From Octopus bimaculoides (taxonomy: Eukaryota), in assembly GCF_001194135.2 (NCBI RefSeq), contig NC_068986.1, forward strand, positions 6,732,373 to 6,796,372: a DNA stretch of 64,000 nucleotides. The letters run 5' to 3'. Every line of letters begins with the position of its first letter. Within the stretch, counting starts at the first letter, position 1. Made by a program: the position numbers and the translations under genes. Below, piece after piece: positions 1 through 64,000 of the stretch. Under the pieces are notes generated by a model that was not told the DNA's origin, did not search any database, and worked only from the letters and a program-made list of their open reading frames with translations.

Positions 1-43
<43 letters not shown>

Positions 44-46
44 GTG

Positions 47-94
<48 letters not shown>

Positions 95-110
95 CACACA
101 CACACAAACA
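1..110. repeat. (TA)n/(CA)n microsatellite
   Basis: Read directly. Others lie at about 2408-2435, 7130-7190, 22028-22055, 30637-30682, 33995-34022, 42895-42928, 48962-48983 and 61551-61581. Confidence 0.97.
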
Positions 111-637
111 TATACTCCCCTCCCCCACCTTGTTCATCCAGTCCTAAAATTATTGTGTTCTTTGCAGCTACTTGCACCCCTCGCTGCAGGCTATTCTTCC
201 CTATTTATCCTCTCATATTTCTATCCTCATCTATCTACTTTTATCATTCTGCTGTTCTCTGCCCGTTTTTTGTACTGCCATTTATCACCTTTGCTTTCTT
301 CAGCATCTTCCTGAGACTCATATTCACCATTGACCACACTTCCATCCTTGTTCATCATTCACTACATTATCTTTATCCCCATCTCTTAACCTGTCACTCT
401 CTACTCACACTCTTGTGAACTTACCTTCCCACCTTTCTTGATCTACTCATTTCTCCTCGTCTTCTTGTACCTTGAAAGTATATCTGACAATTTGTCACCA
501 CCATCTTTTTCTTTCTTTCCAATTACTCCTACCCACTTACCCACCCTTATATAATGCAAGGTAGTCATGTATCCCCTCTAGAGCAAGACACCAGTTTCTG
601 TCCCCTCAACACCTAACATCAAGCCACCTTCTTTTCT

Positions 638-871
638 TATTTCTTTACTGCCCACAGGGGGCTACACACAGAGGGGACAAACAAAGACAGACAAACGGGT
701 TAAGTCGATTATATCGACCCCAGTGCGTAACTGGTACTTATTTAATCGACCCCGAAAGGATGAAAGGCAAAATCGACCTCGGCGGAATTTGAACTCAGAA
801 CATAGCGGCAGACAAAATACCGTTAAGCATTTCGCCCGGCGTGCTAACGTTTCTGCCAGCTCACCGCCTTC
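638..871 (-). mobile_element. Full-length tRNA-derived SINE with a Deu/Nin-type core and a 23-bp TSD
   Basis: Core gcctttcatcctttcggggtcgattaaataagtaccagt, B box gagttcaaattcc, and flanking direct repeat AACATCAAGCCACCTTCTTTTCT. Related copies lie at about 4645-4860 (-), 7690-7760 (-), 39270-39415 (-) and 61144-61360 (+). Confidence 0.88.
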
Positions 872-1115
872 AACATCAAGCCACCTTCTTTTCTACTACA
901 CTCCAACTCAGTTGAACATCAACTGCATCAATTTCAACATTCTGTGAAGACTTGCAAAGATTATGGCCAAACCATTACCCGCTTCCTTTGACTAACTTAA
1001 AGAAACATTTGTCTTTTTATTGTTGACATCACATCAACAAACCAAGTTATTTCAGTCTTTGAGTTGGACCAAATTGTCCAACAGAAAGAGAGAGAGGGAG
1101 TAGAAGTGTTCTTAC

Positions 1116-1345
1116 TTTTGGTCTTCTTCGTGAATCTTGCGCACAATTTCATCAATCATAAGCTTCTCTTTCAAAAACTCCTCATACATGAGTCGTTTCT
1201 TCTCCTTTTGTTCTTCCATCTGCTGATCCAACTGCTCCTGGTAGAGTCGTTTCTCCAGTATGCGCTGTTCTTCTTTCATCTGATCATCTTCTTCAGCACG
1301 CTTCAGGTTGTCTCGCATTTCCTGCACCAACAAGTTATCAGCTTT
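1116..1345 (-). CDS. MNS1: MNS1 exon 5 (230 nt); gene continues left of the window
   Basis: ctctag|AAA...CAA AA|gtaag. Encodes KADNLLVQEMRDN...MYEEFLKEKLMIDEIVRKIHEEDQ, matching the MNS1 signature LLKEKLMIDEIVRKIYEEDQ. Confidence 0.95.
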
Positions 1346-1589
1346 CTAGAGAAATACAAAAATAGAGTTAATTAGGACAAAAATCATGAGAGTGCAATGA
1401 TACACTAAGTTTAAAGTTTTATGCAAACATTATTGCGATCCAACCATAAGAAATGTTTCTTTAAAGAAGAACGCAGTGGCATAAGCAACAATCACTGCCA
1501 TATCATAAGAATAAACACAACTATGCCTCTCCTGGTCTTGATGGTGTTACGTACCTGCTTCTCAAACGTGGTGGGTATTTTCTTCAGCT

Positions 1590-1745
1590 TTCACTCTTCT
1601 TTCAGTTCTGTCTTAACAATGGTGCTGCTCCGAAGCAGTGGAAAACTGTTAGTGTCATTCCACTGTTCAAAAAGGGTGACTGCACAACACCTGTCAACTA
1701 TTGTCCAGTAAGTCCTACTAGCTGCATTGCCAAACTAATGATTTC
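1590..1745 (+). mobile_element. CR1/L2-like RT fragment
   Basis: KKGDCTTPVNYCPVSPTSCIAKLM resembles KKG...NYRPVSLTS...KxME. Similar scraps lie at about 34600-34980 (-) and 43780-43870 (-). Confidence 0.6.
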
Positions 1746-2404
1746 TAAGTCCCAAGGAGGGCTTTAAAGACTGATGTTTAAATTTGATTTCACCTCAGAA
1801 AAGAGACAATAAAGGGCTTCGACAAGTTTTGAGAAATGCCGTACTAGGGAAGACTTGACTAACCAATGCAAACATGAAAAGAAAAAAAAAAGACATAAAA
1901 AAATGATGGTGAAATAAATCTCTACAAGACAGGATACTAGTCTACTGGAGATTATATGCAGGGGTGATCATGTACCTCTTTACATCAACTAGATGAACTA
2001 TGACAATGTTGAGTAAAATATATGGTCCAGAAGCTCAATGCAATATATATATATATTGATGAAATACCACAAGGTATAGAAAATACGTATTCGCCTTTAT
2101 ATATTTAATCCTTTATATTGAACACTCAATATTTCATCTATTCAATAAGACATATTCCATATATTCAATAAGACATTCAATACTTTATTTCATTGTACCA
2201 TCCATTTTTATTTTATATTATATATTGTATATTATATTATATATTGTATATTCCATATTCTATATCCCACATTGGTTTTGCAGGAATATAAATAAAACAT
2301 AAAAAAAGACAGTGTTGGAACTCTTTTAAACAAAATAATATATTCCTCTATACACAATCATACAAAACCCCTTTTTTGTATTTATTTGTATTTATTTTTA
2401 CTCG

Positions 2405-2438
<34 letters not shown>

Positions 2439-2999
2439 AAGCTTGTTGAACTCATGAATGTGCTAGATGGAAGAAGTTAATTCTACCAATAGAACAATTC
2501 TTGTGGCCAACATATATTGGTAATGTTGAGATAAGTTGCAGCTATGAGGCAGAAACTAACATTAACGTTGCATAGGACAGTAACGGAACAATTGAAAATG
2601 CAGCAAACACTTCTCTCTTTACCCCACTTTACCACACAGCAATGTTACAAGCCCACACTCACAATTCCGTTTTGTGACAAAATACAGTATCCTAGTGCAT
2701 GTGGTATGGTTCCAGACAGAATATAATTTGATCAATCTCATGCCCTTAACACATATCAGGTGAATAGGGTTGGGAAACATCACTTCCAACTACAAATATA
2801 CTATAAATCAGTACTATAGCAATCAAACAGATGTTGATGACCAGGGCTGCCTTGGGACTATATAACAACAATAATAATTATGGATATTAAGTTAGTCAGG
2901 AGAAACTAACAGTACAAATAATTTCCACAGCCACCACCAACCCTGAGGCCGATGAGATTGATATAGTTTGTATTCTCCTTGTCCAGTTATAAGTTGACA

Positions 3000-3945
3000 A
3001 ACACTTGCTGAAACCTTCCTTTCAGATGCAAAATGCCATTCTCCTTCTCCCTCAACTCCAGGAAACCTGCCAGTCACTTGATGACCTAAGTCTGGTGGCC
3101 AAGCTAGACAGATTGATGACATTCTTACCAGAGAGCAAGAAACATGCATGATTGCTGGAACATGCAAAGACCATCCCTGGTGAAAAATGTACCCCTCAGC
3201 ATAATTTAGTGATTAGCAACTTCAGACTATAGGCTAAAAAGATTTCAAGAAGTAGACCAGTCTGGAAAAGAAAGACCTGGAAGCTTAAGGATCCTTTAAA
3301 TAGTCAGAGATTTAGAGATGTCCTAACAGAAGCATTTAACAAGAAGGGGGAGGAGTTACAGGCATATCACAGAGGGGATAACTGTAAGTTCTTATGGCAA
3401 AACTTACTGAGAGCCACTGAGAAGAATTTGTGGTTCCCACCAGACCCAGGGTGACATGAAATCAGAGCATAGCTAATAGAAGAAGAACAGGCTAGACAAA
3501 CTTTAGAGAGCTACTATATTTGTTGGTAACAAAGGGAATCTCCCTCAGAGTGAAAGGTAGATTGTATGATGCCTGTGTGAACAGCCACCTTTAACTGTGG
3601 AGAAAACCTGTGGAAGAGGCAGACCCAGGGAAGATGTGGTGAAATATGATCTTCAGATGTTGAATCTTATGGAGGTGATGACAAATGACCGAGACTTTTG
3701 GAAAGTTGCTGTGCTTGAGAAGATATGTCAAGCTAAGTGAAATCATATTTGCAGCCAGTGATGGTGACACATAACAGACACCTGGTACACTCTACGGAGA
3801 GTTGGTGTTAGGAAGAGCATCCAGCCATAAAAACCAAGCCAAAACACACAACTGGAGCCTGGTACATCTCTCTGGCTTACCAGTTCCAGTCAAACTGTCT
3901 AACCCATGCTAGCATGAAAAACAGACGCTAATGATGATGATAACA
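3000..3945 (+). mobile_element. Internally deleted RTE LINE with 3' tail
   Basis: 3150-3480 is homologous to 5860-6230 in inverted orientation. It is followed by RT C-terminal remains and a tail ending in gatgatgat. Confidence 0.8.
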
Positions 3946-4336
3946 AAATAATGAAATCCAAAACTTCTTGTTGAGAGAAATTTCAAGTCAGAATTAAATG
4001 AAAATTGGAGAAGATGCCCTTCCTAACACCAACCACTCCACTGAGTGGACGAAGTGCTTTTTACTAATCTTTCCTTTGGATTCAATTACCAACTATGGCA
4101 AATATTCTGTTGATCTGCAGAGCCCATACAGAAATGGAAATTATTGTTGCTGCAGTTACCACAAAAGCCACACTAAATTTAGAGCAGTGTTGGCTCTGGA
4201 GGCTCAACTTCATCATTCAACTAACTATAAGTGTTTTTAGTCAGGAACCACTAGAGCTATACTTCAACAATAGCAGCAGAGGCAATGAACTTATGATTGA
4301 AAATCTTATGAAAATGTAGAAGGAAATTACACTAAC

Positions 4337-4439
4337 CTGAGAGTCAAATTCATTAGCCAGCTTCTCTGCTATTTGAGCAGCACGCACTTTATTTAAATAA
4401 CCCAGCCTTAATTTCTCTTCAAGCTCTCGAATTTCTAGG
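4337..4439 (-). CDS. MNS1: MNS1 exon 4 (103 nt)
   Basis: cag|C CTA...CAG|gttag. Encodes LEIRELEEKLRLGYLNKVRAAQIAEKLANEFDSQ, compare human ELRELEKKLKAAYMNKERAAQIAEK. The phase-2 join with exon 3 is exact. Confidence 0.93.
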
Positions 4440-5139
4440 CTGTAATGGAAGCAATGAATATTTGATTCACCGATAATATATTTAATAACTTCACTAGATA
4501 TGTATACAGGCTTTTATGCACACAAACACACACACTCTTATGCATAAGCAGACACATATACAAGTTTTAGAATTTATTTTTCTGCTAATATAATAAGTAG
4601 TAACAAGCTGAAAACTGCCCAGAGGGCAGCATTTCTCTCAGTAATAATAATCCTTTCTCCCACAGGAACAAGGCTAGAAATTTTGAGGGAGAGGGCTAGT
4701 TGATTACATTACCTCTCAATGCTCAGGTGGTACTTTTTTTTTATCATCCCCAAAAGGATGAAAGGCAAACTCTTCATGAAATTTTAACTTAGAACACAAT
4801 GGTGGAAGAAATGCCCACAAAGCACTTTGTTCAGCTCACGATTCTGCCAGCTTGCTACCTTACTAGTACTAATAGCATTTTTTAGTGATGACTCTGCTCA
4901 ACAGAGCATGACACACATGCTAACTTGGAGAGTGGCGAGCAGAGTTATTTTAACAAGATATTTATTTCTATGAATTAAGAAATAGAGAAGGCTGTGAGAG
5001 TAAGAAGTATACTTCCCATCATTTAGTCTGAGGTTCAATCCCACAGTGCAACACACAGGGTAAGTGTTTTGTACCATAGCTCCTGTACATAGCTTGGATA
5101 GCTCTCACCAACCACTCATCACTAACTAGCTTCCACATT

Positions 5140-6975
5140 GACCACCAGATAAAGGAGCAGGGGACACTGTGAAAGGCGTTTTCCATGTCAACAAAAGCCA
5201 AGTACAGAGGTTTATTTTCTGCTAAATGCTTCTCCCGTAGTCACCTTACTAAGGAGACAGCATCAGTAGTGTTTCTCCTTAGCACAAAACCAAATTGCAT
5301 CACTTCTAGGCTAACTCTCTAATTTGTTGACCAATGACCCTCTCTGTAACTCTGACCTCATTCTGCAATTTGATACCTCTGTAACTACTACACCTGTCAC
5401 TGGGTATGACTGCCTCATGGACAACCTGATAAACTATAACGGTGACTAGGCTATATCTCACTCTGCCAGATATTTTAAGAACCTCAACAGTGATTCCTGA
5501 TGGGTCAGGGTCTTTCTCTGTCTTCATATCCTTAATTTATCTATCAAGCAACTGTCGATTCGGACAGCTGGTTCCTCTGTTGGGTCCACATGAGGCAAAC
5601 TACTCTTCTCCCATGTATTCTCTACATTTAGCAGCTTTTCTCAGCGGCAGTTCCAAGTCTCTTTCTTTGCAGAGTCACTAACTGCAAGTGAACCATCATC
5701 CATGCAAATGCACTTCTCTTCTACAAAATCACAATTTTCTCTGACACATTGTCATGCAATCTGAAATCCTCATGCCTTAAAGCACTGGCAATCATCTTCC
5801 AATATGCTTCTTGCTTGGGTAAATGTACCTGTCTCCTGGCTTCCCTTCTAGCTACTTCCAGGTCTGTTTCTTTGCTCTAATGGCCCTGTCTATAGCATTG
5901 TTCCACCACTACCACGTTACCCCGGATCTAGAAGGGACTTTGCACCAGCCACAAATTTGGTTTGTGGCACTCAGCAAGCTGTCCCTCAGGAATTCCCAGT
6001 TGCCCTGTATATCATAAGTTTGTAGTTGTTCCTCCCTCTCATCAAATTTCTCAATTAGAATGTCCCTAAATCTCTGACCATATGAAGGGTCCTTAAGCTT
6101 CCAACTCCTTCTTTTCCAGATCGGTCTGCTTCTTGGCATCATTCTGGCCTGGAGTCTAAAATTGCTAATGACTAGTTTATGCTGGGGGCTACATTCTTCA
6201 TCAGAGAGAGTCTTTGCATTTAAGAGCAGCCATGCATCCTACTGTCTGGTGAGAATGAAATCAATCTGGGTAGCAGAGTCACCTGATTGTTAGGTTATCA
6301 GGTGGCTGGCTTCTTAAAGTTAGTGTTGCAGATCAATAGGTTATTGGCATCACAGAACTCCAGTAGCCTTGTCCTCCCTTTGTTCAATTTCATGGCCCCC
6401 ATGAATACCATAGAAGATACTGAGCTGTTGCCCGACATGTCCATTGCAATCCCCAGCCATGAAGATGAGATCATTGACACTTGTCTTTGAGGTAGCCTGC
6501 AGAAGAACATCAGAAAAGTGGTACTTTACTTCATTTGGTAGGCCTGCTTGTGGGGTGTAGGCAGAGATAATTGTTGCTATACTATTCTGTAAAACTAACC
6601 TGAGCTCAAGTACTCTATTGTACACTCTGACTACCTCTATGACCTTATTCTCCCATTTCTCTGCATGAAGTATACCCACACCACCCACATTGTCATTGTT
6701 ACCTTCCCAGAAGATTTTATACCTATGAGTTTTGCCTGTTAGGAACCTGGCTGAAGCTCCTCTCCATCTTACTTCTTGAATGCAACATATATCAACATTC
6801 AATCATCATCTCAACAATCTCCCTAGACATACCTTTCAATGTGCCTACATTGACAGTTCCAACTCTGAAAACTGGGAAAGGGCTGTGGGAGGGAGCATGG
6901 GAAGGAGAGAGGGTATTCAGCACCTGAAATGAAGGTTTCTGTGATTGTTTGATACCAGACATGGCATAACAGTTG
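5140..6975 (-). mobile_element. Decayed RTE-clade LINE (APE endonuclease to early RT)
   Basis: DICCIQEVRWRG...IISAYTPQ...MAGDCNGHVG; LLEFCDANNLLICNTNFKK; FVDMENAFHSVP. Multiple stops and frameshifts. Confidence 0.92.
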
Positions 6976-7179
6976 CTCTCACTTTTAACCTATCATCATA
7001 AAATTGTTGCCTCTACTTGGGGTGAGAGTAAGGTAAGTATTGTAAATATAAGTGTTACTGCAGCTGCAAATATAGATATAAATATGTCAATGTTAAATTA
7101 AGTAAGTAAATGTGCTGCTATGTATATATACACACACACACACGCACACACATACATACGCACACACACGTTCTGTTAT

Positions 7180-7446
7180 CACACACACACTCGCAGACTC
7201 TCGCACACGCACAGATATTCATCTCCCTTTTTCACTCTCCTGTCTTAGAAAGAACTTTTCCCCCACCACCTCCTCTTCCGGTCTTTTCACAATGTAACCT
7301 CGTGGGCATCGGTACCATTTTCCTCGTTCTCCGTTCTTCCATTCTCCGAACTTTCCATCTTTCCGACGAAGGGCTATGCCCGAAACATCATACACTCTCT
7401 CTTTCCTTTCCTGAGCGTCCAATAACACTATCCGTATCCCGTCCTC
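7180..7446. mobile_element. Penelope-like terminal fragment
   Basis: gacgaagggctatgcccgaaac resembles the PLE terminal motif tgaNGAAG...CGAAAC. A similar motif lies at about 16570-16700. Confidence 0.4.
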
Positions 7447-7917
7447 NNNNNNNNNNNNNNNNNNNNNNNNNNNNNNNNNNNNNNNNNNNNNNNNNNNNNN
7501 NNNNNNNNNNNNNNNNNNNNNNNNNNNNNNNNNNNNNNNNNNNNNNNNNNNNNNNNNNNNNNNNNNNNNNNNNNNNNNNNNNNNNNNNATATATATATAT
7601 ATATATATATATACAAGTCACTGTTCTCCACAAACAAAAAGAACCAGAAGATAGCTACCGCAAGCCAACATTTCTGACTCCTTACAAGTTTTGCCAATCA
7701 ATTACCCTGGTACTTTTTTCTTATTAATCCTTGAAAGGATGAAAGACAAAGTCAATGTTGAACCGAATATTATGAGCTGTTCTATCCAATGCTCTTACAA
7801 CAACCTTGCTAAGTTGTTAGCTTATTGGTTACATAGAGTGTTACTTACATATGTTCCATTATTACTAATAATAAATATCTAACACACAGAAATCAAAGAC
7901 TCAATTCTAAACATTAC

Positions 7918-8045
7918 CTGTTTTGTCTGATCTGCTGACGCAACTTCTCATCACGGAAAACTTCATCATTTCGTCTCTTTAATTCTTTTGCAAGGCTCTC
8001 AGCTTGTTGTTCTTGCTGCTTCAGCTGATGGCGCAGCTGTGTTTT
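7918..8045 (-). CDS. MNS1: MNS1 exon 3 (128 nt)
   Basis: ag|AAA...AAC AG|gtaat. Encodes KTQLRHQLKQQEQQAESLAKELKRRNDEVFRDEKLRQQIRQN(S), compare human MNS1 LKDEKMRQQVRENS. Not in the ORF track. Confidence 0.92.
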
Positions 8046-8664
8046 CTACGAGAATGTAATAAGTATATGATTATGTCCTGTTCTACTGACGTTTCAGCTA
8101 AGGAAAATGTGTGTTGATAGTGCTAGTTGCATTGATTCAGTAGGAGCTGTAATCATTGTGATGGTTGAAGCTGTTTTGGTCATAGCAACTATGATGGTAT
8201 TAGTTGTGTTAAGATGACAAAGTCACAAGAGTATCAGGTAAAATCCTTGTTGTATATACTCTGACTCTCTGCACATTGAGCTCTAATTCTACATTCTTTT
8301 CAGTCCTTTGGACTCAATAAAGTTGCAGTCCAAGGTAGTGGATTTGTAGAGGGGTTAGAGCACAGGTGAAGAAACCTAATGGTATCATTACAGCACTGTG
8401 ATTCTGATGACAGCATACACAATAGCTGTACTGGACTTAGGTTTACTGTTTGAAAACAACAAGAGTACAGAGGTTGCAGACTTGCATACAGGGTGGGGAA
8501 GTAACTTTGAAGTTTTTGTAAACCATATTTTTTTATGTAGCAATGGTCTGTTATAACAAATTTTTTTTATCTTCAGCATTAGGCCTCAAAGTAACAATTT
8601 CATTCAGGTATAAGTCCAACTATGTCAAATCAAGTAGTAAAAAGACAACATATTTGTAAGAATC

Positions 8665-9270
8665 TAGCTTGACCCTGCCTGAGTTTTGAAACCAAATCCG
8701 CCCGCTTGTTTCTTGTCAAAACAAACCAGAAATTCTCTCCACACTAGATGATTGATTAGGAAACACTCGATGCCCTAGGAACTGTGCTGGTCAAAGAAAG
8801 GTCAGTCCTTTGTTTAGGGTCAATGACCTACATTATTGACCATAGTCTTTATAACAGAGAACAGTTCTTATCTCTTCCTCTTTTGTGTCAGCCAGACCAA
8901 CAAGAAATATGCTCTTATGCATCAGCTATGGTCAAGAGCAGCATTTTCCGTGGCCGAAAGAAAAGCAATGCCACTAATCTTCCCCTCTCTACTGACAGAC
9001 AACCTTTTTCTGCACTATCAACTACTAACCAGCGAGCCAACGTTGTTGTCATTATCACAAGAACTGCTACTGTCTCTTTAACTACCTGTCAGGCAAACAA
9101 ATAAATATATGTAAATGATATTTCTTCCTTCTTGGTGTTAAATCTTCGATGTTTACTGGTTACCCCAAGGTGAGAACTTTCAAGCATTACATATACACAC
9201 TACATTTGGTAGAGGGCTACATCACATCGGCCTGATATCACATCTTTCATCCAGCCCGCTACACATTGCT
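8665..9270 (+). repeat. About 600-bp repeat; inverted copy at 11410-12122
   Basis: By-eye reverse-complement alignment, roughly 75-80% identical. Confidence 0.85.
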
Positions 9271-9730
9271 CATTTGCTCCACACAGGAATTAACATCAAG
9301 CAAATTTCTGAGTTGGTTAATGTGTGATTAATCACAGTTTACAATGTCAGGAATCGTTTGGCTAACATCAGAGGCATTCAGAAGAAGCAAGGCACTGGAG
9401 GAGCCAATAAACAGCAAGATCCAGCATTTGTGAAGGCCCTCAAATCAAAAATTCCAAAGGACCCAATCACATTCATGAGGAAACTAGCAATTGATAAGAA
9501 AGTTCATGCCAAGACAGTAAGAAATACCATTCACTGTGATTTAGGCCTGCAATTGTTTGCGTGAATTCCAAGACCTCTCCTGACCAGTTCAATGAAAATC
9601 AAAAGGCTTGAAAGGACAAAAAAAAAAAAGGGTTGTCCTTCCTCAAGAGGTCTGGATCCATTGTGAAAATATTTTGACAAGAAAATCTTCACTGTGGATG
9701 CTGTTGTAAACACATAAAATGATTGGTATA
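9270..9730 (+). mobile_element. Tc1/mariner DD37D (maT)-like transposase fragment
   Basis: DPITFMRKLAI...KTVRNTIHCDLGL followed by a frameshifted FDKKIFTVDAVVN, resembling the FSDEKxFTVD motif. Confidence 0.7.
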
Positions 9731-12494
9731 TCAAACTCTGTTTGTGAAGACCTGTTGAGGCAAATGAAATCGATCCAAATTCGACAACTGGCACCCATGC
9801 CAACCTCTCCTTCATTGGACACTAAACTCGGCTTGCGAAGACCTGTTGGGGCAAGTGAAATCGAAACCATGATTGAACCAAATTCGATGACTGGCACCTG
9901 TGCCAGTGGAGCGCTAAGAGCACCGTCTGAGTGTGATCATTGCCAGAGCAGCTGTCTGGCTTCCGTGCCAGTGGCACGTAAATAGTACCATTTGAGCGTG
10001 ATCGTTACCAGCGTTGCCTTACTGGCACTTGTGCCGGTGGCACATGAAAAAACATTTGAGCGAGGTCATTGCCAGTGCCGCTGGACTGGCTCTTGTGTAT
10101 AAATAATTTTGCTGTACACTGACTCTTCCATGTACAATAAAACATTTGCAACTTTTGTTTGGCTTTTTCATGTAGATAGCCATCTATTGGTCTTCTTAGT
10201 CTAGGTTTTCACCTTGAAGAAGAGATACACAGCCTTGTAAGATATAAGATATACATAAGCCCTAAACTGATAGTGTTATTAGTAGTAACTGAATTGGAAG
10301 AGGTTACTGTTGTTGAGATAATGATAATTGTAATGGTGTTGAGGTGTTGGTGTTTGAGTGATAACAGTTGAAGTTGAATTATTGGCTCTAATTTTAGCTG
10401 AAGAAGTACTGTCTCTGATAATTGTGAAAGTGATGTTATCTATAATGTTGTTAGCTTGTGTTGTGGAGTAAATCTACACTAACACATTGATAGTCAATTA
10501 AATGCTTGAAAGCAATTCATAAGTCTTGCAGACGCTTGTATTGTACATCAATTTGGGATTGTATAGCTATATGATGGTTGTCTTAGTAAAATGCTAAATA
10601 GCAACCAATTTATGGTGCACATCTTTTTTTAGAGTTCTCCATGCAGAATACACACTATAAAAAGTAAACATGTAATGTGACAGACAACAAAACAGCCATA
10701 TTTCTTGTATAGAAATATGCTTCTCTATTACATATTATTGAGAGAAATAATTGCAGATCATGTAATCTTAACTCCAATAAAAAATGCTAAGAGGCCTGAT
10801 TTTTTAGTAAAAAAGGAAAAAAAAAAGAAAGGCCAACATATAAACATAGCACTGAATTCTAACTTCTTTAAGAAGTTGGAATTTAAACTTAGATCATTTA
10901 AGAAAAAAAAATTATCTTTTTCTCAATATACAGTTTGATGAAAAAAACAGAAATAGTTCACAGTTAATAATCAGCGTACTCTTCTCTTTAAAGTGAGGCT
11001 AGTGTAGCAATAAGAAATCCCTATTTTAATGACATTAGCTGAAAAGCCAAAGAGTTACAAGATATTAACTTTTGGATTAAAGTCATTATGGAATGCAAGA
11101 GGTTTGTATTCCATTTGTAATTTTAATAAGAATTAGACAATCATATTATAAAATACAAAACCATATATAATAATGAGATTGTATCATTAGCATAAGGCTA
11201 ATGCACATATTAGCAGAAAGCTCTGATTCTTTACATTAGCAGAAGGCTATGCAATTCTTCACATTAGCAAAAAGCTACATGATTCTTTCCATTAGCTGCA
11301 TGATCACATTCATATGATGAACTTCATGTCTGTCTACAAGTTGGTTGGAAGCTATAAGGCAATTGTCATTAGGTACCATTTGTATTGTGATAGTGAGTCC
11401 ATTTCAGCCTGAACAGCTTGTAGCAGGCTAGATGCAGTGTGCCATATCAATTCGATATGATGTAGCCCACTACTGTATGTGGCATATAGATGTAATGCTT
11501 CAAGGTTCTCGTGTAGGAGTAACCAGTGTACATCAAAGAATTAACTCCAAGAAGGAAGAAATGTTATTTACATATATTTATTCGTTTACCCGACAAGTTG
11601 TAAAAGAGACAGTAGCAATTCTAGCGATAGGGACGACAAGGATGACTCGCTGGTAAGTAGTTGATATGTAGAAAAAGATTGTCTGTCAGTAGAGAGGGAA
11701 AGAGTAAGGTAGTCATGGTGCTGACTAGAAAGGAAGAAAGGATAAAGACGGCATCACCTTTCTTATGGCCGAAAGCCTCTCTTTGCATGTCGAGCAAATG
11801 GCAAAAGGAAGTGCTACTCTTGGTTAAGGTTGCTGAAGAAGCGGGTGTTGCTCCTTGGTCTGGCTGATACAAAAGAGCTAGTGTTGCTCCTTGGTCATAG
11901 CTGACACATAAGAGGAAGAGATAGAAATTCTCTCTGTTATAGAGGCTATGGTCAGTAATGTAGGTCAAACCTTAAACAAAGGACTGACCTTTCCTTGACC
12001 AGTACAGATCCTAGGGGGTGGAGTGTTTCCTCATCAATCATCTAGTGTGAAGTATTTCCTGCTCGTTTTGACAAGCAACAAGCCAGTGGATTTGGTTTCA
12101 AATCTCAGGCAGGGTCAAACTAAACCCCCACAAGCTCTTCAATCACAGTCCAAAGTAGCTAATACTTGCACTTTCACGAGGCCATACAGTTCTAATAATG
12201 AATTTCATTAATCTCTCTACACGACTGGTCTTCATTAACTTAACCTCAAATTTATCCCAACGAATTTCGAACTTTGACCCTAAAGTGCCATAATTAATTA
12301 TTTCAATTCTGTCATATCTGCTATTCCATCATAAAAGACATAGCGACCATTTATTGACAGATTTAGATAGAAGCAACTATACAAAACTAGAAAATATTAA
12401 AAAATAGCAAATATACCAGTATCAATTTTTCTTTAACATTTTCCATAAATCATGAAGAGTTGCGTGCCTATCAAAATTCTATTATCATCATTGT

Positions 12495-13145
12495 CAATGT
12501 GAATACCCGTCAGAGTGTAAGTATCTTGAGAGAAAAGCTGAACATTAGAAGCATCAGTTGTGGTGTGCAAGAGAGACGATTGCGCTGGTATGGACATGTG
12601 GTGAGAATGGATGAGGATAGCTGCGTGAAAAAGTGCCACGCCCTAACAGTTGAGGGAACCCGTGGAAGAGGTAGGCCCAGGAAGACCTGGGCTGAGGTGG
12701 TGAGGCAAGACCTTCGTACATTGGGCCTCACCGAGGCGATGACTACTGACCGAGACCTTTGGAAATGTGCTGTGTGTGAGAAGACCCGGCAAGCCAAGTA
12801 AGATNNNNNNNNNNNNNNNNNNNNNNNNNNNNNNNNNNNNNNNNNNNNNNNNNNNNNNNNNNNNNNNNNNNNNNNNNNNNNNNNNNNNNNNNNNNNNNNN
12901 NNNNNNNNNNNNNNNNNNNNNNNNNNNNNNNNNNNNNNNNNNNNNNNNNNNNNNNNNNCGGGTGACATGTAAAAGCACCCACTACACTCTCTGAGTGGTT
13001 GGCGTTAGGAAGGGCATCCAGCTGTAGAAACTCTGCCAAATTAGATTGGAGCCTGATGTTGCCATCCGGTTTCACCAGTCCTCAGTCAAATCGTCCAACC
13101 CATGCTAGCATGGAAAGCGGACGTTAAACGATGATGATGATGATC
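12495..13145 (+). mobile_element. Young 5'-truncated RTE LINE (3' end), spans an N-gap
   Basis: Intact RRLRWYGHVVRM...GRGRPRKTW...DL C-terminus, a 3' UTR containing ttggcgttaggaagggcatccagc, and a (GAT)n tail. Confidence 0.93.
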
Positions 13146-13292
13146 ATCATCATTATATTCTTTGCAATGTAAGAGTAACAAAAACGAATGTATTTCTCAA
13201 GACAAATAAAAATAAGTATATCTTTTAAATGCCCTGCTGTTAATGCTAACACCAATCATAATCTTAATTAAAATATAGCAACAAAATCTTAC

Positions 13293-13499
13293 GTATTCAA
13301 GATTTTCTTCTAATTCTCTTTCTTTTGCCTCAAGGGCAAGCCGACGATTAAATCTTTTTTCATCAGCTAAGTTTTCTAATCTGTTACAAAACTTGTGCAA
13401 ATTCTCTTCTTTTAACTGTTTAATTGTGTTTTCTCGTATTCCATCCTGTCTGCACATAAGAGCAATTCTCTTTTCTGTCTGCTGCTGCTGAAGTTTCTT
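13293..13499 (-). CDS. MNS1: MNS1 exon 2 (207 nt)
   Basis: ttttttcag|AAG...TAC|gtaag. Encodes KKLQQQQTEKRIALMCRQDGIRENTIKQLKEENLHKFCNRLENLADEKRFNRRLALEAKERELEENLEY, a coiled coil whose length and position match the MNS1 N-terminus. Confidence 0.85.
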
Positions 13500-14777
13500 C
13501 TGAAAAAATATCAGAGAATAAAAACAAAAAACAAAAGATGACTTTAAATCCCTTGAAAGCAACTGAGAAATCAATGGCTACATTTACATAGTTTAAAATT
13601 ATTATTTTTAAACTACCAAATCATAAAATCAACACTTACCCATAAACCTCAACTTGTCCCCATACTCAAAATAGATTCTTTTCTTCAACTCCCCGCCCAT
13701 CCCCAAAATATGTTTGTTCCTATATCCCAAATATAAAGGATTTTATGGCAGAGGTAAAGAATACGAACACCACCCATTTTTGGCGTAACGAAAACCTGGT
13801 TAATATAAAGATCCTCACTCGGGAACAAAAAACAAAAATTAACCAGCCTGGTGAGTGTTAACAAGTGTGTGGAAAACGAATATAAAAAAAAATGTGCGCT
13901 GACGACCCTGGGGGTGGGGAGGGGACTTCTACCCTTTGGAAAAGATTTTCCCCACAAATTACTTTATAATCGTAATGTATGCCGTTTGAAAGGTATTTCT
14001 ATAAAATTTCATTGAAAAAAACCCCATTTTCCTAAAAGTTATGAGGGAAAAACTCGGATCTTGTGAATTTTCCGAAGTCCTCTCCCCTTTCGCAATTTTT
14101 TTTTTTCATATTTGTTTTCTACACATTGTTTTACACCCATTCCAGTACTGGGGGGGAGGGTNNNNNNNNNNNNNNNNNNNNNNNNNNNNNNNNNNNNNNN
14201 NNNNNNNNNNNNNNNNNNNNNNNNNNNNNNNNNNNNNNNNNNNNNNNNNNNNNNNNNNNNNNNNNNNNNNNNNNNNNNNNNNNNNNNNNNNNNNNNNNNN
14301 NNNNNNNNNNNNNNNNNNNNNNNNNNNNNNNNNNNNNNNNNNNNNNNNNNNNNNNNNNNNNNNNNNNNNNNNNNNNNNNNNNNNNNNNNNNNNNNNNNNN
14401 NNNNNNNNNNNNNNNNNNNNNNNNNNNNNNNNNNNNNNNNNNNNNNNNNNNNNNNNNNNNNNNNNNNNNNNNNNNNNNNNNNNNNNNNNNNNNNNNNNNN
14501 NNNNNNNNNNNNNNNNNNNNNNNNNNNNNNNNNNNNNNNNNNNNNNNNNNNNNNNNNNNNNNNNNNNNNNNNNNNNNNNNNNNNNNNNNNNNNNNNNNNN
14601 NNNNNNNNNNNNNNNNNNNNNNNNNNNNNNNNNNNNNNNNNNNNNNNNNNNNNNNNNNNNNNNNNNNNNNNNNNNNNNNNNNNNNNNNNNNNNNNNNNNN
14701 NNNNNNNNNNNNNNNNNNNNNNNNNNNNNNNNNNNNNNNNNNNNNNNNNNNNNNNNNNNNNNNNNNNNNNNNNNNNC

Positions 14778-15098
14778 AGACCGGGCGTTGTGAGTGTTTA
14801 TTGAGCGAAAACACCTAAAGCTCCACGAGGCTCTGGCAGGGGATGGTGGCGAACCCTGCTGTACTCTTCCCCCACAACTTTCTCTCCCTCTTACTTCCTG
14901 TTTCTGTTGTGCCTGTAATTCAAAGGGTCAGCCTTGTCACACTGTGTCACGCTGAATATCCCCCGAGAATTATGTTATGGGTACACGTGTCTGTGGAGTG
15001 CTCAGCCACTTGCACGTTAATTTCTCGAGCAGGCTGTTCCGTTGATAGGATCAACTGGAACCCTCGACGTCGTAAGCGACGGAGTGCCAACAACAATA
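14778..15098 (+). mobile_element. SINE of the third family; its 5' end lies in the N-gap
   Basis: Reverse-complement homology to 43885-44160. Confidence 0.8.
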
Positions 15099-15394
15099 AG
15101 CTGTTGTACAAAAAGTTGAGAGTTAGAACCGACACTGAACTGGTAACCCCACTTAAATTATGTTGTTAATGTACATGTCAAATATATATTACCAATATTA
15201 GCATTATAAATTTGAAACACTATTGTATCGTTAAACTTAGTCATTTGATTTGTTTCTCCCGCATTTTTCACGAAAGTTAATTCGTTGCTAACTGACTTTC
15301 GATGAATTCAACGAGCACAATCAATATAGAGTAAGATGAACTTACAGAACCCTCCAAACGTTAAGGAAATAGTAGACTTAGACATTTAACTTAC

Positions 15395-15397
15395 CAT
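15395..15397 (-). CDS. MNS1: MNS1 coding exon 1 (ATG only)
   Basis: The minus strand reads atcATG|gtaagtt, a perfect donor in phase 0. It joins the phase-0 start of exon 2, which has no in-frame Met before KKLQQQ. Confidence 0.7.
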
Positions 15398-15503
15398 GAT
15401 ATAATGTGTGTGTGTGTCTAGTCAGAGATAAGTCAACAAATTATAGAAACTTTACTACGAGACGCGTAAGTTTAGCACAGTTTGACATGGTTGATGAGAT
15501 GAA

Positions 15504-15522
15504 CCTAGCAACCGTTACTAGG
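15504..15522. promoter_or_regulatory. Paired RFX/X-box half sites upstream of MNS1
   Basis: CCTAGCAAC-C-GTTACTAGG is a near-perfect palindrome made of two RGYAAC-containing half sites, about 107 bp upstream of the MNS1 ATG. Confidence 0.6.
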
Positions 15523-16139
15523 AAGAGGCTATCACATGATTGTTAGTGACCAATAACAACAGCTCTTCTGGCACTGGACCGTCATGCAAAAATTACTGTT
15601 GAGGAGAGGCAAAATATATGAAAAACTTCGGACTCCAGAAAATTATTGCTGGTCAGCATCGCGAAAAATAACATTAAATTTTTTGCATTTGTTTAGAATC
15701 TAAATCCTAGATTTCCACCTTCCCCAATTTCACACAACACCGCCTGTCAAAACGAACAGTGTTTGTCAATTGGTAAAAGATAGAACGAGAAAGTAAATAC
15801 CAAGGTTTAGTGCCCCAACTGAGCATAGTTCCATGACCGAAGCTAATAAGGAAATAAAAGAATATAAATTAAAGTTGTTGCTTAGCTCGTCAATCCAGAT
15901 TGAGCAAACTTATAACGTAAAGTAATCCAACCGTGGCCTTCTCAACCTTTTCCTAAGTCCAAGGTACTCTGGTTCACATGTAAGATGGTACAGTGAGATT
16001 TGGCTACTGTTTCTTACAGTTTGAGCAATTACGGAGAGGTTGTTATTAATTTGTGTTAAAGTGAGAAGAGCATTACATCATACTAGCATACCCGTGTCTG
16101 TAAAAATGCCGACAGTTTTATTAATGAGAGAAAATGGCA

Positions 16140-16505
16140 CGTCAACACAATGGGACGTAAAAAGCACTATTTGTGTGCGATCGTTTCCAGCTTCGCCTTA
16201 CTGGCACTTGTGCCGGTGGCATGTGAACAAAACATTGGACTGACTCCTCTGCAGGTGGCACGTAAAAAAACACACCATGTGAGCGTGGCCATTGCCAGTA
16301 CTGCCTGACTGACCCTCGTGCTGGTGGCATGTAAAAAGCACCCACTACACTCTCTGAGTGGTTGGCATTAGGAAGGGCATCCAGCTGTAGAAACTCTGCC
16401 AGATCAGATTGGAGTCTGGTGTAGCCATCTGGTTCACCAGTCCTCAGTCAAATCGTCCAACCCATGCTAGCATGGAAAGTGTACGTTAAATGATGATGAT
16501 GATGT
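16140..16505 (+). mobile_element. RTE 3'-tail copy
   Basis: Same 3' UTR and (GAT)n tail as the 12495-13145 copy. Confidence 0.88.
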
Positions 16506-17089
16506 ATGTATATGTAAAAGTGTGTATATATGTTTGTATTTATATTTATAACTTAACCTTATGAACTTTCTAAACTCTCTGACGAAGCCCAGTGACACAC
16601 CCAGGTACCTTAATCTTATCTACCAAATATTTCAGTTCATTGAAGGGATGGAAGTAGAGTGGGGTACTATGGCCTCTTGGCTGAAACAGCTGTAAGAGAC
16701 CATCCTACTTTCTATGGTCTACATTATATATTTTACTGGTATTTTTATATATTATATTATATGTAAAGCATAATATGTTATACATGTATGTATATTGTTA
16801 TATTGGTTTTTTTTTAATAAATAAATAGACATAATATAATGTCTAAAAGTTGATGAATACCACCTCTTGATCCCCTCCATTTTCTTCTTGCTGTATAAAT
16901 TAAGGGTAAAACAACTTTTTACTCTCACCCATTTATTGCATTCAGTAGTGTAATTGCCATGCAATGAATAAACACTTGTGTATTAATAATTGGGTTTTCT
17001 ACCAGCAGTATATTGGATAGATATTATCCCTTAGTTGGTTGGATTCATAACCTCTAACTCTCTTGGAATTATGTGTGTGTGTGGTAGAA

Positions 17090-17870
17090 ATCTACGGATG
17101 CACAAACGTACAAAACGGAGAAATTGAAACAAATATGGACGAATAGTTCAGAAACACCCACGAGTGGGCGACAGTTCTCAAAAATAGCCCCCAATTGTTT
17201 TCCCCCCAAAATTCCCATGTCCTCGGAATCTGCATAGTCTGAAGTATATTTGTAGAGAATTTCATTACAAAATATCCATTTTCTTGAAAGTTAAGACGAA
17301 TTGAAGTGGACCGAAATTCCCCACCCAACCCCTCCTAAAATACTTTCCCCCAAAATTTTGTATATTCGGAATCTACATGATATAACACATATTCGTAGAC
17401 AATTTCATTAAAAATATCCATTTTTCTGAAAGTTATGATCATCCAAAGTTGGTGGCGCAGATATCTGTAGTTATCTCGATTCAAAAATACATAAAATGAG
17501 TTGTGCAAGTAAAAAAAAGTTCGTCCATATTCTGAGAAATATTTCAAATTTGAATTTATACCCACTAGCCACGATAAACTGTCACTAAATTATGGGCGAA
17601 AAACTCGGATCTTATGAATTTTCCGAAGGCCTCTCCCCACACCTTAGAAAAGATTTTCCCACAAATTTCTTTATAGTCATAATCTATGCAGGTTGAAAGG
17701 TATTTATATAAAATTTCATTTTAAAAAAACATTTCCCTAAAAGTTAAGGGAAAAACTCGGATCTTGTAAATTTTCCGAAGTCCTCCCCACCCCATTGCTT
17801 TTCATGCATTGTTTTCAAATTCATTTCCTACACATTTTTTTTACATCCGTTGTACTACATATATATTTTT
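17090..17870. repeat. Unclassified interspersed repeat, partly homologous to 13930-14130
   Basis: Shared segments gaaaaactcggatcttgt(g/a)aattttccgaag and aaaagattttccc. Confidence 0.65.
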
Positions 17871-18169
17871 TTATTTTGTTTCCGGGGAATATTGTAAACA
17901 TTAACCAAATTTTGAATAACAAAAATTGGCGATCTTTCGATACGAGTCCGAAATATCGGCCTTTTCCGTAAAAAGTGTCTTCGGGGATCTTTACCAAAGA
18001 TCGGCCTTTTCTGTAACACCCGCACGATCTTCACAGTTTATTCCTACAAAAGAATGTCTCACAGATCATTGTAGTTATGAAATGGTACACAGAGAACAAC
18101 TTCACATGACATCAAGAAGAGGCATTTACTTACAAACTATACTTATCATTAGTATAAATGTAAACTTCA

Positions 18170-18611
18170 TCATCATCATCATCATCGTTTAACGTCCGCT
18201 TTCCATGCTAGCATGGGTTGGACGACTTGACTGAGGACTGGTGAAACCGGATGGCAACACCAGGCTCCAATCTAAATTTGCCAGAGTTTCTACAGCTGGA
18301 TGCCCTTCCTAACGCCAACCACTCAGAGAGTGTAGTAGGTGCTTTTACGTGTCACCTGCACGAAGGCCAGTCAGGCGGTACTGGCAACAGCCATACTCGA
18401 AATGGTGTCTTTTATGTGCCACCCGCACAAGCCAGTCCAGGGGCACTGGCAACGATCTCACTTGGCTTGCCAGGTCTTCTCACGCACAGCACATTTCCAA
18501 AGGTCTCGGTCAGTAGTCATCGCCTCGGTGAGGCCCAATGTACGAAGGTCTTGCCTCACCACCTCAGCCCAGATCTTCCTGGGCCTACCTCTTCCATGGG
18601 TTCCCTCAACT
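18170..18611 (-). mobile_element. Young 5'-truncated RTE LINE
   Basis: Near-identical reverse complement of the 12650-13145 copy, with a (CAT)n tail. Confidence 0.93.
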
Positions 18612-18712
18612 TGTAATCTGGATATAGAAGCTGGAAGTTTTGAAGCAGTTTTCCAGTCAAATTCTTTCTCTTTGATTTTCAAAGAGATATTCACATCAGC
18701 AGGACAGCTAAT

Positions 18713-19986
18713 GGATCTTTTCTGTTTGGCTTCCAATTTTGAATCTTCAATTTCTGTTAGAATTAATTTCATATTCAGTATAATGATATACTTTTATATG
18801 CTGAATGCCATGAAAATCATTTTTGCCATAAATCAATAAAGAGTTATTAGCTATTAAATTCTGAAAATTTTGGGTAATTTTAGCCAATCGTAAGCCACAG
18901 ACACATTCATGCCTGCTTCCATAGAAACAAGCCAAACATGAGAACTCTTGAGAAAGCACATGTTGATTAATATTCCAGTCATTGAGGTGGTTGTCGAATG
19001 TGCTAAAAAAAGCAGCCAAATAGGCATTAAATCATGCACCAGAAGGGGATGTGGTTTCGTACTTGCAAGAAAAGGGTGCTATACTCAAAAGAAAATTATG
19101 CAACATGAAGAAGCATTTTAAGAGCACAAGAAAATGTGGTGGGAATATATCTTGGCGATGCTTGTATCAAGGATGCATAGAGTTTGTGCCAGTGAGACTG
19201 TAGGACTATAGTGTTTTTCCTCATGGGTTAAGGAATTGACTTCAGTATGGTTTTGTGGTGAAGAAGTGGGGATAAACCATTGCACAGCTATTGATTATAA
19301 CAACTATGTTAGGAAAGTATGTGTGGAGGGCCTGCCTATCATCCAATTAAAGTTGGTGGTCTTGGGAGGATTGTTGAGATGTTTGTTTTTAAAAATATAT
19401 AATTTGTAATGTGCCATTTTGTTCTTGGATAAATCTTTTAAGTTTGTGCTATAAGTTTCTTATTTTGAGAAATGTTTAATTTGTAATGTGCTGTTTATTG
19501 CATTAAATGCATATTGAATGCTTAAAACTACAAAATACATGTTGTTCACTCGTTTTTTTGTTATTGAGGTGGTTGTCATCTGTGCTAGAAATCACAGCTA
19601 AATAGGTCTTAAATCACCCCCCACCAACAATTTGGTGGTGGGGGGGGGCATAGTTGTATGAATTCCTGCATGTAGACTACAAATTTGCAAAACTTTTCTG
19701 AAAATTTCAAGAATTAAAAAAGTTATGGGGGGTTTTATATGTTGTGCATAATTCATTTGTTTACAGTTTCATATAAAAACATAAGTGCTACTTTCAGGAT
19801 GTTGACAAAGTGTGCAGTCATGCATAAAACGATATCTTCCAAATCCTGTTTACTAACTAAGCGAAAATGATCAAACTGCTATAGCTCCAGTATTTCAGCT
19901 TGTAAAATAACATTAACGTACCTAATTTTAAAATTTTCAATAAACTTTGATTTTTGAAATCTTGGCAGCCAAACAGAAAAGATCTT
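18713..19986 (+). mobile_element. Merlin (IS1595/ISXO2-like) DNA transposon remnant
   Basis: Inverted ends GATCTTTTCTGTTTGGCT(T/G)CCAA. The internal frameshifted peptide SWVKELTSVWFCGEEVGINHCTAIDYNNYVRKVC...PIKVGGLGRIVE resembles Merlin DWxNxxREVC...IGGPGxIVEIDE. Confidence 0.72.
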
Positions 19987-20169
19987 ATGATGGTACATGC
20001 TCTTTCTTGTTCATCCTAAACAACAATATCAGACCTGTTATGCTTACATTTGACAGATGCTTTGATGGGAATGTTCCACCACAATTCCTTGTGCTGATTT
20101 TTGTGTACTTATTCAATAACTGGGACTCTCCATATTTATTCCAGGACAGTCTTTTTTTAAATGGTGTTG

Positions 20170-20400
20170 TATATTGTTTTCACATAGGGAGGTAGTACCT
20201 TGATGACATTTTTGGGCAGCTGCTAATCATATGTGTGATGTTTTCCACAAAAATATGACATAATCTACATTTTTGCTTGTCTCTTGGAACTTTTTTGTTG
20301 AGTATGTATGTATGCATGCATGTGAGGCATAATGTATATGTGTTATTATTAACTTCGATTTCTAGATTTCTTGTCAATGGATAAAGTGCTGGTTTCTAAC
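20170..20400 (-). mobile_element. R4/NeSL-like non-LTR zinc-knuckle fragment
   Basis: KCRLCHIFVENITHMISSCPKMSSRYYLP matches the CRxC...ExxxHxxSxC CCHC motif of RLE elements. Confidence 0.6.
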
Positions 20401-20987
20401 TTAGATCTAAGGTTCCTTTATTGAAATTTTAAAATCAACAAGGTATTACTGCATGTTTGTGTGAATGTGGGCAATGTTTGGAGTCAGTGTATGCACATAT
20501 TTGTTTTGTTTTATGTATGTATTCTCCTGTATATAGTTGCAAGTCTAAACATGTGTATATATACTTAAATGCTAAACTTATGGCAAGTTTTATATATTTT
20601 GACCACTTCATTGATGGCTTGCATCTCTAATCTAATTAGCTTTCTCCTTTCAGGTTTTGAAAATCCCAATTTCTTAAGATTGCCACTGAGGCATTTTGTT
20701 ACTTATTCTAGTGCCTCAATAATTATGGGTATGAATCTGAACTTTCTTTTATATATGTAAGCATTTATTTAATTTTAATTGTTTACAGTTAATTTTCATG
20801 AAAAGAAAACGAATACAAATAATTTAACGGTAAGATTAACAAAATCCAAATTTCCGAATGTTCTATGCAACAAAACATGAACAGGAATATATTTTGCAAA
20901 AGAAAAACAAGACAAGAAAGGGGCAAAAAGGTAAGAAAAAACATGAAAGCAGTACCAAGTGCTTCGGTTGGTCACACACCACAAGGT

Positions 20988-21750
20988 TCAACAGAACCTA
21001 CTGAAGGAAGCCAGCATGCTCACGGCATTATCACAGGCAATGGTGAAACTAAGGCATTGGAAAAACCAAGCACCTTCATAGGCATCACCTGTCACCTCAG
21101 TGAGGTAAGTTGCCAACGATGACAAAAACGGTGCTGTTAGTAGTCCAGTCCCTCCAAACATCTCAAATGCCACAGGCTGGAAAAGATAGTTCGCTGCCAG
21201 GTCCCGATACTTCAGGGTTTTGTTCCATTTGGCTATGGAAGCAGTGACCCTCCCACTTATTGCAGCATCCAGGATGTGGGAGGGAGCAAAAGAGTCAGAG
21301 ACTGTGGCATCCCAGATGGGGCACCCACTTACCCAGAGGGCAGAGGGTAAGACCATCTGGTATTTTTCCGTCACTTCTTGGATAATCCCGTCTGCTCCAG
21401 AACTGAGGGGGTATTGATCTGAGCCAGGGCCCTCTTAATGATTAAGTTTAGCTTGATGTGACAAGCAAAATGACCAGCATTTAGGTAGCAAGACAGACTG
21501 TGAAGACCTGTGGGATCGAGTGGTCTACCACAGCAACATCTCAGTCCCCTACAGATGTCAGCTCCCACTCTGAGAGCAATGGAGATGTGGAGCTCATATA
21601 GACTGAGTGGACCTCCAAAGTTGGCCAGAGGCAGGACATCAATCCAGTCTCCATAAGAATCTGAACTTGTAATCCGAGTAGCTGTAAATTTCTCAATAGT
21701 CCAGTTGTTTCCTTTTTCGTGGATCTTTAGCTTTATGTTGACATCCACTG
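20988..21750 (-). mobile_element. CRE-like non-LTR retrotransposon 3' fragment (zinc knuckle + restriction-like endonuclease)
   Basis: CCCGRPLDPTGLHSLSC...H..LNLIIKRAL; WDATVSD; KYRDLAANYLFQPVAFE.FGG; TGD..E...QCLSF.IA.DNA.SML. Confidence 0.8.
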
Positions 21751-22749
21751 GGCAACTAAATTCCTACTACTGTACGTTTCACTTCTCTGTCTCAGATCAT
21801 GATATCTGGTGTATTGTTTGTATTTTATAGATGTTTTCACTAGGACATCCCACCAGTACTCTTTCATATTATTCTACCACGTTATGGATTCTGCCAAAGG
21901 ATCTCATTAGTCTTGGTTACATCAGGTTTCATCGGTAGATAATAACACGATGACGTTTTTGAATAACTGCTTATGATGTGTATTTTCAATTTTTTTTATC
22001 TATGTATGTATGTAATGTGTGTGTGAGCGAGAGAGAGAGAGAGAGAGAGAGAGAGGCAGAGAATTTCAAAATTGTCTCAAATCAAAATGTAATACATTCC
22101 CTAGTTTTTACTTGGAATGTTTTGCATTCAATTAGCATTTTTATAACGAATTCGAAATTATTTATCTGTTTATTCCATGATTAATATAGTTTTAATCTGT
22201 GTAAGCGCTGTATAGCCAGAGGCCACGGCCACTGGAGAAACTTGGTTAAATATGTTTTAAAACACTACGATTATATTGACCAGTTATGTCGACGTATATG
22301 TCACTCCCTTCCTCTGTCAAGTACGCTGTTTTCCTATACAAATTTAAAGCAAACTCGAGAGCCGACTCTAACGTCCACCCCAATCGTCTTCTACTGTTGA
22401 GAACTTATGAAAATGGTTTGCCTCATAAACTTTACAATACAAATATTAAAAGAAAATATAGTCATAAAATACCAAATTACAACAATGATCATAAGGGGGA
22501 GGAATGTTGAATATTTGTCTTTTCATTTCCTCGGTGTTCAAACGCATGCGTATCAGTTAATTAGGTCAGTTTTACCTGTCAGGTGTCAGTGAGATGAAAA
22601 TGTTCAGGTAGAACGTTACTGACTCATATATATTTGACGAAGTTATTAAATTTGTTAAACGTTTCTACCTGACCTAGAAACTTGTTTTTAGAACGTTAAC
22701 TTAAAAACAACTTTTACTGTTTGTTAGAACAAAAATTAAAGCAGAAATC

Positions 22750-23076
22750 ATGGGTAAAGATTTAGATATGGATACCCTGACGGCCTACAGTCATTATTTA
22801 CATGGAAGAATTAAAGAACAGTTAAACTCTTTGAACATAGGACCTGGTCGGTTTTATTTTCTGTCTGCAGTATCGTTCTTCATTTTGGGATTGATTTGCA
22901 TGATAGTTGGCATTTTGGTTATTACCCTCCGACATCGTCACGTTTATTTAATCAACTTTGACTACAAGTTTCTTGGACCTGGATTCATTGTTATCTTCAT
23001 TTTGTGCTTTGGAATAGGAACTCATTTATTGGTTCACGCAAAAGAAGTAACCAACAAATATCGTCGTAAACTTCGA
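22750..23076 (+). CDS. Unrecognised 2-TM membrane protein, coding exon 1 (109 aa)
   Basis: ATG...CGA|gtaagt. Two hydrophobic spans (FYFLSAVSFFILGLICMIVGILVITL and FLGPGFIVIFILCFGIGTHLLV) are followed by basic KYRRKLR. Confidence 0.85.
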
Positions 23077-24590
23077 GTAAGTAACATTTAAATTATATCA
23101 TTCAAACTCATTGTTTAAATTGAAATCATTTATATAGTAACATGAACGTTTTGTACAAGTTTCATGGCATTAATTTAAGCATTTTGAATATTTTTAAAAC
23201 TTTCGTTGTCTTCCAAAATCCTAATTTTTATGTTAGATATTCTGTATAAATTCTCACTAATGTATAAATTAGGCTCATATATATAATCTCAATAGGCCCG
23301 ATTTTTAAGTTACTTGATTCCTGAAGGAATAGGTCTGTCTCTATGCGCTAAAATAACTGTTCGAAACAGATTTAGAAAGTCACTTAAGTCTTATATTATA
23401 GGACACATGATTTATGGGATAGACATGTGTTTCCGATTTTACTTCCACTATATGGCATTTTCAGAAAATGTCTTCTATTTATAAACCGTAGGTCAACTCT
23501 GGACGGAAATTGTGTCCATCTGGTGGACTGTACTAGTTTTTGAATGGTATCCTTAATTTGTTGCATGTTTTAATACCATAACTTGGTAAGGAGACCAAGT
23601 ACGCAATTTATTCCCCAAACTCAGATAATCTGCAAAATAAATAACTTCACAACTGCTCTTTTCTTTTAGTGAAACTAATATATATATAGGCATGGAACGG
23701 GTAGAAATCACCCGACCTCAGCTAATACATATAACACTTTTACCACCACTAGTTTCTTCCTACAGAACTTATCCTATATGGTTTCACATGGCTGTTGTTT
23801 ATCGTGATATCCATTGGATTCAACAGGTTCATGAATAATTTAATATTTCAAAGTATTGGATACTTTTTCAGGGAAATGTTTCTGTAAAGAGAATAACCAA
23901 ACATGACGGAAACTATGAAATGTTTCTAGTTTCTGTAAATACAAAAGAGAAACAGATTTAATTTATTATGTATAATATGAAGCAAATTAAGTAAATATTG
24001 TGTGAATATAGAGCAAATAAGGTAAACGTATTGTAACCGTTTATATTTAATGTTCTTGATCTTGGGTATAAAACGGGAGCGACAAAGCAACCGAAAATAA
24101 CTTAATTCCAAAATAACTGGCGAAAAGGAGCAAAATTATTTTTTAAGTTTTATTTTTAATAATATTGAACTTCATTTAAGATCCGTCAGTTACCTAACAT
24201 CCTACCTCAAAGTATGGAGTGGATTTCTTCAACTCCATTAGCAAGTTAAAGATTTCGAGAGCCTTCTCAATCAGTGGAAATGTCTTTGTATGTGGTTGAA
24301 TTTAAAGAAGAATCACTTATAATTAATCTCTCATGAACTGGTTTAACAATACTATTCCCCTCACAATATCCAATGACAATTGAATTCACAGAATCTACAA
24401 TTCGCTGATTCGCTAAGTGTTAGGTATCTTTAGCTGATGTCCTTCAGGAATTCTTCTATATCTTATGTTCATTGTATGTGTTCAACAGTTGTTATATTGA
24501 TAATTGTAAGAGAAAGCTATCCTGTTTATAGCTCCCTGGAAGATCGCCACCCCATTTGTTGCTCAAAACAGGAGCCTCAAAAGCTATATA

Positions 24591-27500
24591 CTATCAGACT
24601 CCTCCTGCGACGCTGGTGCTAAGTACTTTTCAAAGGAAAATTGGAAGACGGCATATTTAAGCATTTAGTTCTATATATTGTTTGACTGTGTGTAATTTAT
24701 ATGCATTTACTTCTGATGCTTCCGTCTGATATGGGAAAAATAGTAAAAGTATTTGAACGTATCCCGTTATATGCATGCATGGCGATAACGTACCCACTTC
24801 AGCCTTGGCGAATACGTAGCACTTCGCTGTAGACAATGTTTCTTGTCTTCCCCCGATGTATTAATGCGACCAGTCTGTCTCTACTGCCAACTCTGGAGCA
24901 TGCAACGTACAACTGGCCGTGGGAAAAGCAAGGCTCTTCCAAGAGAAGTCCGGCCACAGAAATAGTCTGGCCCTGGGACTTGTTGACAGACGTGGCGAAG
25001 CTGGGCTGGAACAGAAATTGTAGTCTTCTGAAGGCGAAAGGTATGTCTGCTCCCGAGGGAGTAAGAGGAATCCTAGGAATGAATACATCCTCACCTTTTC
25101 CGCATCCGGATAGGATGGTTGCCTCGACAACATGTTTCATCATTTTTTTTATAACCAGACGTGTTCCGTTGCACAGTCAGGGGGTGGGGAGCTCCAAATT
25201 GCGCAGAAGCATAACCAGAGTTCCAACTTTAAGGTGGAGCAGATGTGGCAGTAGGCTTGGAGGGTCTAAAGAGTTGAGGAACTCTGTTGGGAAATTCACC
25301 GATTCATTTGCATCTACAGATTTGTATGCGAAGTGACTGCAACAGTTGATCATTGAGTTTTGTAACGGTCACGTTTTGCAGAGCCAGCACTGCTCTTTCA
25401 GACAGCCATTCATGATTGAGATAATTATATTTTAAATGGAGAAACACTTTATCGGTGAGTTCAACCAAAGATGAAACTGGAGTTGCGAATGTGTAGATGT
25501 CCAATTCCCCATCAGTATCAAGAGGCACTTTACCGTCGCCAAGTTTCAGAATGTCACTTGCAAAGTTTGCCGTCATTTGGTTGCCGAGCAATCGAGCCCT
25601 CATGTTGATTGTCAGGGTCAGTGACCTGACATGACATCAGAGCGGAGACAACATAAGGCATGCTTGAACCTCATCTGCTTGCGTGCCTTTGGGGATAACA
25701 GGAAGAGTTTGCCTAAAGTCACCTGAAAGCAAAAGCGTAACACCTCCCATGGGGGCTTCTCAACCCCTGATATCCTGAAGGGTTCTGTTTAATGTGTTGA
25801 AGGCTCCCTTGTGGGCCGTAGTACACCCATCCCCACAATAAGCTGACAGCGTTTCAGCACTTGGCCCTGGTCAGAGTTCTTGCTTATATTGCAGGTAGGT
25901 CTTTCTGACTTAGTTAAAAATTGAGGGACAACTTAAAGGTGGAGTGTGCAGTTCTGCTGCCAGGCAGCAAAGTTGCAGCAATCCCTGAAGATGCGACTGC
26001 AATCGCAATACTCTTTTGCATTCTGAGCCTCGTTAGAAAGGTTTTGCCTGTACTCGCTGGAGCATTAAGAAAAAACAAGCCACCTTTCCTGTGGTGCACA
26101 TGATCAGTCACAATAGTATAAACATGCTGTTGATCTGGAAGAAGCTTTGGTTCAGTTTCTAGGATGAAATTGGCAAGAGCATCTGTGCCCAGGAAAAAGC
26201 AACTTCGCCTGACGTATGAAGTCCTCCGATAAGTCGTCTTTAAATTTGAACCCCAAAGACAAAGGGTTGTTAAGTTCACAAATTTGCAGCATAACAGCAA
26301 ATAGAGCTCGTAGACGCTTAGGTGTCTGGGATGCAACAGCTTCGAATAACGTAGCTTCCCATTGTGCATCGCTTTCTAGCAAACCGCACTTGAGGCATAC
26401 TTCCCTGTAAGTGCTGCAAACAGAGCCATCAACAGTCCTTAAGTCATCAAACGACTGGGGCCCATGTACCTCATGTAACAGAAGACGAAGATAAAAGCAC
26501 TCGTGTTAGCTCGGATGCACCGTGTAAACTCTCACAAGACAGCTGTCAAACTTTACACCAGATTGTCCGTCAACCAGCTGGCCTGACTTTCTGCGCTCTC
26601 ATTGTTGCTTAGTCCATGTGTAGTAGGATGGAACCTGAGAATAAAGCAAAGTTTTTGCAAATGGGTCGTTCCTGCACAGAGCGAAGAATGCAGTGAGAGT
26701 AGTTTGTCGAGGCTCTTCAACTTTGACTGTTCTCCAGGTGAACTTTGAGTTGCTCGATGGGTGGGTGCCTTTGGTGTATTGGAAAGCCGAAAATATACCA
26801 GAATGCTTCATTACTGCTAATATAATGGCCAACTTGGTATTGTAAGACCTTGTCGCAGCAGTTTTCCAGCTGTAGACCGAACATAGCAGCGTCTGAGCCC
26901 TTGTTGACATATTTGCAGATATACTTGAACTTGATGGAATGGCAAAACCCCACATTTATGTGGGCGCCAAACGTCTTTGAAAGAAGCGGTGAATACGGTA
27001 CAACCCATCTGTTGTCAACCTCATATTGTCCAATTTTCATGGTAAAGCCACCATCTGCAGATTGGCACCATCTGTACAGAGGGTATCCATCAATGCCAGT
27101 TTGTGTTACCTTCAGAAATTTTTTTGGAAACTTCTTGCAGCAGATATTGTTGTTCAAGCAAGGGGAGCCTAAATTGAATCCTAATCCACATGGCCCGTGG
27201 ATCATGGTCGCCTTGACTATTTCAAAGAGATGTCTGTCGGTAGATGGGTTTGGAATCTCGGCAGAGATAATCTTGTCAATATTGTTGGGAGGTATTTTTA
27301 GCGAGTGCCAGATTAGAATGTGAGCGTATGGTGGGCCTCTCTTTTGCCATTCAACAGTATACATATCACATCTAATGGGGCCAAATATTTGCCCTCCCTT
27401 AAGAAGCTCCATTAGTTTGATAAGCTTCAATCAAAAGACTCACACTAGGAGGTCATGACGGTCTTTTGCATGCTGGCCTGAAAACAATTCAGCTTCGATC

Positions 27501-30500
27501 TCCTTCCACGAAGGATTGCAGGTGAATGTAATGAACAAATTGGGCCTGCCGTAATGATGGACATAAGTCATAGCATCTTGCGTTCTCTCATGCATATACT
27601 GCGGACTTCCAGTGAAGGAGGATGGCAGAATGCAGAGTTTGCGTATGCTATCTGGTGTTGTGTCATTGATGAGGGTGTCTTGCAGATGAACGTAGCTGTC
27701 CAAACACAACTGCTTCTGGTGTGTTCGGATAAAACAGAGCCTCTCTAACTCCATTTTGGTGCACACATCCACAGCAAACTGATGAAAAAGTTCTCTTGAG
27801 TGGTGCATATAGTTGAAGGAGTTGTCACGAACCATGAAGTGATATGAGTAAAAATTCATGCAAGAAACCGTTTTGTTGGTGAACCTCTTCCGTCATGGCA
27901 TAACCTAAAAATGGAGGTTGTGGAACACTTAGCCCCAATCAGAAGGATAAAAGCAAGTGGCTGACAGGATATGTAAGTTTTTATGAAATAGGTAGTCAAG
28001 TACGAAGCCATAAGCACGTCTTAACAGAGAGATATCCATAAGGTGATTTAGTAGCAGTACAGTAAGCTGTGTTGCAATGGGAGCCAGCAACGAATCAAAT
28101 CACTTCTCAAAGGGACGATTAACATGTTTTCCACTATCCGCATTCGTAAGTGAATGTGAATTATCAACAGATAATGTCTAGCAGCTGTACCGTGAAGCCT
28201 GAGATAATGTTGCTTATCGATTTGTGAGGTAGAGGCGTTTGTTGAAAGTCCCTCTACCTATTTTTGTCAATGAGAGGTTGTACTTGATGAATGTGTTCCA
28301 ACAGCGTGAGGTGAAATGGCAAGGAGCAACAGTAGATGTAATAACAATTTTGTGACTTACCAACTGCAGCTGGATTAAAGGAGGAAGGGGTAGCTTTGAG
28401 AGGAGAGGTTGCAGTGAAAACGTTGGAACAAGACCGTGACTGGTGTTAGTGAAAACAAAAGGGGTTTTTAAGTAAGATGCAGTCATCGCTCGCAAAAACA
28501 CAAGAATAAACCAATGATGCAACCCTACCCCATTGTAAGAGGATAAAAGCATGAAGGGGTAAGCAGAACTGTTGGTGTGTTAGTAAGGGATGGCACCTAG
28601 TTGCTGTTTTGTGAGTAATGGTCAAATACTTACCGAGTATCCGAACAATATGGAGAAGTGTTGCCTTGAGCTGAGGCAAAAGAACAGGTGGTCCCACTTG
28701 GGCNNNNNNNNNNNNNNNNNAGACAATGCGTGGAAGTAATTCAGGATGTCTGATAGCAATTTGAAGCATGATTACAGAACGTGCGTCAGTGCGGAAAATC
28801 GGCATGGGCTATTGTGTGAAAGTCGGAGGGGATGGGTTAAATTTAGGTATCAACGTGAGGGGTAAAAAGGCACGGTTACAAACGGCAGCAGGAAGCAGGG
28901 TGCGGGGGTGTTGGAGCACAAATGAGGGGCGACAAACTGTAAAAATGAAGGGTTTCCGGGGCTGGGGAGAATTGGAACCTGTGTTGAGTGCAAATAGAGC
29001 AGGGCGTTTACGGCTGCAGATGATGGTTTGATGGCTGTTTCAATCCATCTAAGAGACCTACAAAAGGATACAACCGATTGTAAGACCACGTCGGCAGGAA
29101 GTGAGTTTATGTATGAAAGTAAGGACTTTTCAAGCAAACAGTATGAGGTCATAATAGCATGTTTACAATAACAGAGTGGCAAATGGAAAAGTCACAAAAA
29201 CAATGTGAGGCTGTAGGTAGGTACTGACAAAGTATGAGAATAAGAAATGGTGAGCATAACAAAGTCAAGTGTCCGTCATTGTGTGCGTGAGCAGGCGATA
29301 TGAGTATGAGTAAAGAAATAGCTGTTATAGTGGATCCCTAGCGTAAATAAATCTGAATAATCTGGTGTCACATCAAATGCTGGACCAATAAACACATTGA
29401 TTAAGTGGTACGCAGCTTCATTGTGCTTCTGTAGTTCAGGTTCAGTCTTCCGGTCATCTGCTGAGTACCGCGACGCCATGGAACTCTTTGGGTCAAACTG
29501 GAAATGCGGACCAAGTTTGGTTGAAATCGGATGACTTTTTGAAAAAAATCGATAATTATTGACCGAGTTTTTGTGAAAACTGAACATTGATCAAAGCAGT
29601 TGTTATGACTAAAACATGCCTCAGAACATACCTAATGCATATCTGAAATTTCAATCGAATCGGTCTGGTGGTTCAGCGGTTTGGCCTTGCTTCACCCAAA
29701 AGCACTTGTACATAGAAATTGTAAACAGCACAAAAATATAACTTTTTGAAAGGCAGCTTGGTATTGATTTGATTCAAAAGGTTACCAAGGTTATTGCTTT
29801 AACAATGTCACACTGCCCCCAAACTGTCTTTTCTCAAGTGTAAGGCCTCATGTTTCTGCAGTTTCATGGTAATTTATTAAGACTTGGGCAACACTGGTTA
29901 CTACTGCTAGTGAAATGGATGAAGGAAGTAGTAAGTACTTACCAGTAGCTTGTGCAGTGCAGAGGCTGTTATTGCTTTAACTATCTCATGTTACACATAG
30001 AAATTGCTTTTGTTTATTGCAATGGAAAGCCTCAGTGCCAGATGTTTACTGTTATTGGCAGTGGCTATTTTGAGGTCACGTGGGGTCAAAATGTGTGTGC
30101 ACACCATGGTGGAGATTAATTGTTTATGCATCAGAGAAGGAATGGGGTCAGTGTTCTGAGAAAAACAAATCAGGAGCTACCTCAACAAAGGCATTTTGTT
30201 CAAATGTGTGTTTGTTGAATTGTGCTCAAACATAGCGCAATTTAATGAAATAAATCATGGCATAAGACTTGTTGGTTGAAAATGCATTCATTTACCGCAG
30301 TTTGGTTTAAATCAGTTCAATGGTTCCAGCGTTATGGCCTGCCTTAAAGGCATTTTTTGAGTCAGTTTTTCCCATGCTGTGCTCAAATGAAATGAAATTT
30401 GAAAAAAATAACGAAACGAAAAACCTTGGGTAACAATGCATAGGTATATCAAGTTTGATCAAAATCAGACGACTTTTTGAAAAAAATCGATAATTATTGA

Positions 30501-30635
30501 TTGAGTTTTTGCGAAAACTGAACATTGATGGAAGCAGTTGTTATGACTAAAACATGCCTCAGAACATACCAAATTAATGTCTGAAATTTCAGTTGAATCG
30601 GTTAGGTGGAACTCGAGATATAAAACTTCGAACTT

Positions 30636-30686
<51 letters not shown>

Positions 30687-30704
30687 CTGTTTTATATATA
30701 TAGA
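24591..30704 (-). mobile_element. Decayed autonomous Helitron (RepHel) in intron 1 of the 2-TM gene
   Basis: Frameshifted pieces of the Helitron N-terminal domain (LPSSFTGSPQYM...YGRPNLFITFTCNP), HUH Rep (VEWQKRGPPYAHILIW; KYICKYVNKG) and PIF1 helicase (APASTGKTFL; NKSQGQT; FSHGQLYVACSRV). The 5' end is A|TCTATATATA at 30704. The 3' end is a degenerate hairpin plus ATAG|T at about 24591. Confidence 0.93.
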
Positions 30705-31228
30705 TAGTCTATGCAAAGAGCAGCTATGTCAGGAGTCTGACATTCTCCACTGCCAAATACCTCTTAAAACTTGTTCACAACTTCAATTCCTTAAGGCTAC
30801 TCTCTCTTTTATTTTATTGTCTGTGATTTTCTGATCTATGACACAGTTTCCACTGCCACATGCCAGTTTTACTAATTTCCTTTTCTGCTATTATTTTTGT
30901 ATGGTTTCTGGAAAAACACATTTTTGTTTCCCAGTCAATTTTTTCTCTCTTCTCTTTCTCTGGAGAAAAGGCAAATCACCTGAAACGTTATCTCTTTTTC
31001 TCCAGTATAACACATTTGATTTCATACTTGTGCTTTTTCATTTTTTTTTTTTTAATATTCTTCAATTTTTTTCACTCTTAATTTTCTTCTAAAATTCTGA
31101 AAGTCTATATTTATACTATTATGGAGAAAGCTGCTTTTTAAGTAGTTGGAATTATGCGTCTTTTACTAAAAGAATGCTATTATTTAAGCCTAGACTGTCT
31201 GAAAACCTTTTACAAATTCCAATTTTAA

Positions 31229-32030
31229 TATTAGGGTATTTGGAAAGTAATTGCATTTTTTCACCACTATGAAATATGAATCAATCAGTCATGTCAGAGT
31301 AAAGGTTGAATGAGCAGGAAGTGTCTTTCATAGTTATTTTGGTAATTAACCTCATGGAGGATAAGCACTTTATAAAACCACATAGTTGTCATTGCTTACT
31401 ATATGAGTTATGAAAGAAAAGTATTGCTACAGAAGCAGGGAGAAACATTTGTGAAGTGTATTTGGATGCCGTGAAAGTTCATACATATCAGATGTAGTTT
31501 AAAGATGGCAATTGTGACATTCCTGACAAACCTTGCTCTTGAAGACAACCCACTGTGAATGATGAGACTTGTATCAGATTTACATCAAAGTATCTGAGAT
31601 TTGGTGCAAAAATTTAATGTATCATGTTCAACTATTGACAAAACATATCAAGCAAATTGGGAAAACATGCAAGGGGGAATTTGGGTTCCACATAAGCTTA
31701 TACTGAACATTATATATATTCCACCATCTGCAGCAGTCTTTTAACCAGGAATAACAACCTGTCATTTTTTTATGGGTTTTGCATCACAACAGAAAATGAA
31801 AAAGACAATGATTATCATGTAATGAGAAGCCAGTGCCAGTAACAAAACCAGAACTCCATCCACAAAAATCCTTGCTTTATATTTGGTGGAGCATGAAGGG
31901 TATTGTCCATTATGAGCTACTAGAAGATGGAAAGAACAACAATTGCCAACAACTTGATTGTGTAAATGAAAAATTATGTCATAAGTGGCCAGAAAAGGTG
32001 TCAATGCATGGCCTCACTCTTCAAAACAAA
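31229..32030 (+). mobile_element. Decayed mariner transposon
   Basis: TA plus a TIR-like start ttagggtatttggaaagtaattg. KPELHPQKSLLYIWWSMKGIVHYELL resembles mariner KPxLHxxKxMLxVWWxxxGIxHYELL. Confidence 0.85.
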
Positions 32031-32299
32031 CTAAAGGAAAATAAATTCACATCCTCCATACTCACCTGGCTATCCTATACATAGTCATTTACTATGCTAG
32101 AAATAACAGGGATCACATGGGTTTCAAAAGTAATTTCTTTTCAGTATAATTGTAATTGAATCATAAAAACAACGAGGAGACAAAATCAAGATGCATGAAA
32201 TATGTTTCCCACCATATTTCTTATACATTAAATTCCTATTTAAATAGGAACCTGAAAATTATATCTAGAAAATTTCAATAAAAAATATTCGTTTTTCTG

Positions 32300-32920
32300 A
32301 AAGCCATGAGGAAACAAAATTGAGATGTGTAAATTATCTGAAATTTCTGGCTGCTGGGGGTGTGTACTCCATATCAAAGCCCTTCTGGCATCACTGCATC
32401 TACAATGCATTGGTCCTCTGCATTCTCCCCTATGGTGCAGAAGACCCTGGCAAAGAGGATTGAATGCTTCAATAGGGGCAGGGTGGGGACTGAGAACCAT
32501 CAAAAACATCATATGGTACCACCATATTTCCAATAAAGAACTGCATGTGCGCACACATCATCCTGCAGCCCCCCACCTCATAGTTGTCCATTGCATGTTC
32601 CAGTATGGATATGTTCTTTATCTCCTGGTAGATCATCCTACCAGGACTTTATAATTGCAGGCAGGAAGAGGCCTCATAGCAGACCCTGCCCCAGATGGCT
32701 GGATGCGATTGGGGAAGATATCCAGAGGCTCAAAGTTACCTTGGAGGATGCACAAGGCTTCTAGCAATGGAGAGCATTGGATCTGGTTGGCTCTACATAT
32801 GATGACACCTCTGGAACCACTAACTTGGAATGACCCCAGCCTCATCAAGCAAGAGCATAAAGCCAGCCAAGCCAGTCTCTCCCAAGATGTTTTCACCGCA
32901 TATTCTCATATAATAGTAAT
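32300..32920 (+). mobile_element. Old non-LTR RT C-terminal fragment
   Basis: KNIIWYHHISNKELH.RT...QYGYV...DHP.RT and PD.W.R remnants. Confidence 0.55.
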
Positions 32921-33314
32921 CTACATCATCTGAAATATATTTGTACAAACTATCATAAATACATATCTATTTTTCAGAAAGTTATGAGGAAAGAAATTTT
33001 GGCGGGGCACAATTCTGTAGTTATGCCCTAAATTTACTGAGCAAGTGAGCACTATTAGACAAATAAAGGATTCAAAGGAAAATTAGATGTAACATACTGA
33101 AAAATGACACACATTAGGAATTAAATGTGTAAATATGATAAAATTAGCAACCAGCAGAAAACTACCTGGTGGGCAGTTTTTTCTGCTGGTTTTATGTAAA
33201 TTAATGTATTAAAAAAAAAAATCATATGAGATTTCACAAACTTCTTGTAAGACCAAGTTAAAACAAAAAATTATTTTAATATCATTACATGTAAGTTGTT
33301 TTCTTCTTTCATAG

Positions 33315-33385
33315 TTCCGTGCATTAGGAGAATATGGTGTTGCCGTCCTTCACGTTTCACAAATTCAAAAGAAAGAACAACAAGG
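33315..33385 (+). CDS. Unrecognised 2-TM protein, exon 2 (71 nt)
   Basis: ttttcttctttcatag|TTC...CAA GG|gtaat. Encodes FRALGEYGVAVLHVSQIQKKEQQ(G); phase 0 in, phase 2 out. Confidence 0.8.
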
Positions 33386-33945
33386 GTAATATTCTTTTCA
33401 ATTTATGGAAAATGTGTATCAATAGATGAAAAGATAAATGAAAAGTTGAAGAAAGAATAACTTGATTGTTGAGATTTTCTTTTGCTAGAAAGAAAATTTG
33501 CTGAGGCATAGAATGCTTATTATTTTGAACTTTAGAAACAAAAAAGAGATGTTTTTATTCTTGGGAAAATGAGGTGGTAACATTAACAAAAATTATATTG
33601 ATTCTGGCACCTCTTCATGCAAATGTTAATTATTCTTCCCTCTAACATTTTTTTTATTATGCCTTAGAAAACAAAAACTCGTTAAAAACTGGTTTTTGGA
33701 TTTTTNNNNNNNNNNNNNNNNNNNNNNNNNNNNNNNNNNNNNNNNNNNNNNNNNNNNNNNNNNNNNNNNNNNNNNNNNNNNNNNNNNNNNNNNNNNNNNN
33801 NNNNNNNNNNNNNNNNNNNNNNNNNNNNNNNNNNNNNNNNNNNNNATTCACTTTCAAGATAAAGAAAGTAATTTGTATTCAGGAGTCAAAGCTGTACTTT
33901 CACAAAAGGAAAATTTCAAATACTCTTGGGTTAGTTTATTAAGGA

Positions 33946-33975
33946 CTAGCAGAGATACCCAGCATTGCTCGGGGT
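33946..33975 (-). mobile_element. Isolated Helitron 3' terminus (hairpin + CTAG)
   Basis: The + strand reads aCTAGcagagatacccagcattgctcggg, which is a hairpin followed by CTAG|T on the minus strand. Confidence 0.6.
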
Positions 33976-33993
33976 TAAAATGGTATAGTTTGA

Positions 33994-34025
<32 letters not shown>

Positions 34026-35302
34026 TATGTTGAAACATGTGATATGGGAAAGTGCAGCATTGATGACAAAACATTTGTGGAGTAAATGATGGGCTAATTC
34101 GACTAAGTTTGAAAGAAGACTACAATATGAGTCAAAAGAGGAGAGATAGCATGTCTGTAGGTCAGATGGTTAAAGTATGTTGCCTGTCAGTTAGATAGTC
34201 TTACTTTAGTGGTGGTCTTGGCTGTTAAGAGTGTACAATATGGTTTTCTTGATATACATTGTAATTTGTGTGTTTATGCTGTTGAAGGCAACTAGAGTTG
34301 CATGACATCATGGAAGAATGCTTTTCAGCCACTCTTTGTTCATAGAACTAAGTATATCTAGGACTACATGATTCAGTGTATCTTCTCTTATATTTAAGAC
34401 AATAGTTTGTGACTTGACAATATTTGGTTGCATTGTCTTTCAGGTTGAGCAACTTTATAAAGGCTCTTTTGCAAACTTGGGTTTATTAGTGCAACCTTAT
34501 GGTGCACTTTGTGGTTTAAAAATTCAGAATTAATAAGGGCTGAAGTATTATCTTGCTTTGATGAGGAAGTCTTTGTGCTCCAGTTTTGGTTTCGTTCATG
34601 AAACAACAAGAAATTGTGGGGTCTAGGATTTCACAGGGGTTAGCTAGAAGGTGTATTGAAAGAAAGCTTCCTTAATGTATAGTGACTTGTAATAACTGTT
34701 AACTTGGTCACCATTTTTTTTTTCCATTGAAGGATATTTTCAAGATCTCTGTAATGGAGGCAGTACAAGTCTTGTGTTATATACCTGTTGCATATAGAGA
34801 ATGCATGTGTGCAGAAGATTGAGGAGTGAAGAGGTTATTGGTATAAGAGTGTAAGTGATTAGAAATGCCATTAGAAAGCTTTCTTTAGTGTACAGCAGGA
34901 ATATGAACAGCAGTATAGAACTCTTGGTTCCCACAATGCTCTCTGCAAAGGAACTGTCTGGCTGGAAATTTTTGATCAAGAGATTAGATAAATGAAGTCC
35001 ATAAGCAAATAATTAGATATATAAAAGGGGGCCCTATACTCAGAAACCACTTCAGTTTAGGATGATTGTTCTTAGAGGTTACAGATCTGTAATATAGTTA
35101 GATGTGCATCGCACATAGGTTAAACTTTTTTTTACCTGAAATATCTGTCTCTCTAGACTGGAAGGGTTTGAAAAGGTTATTGCTGTCTCTCCTATCTAGA
35201 CTAAAATGTAAACATAAAAAATCTCCAGTGATTCATAAAACTGAGATGTAATTCTCTTTTACATAATGACTTTGTCTTATTAAATAATTTATTCTTTTTC
35301 AG

Positions 35303-35360
35303 ACATGATCTAAAATCAGGCCACCTGCAGCATGTTGTTTCTCCAACTCCTCGTGGAACG
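35303..35360 (+). CDS. Unrecognised 2-TM protein, exon 3 (58 nt)
   Basis: attctttttcag|A CAT...ACG|gtttgt. Encodes HDLKSGHLQHVVSPTPRGT; phase 2 in, phase 0 out. Confidence 0.78.
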
Positions 35361-38027
35361 GTTTGTATAATTCATTGTCTCATTAAAATGTTTTTTGAAA
35401 TATAATTTTATGCTTATTTTCAAATTACTCAAACATCAGTATATACAATTTTTATTTGTTTCTAATAGGTCTTTTTCTTGCGATAGTTTGTTTATGCAAG
35501 GTCAAACAAAGTTCAGGCTATTATCATTTCACTTTTTTTTTTTCTTGTCATATTTTGGAAAGTAGGATGAAGTTTGAGGGAGATACAGTTGCGAAATAGC
35601 AGCCAACACACTGGTCCACAGACTCGTCTCTTTCTACCACTACAATGTTGTCTGCTCTCTGATCCAATGTCACCTCCACTTAGAGACATAGATTTCTGAC
35701 TCACTTGTCTCTCTTTGTCATTAATATTGTGTTCACCATCCTAGGCACTACATTAACTACTGCTTCCTTCCCTGAACATTGGTCCTCTGGAATTCCTTTC
35801 CTGTTGCTACCAACTTCTGACTGCTCACGAGGAACATTGTGTTCATCTCATTAAACCCACTAAAAAGCCAATGCAGAGAGGTCTGCCCTGTTTATCTAGT
35901 CGGTGTTTCTAATTTTGGGATGAGGAATTGGAAACTGTTTTCTTTCTACTATCTTATTAGCTTACTGAAAGTCTCAAACCTGCAGAGTGCCATTTTTTTT
36001 TTGGTGTTGTATCTATTGGTAAAATTAAAATTGTTGGAACCCGTTACTACCTCACATCTAGCAACAGTAAATTATTCATTTACTCTTTACATGCTCAAAG
36101 GGCAGTTTTCTGTAGTCTTAACCTCTCTCTTCTACACAAACTCAAAAGTAGCCCATGTGGTAGTTTAATTTGCTAGAAATAGCAGGGATCACAATATATT
36201 CTAAGGCCTGTGGCATACCAATCAGCCATGCTAACAAATTGGCCCTTGATAGTTTCTTTTTTTTTGTATATCAGGGAAATTTAATTTTATTAAAAAAATT
36301 TTCATTTCACAAATTTCTGAAGAGTGAATTACAGCTAAATGTTATTTACACATTTGATTCTTAATTTGTGTACTTTTTCTGATATGTTACAAATTTTCGT
36401 GTGAATCCTTCATTCGTCCAATAGCATGCACTCACTCAATAAATAAATTTAGAATAGCAAGCACTAACAGACAGTGTTTGAATTTATGAAGAATTACATT
36501 GGCATTATGTTGACCTAACTTATCCACATAAAGGTCTTCAGTTTATTGTATAGGTACATATCAGAAGATTTTGTAACTTTATATGACTGAATTGGGAATG
36601 CACTAGTATGAACTGGAAAAAATCATATTGAAAAATTACTGGGGTTTCTTTTCCATTGACATATATTTGTATATTTTAGTATTAATAATTGTATACACAG
36701 TTGAACAAAGGCAGGGGAGAGAGAGAGATAGTATCTACAAAAGAAAATGAAAATTATATGCTGAATTGAAAAAAGATATATTTTGATTAAAATGGAACAA
36801 AATTTGAATTTTTAAGAATTTTGTAGACAACGGAAACTTTTAGTAATTGCTTTCTTTTAGTTACACAATTCCAATCCAAATAATTAAAAGCAGTTTTTTT
36901 CTATTGTAGTATAAATGCCTAGTATAAAATGACATCTAGTTTAAAGTTTACCATATTGGGATAGCATTCTTGATTTTGTTCACTTTTAGATGAAAATTTT
37001 TCAGCTTCTCATGCTCAGAGAATATTTCTTAAGGTATCGTTTATGACATCCTTTCAACTGCTACATTGCAATTATTTGATGATATATTTCTGGCTGGCCG
37101 ATTTTTCTAGTATACCTCATATTTAAATTTTGTTACAAAATATTCAGTTTCTTGCCCAAATCAGCATGTCATGGTTGAATGTAAAATAGCTAATAATTCA
37201 ATGTTACATGAAGTCATAACTATAGATTTTTGTTTGTAATCATTAAATTTTGAATTTGAATTTTTCATTTTGTTAAGTATGTCCATCAGTAATGTTAAGT
37301 TATTCCCCAAGTCTACTTTAAAGCAGATTTTGAGCCTCCATACACAGAAGTACTTTCCATTGAATCTTAGAATAGAAAATTTCTTGTCATTATTTTCACC
37401 AATCATGTTGATATTAATGTAGCTATATAAAAAAATGAAAAAAAAAAAAGAAAAAAAAATTTCATGCACTCAGAATCAAAATTCCCTGTATTGAAGCCTA
37501 CATTATGATTATTTTCTTCATAGGGCAATTTTGCTCTCTTATATGACTTATTTCCAGCTCTATGTAGTCTATTATTCTTAATGGATTTGTTGCTTTTAAA
37601 ATTAGCGTTTTCCTTGAATGTTTTATGTATTGGTCTTACAAGCTGTCAAATATTACTTTTTATTGGTCCTCTTTTGTGACGTTTATTGCTTAAAATGTTT
37701 TCCCTATCTTGTATTGTTGTGTTTAAGGAAAGGCATTGTTAGTTATTTGGAGTTGTAGGAGTTCTAGGAGTTCTAAACCTGGCATTTATATATTTTAGAA
37801 CAATATGATATTGATAAGTACTTGTTGCTTACTGGTATTCTGTTGTGCTCTGACAACATTAATTTCAGAATAGTAATCTTTTACACTAATCCATGAGAAA
37901 TAGTTGAACATGAGGTAAACCAATTAACAAGTAATGCCTGGACCTAGATATATAAAATGAGTTCAATTTAAATTTATGTAATATTCAATTAATTTCTAAT
38001 ATATTCTTTATTCTTGTTCTAATCCAG

Positions 38028-38563
38028 TCAAGACACAACCTTGGATCTCTGGGGGATGTTAGTAGACATAGTTATAGATCTGAAAAGTCCCGAGCATCTT
38101 CCCAAGATTCTATTGACAAACCAACTGGCAGAACCGTGAGAGGCCGAAGGGATCCACATTTTCAAGCCAGAGTCCAAGATTCTGACTTTGATGACAAAAG
38201 TGACAGTTCCAGGAGTCGAGATACCAGAGATGGACATAGTCTCCCTGGTGAAAGGTTTCAAAGTGCACCTAGAGGCGCACCTAGGGGAATGCCTAGAGGC
38301 ATGCCTAGGGGTATGCCTAGGGGTATGCCAAGGGGTATGCCAAGAGGTATGCCTAGGGGCATGCCTAGAGGAGCACCTAGAGGGGCACCAAGGGGTATGC
38401 ATCCTCATGGTTCAGCTCCACCATTTGATCATAGTTATCAACCTCAAGGAAATAGAGGTGGTCAAATGCGATTTCATTCTCAGCCTGGAAATCAATCTCA
38501 TCATAGAGAAAGAATTGAATACGACCCTCGAGGACGCCATGTTGAAACACATCAGGGTTCAAG
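38028..38563 (+). CDS. Unrecognised 2-TM protein, exon 4 (536 nt) with the (A/M)PRG x11 repeat
   Basis: ttcttgttctaatccag|TCA...TCA AG|gtttgt. The frame is open throughout and contains ORF-track 38136..38618. The sequence is R/S/D/G-rich and low complexity. Confidence 0.85.
38265..38396 (+). repeat. Coding 12-bp tandem repeat, 11 units: (APRG)2(MPRG)7(APRG)2
   Basis: Read directly as units of gca/atg-cc(t/a)-ag(a/g)-ggN. Confidence 0.97.
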
Positions 38564-40809
38564 GTTTGTAAAATGCTTTTTAATTTTTTCATTTGAACAA
38601 ATTAACAATGTAAATTAAGTTTAGATATACTGAATTAGAATTATGTAACCCAAGATAAAGTTATTTTTAATAATAAATCAGGACTCAAATTCATTTACAT
38701 TTACAAACTTTCAATGTTTTGAAGGCTACTCTGTTGAAAGTATTTCTTGTGAATATCTTAGTCTGTATTTTTATTTCATCATCATAATCATGTAACATCT
38801 GTTTCTCATACTGGCCTGGATCGGATGGCTTGACAGGATCTGATGGGTCAGAAGACTGCATTGTGTTCCAGTGTCTGCTTTGGTATGATTTCTATGGCTG
38901 GATTCATTTCTGATGCCAACGGCTTTACAGAATGTGCTTTTTTTTTTTATGGCACCAGCACTAGTGATGTTGCCATGTAACTCACAAAATTATTTTCTCC
39001 TTCAACTGCAATAGGGAAGGAGGCAGCTTTATGCTAGGAGAAAAATGTTAAAGTATAGAAGGGGTCAGAACAGAGTTCATGTTGTAGAGGAGATATATGG
39101 CTACACATTATATAAGAGTGGGAGGAATTGGTGGGGGACTGGAAAGAAGAAATTGTTGGTTATGAGGTGTTATGGTGGATGTTCAAAGTATGATGATGAT
39201 GAATAGAAGTGTGTGTGGGTAGAAGAGGGTGTATGGGTAGGTAGATTGGTGGGAGGGGACGAGTTGATTACATTGACCCAAGTGTTTCACTGGTACTTAG
39301 TTTAACAACTCTGAAAGGATGAAAGCAAAGTTGACCCCAGCAGAATCTGAACTCAGAATGTGAAGACAGACAAAATGCTTAGCTGCATTTTGTCCAGCAT
39401 GCTAACGACCCTGCCAGCTGATGATGATAATACAGTAGTGATGAGAATAAAGGAGATGATGTCTGGGTGGGTGCGAGTGCAGAGTCAGACATAATGAGAG
39501 ATATGTGGTGATAGGTTTTTGTTTCTTCTCCAAGGCCCCTAAGTAAATAGTCTTGTATAAATATATCTGGTTTTTGTTAAAAAATATTTGAAGATTAAAA
39601 TTTCTTAGAAGGAAGGTCATCTTCATTTAACATCTTTTTTTCCATGCTGGCATGTTGGGCCAATATGTCAAAATCGTAAAATAAAATATAATTTGTAAAA
39701 CAAAGTATTAGAATTTTAAAATGGTTTTTGTTGATCCACACATAGATTCAAGAGATTGCGTAAATCCATGATTAATAATTGACAAACATTTGACGTGTAT
39801 GTTTTATCCATTCTGCATTAAATAAAATATATTGTGATCTGAAAAGCAAATGTCTTGATTACAACCTGCCTACTGTACATTCAACCTTTAACCTTCTAAT
39901 TATTCTGTCAAATGTAATGCTTATTTATTCAGATAGCTTTGAGATCTTGATGGTGTGACTATTTTGAAAATGATGTTGGATAGGTGTGAGAGGCTGGTTC
40001 TGGCCAATTTGGACATAAAATGGGTAGGATGTGGAAAGTGTAAATGTTAAAGGTGATTAAATCTAATGAACTTCTTTCTAGGGAGTTTTAAAGCCAAAAC
40101 TATTTTAGAGTCTAATTAATGATAACTAACTTTCAATAATTCTACTTTTTATTTATAGTCTTCATCTCATGCAAGACTGAATCTTTCCCCATCTTAAGTG
40201 ATAACAAGCTAAAGATAGACAATAAATATTTGTATTAATACAGCAGTCCTCTTTCTTAAGGATATCCTCCATACCAAATTATTTAGGAGTGCAAAGAAAA
40301 GACAGTACAGACCAATGTTGAGGGAAGGGAACTTGGATCTTAGTATATCTAATCTAAAGAGACCCACACTGTCACAAATGCCAGCACTGTCTTATGATCC
40401 CATCAGACCATGAAACAATTTGTCTGGTCCACTTGTTTTGATCCTTTACTAAAGAGAAAGGTTTTTCATACATGCCTGATAAAGTCAAGGTTCACTTGTT
40501 TAATATTGACATTTCCTGGCAAACTCAATTAGCTTATCCAGTAGGGGTCTCACTAGTAAGGGATAAAAGTCTATATCAAATTGTGTATATCTAGCTTTAT
40601 ACCTGTCATTTATATTCTTAAACAAGTTTATAACAGTGTTGCTATTGACTCAGTACCATAGTTTAGTAGTTTCCATAATTCTATTAAGAGAGAAGACTAT
40701 GCTGATATAGTAATGAAATGGGTATGAATGAGGACAGCCACTAAAAGAAAGTTAAAGGCTGAATGTACAGTAGTCAGGTTGTAATCAAGACACTTGATTT
40801 TCAGATCAC

Positions 40810-41985
40810 AAAATATTTAATGTGGAGGGAAGCTGTGAAAGGGGTAGACCCAGGAAGACATGGCATGAAGTGGTGAGAAAAGGTCTTTAGATGCTGGGCC
40901 TCACGGAAGAGATGACAAGGGACCAGGACTGATGGCAATTTGTTGTAATTGGAAAGACACATCAAGCTAATTAAAATTGAGGCCATCCATACATACAGGC
41001 ATGTCCCTTTTTAGCCATGGCTTCCACTCCCTCTCCCAGCTGAAAGTTCGTCTTGCAGGTACCAGTGCCATGTAAAATGCACTTGTGCTGACGGCACATA
41101 AAATGTACCAGCACACTGAAGTGGTTGGCATTTCGTCCAACCCATGCTAGCATGGAAAGCGGACGTTAAACGATGATGATGATGATGATGATCTAGCAGT
41201 AAAGATGCCAAAACAGACAATTGGAGTCTGGACAGCTCTTCAGCTAACCAGCTCCTGTCAAACCATCCAATGCACGCCAGCAAAGAAAACAGATGTTAAA
41301 TGATGATGAGTAATTTTTTTTTTGGGGGGGGGGCTATTAAACTTATTTCAGTTCTTGCTGGGTTTGCAGGTGGGCTTCTTGCTAAAATTAGGTTTGTGAT
41401 CTTTTTAAAGTTATAAAAGCTTTCCTTTTAGGTAAGCACTCTAACCTATCTTCAATTTTACTTCTTTTAGCAAAGAATTTAGTGTCATCATTAATGCTTT
41501 TATAGCTATCTATATTGGCTTTCTTACATTTAGTGGAGGTACTATTATGTAGATCATTATTGATTTCATACAAGTTATTAGTTTTAGAGTTTTTTTTAAA
41601 GTTTCTAATATCAGATTTTTTAGTTAGACATTAAATTTCGTAAGTACTATAACCCTTTCAAGTTTAAGATTGCTTTCAAAAGGGGGCTAAATATTTCCCT
41701 GTATGTGGGTATTTATAGGTCTTTAAGCCATGGGTTTTTTTTTTTGCTAGTGGGTGATACAAGCTTGCCCATCTGTTGTACTACCAGAAGCAAAAAAAAA
41801 CTTATAGTAGTTTATATTTTAAATTTTGTCAGAGTGGTTGGCGTTAGGAAGGGCATCCAGCTGTAGAAACTCTGCCAAATCAGATTGGGGCCTGGTATAG
41901 CCATCCGGTTTCACCAGTCCTCGGTCAAATCGTCCAATCCCATGCTAGCATGGTAAGCAGACGTTAAACGATGATGATGATGATT
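40810..41985 (+). mobile_element. Cluster of RTE 3' fragments (about 40810-41310 and 41828-41985)
   Basis: Repeated 3' UTR/(GAT)n tails and a GRPRKTW-like remnant. Confidence 0.8.
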
Positions 41986-42489
41986 AAATATTTATTTCTC
42001 ACTGGATGGAGAAGGACTTTTGTTGTTCTCACTAATAATGGAACAGTACACTACACACAGTTATAATACATTAGTTTAACTGCCAATGAAAGCATTCAAA
42101 CTAGTTATTAAATGGTTCTATTTAAGGTGGAGTAGTATATTATCAGTTATCAGTTTCTACCATGGTTTTAAACAGCTCACATAGATTCTATTGTTTCCAT
42201 TTTTTTGTAATTCTAGTATTAGGATGTTGGACACCTGTTTTAGCTATTAGAAAATTGCTGTGTAAATGAATTAGCAAGATGGTTCATGAATAAGATTGAT
42301 TAAAAATTATTGGAAAGTCCTTTTTCTTTAGTATTGGGATGTTTGTTTCCACTCTTTAGCTCTGCTAAACAAATTCAAATAAATGGTTACTAAATAACAT
42401 TTTCAAACTAACAGACATTATTACAAGCCTGTTGCATTATGATTCGAGTGATTTTATTTCTGAAAACTTCTTTTTTCTTTAATTTGCAG

Positions 42490-42556
42490 GCAACCTACTT
42501 CTTCAGATGATTCCAGAGATATAAAAGTTGATACATCCTCTGAGTCAGAAATTTAA
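42490..42556 (+). CDS. Unrecognised 2-TM protein, terminal exon 5 (67 nt)
   Basis: ttttttctttaatttgcag|G CAA...ATT TAA. Encodes (R)QPTSSDDSRDIKVDTSSESEI*; the phase-2 join is exact. Total CDS is 1059 nt = 352 aa plus stop. Confidence 0.8.
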
Positions 42557-43884
42557 AAGAATCACAAGACAATGTTTTTATTAAATTTTATTTAGTTTCA
42601 TACTTTTTAATGGGAATTTAAATACATTACCCACCACCATATTATACACCCCCCTCCAAAAAACAATATATATTGACCATTGTGTAATGCAGATATTTTA
42701 TATAATCAAATATAAAAGCAGTGTAAATATTTTTTTTACTCTCTCAATATTTTAAGCAACTTTTCTTTCAAACACTTTCCTAAAACCTGAAAAATATTAT
42801 ATTCAAGGATATTTGGAAGTTTTTGCTGTGAATTTATATAATTTGAGAACATTTAAAAAAAAAAAATTAAGTCTTCAAACAAAAACATTGAAGTGTGTGT
42901 GTATATACACACACACACACACACACAGTTTTTCATGCAATCATATATTACATAACAATGTGAACATTTTTTGATCACATGACACTTGAATTTATTAAAT
43001 TCTGTGAAACAGTATGTAGACATATCTTTATATTTTCATGACAATTTATATTTTTATAACTTCATCTGAAAATAATCATCAAATTCAAAATGCATTAAAT
43101 TTTCTTTCTAAATATCGGTCCTGGTTATATTTCCTTTGAAAATACTTGAATGCAATTTTAAAGAATTATAAATTGAAATTTGAATTTCCAGAATCTTAGC
43201 TGCAATGTCAATAGATAAAAATGATTTTACTACAAAACTCAGTGTTATGTATACTATTTTTCCTCCACCTTCTACCAAATCAAGATAAAAATTAGGGGTG
43301 TGTATAAAACAAAGTTGTAAAGTTTTCCCCCCCACTTTTATTAGGAAAACAATGTACTAAATCTATTTTATTTAATGTTCGTTGTCCATGGTTGAACAAA
43401 CTATCAATAAATTAAACACTTAAAAATGGCAACATTCTAGGCTGTGGGTGTATGAAACAATTTTGCTGTGGGTTGCACTTGAGTTTTGTAAGAGAATGTG
43501 ACATTATCTTGTGACGCTTAAGTATTGTAACACCCTTGCATTAACTTTGTTTCGCATTGGACTATTAATGTGACAGAAAAAAAATACATCTATTTTAATG
43601 GTCTTTAAATTAATTTGAGCTTCATGAAAAACATTAATAGTCTAAAAAATTTTATGCTAGAAAAACAGAACATAGGATTTTGAACAGAGAATTGTAAAAA
43701 ATAGGACTATTAATTGTAACAGGAAAAGGATAGTTAAATTCTTGAAATTAGTTTGGTGTATTCTAATAACTTATAATTATAAGACACTGCCTTGTTCAGA
43801 ACTGGGTGATGTGAGAAATTTCTCATGATGGACCTGGTTAAAGGTTTTGCTAATATCAAAGAAAGCAACATTGCTATCAACAAC

Positions 43885-44213
43885 ACGTAGTACTCCGTCG
43901 GTTATGACGACGTGGGTTCCAGTTGGTGAGATCAATGGAACAGCTTGCTCATGAAATTAACATGCGAGTGGCTGAGCACACCACAGACATGTGTACCTTT
44001 AACTTAGTTCTCCGGGAGATTCAGTGTATGACAAGGCTGATCCTTCGAAATACAAGTACGAGAGAAAGTTGTGAAAGAGTACAAGCAGGGTTCACCACCA
44101 CCCTCTGCTGGAGTGTCATGGAGATTTAGGTGTTTTCACTCAATAAACAAAGCCCAGTCTGGAAATCGAAACTGCGATCCTGCTGCCTTAACCACTGGAC
44201 CATTGCACCTCCA
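43885..44213 (-). mobile_element. Third tRNA-derived SINE family
   Basis: Head tggtccagtggttaagg...gtttcgatttcc. The body is homologous to 14778-15098 (+), which ends in caacaacaa. Confidence 0.8.
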
Positions 44214-44825
44214 CTTTTCAACAACAACATGAAACATTAAGAGAGCAAGTCTCTGTTGGTCTTTGGGAAGAGACTTAAAGTAATTAGTCATTTCCCCCCA
44301 TACCTTGGGGCTGATTCATGTAGAAAGGAAAACATTGAAATGGTAAGAACAAACTAGAAATGGTGATCAGAATCTGTTGTTTTGTTGGGTTGGAGTGATG
44401 TTTCTATACCTTATATGTTGACATTTGAGACAAGTTTGTAGAGGAGTTGGCGTTGTATATGGCCAGCATAATAAATACCGAAAAATTTAACGACTCAGTA
44501 ATTAAATTTTAAAAGCAGCTACAATACTTAGGGCCAGCCCATTACCATGCTTTTGCTATTCATTTAGTCACAAGCAACTATTAACTCTCTCAAGGCTCCC
44601 GTTTTTTGACCCAGAGGAACATCCAGGAGGTGGCAGCCAAAAAAGGAGAACCATACCAGTATGAAACTGATACTTCATTTCCAGTTGTAATATACTGGAG
44701 CAACGTGAAGTGCCTTGTTCAAGGATACACTGCCTAGTTGAGCAACTGAACCCACATCATTATGATCATGAGCCAAAGAGCTTAATCACTAGGCCATATG
44801 CCTTCGACTAAAATACTACCCCATG

Positions 44826-44831
44826 TTTATT
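44826..44831 (-). terminator. Probable polyadenylation signal of the Tectonic gene
   Basis: AATAAA on the minus strand about 40 nt after the stop codon. Confidence 0.5.
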
Positions 44832-44871
44832 AGTGTCAACAAAAAAGTCTTTTACTGAGCTTTTATGAATT

Positions 44872-45052
44872 TTAGAAGTCTAATAGAAACCAAGATTGTG
44901 TTATGGTAATGAGTGAAATGAAGAGAAACGTAAGATATGTGACCAAATTATAAGCATACTCATCAAATGTTTTTTGAATCGTTAAAGGATAGAGGATTTC
45001 TTGCCAACAGCTGTTCATCCAGCACTGTTTTATTTTGTAGAAATCATAATTC
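44872..45052 (-). CDS. TCTN2: Tectonic terminal exon with C-terminal TM helix
   Basis: tactttcag|G AAT...TAA. Encodes NYDFYKIKQCWMNSCWQEILYPL...YNLVTYLTFLFISLITITQSWFLLDF*, compare TCTN2 CNRNEVCWPQLLYPW plus a TM helix. This tail favours TCTN2 over TCTN1/3. Confidence 0.9.
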
Positions 45053-45777
45053 CTGAAAGTATAAAGAAAGACTTTGGAACACACAAACATATATATATAT
45101 TTGTAATATATGAAAAAATAAGTTTTTTGTTAGCAAATACAAATCATCATTGTCATTTAATGTCTGTTCTCAATGCTGGCATGTGTTGGGCAGTTTGACA
45201 GATCACCAGGATATCATTGTTACACCAACAATTCAACTCTAAACATACAAAATTCACTATGCATTTACAATGTAAGAAAGGCTGTAATTATATGAAAAAA
45301 TATATGTAAGATAGAGTTACCACAAAAAAATTTATTGTTTGGATTTTTATTATATTTCTCTTGATTACTTACAGAGAATAGAGTAATAATCCAGACAGGT
45401 GTGTTGTCTGTGGTTCAATATACTTCTCTCGTTTACTCACAAAGAAGAAAACACAGTGGTACTCCAGATAGGTATGAAGTCGGTTTATTCCAACTGTAAT
45501 ACTCAAGACTGTAATAATAACATAAACAAAAATTGAGACGCCTTGTGAATGTTCTTGCAAGTTCCAGAACTTTGAATTATATTGGTTAACTATCTCCACA
45601 ATAATTTCCTACACAGTACCTGGCTGTGATGTAAAGTGATAGTCAATGCCAGATGGGGAGCTTATTGTGAAAGCTGCAAGATTCTCTGAATCCATATTTC
45701 ATTTTATTCTTTCACACACACATACATATTAAATAAAAATGCAAGGCACCTTCCTTAGCAAGTTGTTACTGGCTTAC

Positions 45778-45945
45778 CTTATTGTTGGTTTAGGTGGTAC
45801 CGGTGGAACATGAATAAAATTAACTGCAACAGACAGGGTAAACAGTTGGGAATCTTCTTTGGTTTCTGCTTTGATATTTGGTTTGATAAAACAGGACACT
45901 AAATGCAAGTCATTGCAATGAAATGTCCAGTTGTTATAAGAATAA
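45778..45945 (-). CDS. TCTN2: Tectonic exon, 168 nt
   Basis: tttttctcctag|T TAT...ATA AG|gtaag. Encodes YSYNNWTFHC...QLFTLSVAVNFIHVPPVPPKPTI, compare FSSVNWQYQC...LPISASVQFIKIPAQLPHP. Not in the ORF track. Confidence 0.92.
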
Positions 45946-46572
45946 CTAGGAGAAAAATGAGAAAACGTTTATATCAATTTACATTTATTGTTAATTGATG
46001 ATGTTTAATAATGCAGATACATCTTTATACAAGCCACTCTAAAAGTGGTTTTAAAATATGAATTGGAAGCCAATAAGTTTAGTAATGAATTTAGTGTGAT
46101 CAAAGTTCAGGCCTCAGTTCCCACCTATAGGGCATCAAAAAGGAGTTCAAGGCCAGCTGTCCATCAGAACTGTGATTATCTAGCTCTGAATAGATGAATC
46201 TACAGTAGAATTAAAGATGTGCAAACAGAACCTAGAATTGCGAGGCCCCAAACTAAAATTTAGTGAAGATAAAGTTGTAAGGAAGTAGAAAAGAAGACAG
46301 GACTGTGGCGCTGTCAAGAAAATGGCCTTGTTTGGTATCCAGAAAAAGAGTAGCTAGGAACTTAATGTATGCGTAGAAACACACAAGAGATGTGGAATCA
46401 CAGACAAATTAAAAGAAATCAGGCTTCTCACGTGGCAGATGCCTTGGGGCAGTATGCACTAAGAGCATACTGGAAATAGACTCTTAAACGTCTGGCTAAC
46501 TCACTTGAAGTAGTCATAAACTTTTGTTACCTAAGGTGGCATAATAAGCAGAGGTGGTGGTTCTACTGAAAA

Positions 46573-47440
46573 TATTAGGTTGTTTCACATGAAATGCCAT
46601 ATTTGAAAGGTAACAATAAAATGTTTTAGAAGTGTTAGAGAACTGATTTATTTAATCAAAGTATGATCCGTGTTCATTTATGACTTTTACCCAACGTTTC
46701 TGTAAGTCATATATTCCATCTTTAAAAAAACAAATTAATCTTTCGCTGTGATAAACTGTCTGAATGCTTCAGTTACCTATTCTCTATTTAAAAATGTTTT
46801 ATTGCCTATGTAAAGCTCAAAATGCTTAAATAAGTGATGATCAAAATGAGAGATATCAGGGGAATAGTGAGGATGTTGCAAAATCTCATCATTCAGGCTT
46901 TGCTACTTTTGGACCATAGCTTGAAGTGTGTGAGGATGTGCATTGTCGTGGAGTACAATTGGACCATCTCTATTCACTAGTCTGGGTTGCTTCTTTTTCA
47001 AATTCTCATGAAAAAAATATATTTCCTGGCAATACGATGTTGCTGTTACTGTTTTTCCTTGTTGCAAAAATGAATAATGAATAGTTCCCTTCGCCAATCA
47101 CCATACAGTGACCACTAACTTTTTGGGGTGCAATGGTGGGTTTGGGTAGTGTTTAGGTGATTCTCACTGTCCTGTTCTCCTGCTGTTGTCAGAGAGTATC
47201 CATTTCTCCTCACAAGTAACGGTTTGATGCAAAAATGGTCTTTTTCCAGTTGAGAAAGCAATAAGGAGCACACTTCGAGGCGTCTGTTTTTTTGAATCTC
47301 GTTCAGTTGATGTGGATCAAACCTATCCGTTTTCTTGACTTTTCCAATTTTTCACAGGTGTCCAAAAACAGTTGTGCAATGTGTTTGGAGTTTTGATGAA
47401 AGTTTTTGAACCTTTGTTCTCGGATTTTGTTCATTTTGTT
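46573..47440 (-). mobile_element. Decayed mariner transposon (3' half with TIR)
   Basis: IHYSFLQQGKTVTATSYC...PIVLHDNAHPH; C-terminus GIYDLQKRWVKVINEHGSYFD*; TA|ttaggttg end. Confidence 0.88.
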
Positions 47441-48141
47441 CATGGAAAATGGACATTAAACGGTGATGATGATGATAATGAATTCTAGGTCTCAGACTTC
47501 AATGGTTCATAAACTTTGAAAGAAATTTCAATGAATATGATTTTTGATCATAAAGATTCAACAGCTAACTTCACTGTATTTACATTGAATCTCCTTATCA
47601 GGTTTCTGCCTGTGTAGTTGACAGAATACTAAACCATAAAGAAGCAGGCATTGAAATAATACTCGACCCTTTAAGAACTATTGTAGCAGCATTTAGGACA
47701 ACTATTCAACACAAAGTTCCCAAAAGATAAATCTGCCATCAAAGTTATTTTTAATAATATTTCATTTCTTATGGCTACAGGAAACATTTTCCCCAAGATT
47801 CTCCCATTTTAGTCTCACCACATTGATAATAAACTCATTATTTATCTTTTATTGGATATATTTTTTTTTTTATTAACTCATTATTTTTCTTCTTTTATTG
47901 GATATATTTAGATTTTTCTATATATTTAGATTTTTGCTCTAATGTTAAACATTAGAGCAAGAGAACAAAGAAATATCTAGTTTTAAATGAAGTTGAAGTA
48001 GTAAGGGATATCCTACCTAGGTAGTGGGACTTATCTATATTTAACAGCAAACAACAATTCTAGTACATTTAAAGTTTTGTGTAATTCACTGAACTGTAAA
48101 AGTTGAATTGATTAAATATAATGGAAAAATTTGACCTTTAC

Positions 48142-48387
48142 CTAATTTTTGCTCCAATAATTTCGTTGATCACTATGCCATGAACATAACCAGTATGAGC
48201 ATACATTATGCTCAGTTTAATACCAACTGGCATTAAATCACAAGAACTAGCTTGAATCTTTGATGCAGCATTTAATGTTACTGGCATTAAAATGTGGTGA
48301 AAAATATTGGTTTGGTTAGAATTATTATTGATATTTCTAGAATTACTACTGTTTGATGTATCAGGAAATATTTCAGAGATATTTGGC
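48142..48387 (-). CDS. TCTN2: Tectonic exon, 246 nt
   Basis: tttctgttgcag|G CCA...ATT AG|gtaaag. Ends CDLMPVGIKLSIMYAHTGYVHGIVINEIIGAKI, compare [34 protein letters not shown]. Confidence 0.9.
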
Positions 48388-49349
48388 CTGCAACAGAAAA
48401 AAATACTCTTATTGGTCATATATAGAAAGAAATTAGAATGTTTCCTCAGCAAGATAAAATTACAGCAATTTTCTGTTACAATTTTATAGCTATTGTTTCC
48501 AAAGTGTTATAGTAACTTAGATATAAGCCTGTTAAATAAAATTGAACTTGCTTAACCAAAGGTCCACATGTACAAGTTTTAGAGTCACAACATAGAGAAT
48601 TGTCACAAAGATGTTCCGTATTATTAAAAATCATACATAAATATTATTAAGAAATAGATGCACACAAGCATTATTATTACTAGCAGAAAGACTGACCTCC
48701 GGGTGGTTTTCTGCTAGCCACTCAATATTTTCACATTTGATTCCCAATTCTAATAATTTTTATGATATTTTACGCCTAATTATTTCTTTGTATAATAGTG
48801 CTCACTTGCTTAGTAAATAACGCTTTTATTATTTTATCAGTCATAATCTCTCTTTTTTAAAGAGTCAGTCTGTTATATATATATATATTTACCATTAATA
48901 ATTGGTAGAACTTAAATAGCTAGCTAGATAGATAAATAGATGGATGGATGGATGGATAGATACACACACACACACACACACACAAAAGTCTGGTGCTATG
49001 AGAATACATGGGAATGAGGTTTCCTTACTTTTTCAAATATACCCAAATTTAAAATCATCTAATATAATGATATTCATTCGGCATGTGTTGAAATATGCCA
49101 AAACAATTTAATCCCACACAAATATATATTACTTTACACATAGTTTATCTGTTAATTTTATTTACTGAAACTTGCTTAAAAGCATATTTTGCTTTAAAGT
49201 AGTATCTCCTTGTAGGAACAATTGTCAGTTGTTCCATACTGTTTCCATTTCTCTCAGCCAATATTTTTACATTAGCCTTTTTTTCGAACTCTAGATAATG
49301 CAACATACAGCTGACCCTGTGAGAAGAATTGTGTCAGAAGATCTATTCC

Positions 49350-49620
49350 AATTTGTTCAAATGTCAGTCCCTGTGCCTTGTTGCATGCACGTCAAGGCAA
49401 AAGCTGGCTTGACAGGAAATTGTTTGCATGTAAATGTAAATGGAAATTCCATTTCTTGAGATACATGTGGTATTCTTGGGATTAGCAGAGTTGATCCTGC
49501 ATAAGGACCAGAAGCAACCTCAGCTTTAATAACATGATCATGTAAACTGACAAAGATGTAGTGTGTGCTACTGCAATGTCCATTAGTAGCATCTAAATTT
49601 CTCAGAAGCATTATGCATCA
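49350..49620 (-). mobile_element. Fragment of a second Helitron (PIF1 helicase)
   Basis: MLLRNLDATNGHC...LLIPRIP...FPFTF..KQFPVKPAFALT. Confidence 0.85.
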
Positions 49621-49762
49621 TTTTTTCTTCATTTTGAGAATGTAGTGGAAACCCTGATGGTGTAAGTTTGTTGATGAACTTGATTGTTCTAAAGTAAAAA
49701 TATCTGTTCATTGAAAGGAAACTAATGACAGCCCTGAACAAAATATTGTAAACAGAACTTAC

Positions 49763-49867
49763 CTAAGTATTTTAATCCAGTGGGATTCAATACTTCCATC
49801 GTTATGTTGAAAACGTCCAATTCTATCAGCTGGTATCAGCCGGTTCAGCAAATATAAAACTTCTTTT
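49763..49867 (-). CDS. TCTN2: Tectonic exon, 105 nt
   Basis: ttattag|A AAA...CTT AG|gtaag. Encodes KEVLYLLNRLIPADRIGRFQHNDGSIESHWIKIL, compare LDSLIQATHVAMRGNSD...GWLEII. Confidence 0.88.
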
Positions 49868-50149
49868 CTAATAAATAGAATATGTAAAATGAGAACCTGT
49901 GCAATTATTTTTCAGGAAGTAAAATTCCTCAATGTCTGTTGTCTTAATATTCATTCCAGCAGGAAATTAAGAAACAAAAAAAAAAACTATTTTTATTCTG
50001 TGGAAACTGACATATTCCATCATCATCATTGTTTGGGAGATAAAACATTTGTGGGTAATGGAAAAGTTTGAAGTGGTCCCAGTTATTATTGGGGTGCTTC
50101 GTACTGTGAGCACTAGAACTGAAAACTATTAAAAAAACTTGGGAACAAC

Positions 50150-51100
50150 ATCAGGATGAGGCATTAGAATGGATGGTTTGACTGAGGAATGGAAAGCCAG
50201 AAGGCTGCACCAGGCTCCAATCTGATCTGGCAAGATTTCTACAGCTAGATGCCCTTCCTAAAGCCAACCACTCCAAGAGTGTAGTGGGTGCTTTTTACAT
50301 GCTGCTGGCACGGAAGCCAGTCAAGCATTGACCATGCTTGAATGGTGCTTTTTTTAGGTGCCAGTCGGGCAGCACTAGCACGAGCCATGACTATGATTGG
50401 TGCTTTTTATGTGCCACCGACATGGGAGCCAGTCAGACGGCACTAGCACAGGTCATGCTCGAATGGTTCTTTTTACATGCCACTGGTATGGATGCCAGTC
50501 AGGCGGTACCAGCATTCGCCATAATTACGATTTCACTTGACTCAACAGGTCTTCTCAAGCACAGCATATTGCCTGATGATTGAAGGGTACTTTTAAATGG
50601 GCCAGTTATGTGACCCTGCCATTGGCCACAGCTGTGATCTTGACTTGCCAGGTTTTCTCAATCACAGCATATCTCCAAAGGTCTCGGTTGCTTGTCATTG
50701 CCTCCCTGAGGCCCAACATTTGAAGGTTATGCTTCACCACCTCATCCCAGGTCTTCCTGGGTCTACCTCTTCAACAGGTTCCCTCCACTGTTAGGGTTTG
50801 ACACTTCTTCATATAGCTGTCCTCATCCATATGCAACACATGACCATACCAGCACAGCCATCTTACTTGCACACCACATCTGATGCTTCTTAGGGCCAAC
50901 TTTTCTCTCAGGTCGTTTACACTCTGTCGAGTCAGCAGAGTGAATTTAGTGCTTTTTATGTGGCACAAGCACAAGTGAGGTCAGTTTTGGCAAGGCTTTT
51001 ACAGCTGGATGCCCTTCCGAAAACACCAACCACTTTACAGTGTGGACTGAATGCTTTTTAAGTGGCACCTGCACTGACAAGGTCATCAAGTAACTTGCAA
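50150..51100 (-). mobile_element. RTE 3' end plus an adjacent tail fragment
   Basis: RWLCWYGHVLHMDED...VEGTC on the minus strand, with the 3' UTR and its internal repeats. Confidence 0.88.
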
Positions 51101-51637
51101 GACAAATATCTTTTGAGAGGGGATGGGGCCTTGGTGGAGGTGATCTTGTGTCAGATGGTGAGAGGTTATAGTAAGACAAAAACAGGTGTCATCGTGTAGG
51201 AGAGGTACAAGGTTACCTGGTCAGAGAGAGAGAGAGAGAGAGATCAGGAATGAGGACAGGTGTGCTGCTGTAAAGAAGATACATGGTTGCCCAATCAGAA
51301 GGAAGTGCAGGAGAGAGAGAGAGAGAGAGAGTGGGATACAGCAGGATAGAGATGATGCTGGACACACTCACAAGGGACAGGGATCAGAACATAAATAGGT
51401 TGATCAAGTAAAGGCAGAGAGAGAGAGATAAATGGTGGCAAGTGTCAGGGTAGACTCTTGAGGTTTGAATGTTATATGAAAACCAAGTACATTTCATTAT
51501 GAAATTAGCTACGTTAAGTTATTTCTTCCTTTATATTTTTAATCATTTATGAATGCAAATAATAAAACAAATGAGGTGTTCAATTATTTTGAACAAAAAA
51601 TAAAAATGAATTTCATATGGTTTTGTTTACTTCTCAC

Positions 51638-51749
51638 CTTAATGTTTCACAATTATCAACTTGTTTCAAAGGAATAAAACAACTGGAATAAATATCTTCA
51701 CCAAACATAATCTGTCTCTTGCCGGCAAGAGCACAAAAGCCAGAAGGAT
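51638..51749 (-). CDS. TCTN2: Tectonic exon, 112 nt
   Basis: attctag|AT...TTA AG|gtgag. Encodes (D)PSGFCALAGKRQIMFGEDIYSSCFIPLKQVDNCETL, compare TCTN2 [21 protein letters not shown]...ENCTQL. Not in the ORF track. Confidence 0.92.
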
Positions 51750-51939
51750 CTAGAATAATCAAAACAAAGGTTCAGGTATCATTAAAAGTTAAATTTATAA
51801 TCTTTTAACAATGAAATAAAATATCTCTGGAAATTATAAATGAATACAGAAAACAAAATAAACAATTAGAGGGGAACATTTCATACAATTTGGATTAAAC
51901 CAGTCATCAATGAGTTTTCTATTTACATCACAAACCATC

Positions 51940-53575
51940 ATTATTGTTTAATGTCCATTTTCCATGCTGTCATGGGTTGCATGGTTTGACAGGAGCTGGT
52001 CAGCTGTCCAGACTCCAATTGTCTGTTTTGGCATGGTTTCTATGGCTCAAATGGCCACCCATTTCACAGTGTGTGTGTGCTGGGGTGCCTTTTATGTGCC
52101 ACTGGTGCAGGTGTGAACACCAGCATGAGTGCACTTTACCTGGCACTGCCACCTGCAAAGGACAAGCAGGTCTGTCTGTGTGTCTGGATGGCTGCAATTT
52201 TACTTAGCTTGGTGTGTCTTCGCAAGCACAGCTAATTTCCACAACACCTGGTCCCTTGTCATCTCCCCATGAGGCCCAGCATCTAAAGATCCTTTCTCAC
52301 CACTTTGTCCTACATCTTCCTGAGTCTACCCCTTCCACAGGTTCCCTCTACAATTAGAGTTTGGCACTTCATTAAGCAACTGTCTTCACCCATAAACATC
52401 ACATGACCATACCAGCTTACTTTTACACAAGTCTAAACTGACATATCTGACATAGATCACTCTGTATTATCATCACCATCGTTTAACATCCGTTTTCCAT
52501 GCTGGTATGGAACAGTTTGATTGAGGTTTGGAGAGCCAGCGGCTGCACCGGGCTCCAATCTGATCTGGCAATGTTTCTACAGCTGGATGACCTTCGTAAC
52601 ACCAACCACGAGAGTGTAGTGGGTACTTTTTATGTGCCATCAGCACAGGAGCCAGTCAGGCGACCCTGGTATCAGTCACGTTCGGATAGTGCTTTTTTTA
52701 GTGCCACCGGCATGGGAGCCAGTCGGGGGTACTGGCATCAGTCACATTCAGATGGTGCTTTTTACATACCACCGGGATGGGAGCCAATCAGTGGGTACTG
52801 GCATTGACCACGTTCTGTATGTATAAATTATATCGATTTGTGAAGCTAGCATGCTCTGCTGGATGTTTAATGTCAGTGTGCATACACAGGGTGTAAGCGC
52901 CCTGAGAGAAAAGTTGGACATTAGAAGCATCAGATGTGGTGTGCAAGAGAGACGACTGTACTGGTATGGTCATGTGCTGCATATGGATGAGGACAGCAGT
53001 GTGAAGGAGTTACACCCTAACAGTGGAGGGAACCTGCAAAAGAGGTTGACACAGGAAGACATGAGATGAGGTGGTGAAGCATGACCTTTGAATGTTGGGC
53101 CTCACAGAGGCAATGACAAGTGACCAAGACCTTTAGAGATACGATGTCATTGAGAAAATTCGGCAAGCCAAGTGAGATCGTAGCCATAGCTGATGCCAGT
53201 GTTGCATAACTGGTCCATTTAAAATACCCTTCAATCATCAGGCAATATGCCATGCGTGAGAAAACCTCTTGCGGCCAGTGAAATCGTAGTTGTGGCTGAT
53301 GCCAGTGCTACCTGACTGGCATCCATACTAGTGGCACATAAAAAGTACCATTCGAGTGTGGTTGATGCCAGTGCCACCTGACTGGCCCCTGTACTAGCGG
53401 CCCATAAAAAGCACCCACTACACTCTCAGAGTGGTTGGCATTAGGAAGGGCATCCAGCTGTAGAAACCTTGCCAGATAAGATTGGAACGTGGTGCAGCCT
53501 CCTAGCTTGCCAGTCCTCAGTCAAACAATCCAACCCATGCCAGCATGGAAAGTAGACGTTAAATGATGATGATGA
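51940..53575. mobile_element. Three RTE 3' ends: 51940-52440 (-), 52470-52810 (-), 52850-53575 (+)
   Basis: RRLYWYGHVLHMDED ORF on the + strand. (CAT)n and (GAT)n tails define the orientations. Confidence 0.88.
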
Positions 53576-54373
53576 TCCCAATCTATTAAGTTCTGCAAGA
53601 GAGACTACTTATAAAATTCTGTAGTACAATGGTACATTTATGAATGAAGTTAGTAATTTTATGTGAAAGATGTTTTCTATATTAAAAACCAAGACAGTAT
53701 TATCAAACAAAATTAAACATTCTTAAGCATAACACTAAGGTTAACTTTAATAAAATATTACCAATCAATATGAAATAAGTTTAATTTTCTGTCAGATATT
53801 GAAATAAATAAAATTTGTCCTAATTTTGTGGTTGTGTAGCTTTGGTGTGTTCTGACAGATCCCTGATTTTGGTAATTAGTATTGACTTGAAGTTCCAATG
53901 TTTATGCTACTTGAAAATGACGCTATAGATATTGCACTCTCTTTATTCTATAGCGTGTTCCTGCTAGAATTGGCAGCCAAATATCCCTTAAACTATTCCC
54001 CACCAAAAGAGAAACATACATTGGAAAATAAAGTTGCAGTTTGATAATTTGGGATCTGGGGAAAATAGTTTTGGATGATAGCTTTGGTACATATTCTAGG
54101 AATTGTTGAGAACTGTTCTAAATGATTTGATATTATTAAGTATTACATATCACACATGCAAAATATTACAGTTTTAAAGCGAGTTAAAATAAATTTTTCA
54201 ATGAAATATAATGAAATAATAAATTTGTGATAAAACTTTATGTATAAAAAATTAATAACTTTGCTAATTATATATTAATAAGTCAAAATAAAATGAGGTG
54301 CTCCACCATGACCACAGCTGCATGGCTGAAATGAGTAAAAGAATAAATAAAAGAATAAAAGAATAAAAGATAC

Positions 54374-54484
54374 CTGGATTCCAAACAAATATTTGTTGAG
54401 TTCTGTTTTGGTCAATAAAAAGGAAGGATTTTGTGTTGTTAAGAATAGTAATTCCACTCTGAACGGGTCTGCCAGGAAGATAAC
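54374..54484 (-). CDS. TCTN2: Tectonic exon, 111 nt
   Basis: atatcag|GT TAT...CCA G|gtatc. Encodes (G)YLPGRPVQSG...QIFVWNP, completing the NPGYxxGxP motif. Confidence 0.92.
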
Positions 54485-54976
54485 CTGATATATGGAACAT
54501 TAAATGTTTTTATTTCTCTCATTGATTCTAGTGAAATGAATGAGTAGAGACAATCAAAAGAAGAAACTTACAAAACAACTGGTGATGGTATATTTTTAAA
54601 GAATGATGAAAACTTTAGGAGAAAAGACAATGTTAGTCAAGTGAATTCAACCAAACTTGTCCACAAATATAAAGTCTACTGCAAAATGTAACAAAAGATA
54701 TCAATGGGAATTTGATGGAATGCATTTTAGAAGGAATGTTTTCAAGTGTTTAATTTAAATGGGTTTCCTCATTACCACAATATGGAACCTGATGCAGCTT
54801 CTGTCAAGGCATCCAACCCATGCCAGCATAGAAAACAGACGTTAAATGATGACGCCTCATTAAACTGTACAACTAAGAGGGGAAGTGTGTCTTGGTTTAG
54901 TTGAATTTATTGATACTACAAGTTAATAATATAAGCATATATAGTACTGGAAATATAAACAACATATTACAACAGA

Positions 54977-55370
54977 GGTGCAGGAGTGGCTGTGTGGTAA
55001 GAAGCTTGCTTCCCAACCACATGGTTCCGGGTTCAGTCCCACTGCATGGCACCTTGGGCAAGTGTCTTCTATTATAGCCTTGGGCTGACAAAAGCCTTGT
55101 GAGTGGATTTGGTAGACGGAAACTGAAAGAAGCCCGTCGTATAAATATATATGTATGTATGTGTTTGTTGTTTCTGTCTGTATTTGTCCCCCCACCATTG
55201 CTCGACAACCGATGTTGGTGTGTTTATGTCCCTGGTACCTAGCGGTTCAGCAAAAAGAGACTAACAGAATAAGTACTAGGCTTACAAAGAATAAGTCCTG
55301 GGGTCGATTTATTCGACTAAAGGTGGTGCTCCAGCATGACCGCAGTCAAATGACTGAGACAAGTAAAAGA
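54977..55370 (+). mobile_element. Second tRNA-derived SINE family
   Basis: A box tggctgtgtggtaag, B box gggttcagtccc, and an internal (TA/TG) microsatellite. There is a copy at about 59283-59660 (+) and a partial head at about 4990-5085. Confidence 0.85.
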
Positions 55371-55639
55371 AAACATAGGTAAAATATGTTAACTAGATAC
55401 AAAATTATAGAAAGTCCTGTAAATGTCATATTTTTGTAATCTTTTAGTCATACAGTAACTATGGACACGTTTGCAAAATATGGTGAACAGGAAAGTGGAT
55501 ATAGTGATCCAATTACGTGTAAAAAAAAATCAGATGTAAACTTAATAATAATGCTGATGGTGGTTATAATTATTAAAACAATTAAGAGAAATGGAAAGTC
55601 AGAATAAAATGAAATTCCTGCACAAGGAGCATTTTAAAC

Positions 55640-56865
55640 AAAGCATCATCATTTAACACCCACTCTCCATGCTGGCATGGATCAGACGGTTTGGCTGGAG
55701 CTGATAAGGAAGAGAGCTGCATTAGGTTCCAGTCATATGTGGCATGATTTCTATGGCTGCCCTTCCTAACACCAACCACTCCAGGAGTGTAATGGGTGCT
55801 TTTATGTGCCATTTACAAGACACCAGTAACAACCATGAGGATTCATGCCATCAATATAGCACCAGTAACAAGCATGACTACGATGCACGGGTGCCATTTA
55901 TATGGTACTCTGACAGTGACCATGATTACGATTAATGAGTGGTGCCATTAACGGTCACAACTACGATTCATGAGTGGTGCCATTTACATGACATTGGCAC
56001 AGCCACAACTACAATTTCATTTGGTCTGATGAGTCTTCTCATGCATAGCATATTACCATAGTTCTCAGTCATCACCTCTGTGAGGTCCAACAGCCAAAGA
56101 TCATATTTCACCACTTTGTCCCAGTTCCCTCCACAGTTAAAGGTTAGCATTTCTTTACACCGCTGTCTTCATCCACACATGGCCATACCAGTGCAGTTGT
56201 CTCTCTTGCACATCACATTTGATGTTTCTTATGCCCAACTTTTCTCTCAAGACACTAACACTGTTGTACATGCACACTGACATTGCACATTCAGTGAAGC
56301 ATACCAGTTTCATTTCTTTCAAGCCTACGCATGTCATATAATCACACCTGATGGGTTATATCAATAATGGTATAAATAAATAATATATATACAAATTATG
56401 GGACAACCCAGCAACACAATAGCTCAAACAGCTGTCTTGTTTATGCTTATTAGCCATGGAGCTAATAGAGGGAAATCTACAACCATAAAGAGGCTTCTCA
56501 TATTTGATTATATTTTTTATGATAATTTTTGAAAATCCACTCAAATTAATGAATGTAAGACTAGCATATTAAATATTTTGTCAGCCCCATAATCACCATT
56601 ATTAGAAATATGGCTAGTTTCCATCAACAACAAAAAAAAGCACCATTCAAGCATGGCCGATGCCAGTACCATCTGACTAGCCCTCATACTGGTGGCACAT
56701 AAAAAGCACCCACTACACTCTTGGAGTGGTTGGCGTTAGGAAGGGCATCCAGCTGTAGAAACATTGCCAGATCAAATTGGAGCCTGGTGCAGCCTTCAGT
56801 CAAACGGTCTGACTCATGCCAGCATGGAAAATGAATGTTAAATGATGATGACGATGATGATGAAT
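55640..56865. mobile_element. RTE 3' ends: 55640-56280 (-) and 56640-56865 (+)
   Basis: ERQLHWYGHVWM remnant and the shared 3' UTR. Confidence 0.82.
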
Positions 56866-57396
56866 AGGTATGAAATGTTTTGGCATCACTGAGCTGATGC
56901 AGACTTATCTGACATCAGGCATTTTACAGTTTCTTTCGTTCTCTTCTGTATGTGTAATGCTTTTCTATTTGTATGTTTGACTCCAGGACCAAAACAAGTT
57001 AAATGTCCAGTCAGCCAAATCCTCCACATCCAAACAATTGCACCTACTTAACTCTTGTTGTTTACAACCTTATTATAGATTATATGCCTTTGCCTTTACT
57101 TTCCAAAGTATTAAAGTTTTACTTTTAATTCATAATCAAAATCCGATGCAAAATTCCTACATCCAGCAATTCATACCCTACGATCCAAGGTACTTTTGAA
57201 TGGGCTGGGGCTGGTTATGTGAAACTGGTGTAGGATACAGCCGTGAACTCACTTTATTTGCTGGGTCTTCGCAGTCACAGCATATCTCCAGAGGTCTCTG
57301 TCTTTCGTCATTGCTTCTGTGAGGCCCAACAGAGGCGATAACGAAAGACAGAGAATATGGATGTTAAAATGCTTTAATGAATTAAATCTAACTTAC

Positions 57397-58139
57397 CTGG
57401 ATTTTCTGATTGGCCATTTGGAAGTTTACTTCCAGATTGGTTATAATTGATGTAATATACTTGAAAATGTTGTGTTAAATGAGTGATGCTTTCATTTTGA
57501 CAGGTGTTATTATCATTTGATCCTGTTTTAGATACATTTCTTTCTTCCATACTTTGATTAATTTTGGATATAGAAACATTTCCCAGAATAATTGATACAT
57601 TTAAGAAAGTAATTCCTGTTTTGTTCCATGTATACTGATAATTAACTTGAAGAACAACATTATCACAAAATACTTCATTTTGCCTTTTTTTAACAGTAGG
57701 AACAGGTGGTTTTGTATAACTGTCATCCCAAGAACAACGTGTTTCAAAAAGTTTGTTTCCATTTACAGATTTATTAAACTCTTCTTTCCAATCATAGACT
57801 GCAGTGTTATAGGTTTTTACATAGGAATTTACATTTTTAGCACAGAAGTAATTAACATCAGTAAGAATATTATTAGAAGGTGCAACACAATTTGAGTCAA
57901 TTAGTGAGGTTGGCAGAACATAAGACATAGCACTTAATACAGAACTTCTTGAACAGATGTCATTGTCTATGTTAGAAGTGCAATCAGAAGTTATATTTAC
58001 AAGGTAAGGGAGAGGAGCTGATGTAATGCATTGACCAGTGAATATCTTTTGAGGTAAATAATTAGTTGCTGATGAACGACCATTATTTATCAGATTTTCA
58101 TTTCCTTCATCCAAAGAACTTTGAGGAGTATTTTTTTCT
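57397..58139 (-). CDS. TCTN2: Tectonic (TCTN2-like) large exon, 743 nt
   Basis: tttccag|A GAA...CCA G|gtaagt. Contains PQKIFTGQCITSAPLPYLVNITSDC, CDNVVLQVNYQYTW, QHFQVYY and SENPG, which are tectonic DUF1619-type motifs. Confidence 0.9.
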
Positions 58140-61100
58140 CTGGAAACAGACGAAGGAAGACAATTATACAATCCAGTAAAAATGCAATAGTTTATAAGTC
58201 AGTTTTTGTTTAATGCATATTTCCAAAAAATAAACTTGGTTTATAAGTCAGTAGTGTAAAAATATGAGAGAGAGAGAAAGAGAGAAAACCATAAGGAAAA
58301 ATTTGTTCAACATGTTAAAGGTTGCATCAAAATGCCTCAGCTAGACAAATTGTGTTTTCACTCCATTAAAATTTAGAGTTTCAGTCTCAGTAATGCTCCA
58401 ACATGTAAGAATTGAGATTGTCCATCAATTTCCAAATGTAAGGAAGTGAATTCTACCTTTACATAAAAGAATGAAGGAACTGTATGTGTTTAGTTCTCAA
58501 TGTCCTCCAGCAGATATTAATTTAGTTCTGTATGTAAGTACATTTCTGAGAGAGTTACCATTAAGTGAGCAAAACATTTTGTGACTGAAATAACATTCTG
58601 CCAGTTGGGTTGATGGAATGTTTCCATTTCTATAATACGGATTAAATTGAAGTTAACTCTAACATTATTCTTATTGCAAAGTTTATGATATTTGTGTTGC
58701 AAGAGATTTTTGTCATGAAGGATGGGAAATTTTTTTAGCTAGCCACATTGCATGCTATTCTCATGCTGTATGTGTGGCAAGTGTTAAACTAGACGAAATA
58801 TGTTTTCCTAGTTCTCTTGTACTGAGATTTGGGCTTGTTTCATGTATCTTAGTTTTTCTTTGAAACCACATATCATGCATCAATATGGGTTAGATACTTT
58901 CCTCCTGTTAAGTACTAAATATTTTATGATTGTGGAAAGATAGTTGGACCTTTAGTTTACAATTATACTGTCTTTTAGTATTTTATAGCTGTAGTGCTTG
59001 CCCATAAGTTATGACACGGTTCTTAGGTTGATGGTCATCTTTGATCCCTTAATATTGTGTATGACAAATTTGCATGACACTGTATTTGTCAGTCCTGTAC
59101 TACCTGGCCATATATGAACCATTCTTCTTCACAATCATTTTAAAAGAAGTTATAAGCTCTCCATCCTAAGGGAGAATTTTTACTCTCTTTGTCTTATTTA
59201 CTTATACCCTGTGACATACATTGTTAACATCAACCCATGTCTCTGGATTTATGTTGATTTTTCCTGGAGTTGTCTTTATTGAAACTTTCAAGTGTAGCTG
59301 TGTGAGTAAGAAGCTTGCTTCCCAATCATGTGGTTTTGGGTTCAATCCCACAGCACAGCATCTTGGGCAAATCACTCCTACTACAACTCTGGGCTGACCA
59401 AAGCCTTGTCGGTGGATCCAGTGGATGGAAAGTGAAAGAAGCCTGTCATATGTATGTATCTGTGTATGTGTCTGTGCTTGTCCCCCATCAGGACCACTTG
59501 ACAACCAATGTTGGTTTGTTCGTGTCCCCATAACTTAGAAGTTCAGCAAAAGAGACCAATAGAATAAATACCAGGCTTAAAAATCAGTACCAGAAGTGAG
59601 TTGTTAAACTAAACTCTTTACAATATGGCTGAAGTCCAATGACTGAAACAAGTATAAAAATATATCGTTCTTTGAGCAACAACATATGCAATGATTCCAT
59701 TGATAAATTAATGGCAGATATGGCTTTTGGGATAATAACCAAAGTAATATAACTATTTCTTCTGTGCAAACTTTGATGTCTGATATATATCTGTCTGATT
59801 ATTCATCAAGTGACTGGGATGAAATAATACTTGAAGAATGGTCAGACACTGCTGTCGGTCCAAAAATACCTTTTGGATTTGTCAAGGTATTTTTTTTCCC
59901 ATTTCCTACTGAGTTTTAATCAATGCAATTGCTCAACAAATTAATTTGTATATAGAACAACAAGAAGCAGACATCTTTGTTTTGACATGCATTAAAATTC
60001 GTGTATACCTGCAAATGTTATTTTGGAATGAAGTAACTCAACTTGCTTATAACAAGCTGTAAAAAGTTCAGAAAAAAACTTTTTTTGTGATGTTTAGTTC
60101 TTACTAATTACATTTATTACCAACATATTTTAATCTTTTTTTTAGTGTAGCTGCTTTTAATTATTATGTAATTAACAAACACACATGCACAACATTATTT
60201 TTGGCACAAATGACTATCTACATTTAAAAAACAAAGCAAAAACAACTAAAACTGTCAATTTTCACAATAATCTGACCCCACAAGTAAATACACTATCAGC
60301 AAATTGAATAAACAATTTTTCAGCTATTTTCTGCTCTGTCAATACAGAACTGAGCTTTTCACCTAAATTTTCAACACGAAGCTAGAAGTTAATGCTTTCC
60401 TAAACTTGTCCATGCCAAAACCATTCAGGCAGTGGAAGATTGCCAGTTCATCATTCCTATATAATCCTCTGCTGGGAGCAACTTTTGGTTTCTTTTAAGA
60501 TTATCTCAAATATATGAATCATCTAATTTAAAGACTTTAGCACCTTAAAGCTACCAATAGAAAAGTTAAAAAGTTTCTCACCTTTTTTTTCCACCTAGGA
60601 AGAGATGTTATAAACCAAGAGCAACTTACTGTAGTTCATTATTATGCTGGTGTCATTAATAATAGAAAACACTTTAGCAAATTCCAAGATTTTTTTAAGG
60701 AAGAGATATAGAAATTTTTGAGTAAAATTCCACTATATTGAACTTGCCTACTTTTCTATGCCATCAAATTGCTTTATTATAAAGCTGTGACAATTTTGTG
60801 TAAGCCTAGTTCATTTTTGACCCTTTAAGGTAATATATGGCTTATGTATTGCTAGGCATTCTACCCTAATACATATATATTTAAGAGGCTGGAAATTATG
60901 CCTTGTTGTTAATTATATTGTAAGAATTGGACTTGTATTTTTGGAAGTTTTAGTAGTTGTCTGACAGGAATTTGGAGTGGGTTGTATTATATAGTTCATG
61001 TAGATTTATTATTTTGTTGACAAATATGTGGTTTCTGTGGGTGTCGTAAATGGATATCTGATCATTTAAAAGGTTTTCAAAGCTACTGGTGTGATAGCTA

Positions 61101-61143
61101 AATGAATCAACTTGTTTTGTGTTTAATCTTTCTGAATGCCCAA

Positions 61144-61360
61144 GGTGGTGAGCTGGCAGAATCGGTAGCACGCCAGGCAAAATACTCAGCAGTATTTCGT
61201 CTGCCATTACGTTCTGAGTTCAAATTCCACCAAGGTTGACTTTGCCTTTCATCCTTTTGGAGTCGATAAATTATGTACCAGTCGCATACTGAGGTCGATG
61301 CAACTGACTAGCCCCATCCCAGAAATTTCGGTCCTTGTGCCTAGAGCAGAAAAGAATATT
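61144..61360 (+). mobile_element. tRNA-derived SINE, same family as 638-871
   Basis: Head ggtgagctggcagaatc, B box gagttcaaattcc, core gcctttcatccttttggagtcgataaa. Confidence 0.85.
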
Positions 61361-61549
61361 TCTGAATGCCCTAACCAAATTATTCCATTCAGCTTCTTGT
61401 TGGCTGAAAGATTGCACACATTGAGAGGGGGAGTAGCAAGAGAGTGAATCACCAAATTCAACTGAATTAAACTCTACTAATATGATTTAATAATCAGAGA
61501 CCCTTGCAGTAGTGGAAAAAGGGTAAATAGAAGAGGTAGCATGTGCTCA

Positions 61550-61584
<35 letters not shown>

Positions 61585-61759
61585 GGAGTAAGAAGTTGAT
61601 CTTGCTCTAGGTCAATCCTGATGAGGAGAATCATATCTGATGTGTCCTTTCCTTTTTTTTTTAATTAGAATTTTATGTAACACAATGTTACAGCTTAGCT
61701 TAGCAAGAATGAGGCATTGTAAAATTTAGTGGATATCAAAAATATCAAAATTTACATGA

Positions 61760-62200
61760 ATTATTTCCCTCACTTGAAGTGAAGGGAAGATGGAGACCGA
61801 GGAAGACATGGGATGAAGTTTTGAAGACCAATCTCAAAACACTGAACCTTATGAAAGAGGTGACAGAGAACTGAGACATGTGATGCATTGCTGCACTTGT
61901 ACTTTGTCAGCAAAATAATAAAGACCCATCCACCACAACAGAATTGAGGTCCTAAAACCAAGATGCCATGTAAAAAGCATAGATGTAGGTGCTGGTGCCA
62001 CTTAAAAAGCACCTGTGATGGTGCCATATAAAAGGTACCCAGTACACTGTGGAGTGGTTGGCATTAGGAAGGGCATCCAGCTGTAAAAACTAAGCCAAAA
62101 CAAACTGTGGAATCTGGTATGGGCCCAGGCCTTACCAGTTCCTGTCAAGCCAACTAACCCATGCTAGTATGGAAAATGGATGTTAAATGATGATGATGTG
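61760..62200. mobile_element. RTE fragments (- RT C-terminus, + 3' tail)
   Basis: Shared 3' UTR motif gagtggttggcattaggaagggcatccagctgt and a (GAT)n tail. Confidence 0.75.
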
Positions 62201-62219
62201 ACAATGAAGGAATAGGTAC

Positions 62220-62458
62220 CTGTAAGAATAAGTTTCAGACCATATTTCTCTGAAAGATGTGGGATCAAGATTAAACAGATGGTTGTTGTAGTATATACCA
62301 AGGAAAGCATTATCTTTCTTAACAACACAGAACCAAGAATTTAAATCAGAAACTATGCTCGAGGACATTTGTGTTTCACATAAGTGAGTCGAGAGAATTT
62401 GCTCTGTATCTTCTTTAGGACACTGATTCAAGTTTAATTCTTGGAAATCTTGGCAATC
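62220..62458 (-). CDS. TCTN2: Tectonic (TCTN2-like) exon, 239 nt; upstream exons lie right of the window
   Basis: tttttgtgaag|GAT...TAC AG|gtacc. Encodes DCQDF...HLCETQMSSSIVSDLNSWFCVVKKDNAFLGIYYNN, compare TCTN2 QLCSAG...DWFPFLCVQS...PFLGYFYHG. Confidence 0.8.
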
Positions 62459-63867
62459 CTTCACAAAAACAAAAACAAAAAAAATTACATTAAAATATTC
62501 ATATTGTTTGTTGTTAATGAAAAAAGTTACATTTTCAATACATATTTTATATCAATAAGTCAAATCTATATCAATAAGATCAATAAATTTTCCATGTATC
62601 CTTAGCTTCCCTGCCTGTTGTTTCTACTAATCATCTCTTTCCTGTGCCTTCAGCCATTGTTCTCTCTTCTCTACTGTACTCCATCTTTAATACCATTTAT
62701 CAGCTATCACTCTCAATGCCTTTTACCATAATCTACCCTCCACGGCCACACCTATTTCTCTCACCATCTATCTTGTCCTCATACTCTTATGAAACTTCCC
62801 CCTCTATCACCCCGGCCCACTCACCCAAACCAATCCTCTAAGGCATGACTAACACCTCAGATGTAGGAAAACACTCCTAAATTGAAGATGCTCTCACTCA
62901 GCAGGAATAAAACCCAGGCAAACCAAATCAAATTTCCACATTATCTATTCATGACTTAATTATAAATTCAAAATGACTGACAAACTATCCATCAAACTAT
63001 CAAAGATAGTATGCTCTAACTTGGAATGCTAACGGATTGGGATATAGACTAGATGCTGAATCAAAGACATTGATGAAGTTGGCCTAGATTTCATTGTGGA
63101 ATTGCTCATAGCCATATGCAGCAGTTCAAGTATCTCTGGAAGATGAACAAATAAAGTGTATCTAATCACACTGGAACAGCATCTAGGCACATATCAAAGT
63201 AATACACATGCAAAATTTCAGCCTATTACATCAATTATTCTTGGAGATATTGTGACCTAAAGATTGCTACCCAGTCAAAAATGTCATTTCGAGGAAAACA
63301 CAAAAATGCTGGAAACAGTTGATTTTACAACAATGCCCAACTACACAAAGATAATATCCACATTTTGGTGAAATATTTGCAGTTTTGCACAGTCTAATAA
63401 TGCCCAGAAGCATATCTTTTGCTATTTTTCTGAGATTTTGCTATCTGAAATCTGAGGTATTAGTCTTGCCTTAAAATGGTAAAATAAGTTTTAATGAAAA
63501 GTAAATAAAAGATTAATTTCAAAATTAAATAAAAAGAATTGAATTTCTGGATTAGATCATTACAGAAAATCCCAAAAACTTACAGAATCACAGCAACAAT
63601 TGATGTCACACATCATCCCTTTCAGATCACAAGAACATGGCACAAACTTCTTACTTAGAGGGTCGATATTATTTAACGTATGTGCTTCTAGTTGTACTAA
63701 AATATAAAACAAACACATTGAAAGAAAGCAAAAGGCAAACTTTGTTTCAGCATCCTTGAGGTCACTATTTCAAGATGTTGTAAAATTAGTATTAAAAGTA
63801 ATGATAAAAAAGACTTAAAAAAAAAAGATTATTAAAAATATTGCATTATAATGACTTCAAATGAAAT

Positions 63868-63980
63868 TTTGTTAACACATCATCATCATCATCATCGTTT
63901 AACGTCCGCTTTCCATGCTAGCATGGGTTGGACGATTTGACTGAGGACTGGTGGAACCAGATGGCGACACCAGGCTCCAT
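63868..63980 (-). mobile_element. RTE 3' tail
   Basis: (CAT)n followed by gtttaacgtccgctttccatgctagcatggg. Confidence 0.88.
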
Positions 63981-64000
63981 GAAGGAGAGAAACATATCTG

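Follow-up and report, generated by a model that had tools for sequence, protein, structure and literature searches.

Does the locus at positions 22750-42556 of this window, by which we mean the whole 64,000-nucleotide stretch of Octopus bimaculoides DNA that was analysed, hold a complete gene, does its product have relatives, and what might that product do? An earlier note had joined five exons into a protein of 352 residues, and an independent rebuild arrives at exactly that length: a reading frame of 1059 nt, assembled from five exons on the + strand (as are all gene features below) that are joined by four GT-AG introns, each with a pyrimidine-rich acceptor, with codon phases of 0, 2, 0 and 2 at the ends of exons 1-4. 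An in-frame stop lies 16 codons before the ATG at 22750. Exon 1 (22750-23076; 327 nt; residues 1-109) begins with that ATG, encodes an N-terminal helix, followed by the two membrane helices and the basic stretch NKYRRKLR, and ends in phase 0 at the donor CGA/gtaagt. Exon 2 (33315-33385; 71 nt; residues 110-132 plus 2 nt; FRALGEYGVAVLHVSQIQKKEQQ), flanked by ttcatag/ and /gtaata, supplies a conserved beta-hairpin and the beginning of a helix, and exon 3 (35303-35360; 58 nt; residues 133-151; GHDLKSGHLQHVVSPTPRGT), flanked by tttttcag/ and /gtttgt, carries the conserved motif LKSG(T/H)xxH. Exon 4 (38028-38563; 536 nt; residues 152-330), open in frame throughout, encodes a disordered tail rich in Arg, Ser, Gly, Pro and Asp. 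Exon 5 (42490-42556; 67 nt; RQPTSSDDSRDIKVDTSSESEI) follows the acceptor tttgcag/ and contributes residues 331-352 and the TAA stop at 42554-42556; 24 nt past the stop, ATTAAA (42580-42585) is a candidate polyadenylation signal by pattern match.

Could part of this model be an artefact, with the RG-bearing exon or the small exons drawn from another gene, a pseudogene or repeat DNA? The exact 352-residue product and both long open reading frames of the window are absent from the searched collections, which hold no transcript of this species; there is a tandem repeat in exon 4; and the locus includes two assembly gaps and a transposon. The gaps and the transposon, however, are intronic. Intron 1 (23077-33314; 10,238 nt) holds a gap of 17 N (28704-28720) and, on the minus strand, a broken Helitron whose Pfam hits span about 25914-27859 (Helitron_like_N, E 2.2e-35; PIF1, E 2e-17), and intron 2 (33386-35302; 1,917 nt) holds a gap of 140 N (33706-33845), so that neither gap touches coding sequence. 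The repeat, moreover, evolves synonymously: it is an array of eleven 12-nt units (38265-38396; TRF period 12, 85-92% matches) reading APRG twice, MPRG seven times and APRG twice, and the seven MPRG units differ from one another solely by synonymous changes at third positions.

A further argument against an artefact comes from an unlabelled orthologue of 367 residues (P0028), encoded on intronless contigs of 1.3-1.5 kb in three sequencing runs. Because of this intronless, cDNA-like structure we read the contigs as probable transcripts. Along one such contig all five exons follow one another collinearly, in the right order and reading frame. The orthologue aligns without gaps over junctions 1/2 and 2/3, where its residues 111/112 and 134/135 coincide with the predicted junctions, and since no residue is missing against it, no coding exon is concealed by the assembly gaps. 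Exons 2 and 3 match its residues 112-134 and 135-153 at 52% and 68% identity, respectively (tblastn), exon 4 matches residues 164-333 at 40% (E 1e-25) and exon 5 matches residues 347-367 at 62%; for junction 4 the support is limited to approximate collinearity. By BLASTP the two proteins share 59% identity across 228 aa (E 2e-98), rising to 67% over the 150 aa of the N-terminal module. Exon 1 is further marked as coding by a contig of a sister species, 93.6% identical in nucleotides within the exon versus about 84-86% in its flanks, and by homologues (E 5.5e-62 to 3e-28) whose conservation ends exactly at the exon 1 donor. An artefactual model is thus scarcely credible, and the locus is, as predicted, one complete five-exon gene for a membrane protein of 352 residues.

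The gene had also been called an orphan, and a number of results do point that way. Pfam, a PDB sequence search and Foldseek return no matching family, solved structure or fold, and the tail searched alone retrieves low-complexity matches only. Against this stands an exhaustive HMM search (1.84 billion representatives; E <= 0.001), which recovers 32 relatives, 18 of them with E < 1e-30. Full-length relatives of 252-384 aa, with the module at the N terminus and the same layout, occur in bivalves, gastropods and one chiton, in at least ten named mollusc species; orthologues come from oysters, clams, a scallop, a limpet, a periwinkle, a sea slug and the chiton, together with closer, unlabelled relatives. 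Weaker, more distant relatives come from a nemertean, an annelid and a flatworm (Nemertea, Annelida and Platyhelminthes), and, among the matches inspected (all but several short ones), every one with a source label is from a spiralian species. The reading of a lineage-restricted gene without relatives is refuted by these profile-search matches and keeps next to no probability. What does stand is the claim that the protein has no named orthologue: all relatives are annotated solely as "uncharacterized" or "hypothetical", and no member has been characterised experimentally.

The unnamed relatives include Crassostrea virginica LOC111121754 (XP_022318889), Lottia gigantea LOTGIDRAFT_230724 (XP_009048100), Littorina saxatilis XP_070185432, Gigantopelta aegis LOC121378504 and Liolophura sinensis LOC135471218. 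Over 150 aa the N-terminal module of the labelled molluscan relatives is 43-50% identical to that of the window protein, and the spiralian relatives share with it an intron position, the beta-hairpin, the LKSGT motif, a tail rich in Arg, Pro, Asp and Gly, and an S-x-L/I end. The shared intron is the phase-0 intron after the basic juxtamembrane stretch: in 14 of the 14 listed genomic read-through reading frames that reach this point, the next codon is GTN (Val), and the donor in the window lies at 23077. The family signatures GILV(I/V)xLRxRHVYL, F-x-G-P, N-x-(Y/F)-R, FRPxGDYGV and LKSG(T)xxH are all present in the window protein, the last two with substitutions; its helix-3 region is the more divergent, with FRALGEYGV versus FRPIGDYGV and LKSGHLQH versus LKSGTTPH. 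Judged by homology, then, the gene is a member of an unnamed, uncharacterised family that has no Pfam model, is conserved in Mollusca and has weaker relatives in three other phyla. Tetraspanin (PF00335) was considered and rejected: at 14.5 bits (E 0.029) the best match stays below the cut-off of 32.1 bits and covers helices 1-2 of the profile only, and the protein has two hydrophobic segments, not four helices.

What is conserved in this family is chiefly a module of residues ~5-145, which comprises the N-terminal helix, a membrane hairpin, the basic stretch, the beta-hairpin, a helix and LKSG(T/H)xxH. AlphaFold2, working from shallow alignments of 24-25 sequences, models the 150-aa module with a mean pLDDT of 85 and a pTM of 0.69, placing helices at 5-24, 31-60, 68-104 and 121-136 and strands at 106-111 and 115-120 in its trimmed numbering (residue = trimmed + 2). 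The two-helix hairpin proposed earlier is recovered both in this model and by Kyte-Doolittle hydropathy. Membrane helix 1 (22849-22935; residues 34-62) has a pLDDT of 95-98 and hydropathy windows above 1.6 over residues 33-63. Membrane helix 2 (22957-23043; residues 70-98; hydropathy windows 71-98) begins with the conserved F-L-G-P, contains a conserved Cys and belongs to a modelled helix 70-106, whose last part, up to residue 106, would leave the membrane and enter the cytosol. Just 7 unstructured residues (63-69) link the two long helices, in a very short loop that has GILVITLRHRHVYL on one side and FLGP on the other.

Nowhere is the family more conserved than in GILVITLRHRHVYL (22909-22950; residues 54-67), which sits at the outer end of membrane helix 1 and is invariant or nearly so in ten exon-1 homologues; across 13 molluscan sequences G54, L56, L60, R61, R63 and H64 within it are invariant, as is Y66. 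At F74, G76 and P77, conservation across the full set of 24 sequences is at least 80%. After helix 2 comes the basic juxtamembrane stretch N-x-Y-R-R-x-L, here NKYRRKLR, in which the earlier note had rightly seen a stop-transfer stretch (KYRRKLR), then the beta-hairpin motif (family consensus FRPIGDYGVAVVHKS; window version FRALGEYGVAVLHVS; strands 108-113 and 117-122) and the exon-3 motif, LKSGTTPH in the family, in which K137 and G139 are invariant in molluscs. We infer that both termini face the cytosol: helix 2 is followed by 7 K/R versus 2 D/E, and since the short loop is basic as well (3 K/R and 2 H), it is the C-terminal flank that provides the positive-inside argument.

Two further readings take the hairpin as their starting point. 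TMEM200/DUF2371 proteins have two membrane helices, K-x-L-G-P before helix 2 and a long C-terminal tail, and a resemblance to them had been suggested by the x-L-G-P with which helix 2 starts and by the hairpin with its long tail. The resemblance finds no support, however: neither the window protein nor any of ten individually listed relatives matches PF10177 at E <= 10, PF10177 is not among the families listed (25 of 50) for a 25-member scan, the profile matches inspected (all 32 but several short ones) show no TMEM200-type sign, and the interhelix link of 7 residues also sets the window protein apart. Divergent membership in that family is therefore very doubtful. Alternatively, the protein could be an auxiliary subunit of a channel or receptor, or a pore-forming piece, with the hairpin as its functional core and a tail that regulates trafficking, as in transmembrane AMPA-receptor regulatory proteins (TARPs). 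The membrane helices, the 7-residue loop and their surroundings are indeed the best-conserved parts (GILVITLRHRHVYL, FLGP and the Cys of helix 2), and TARPs likewise pair an Arg-rich tail (PMC10642921) with a PDZ ligand. But Pfam and structure searches relate the protein to no channel or auxiliary family, a pore-type motif is absent, and two helices joined by a loop of 7 residues would leave little surface exposed outside the cell. We consider this reading possible but unlikely.

The tail presents a different picture. Its ~200 aa evolve fast, are built of lineage-specific short repeats and, in agreement with the disorder claimed for them, have pLDDT values below 50 over most of residues 153-352. 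Composition in the window protein (R 16%, P 11%, G 12%, D 8%) falls within the ranges of ten in-frame members (R 13-28%, P 8-25%, D 5-17%, G 5-14%), and in 10 of 10 of these the tail is a nearly charge-neutral polyampholyte with a net charge per residue of +0.04 to +0.07. The RG repeat for which the tail had been singled out is present as eleven [A/M]PRG units, but it is not a family trait: the relatives have DRRGPP, RRPPDDRD, RPREGDD and similar repeats instead, and four of them (P0037, P0039, P0040 and P0042) have 1-2 RG dipeptides each, with RR/RD/RP-rich tails. The RG repeat is thus a lineage-specific form of the tail, the conserved property of which is its Arg/Pro/Asp/Gly composition. Because neither RG nor PPxY, which likewise varies across the family, is conserved, a specific reader domain cannot be named.

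These properties bear on whether the protein tethers RNA or RNA-protein condensates to a membrane through its RG tail. RG/RGG-motif proteins are recognised by at least three RG within short spacing, and the window protein has 14 RG, eleven of them recurring every 4 residues; high Arg content, moreover, is conserved family-wide. Against tethering, RGG occurs once, RG falls to the low counts just given in four relatives, the tails are nearly neutral, and no RNA-binding Pfam domain is found in the window protein or among the families listed (25 of 50) for the 25-member scan. Since the RG repeat is lineage-specific, tethering stays speculation, neither refuted nor given any specific support, and we regard it as improbable.

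The end of the tail is conserved as well. The protein closes with S-E-S-E-I and the stop, preceded by an acidic, Ser-rich stretch; the ESEI codons (42542-42553) give a C terminus with S at -2 and I at 0, which fits a putative class I PDZ ligand, as had been proposed. An S/T-x-[LIVF] end is kept in 10 of 10 in-frame full-length relatives, the family ends being SESEL, SESIL, ESDL, ESEL, ESSF and DSSV. Such an S-x-hydrophobic end could serve another purpose, for example as a trafficking signal.

Of the functions considered, a membrane-anchored scaffold or adaptor held in place by PDZ proteins is, we infer, the most likely. In such an adaptor, with both termini in the cytosol, the last residues SESEI would dock into a PDZ-domain scaffold and so fix the position of the protein in the membrane; the invariant module of hairpin and juxtamembrane stretch would bind a membrane partner or self-associate; and the Arg-rich tail would be a flexible arm able to make multivalent contacts with acidic lipids, with readers of the SH3, WW or Tudor type, or with RNA. 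The PRGM repeats resemble the proline-glycine-methionine-arginine motifs that are methylated by CARM1. Taken together, a gene of an unnamed family encoding a membrane-anchored, PDZ-docked adaptor is probably the right explanation, although we hold it with some reserve. A bolder version, which we think rather unlikely, is that the family is a spiralian-specific invention, a membrane hairpin that would serve to nucleate or anchor assemblies of PDZ scaffolds, or condensates of RNA and protein, at a specific membrane domain (such as a synapse, a junction or the base of a cilium) through the Arg-rich, possibly arginine-methylated tail and the C-terminal ligand.

A membrane-anchored, PDZ-docked adaptor of this kind has partial counterparts in several known systems. 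The repeated Pro-Arg-Gly-Met units recall PGM/RG-motif methyltransferase substrates such as CA150 and the Sm proteins, the PGM motif being a CARM1 substrate (PMC6651691); these, however, are soluble nuclear RNA-processing proteins, whereas here the motif is on a membrane protein and is not conserved beyond its closest relatives. A parallel in design is TMEM88, a vertebrate two-pass protein whose C-terminal VWV binds the PDZ domain of Dishevelled (PMC7339227, PMC6700443): the window protein is predicted to share the small two-helix hairpin and a cytosolic, PDZ-binding C terminus that recruits a cytosolic scaffold. TMEM88 nevertheless shows no sequence relationship to it in Pfam scans, its ligand VWV is Dishevelled-specific, and it has neither the 200-aa Arg-rich tail nor the beta-hairpin module. 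TARPs end in a terminal PDZ ligand. Their cytoplasmic tail is Arg-rich, with interspersed serines, and binds membranes (PMC10642921), and the disordered Arg-rich tail of the window protein, predicted to be cytoplasmic, is similar to that of TARPs such as stargazin. TARPs are four-pass, claudin-family auxiliary subunits of AMPA receptors, however, and homology to them was not found, the sole PMP22_Claudin match being sub-threshold (E 0.24) in one relative. If the spiralian-specific version of the adaptor were true, the spiralian hairpin would be an independently evolved functional analogue of the TARP tail/PSD-95 system.

The five-exon gene at 22750–42556 on the plus strand is confirmed in full, and a rebuild made independently of the earlier note's coordinates reproduces its 352-aa model exactly. 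The ORF track shows the gene only in pieces, among them a 113-aa ORF at 22750–23091 and an RG-rich 160-aa ORF at 38136–38618 (both plus strand). Exon 1 leaves the first of these at a donor after 23076 (CGA/gtaagt), and the RG-rich exon 4 runs from an acceptor at 38028 (...tccag) to a donor at 38563 (AAG/gtttgt). The last exon (42490–42556, plus) follows the acceptor tttgcag and ends ...SSESEI-TAA, and the two small exons 2 (33315–33385, plus) and 3 (35303–35360, plus) were placed by homology to the orthologue P0028. The exons sum to 327 + 71 + 58 + 536 + 67 = 1059 nt and encode 352 aa; each of the four introns is GT–AG, with phases 0/2/0/2, and a stop codon lies in frame 16 codons upstream of the ATG.

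The window is AT-rich eukaryotic DNA (37% GC) with five runs of N, two of which fall within the gene span: 17 N at 28704–28720, inside intron 1 (23077–33314), and 140 N at 33706–33845, inside intron 2 (33386–35302) and 321 nt past the exon 2 donor. Because the P0028 product aligns gap-free over junctions 1/2 and 2/3 (residues 111/112 and 134/135 lie on the junctions), the gaps conceal no coding exon. Intron 1 measures 10.2 kb as assembled, true intron lengths being uncertain where introns 1 and 2 are gapped. A gene-model artefact is excluded.

Intron 1 also contains a degraded Helitron on the minus strand (24799–27859), split into several ORFs: two Helitron_like_N fragments (27440–27859, E 2.2e-35; 26717–27430, E 5e-6) and a PIF1-like helicase fragment (25914–26369, E 2e-17), all minus. 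The 17-N gap sits just past it. Dinucleotide microsatellites of the (TG/CA)n type at 30635–30707 (intron 1) and 42880–42950 (downstream of the gene), which translate as CVCV/HTHT runs, dominated a first tblastx comparison with a related contig. In the 153-kb contig L001 from a related species (ENA ERZ21867824 ctg115095l), no recognisable or conserved exon 2–5 turned up in the 10 kb that follow the exon-1 homologue (10376–20375). Exon 2 presumably lies past those 10 kb, and the long first intron therefore seems to be shared with that species. Elsewhere in the window, a 265-aa open segment at 57374–58171 (minus) scores 32.9 bits with the Tectonic domain PF07773 TCTN_DUF1619 (E 1.1e-7; cut-off 22 bits). 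The segment probably represents a large exon of a gene for a tectonic, a family of ciliary transition-zone proteins, and that gene would be the downstream neighbour of the two-helix gene on the opposite strand. A 150-aa ORF at 6350–6802 (minus) resembles the endonuclease/exonuclease/phosphatase family weakly and below threshold (E 0.0027) and is probably the remnant of a LINE-type retrotransposon endonuclease.

The gene had been taken for an orphan, and this reading is excluded. Exon 1 as query returned nine homologues (E 5.5e-62 to 3.2e-28, identity 50–94%), every one a prokaryote-style ORF call on a genomic contig, in which similarity ends exactly at the window donor; from there each runs on through a Val (GTN) codon into unrelated sequence. 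This donor position recurs in each of the 14 listed read-through ORFs that extend this far, the distant P0047, P0048, P0049, P0051, and P0057 included, which provides independent support for common descent. An exhaustive search of 1.84 billion representative proteins with a profile built from the exon 1 homologues gave 32 matches, 18 of them below 1e-30, among which are full-length proteins of 252–384 aa that carry the conserved module at their N terminus. Matches with a source label come from bivalves (Crassostrea virginica, Tegillarca granosa, Ruditapes philippinarum, Mizuhopecten yessoensis, Sinanodonta woodiana), gastropods (Lottia gigantea, Littorina saxatilis, Gigantopelta aegis, Plakobranchus ocellatus), and the chiton Liolophura sinensis; weaker matches (E 1e-4 to 1e-6) extend to the nemertean Tubulanus polymorphus, the annelid Owenia fusiformis, and the flatworm Macrostomum lignano.

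The closest full-length relative, P0028 (367 aa), is 59% identical over 228 aa (E 2e-98) and is encoded on intronless contigs of 1.3–1.5 kb from three sequencing runs; because its 1104-nt ORF is uninterrupted, we read these contigs as cDNA-like, likely spliced transcripts of a related species. The nearest contig to the window gene agrees at 94% of amino acids and 83.6% of nucleotides. Exact-sequence look-ups of the 352-aa product and of the exon 1 and exon 4 ORFs retrieved no record. A 381-aa relative attributed to the gregarine Digyalum oweni (P0087, EukProt EP00916 P006415) shares a 90%-identity cluster with Littorina saxatilis XP_070185432 and looks like contamination of the parasite transcriptome by its periwinkle host. 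The relatives are named "uncharacterized," "hypothetical," or generically "transmembrane protein," or carry misleading low-complexity labels (circumsporozoite protein-like, RNA-binding protein 12B-like, and proline-rich proteoglycan 2-like, for example), and nothing on their locus tags or run accessions turned up in the literature. A spiralian-wide profile run against a 5.8-billion set added no further taxa and no match with a Pfam domain. The window gene is a new member of a family already present in public databases as uncharacterized predictions. This family lacks a Pfam model, seems confined to spiralian animals, and is delimited here well enough for description.

The folded part of the protein was defined from family alignments together with AlphaFold2 models. 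A helix at residues 7–25 (family pattern D-T-x-x-A-Y-H...I...L-N) and a G-P-G motif precede two long helices, residues 34–62 and 70–106, joined by a 7-residue link; by hydropathy, the membrane cores lie at roughly residues 33–63 and 71–98. The outer end of helix 1, GILVITLRHRHVYL, is the best-conserved stretch in the whole protein, and F-L-G-P stands at the start of helix 2. Past helix 2 the family has A-K-R-R-x-N-x-Y-R-R-x-L, HAKEVTNKYRRKL in the window protein. Exon 2 encodes a two-stranded β-hairpin (consensus FRPIGDYGVAVVHKS), whose F110, G114, G117, and H122 are invariant in molluscs, and exon 3 contributes the motif L-K-S-G-(T/H)-x-x-H. The 150-aa module is modeled with a mean pLDDT of 85 and a pTM of 0.69, and in the full-length run nearly all residues beyond 153 fall below a pLDDT of 50. 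Alignment, models, and hydropathy thus bear out the architecture first proposed, a two-helix hairpin followed by a basic stretch and a disordered tail.

Searches of Pfam with the window protein and 25 relatives gave no family at its cut-off among the matches listed; the sub-threshold ones (among them holin, Sre, claudin, and Tetraspanin, whose 14.5 bits fall short of the cut-off of 32.1) were inconsistent, and we rejected them as generic hairpin matches. The proposal of a remote TMEM200 relative arose from a loose resemblance to TMEM200/DUF2371 proteins seen by the earlier note, but DUF2371 is absent from the Pfam matches of the window protein and of the ten relatives with full match lists, and this kinship is unsupported. 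The best profile match to PDB sequences had an E of 0.8. Foldseek, run with full and trimmed models, returned long helical hairpins only (E ~0.8–1, TM-score ≤0.44, rmsd 6–13 Å), such as those of pore-forming toxins and ExbB, and all were dismissed as generic.

Ten full-length members, the window protein among them, keep the tail in frame to its end. Their tails contain 13–28% Arg, 8–25% Pro, 5–17% Asp, and 5–14% Gly, are poor in hydrophobic residues, and have a net charge per residue between +0.04 and +0.07. Because this composition and charge are common to all ten, the conserved property of the tail is that of an Arg-rich, near-neutral polyampholyte. The repeats themselves vary by lineage (DRRGPP, RRPPDDRD, and RPREGDD, among others). 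In the window protein, a 12-nt tandem array (38265–38396, plus) encodes APRG twice, MPRG seven times, and APRG twice; the seven MPRG units differ at synonymous third positions only, which argues that selection has kept the peptide in this frame. CARM1 methylates proline–glycine–methionine–arginine motifs in CA150 (PMC6651691), and the similarity of the window's PRGM units to them offers a lead only. A homology search with the tail alone gave just low-complexity PRG/GMP matches, Hsp70 and DnaJ tails among them, which we set aside.

The RG-repeat tail reported previously does exist in the window protein, with 14 RG dipeptides and a single RGG, but four relatives have only one or two RG each, so that it is a local variant and not a hallmark of the family. 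The idea built on it, that the protein tethers RNA or condensates at a membrane, is speculative.

What the tails do share is their end. All ten in-frame members close with an acidic, Ser-rich stretch and S/T-x-L/I/V/F: SESEI in the window protein, SESEL in P0028, P0040, and P0041, SESIL in P0027, DESDL in P0030, DESEL in P0037, SESDL in P0042, DESSF in P0035, and DDSSV in P0039. This is the form of a putative class I PDZ ligand, and as a motif the PDZ-type ligand noticed earlier was rightly called. Kir2-type potassium channels, too, have ESEI as their PDZ-binding end. Four annotated models (Ruditapes P0029, Mizuhopecten P0032, Sinanodonta P0034, and Plakobranchus P0038) do not have the S-x-hydrophobic end. 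In P0029, P0032, and P0038 the R/P/D composition is lost part-way through the tail, which then turns hydrophobic. Models that suffer a frameshift or wrong splicing in repeat DNA typically show this pattern, and these models look frameshifted or mis-spliced within the repeats.

A false orphan flag thus gives way to a delimited conserved family, so far spiralian-only and without a Pfam model, with defined motifs, a shared intron position, a folded module modeled with confidence, and a putative docking motif conserved at the C terminus. This definition suffices to seed a new family entry, allows targeted experiments, and helps to mend several annotated models with frameshifted-looking tails.

With two membrane helices, the N and C termini should lie on one side. 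The flank past helix 2 has 7 K/R versus 2 D/E, and the tail would be cytosolic if the end of the protein is a PDZ ligand; for these reasons we favor an N-in/C-in topology. The most economical mechanism we can infer is that of a small adaptor in the membrane which works through three parts. Its C terminus would be gripped by a PDZ scaffold that thereby positions it, the invariant module of hairpin and juxtamembrane stretch would contact a membrane partner or self-associate, and the tail would serve as a long multivalent arm, possibly regulated by methylation. Less likely rival readings make the protein an auxiliary channel or receptor subunit, a tether for RNA or condensates, or a remote TMEM200 relative. 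Were the adaptor with its PDZ-anchored, Arg-rich tail to prove true, the family would be an independent case of membrane proteins that organize scaffolds by combining a PDZ ligand with a basic, disordered tail; on present evidence, it is one further uncharacterized conserved membrane protein and no surprise. The adaptor design has precedents, neither homologous to the window protein. The two-pass protein TMEM88 binds the PDZ domain of Dishevelled through its C-terminal VWV (PMC7339227, PMC6700443), a precedent for joining two membrane passes to a C-terminal PDZ ligand, and TARPs, whose cytoplasmic tail is rich in Arg, studded with serines, and binds membrane (PMC10642921), provide one for the tail.

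Follow-up and report, generated by a model that had tools for sequence, protein, structure and literature searches.

An (M/A)PRG tandem peptide array in the predicted disordered tail of a member of a molluscan family of predicted two-pass membrane proteins, read from an Octopus bimaculoides locus

A tandem repeat of exactly eleven head-to-tail, in-frame 12-bp units (132 bases), which encodes the peptide (APRG)2(MPRG)7(APRG)2, lies in a stretch of 64,000 nucleotides of Octopus bimaculoides DNA, hereafter the window, and, as judged by comparison with related sequences, is very probably a translated part of exon 4 of a predicted membrane-protein gene and subject to selection at the level of the peptide. 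As a whole, the observations are best explained, with a probability of about 0.6, by an (M/A)PRG array in the tail of a conserved two-pass protein, which would present a multivalent string of motifs at the membrane. The array and the degenerate unit adjoining it are located as follows.

38265..38396, + strand, (APRG)2(MPRG)7(APRG)2 array, residues 232-275 of the predicted protein; from sequence, translation, Tandem Repeats Finder and unit match to the 11 units of Argonauta

38397..38411, + strand, degenerate twelfth unit MHPHG, directly 3' of the array

The sequence-only reading had described eleven units with proline, arginine and glycine codons that vary only synonymously and a first codon that is either GCA or ATG, which the sequence and its translation bear out. 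The first codon is GCA in four units and ATG in seven, two codons that differ in all three bases and between which no intermediate codon is present. Proline is encoded by cct (eight units) or cca (three), arginine by aga (five) or agg (six) and glycine by all four of its codons (ggt in five units, ggc in three, gga in two and ggg in one). Across the units, the six first and second positions of these three codons are invariant (diversity 0), and the wobble positions of the P, R and G codons show a diversity of 0.44, 0.55 and 0.75, respectively. If three of the nine P-R-G columns vary, the chance of these being precisely the wobble columns is 1/84 and, as 8/27 of the possible single changes are synonymous, the probability that at least five distinct changes are all synonymous is (8/27)^5 = 0.002.

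That the units differ only at wobble positions within the P, R and G codons speaks against a repeat maintained neutrally or at the DNA level, be it a slippage minisatellite in a frame open by chance or a DNA or RNA element based on a palindromic CCTAGG core. Such an origin would be compatible with the perfect 12-bp periodicity, detected independently by Tandem Repeats Finder (score 129 for period 12, score 138 for period 24), and with the fact that the array can be read without stops in other frames and on the opposite strand as well and that CCTAGG is palindromic, but this core occurs in only 4/11 units and the APRG frame alone is conserved in both flanks. The same frame stays open through the entire exon 4. 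Two overlapping reading frames, a minus-strand ORF at 38028-38408 (126 aa) and an ORF in the +2 frame at 38188-38571 (127 aa), were considered as genes and rejected, being open only since the repeat has no stop codons there and not being conserved in the orthologues.

With respect to the gene that carries the array, a full HMMER scan with exon 4 yielded 294 matches at E <= 0.001, nearly all of them at query positions 78-124 and thus repeat noise, among which P0157 and P0076 alone reach into the flanks of the repeat, and these flank matches led to the gene model. Mapping of P0157 (367 aa) on the window by tblastn gave five collinear segments on the + strand, from which the splice sites were read. 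The resulting model comprises five exons on the + strand with a 352-aa product; the four introns are all GT-AG and their phases are compatible.

22750..23076, + strand, exon 1, beginning with ATG, 109 codons, ending in phase 0 at the donor CGA/gtaagt; encodes an N-terminal helix and two membrane helices with the motif GILVITLRHRHVYL

33315..33385, + strand, exon 2, 71 nt, FRALGEYGVAVLHVSQIQKKEQQ, the conserved beta-hairpin segment, with the sites ag/TTC and GG/gtaata; from tblastn with P0157

35303..35360, + strand, exon 3, 58 nt, HDLKSGHLQHVVSPTPRGT; from tblastn with P0157

38028..38563, + strand, exon 4, 536 nt (178 codons and 2 nt); encodes the larger part of the predicted disordered tail, rich in Arg, Ser, Gly and Pro, with the repeat within it

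42490..42556, + strand, exon 5, (R)QPTSSDDSRDIKVDTSSESEI*, stop codon TAA included

Exon 4 is bordered by the strong acceptor ttctaatccag/TCA (ttctttattcttgttctaatccag/TCA at 38028) and by the donor CAAG/gtttgt after 38563, and given the stop-codon frequency of the window, 178 open codons are expected by chance with P = 2e-5. On either side of the repeat, the sequence can be aligned in frame with P0157 and with the Argonauta hians protein P0162. The assignment of the array to a coding sequence in the tail of a predicted membrane protein, already part of the sequence-only reading, is thereby upheld, both flanks aligning in one frame to orthologues that include spliced mRNAs. Exon 1 has its own set of homologues (P0003-P0011) and by itself matches genomic ORFs at 50-94% identity; its conservation with L001, a 20-kb locus around the exon-1 homologue P0004, ends just beyond the donor, at window position 23084 by blastn and 23079 by tblastx. 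The same 20-kb locus contains no match to exon 4, the introns being too long. An exact look-up of the window exon-4 ORF in public assemblies returned no record, no protein identical to the window product was among the matches of the searches, and a literature search on the peptide string and the LOC identifier gave no match.

Tetrapeptide repeats of xPRG type are common in metagenomic proteins, as the exon-4 HMMER scan shows. When the exon-4 peptide alone was used as a query, the sole matches were P0001, an ORF of 108 aa from a Tara Oceans metagenome with the repeat (GMPRGVAR)n, and the similar P0002; nothing aligns beyond the repeat and both were rejected as relatives and classed as low-complexity look-alikes. 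On the contigs of P0001 (L002 and L003, Tara Oceans marine metagenome), the repeat reads as a PRG-type peptide on both strands.

The DNA of the window is eukaryotic and AT-rich and contains assembly gaps as well as remnants of transposons. Runs of N, seen as X-runs in the ORF translations, are located at about 7420-7560, 12800-12960, 14160-14790, 28700 and 33700-33850; one such run lies in intron 2, between exons 2 and 3 of the repeat gene, and no exon is touched by gaps. Intron 1 harbours, on the minus strand at 24799-27859, a fragmented Helitron-type remnant with a coding sequence broken into several ORFs, in which three segments are recognized by Pfam.

27440-27859, minus strand, Helitron_like_N, Pfam E 2e-35

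26717-27430, minus strand, Helitron_like_N, E 5e-6, 27.2 bits, just under the Pfam cut-off of 28.9

25914-26369, minus strand, PIF1-like helicase, E 2e-17

LINE-like fragments are found at 6350-6802 (minus), 12460-12801 (plus) and 18458-18772 (minus), the first with a weak endonuclease/exonuclease/phosphatase match (E 0.003, below cut-off), and two near-identical LINE-like C-terminal ORFs contain the string GRGRPRKxWAEVVRQDLRTLGLTEAMTTDRDLWKCAV. Three arrays of a related 66-bp unit, one of them inverted, occur at 50359-50514, 52627-52804 and 53291-53415 and look like interspersed SINE- or satellite-like copies; the ORFs 18251-18839 and 12510-13075 have similar peptide strings in common, which suggests a dispersed repeat family. 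Further downstream, a 265-aa open stretch on the minus strand (57374-58171) matches a Tectonic domain (TCTN_DUF1619, E 1e-7, above the Pfam cut-off) and is, by this similarity, probably an exon of a tectonic-family ciliary gene that is convergent with the repeat gene.

The product of the repeat gene was modelled with AlphaFold2 from a family alignment of 15 sequences. The model begins with a helix at residues 7-25 and two long hydrophobic membrane helices at 34-63 and 70-106, which have a pLDDT of 80-94 and form a hairpin that is the one part modelled confidently. A beta-hairpin (108-122) and another helix (123-137) come next, and residues 151-352 are without secondary structure and have a pLDDT below 50 at nearly every position. 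The tail of about 200 aa, including the repeat at residues 232-275, is thus predicted to be disordered; it is composed of 16% Arg, 13% Ser, 12% Gly and 11% Pro. A basic cluster, KYRRKLR, directly after helix 2 suggests by the positive-inside rule alone that both termini are cytoplasmic. The Pfam scan of exon 1, exon 4, the full protein and six orthologues returned nothing above threshold and, at E <= 1, only weak sub-threshold noise from membrane families, and the PDB was searched by sequence with the family profile and gave no match at E <= 1. Class I PDZ-binding C-termini have the form [S/T]-x-hydrophobic-COOH, a pattern present in the -S-E-I end of the window protein, which is therefore listed as a putative ligand.

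42542..42553, + strand, C-terminal E-S-E-I, fits the class I PDZ-ligand pattern, with Ser at -2 and Ile/Leu at 0

By sequence similarity, the gene is a member of an uncharacterised family of predicted two-pass membrane proteins found across molluscs, the orthologues of which are named after LOC115213486. A family profile search, which scored only the 8000 candidates sharing most words, so that the family may extend beyond molluscs, identified as full-length relatives the cephalopod-like P0157 and P0161, proteins of Ruditapes, Mizuhopecten, Solemya and three Haliotis species, and further Logan and ENA sequences. Also among them, P0162 of Argonauta hians ('uncharacterized protein LOC115213486', 396 aa) shows 61% identity over full coverage, and P0157 and P0161 are, judged by similarity alone, inferred to come from non-octopod cephalopods.

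In the family motif G-[IV]-L-V-I-T-L-R-H-R-H-V-Y-L within exon 1, the residues G54, L56-R61 and R63-L67 are invariant and H62 is present in 14/15 orthologues. The juxtamembrane segments F-R-x-x-G-x-Y-G-V-x-V-x-H (F110, G114, Y116, G117, V118, V120 and H122 invariant in 15 orthologues) and L-K-[ST]-G-x-x-x-H (L136, K137, G139 and H143 invariant in the same 15), in the window protein FRxxGxYGVxVxH and LKSG..H, are encoded by the two small exons. At the other end, the C-terminal E-S-x-[L/I] of the 15 orthologues has an invariant S350, an E349 conserved in at least 90% and a last residue that is always L or I. Between these parts, the tails have a length of about 180-250 aa, contain 16-27% R, 5-21% P and 6-15% G and possess many RG and PR dipeptides; an enrichment of Met (4%) is limited to the two octopods.

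Evidence that an orthologue is transcribed comes from P0161, an intact ORF of 377 aa that is indexed in 34 blocks of the collection; 24 contigs were read, and those shown, four in number, are Logan assembly contigs of 2.3-2.8 kb. A genomic contig of a related species has these coding segments distributed over more than 12 kb, for which reason the Logan contigs with the P0161 ORF are taken to be spliced mRNAs, and the orthologue is therefore transcribed in this frame. The genomic contig L005 (ENA ERZ21867824, contig ctg115095l) has, compared to the mRNA contig L006, an insertion of one nucleotide in a run of eight G at about 10438-10447, which splits exon 4 into two ORFs; as the downstream frame and the last exon are conserved and the mRNA contigs of the related species are intact, this is probably a homopolymer sequencing or assembly error rather than a sign of a pseudogene. 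The gene models of Ruditapes P0166 and Mizuhopecten P0169 lose the family tail and the C-terminal motif part-way and look frame-shifted (cf. the mRNA-derived P0165).

Comparison with Argonauta hians addresses directly whether the DNA or the peptide is conserved. The orthologous locus of Argonauta (L004) is likewise divided into five exons, the junctions of which coincide with those of the window gene in protein position and in phase, and the C-terminal KVDTSSESEI is identical in both proteins. In a Nei-Gojobori estimate for the two species, the whole coding sequence has a dS of 1.30 and a dN of 0.159, synonymous sites thus being essentially saturated, and a dN/dS of 0.12, with a dN/dS of 0.07 for the membrane exon, 0.17 for the tail upstream of the repeat and 0.35 for the tail downstream. 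The Argonauta array likewise consists of eleven units at the same place in the tail. When the units are paired one to one, an orthology assumed from the equal unit number and the alignment of the flanks, 32/33 core P-R-G residues are identical and only 8/32 of the codons for these are, with one array Arg being cgt in Argonauta versus aga/agg in the window. Four Argonauta units contain extra prolines, which are whole-codon differences. At the 3' end of the array, M-HPHGS of the window is aligned opposite G-GPRGM of Argonauta, a pairing in which unit-level homology is approximate. Just upstream of the repeat, the Argonauta exon 4 (6064-6731 of L004) contains an internal duplication of about 44 aa, with RRD(P/S)NFQPR..SDGSRSQDTRDGYRYHDDRPRGAPRG present twice and in single copy in the window species.

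The retention of the P-R-G core and of the unit number at saturated synonymous divergence supports selection on the peptide and leads to the rejection of neutral slippage, as the sequence-only reading had anticipated when it preferred the former and proposed the cross-species count of units and of synonymous versus non-synonymous differences that was carried out here with Argonauta. Argonauta retains peptide and unit number and not the DNA, and a repeat of neutral origin or with a role at the DNA level is accordingly very improbable. The comparison supports an array that is old, length-stable in octopods and under purifying selection, the peptide, the frame and the number of units having been held while the DNA was randomised. 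The same comparison lends no support to one feature to which meaning had been attached, the mirror symmetry of the units. The A2-M7-A2 order exists in the peptide and not in the codons, which differ, for instance, between units 1 and 11, and taken alone it is weak evidence, amounting to one of the palindromic orders that make up 10/330 random arrangements (0.03), or to a chance of about 1 in 5 if only the split of the four A units around a central M block is asked for. The unit order in Argonauta, APRG GYRG MPPPRG MPPRG x3 MPRG x2 ..., is asymmetric; because of this the mirror order is without comparative support and probably due to chance.

What is selected in the peptide is a separate question, for which the tails outside octopods are informative. 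The strict (M/A)PRG array is seen only in the two octopods and the exact unit is absent from the other orthologues compared. Other cephalopod-like orthologues have an irregular RG/PRG-rich stretch, ARPRGPPMGRPPYRGGPHYRGGGPPRGPP...RGRGRGGPRGRGRGGPPRG, the Solemya tail contains about ten DDRRGPPRGP units and the Haliotis tails contain DDRRRH and RGDYEKRRPPPDDRE repeats, bivalves and gastropods thus having other Arg/Pro/Asp repeats. From these sequences, lineages look to have repeatedly built their own tandem repeats in the tail and, as no exact copy of the unit is kept beyond octopods, selection across the family may act on tail composition and not on any one motif. In overall design, the family looks like a constant membrane anchor and a constant C-terminal tag with a disordered Arg/Pro/Gly tail between them.

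These findings would fit an array on which selection acts solely to maintain a disordered, flexible and positively charged linker of set length and composition, with no partner that reads (M/A)PRG: the tail is predicted to be disordered, and what the whole family has in common is limited to Arg/Pro/Gly richness, tail length and the C-terminal motif, with a different repeat in each lineage. The retention of 32/33 P-R-G residues and of all eleven units between the octopods at saturated synonymous divergence is tighter than composition alone requires, however, and the first position of the unit varies across both octopods (M, A, G or Y) as expected of a motif with one free position. A mere spacer is consequently rather unlikely, though a credible account of the tail.

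The preferred reading is a string of short Pro-Arg-Gly linear motifs that would be held at the membrane and act multivalently. The array could dock readers of Pro/Arg motifs, such as WW, SH3 or EVH1-type domains, and by analogy with known motif proteins the chance that it serves as a multivalent docking platform is put at about even. As every unit unites the 'PR' context preferred by CARM1 with the 'RG' context of PRMT1 and PRMT5, the array would be a likely substrate of PGM/RG-type arginine methyltransferases, and methylation could tune docking or create ligands for Tudor domains; that the arginines are actually methylated is, on the same analogy, rated as less likely than not. A further anchor, for PDZ domains, would be provided by the conserved C-terminal E-S-x-[L/I], and docking of the tail by WW, Tudor or PDZ domains is plausible by analogy. 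In its most extended form, the proposal would be a mollusc-specific membrane adaptor with a methylation-regulated PGM/RG-type array that recruits WW, Tudor and PDZ proteins or nucleates a condensate at the membrane, the octopod (M/A)PRG x11 being its most regular version; taken together, so complete a scenario is unlikely.

Instead of docking Pro-recognition domains, the array might bind RNA or form condensates at the membrane as a tri-RG-type domain. The tri-RG pattern is RG(X0-4)RG(X0-4)RG, which is matched by the eleven RG dipeptides in a row with two residues between neighbours; the tail is predicted to be disordered and is rich in Arg, and the Haliotis homologues are automatically named 'pre-mRNA-splicing factor 38B-like'. 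Against this stand the absence of RGG triplets from the array and of an RNA-binding domain from the protein, which is predicted to be membrane-anchored. The splicing-factor name, publicly given to the Haliotis proteins P0172 and P0176 and apparently derived from their Arg/Asp-rich low-complexity tails, is not backed by any match in the Pfam scan of P0172. An RNA-binding or condensate-forming role in place of docking is thus improbable.

Coding peptide repeats conserved within disordered tails are a known phenomenon, and the repeat itself, an ordinary coding tandem peptide repeat under purifying selection, changes no general view; what is new in detail is the family concerned and its membrane setting. 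The case is a clean one in that the unit number and the P-R-G core outlast full synonymous randomisation, which makes it a natural test of motif-level versus composition-level constraint in disordered tails. The analysis also flags an unannotated, strongly conserved family of molluscan membrane proteins (membrane hairpin dN/dS 0.07, invariant LRHRHVYL-type motif, conserved PDZ-type end), the public names of which are 'uncharacterized' or misleading as in the Haliotis case. If the tail were methylated, PGM/RG-type regulation, so far known from spliceosomal and RNA-binding nuclear proteins, would be extended to a membrane adaptor.

With respect to known systems, cephalopod rhodopsin has a repetitive, Pro-containing cytoplasmic C-terminal tail and had been put forward as a precedent for repeat tails on membrane proteins. 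As an analogy this holds, but the two are unrelated, the protein described here having two predicted membrane helices versus seven and a different repeat unit, with neither a 7tm or opsin match nor any other Pfam domain passing threshold. The array resembles the RGG/RG (GAR) tri-RG class, RGG/RG motifs being a canonical context for PRMT1 and PRMT5 (PMC4919620), as it likewise has many close RG dipeptides in a disordered Arg-rich region, yet differs from it by not being glycine-rich and by a Pro before every Arg, in addition to the missing RGG triplets and RNA-binding domain.

PGM (proline-, glycine-, methionine-rich) motifs are substrates of CARM1 and a subset of them substrates of PRMT5 (PMC4919620), with SmB, U1C, SF3b4 and CA150 as listed examples (PMC3925732); in vivo, CARM1 motifs include 'PR', with Pro kept as a determinant and the roles of Met and Gly questioned (PMC5458078), and FBP21 engages Pro-Arg-rich peptides of SmB/B' multivalently through its tandem WW domains (PMC4464085). 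The array places Arg within Pro/Gly/Met-rich reiterated units, seven MPRG and four APRG, and thus combines the same residues P, G, M and R in short repeats as SmB/B', U1C, SF3b4 and CA150, with Pro before and Gly after every Arg. The units of SmB are of the PPGMRPP type and looser, whereas the array here is a strict tetrapeptide. The comparison with the SmB tail, drawn already by the sequence-only reading, is thus apt for the motif and does not extend to homology: there is no sequence homology to the PGM proteins, and neither an Sm (LSM) fold N-terminal to the tail nor another domain was found with Pfam at E <= 1 or in the PDB sequence search. While the known PGM substrates are nuclear RNA-processing proteins, the octopod array represents a motif string of the same composition in a predicted two-pass membrane protein.
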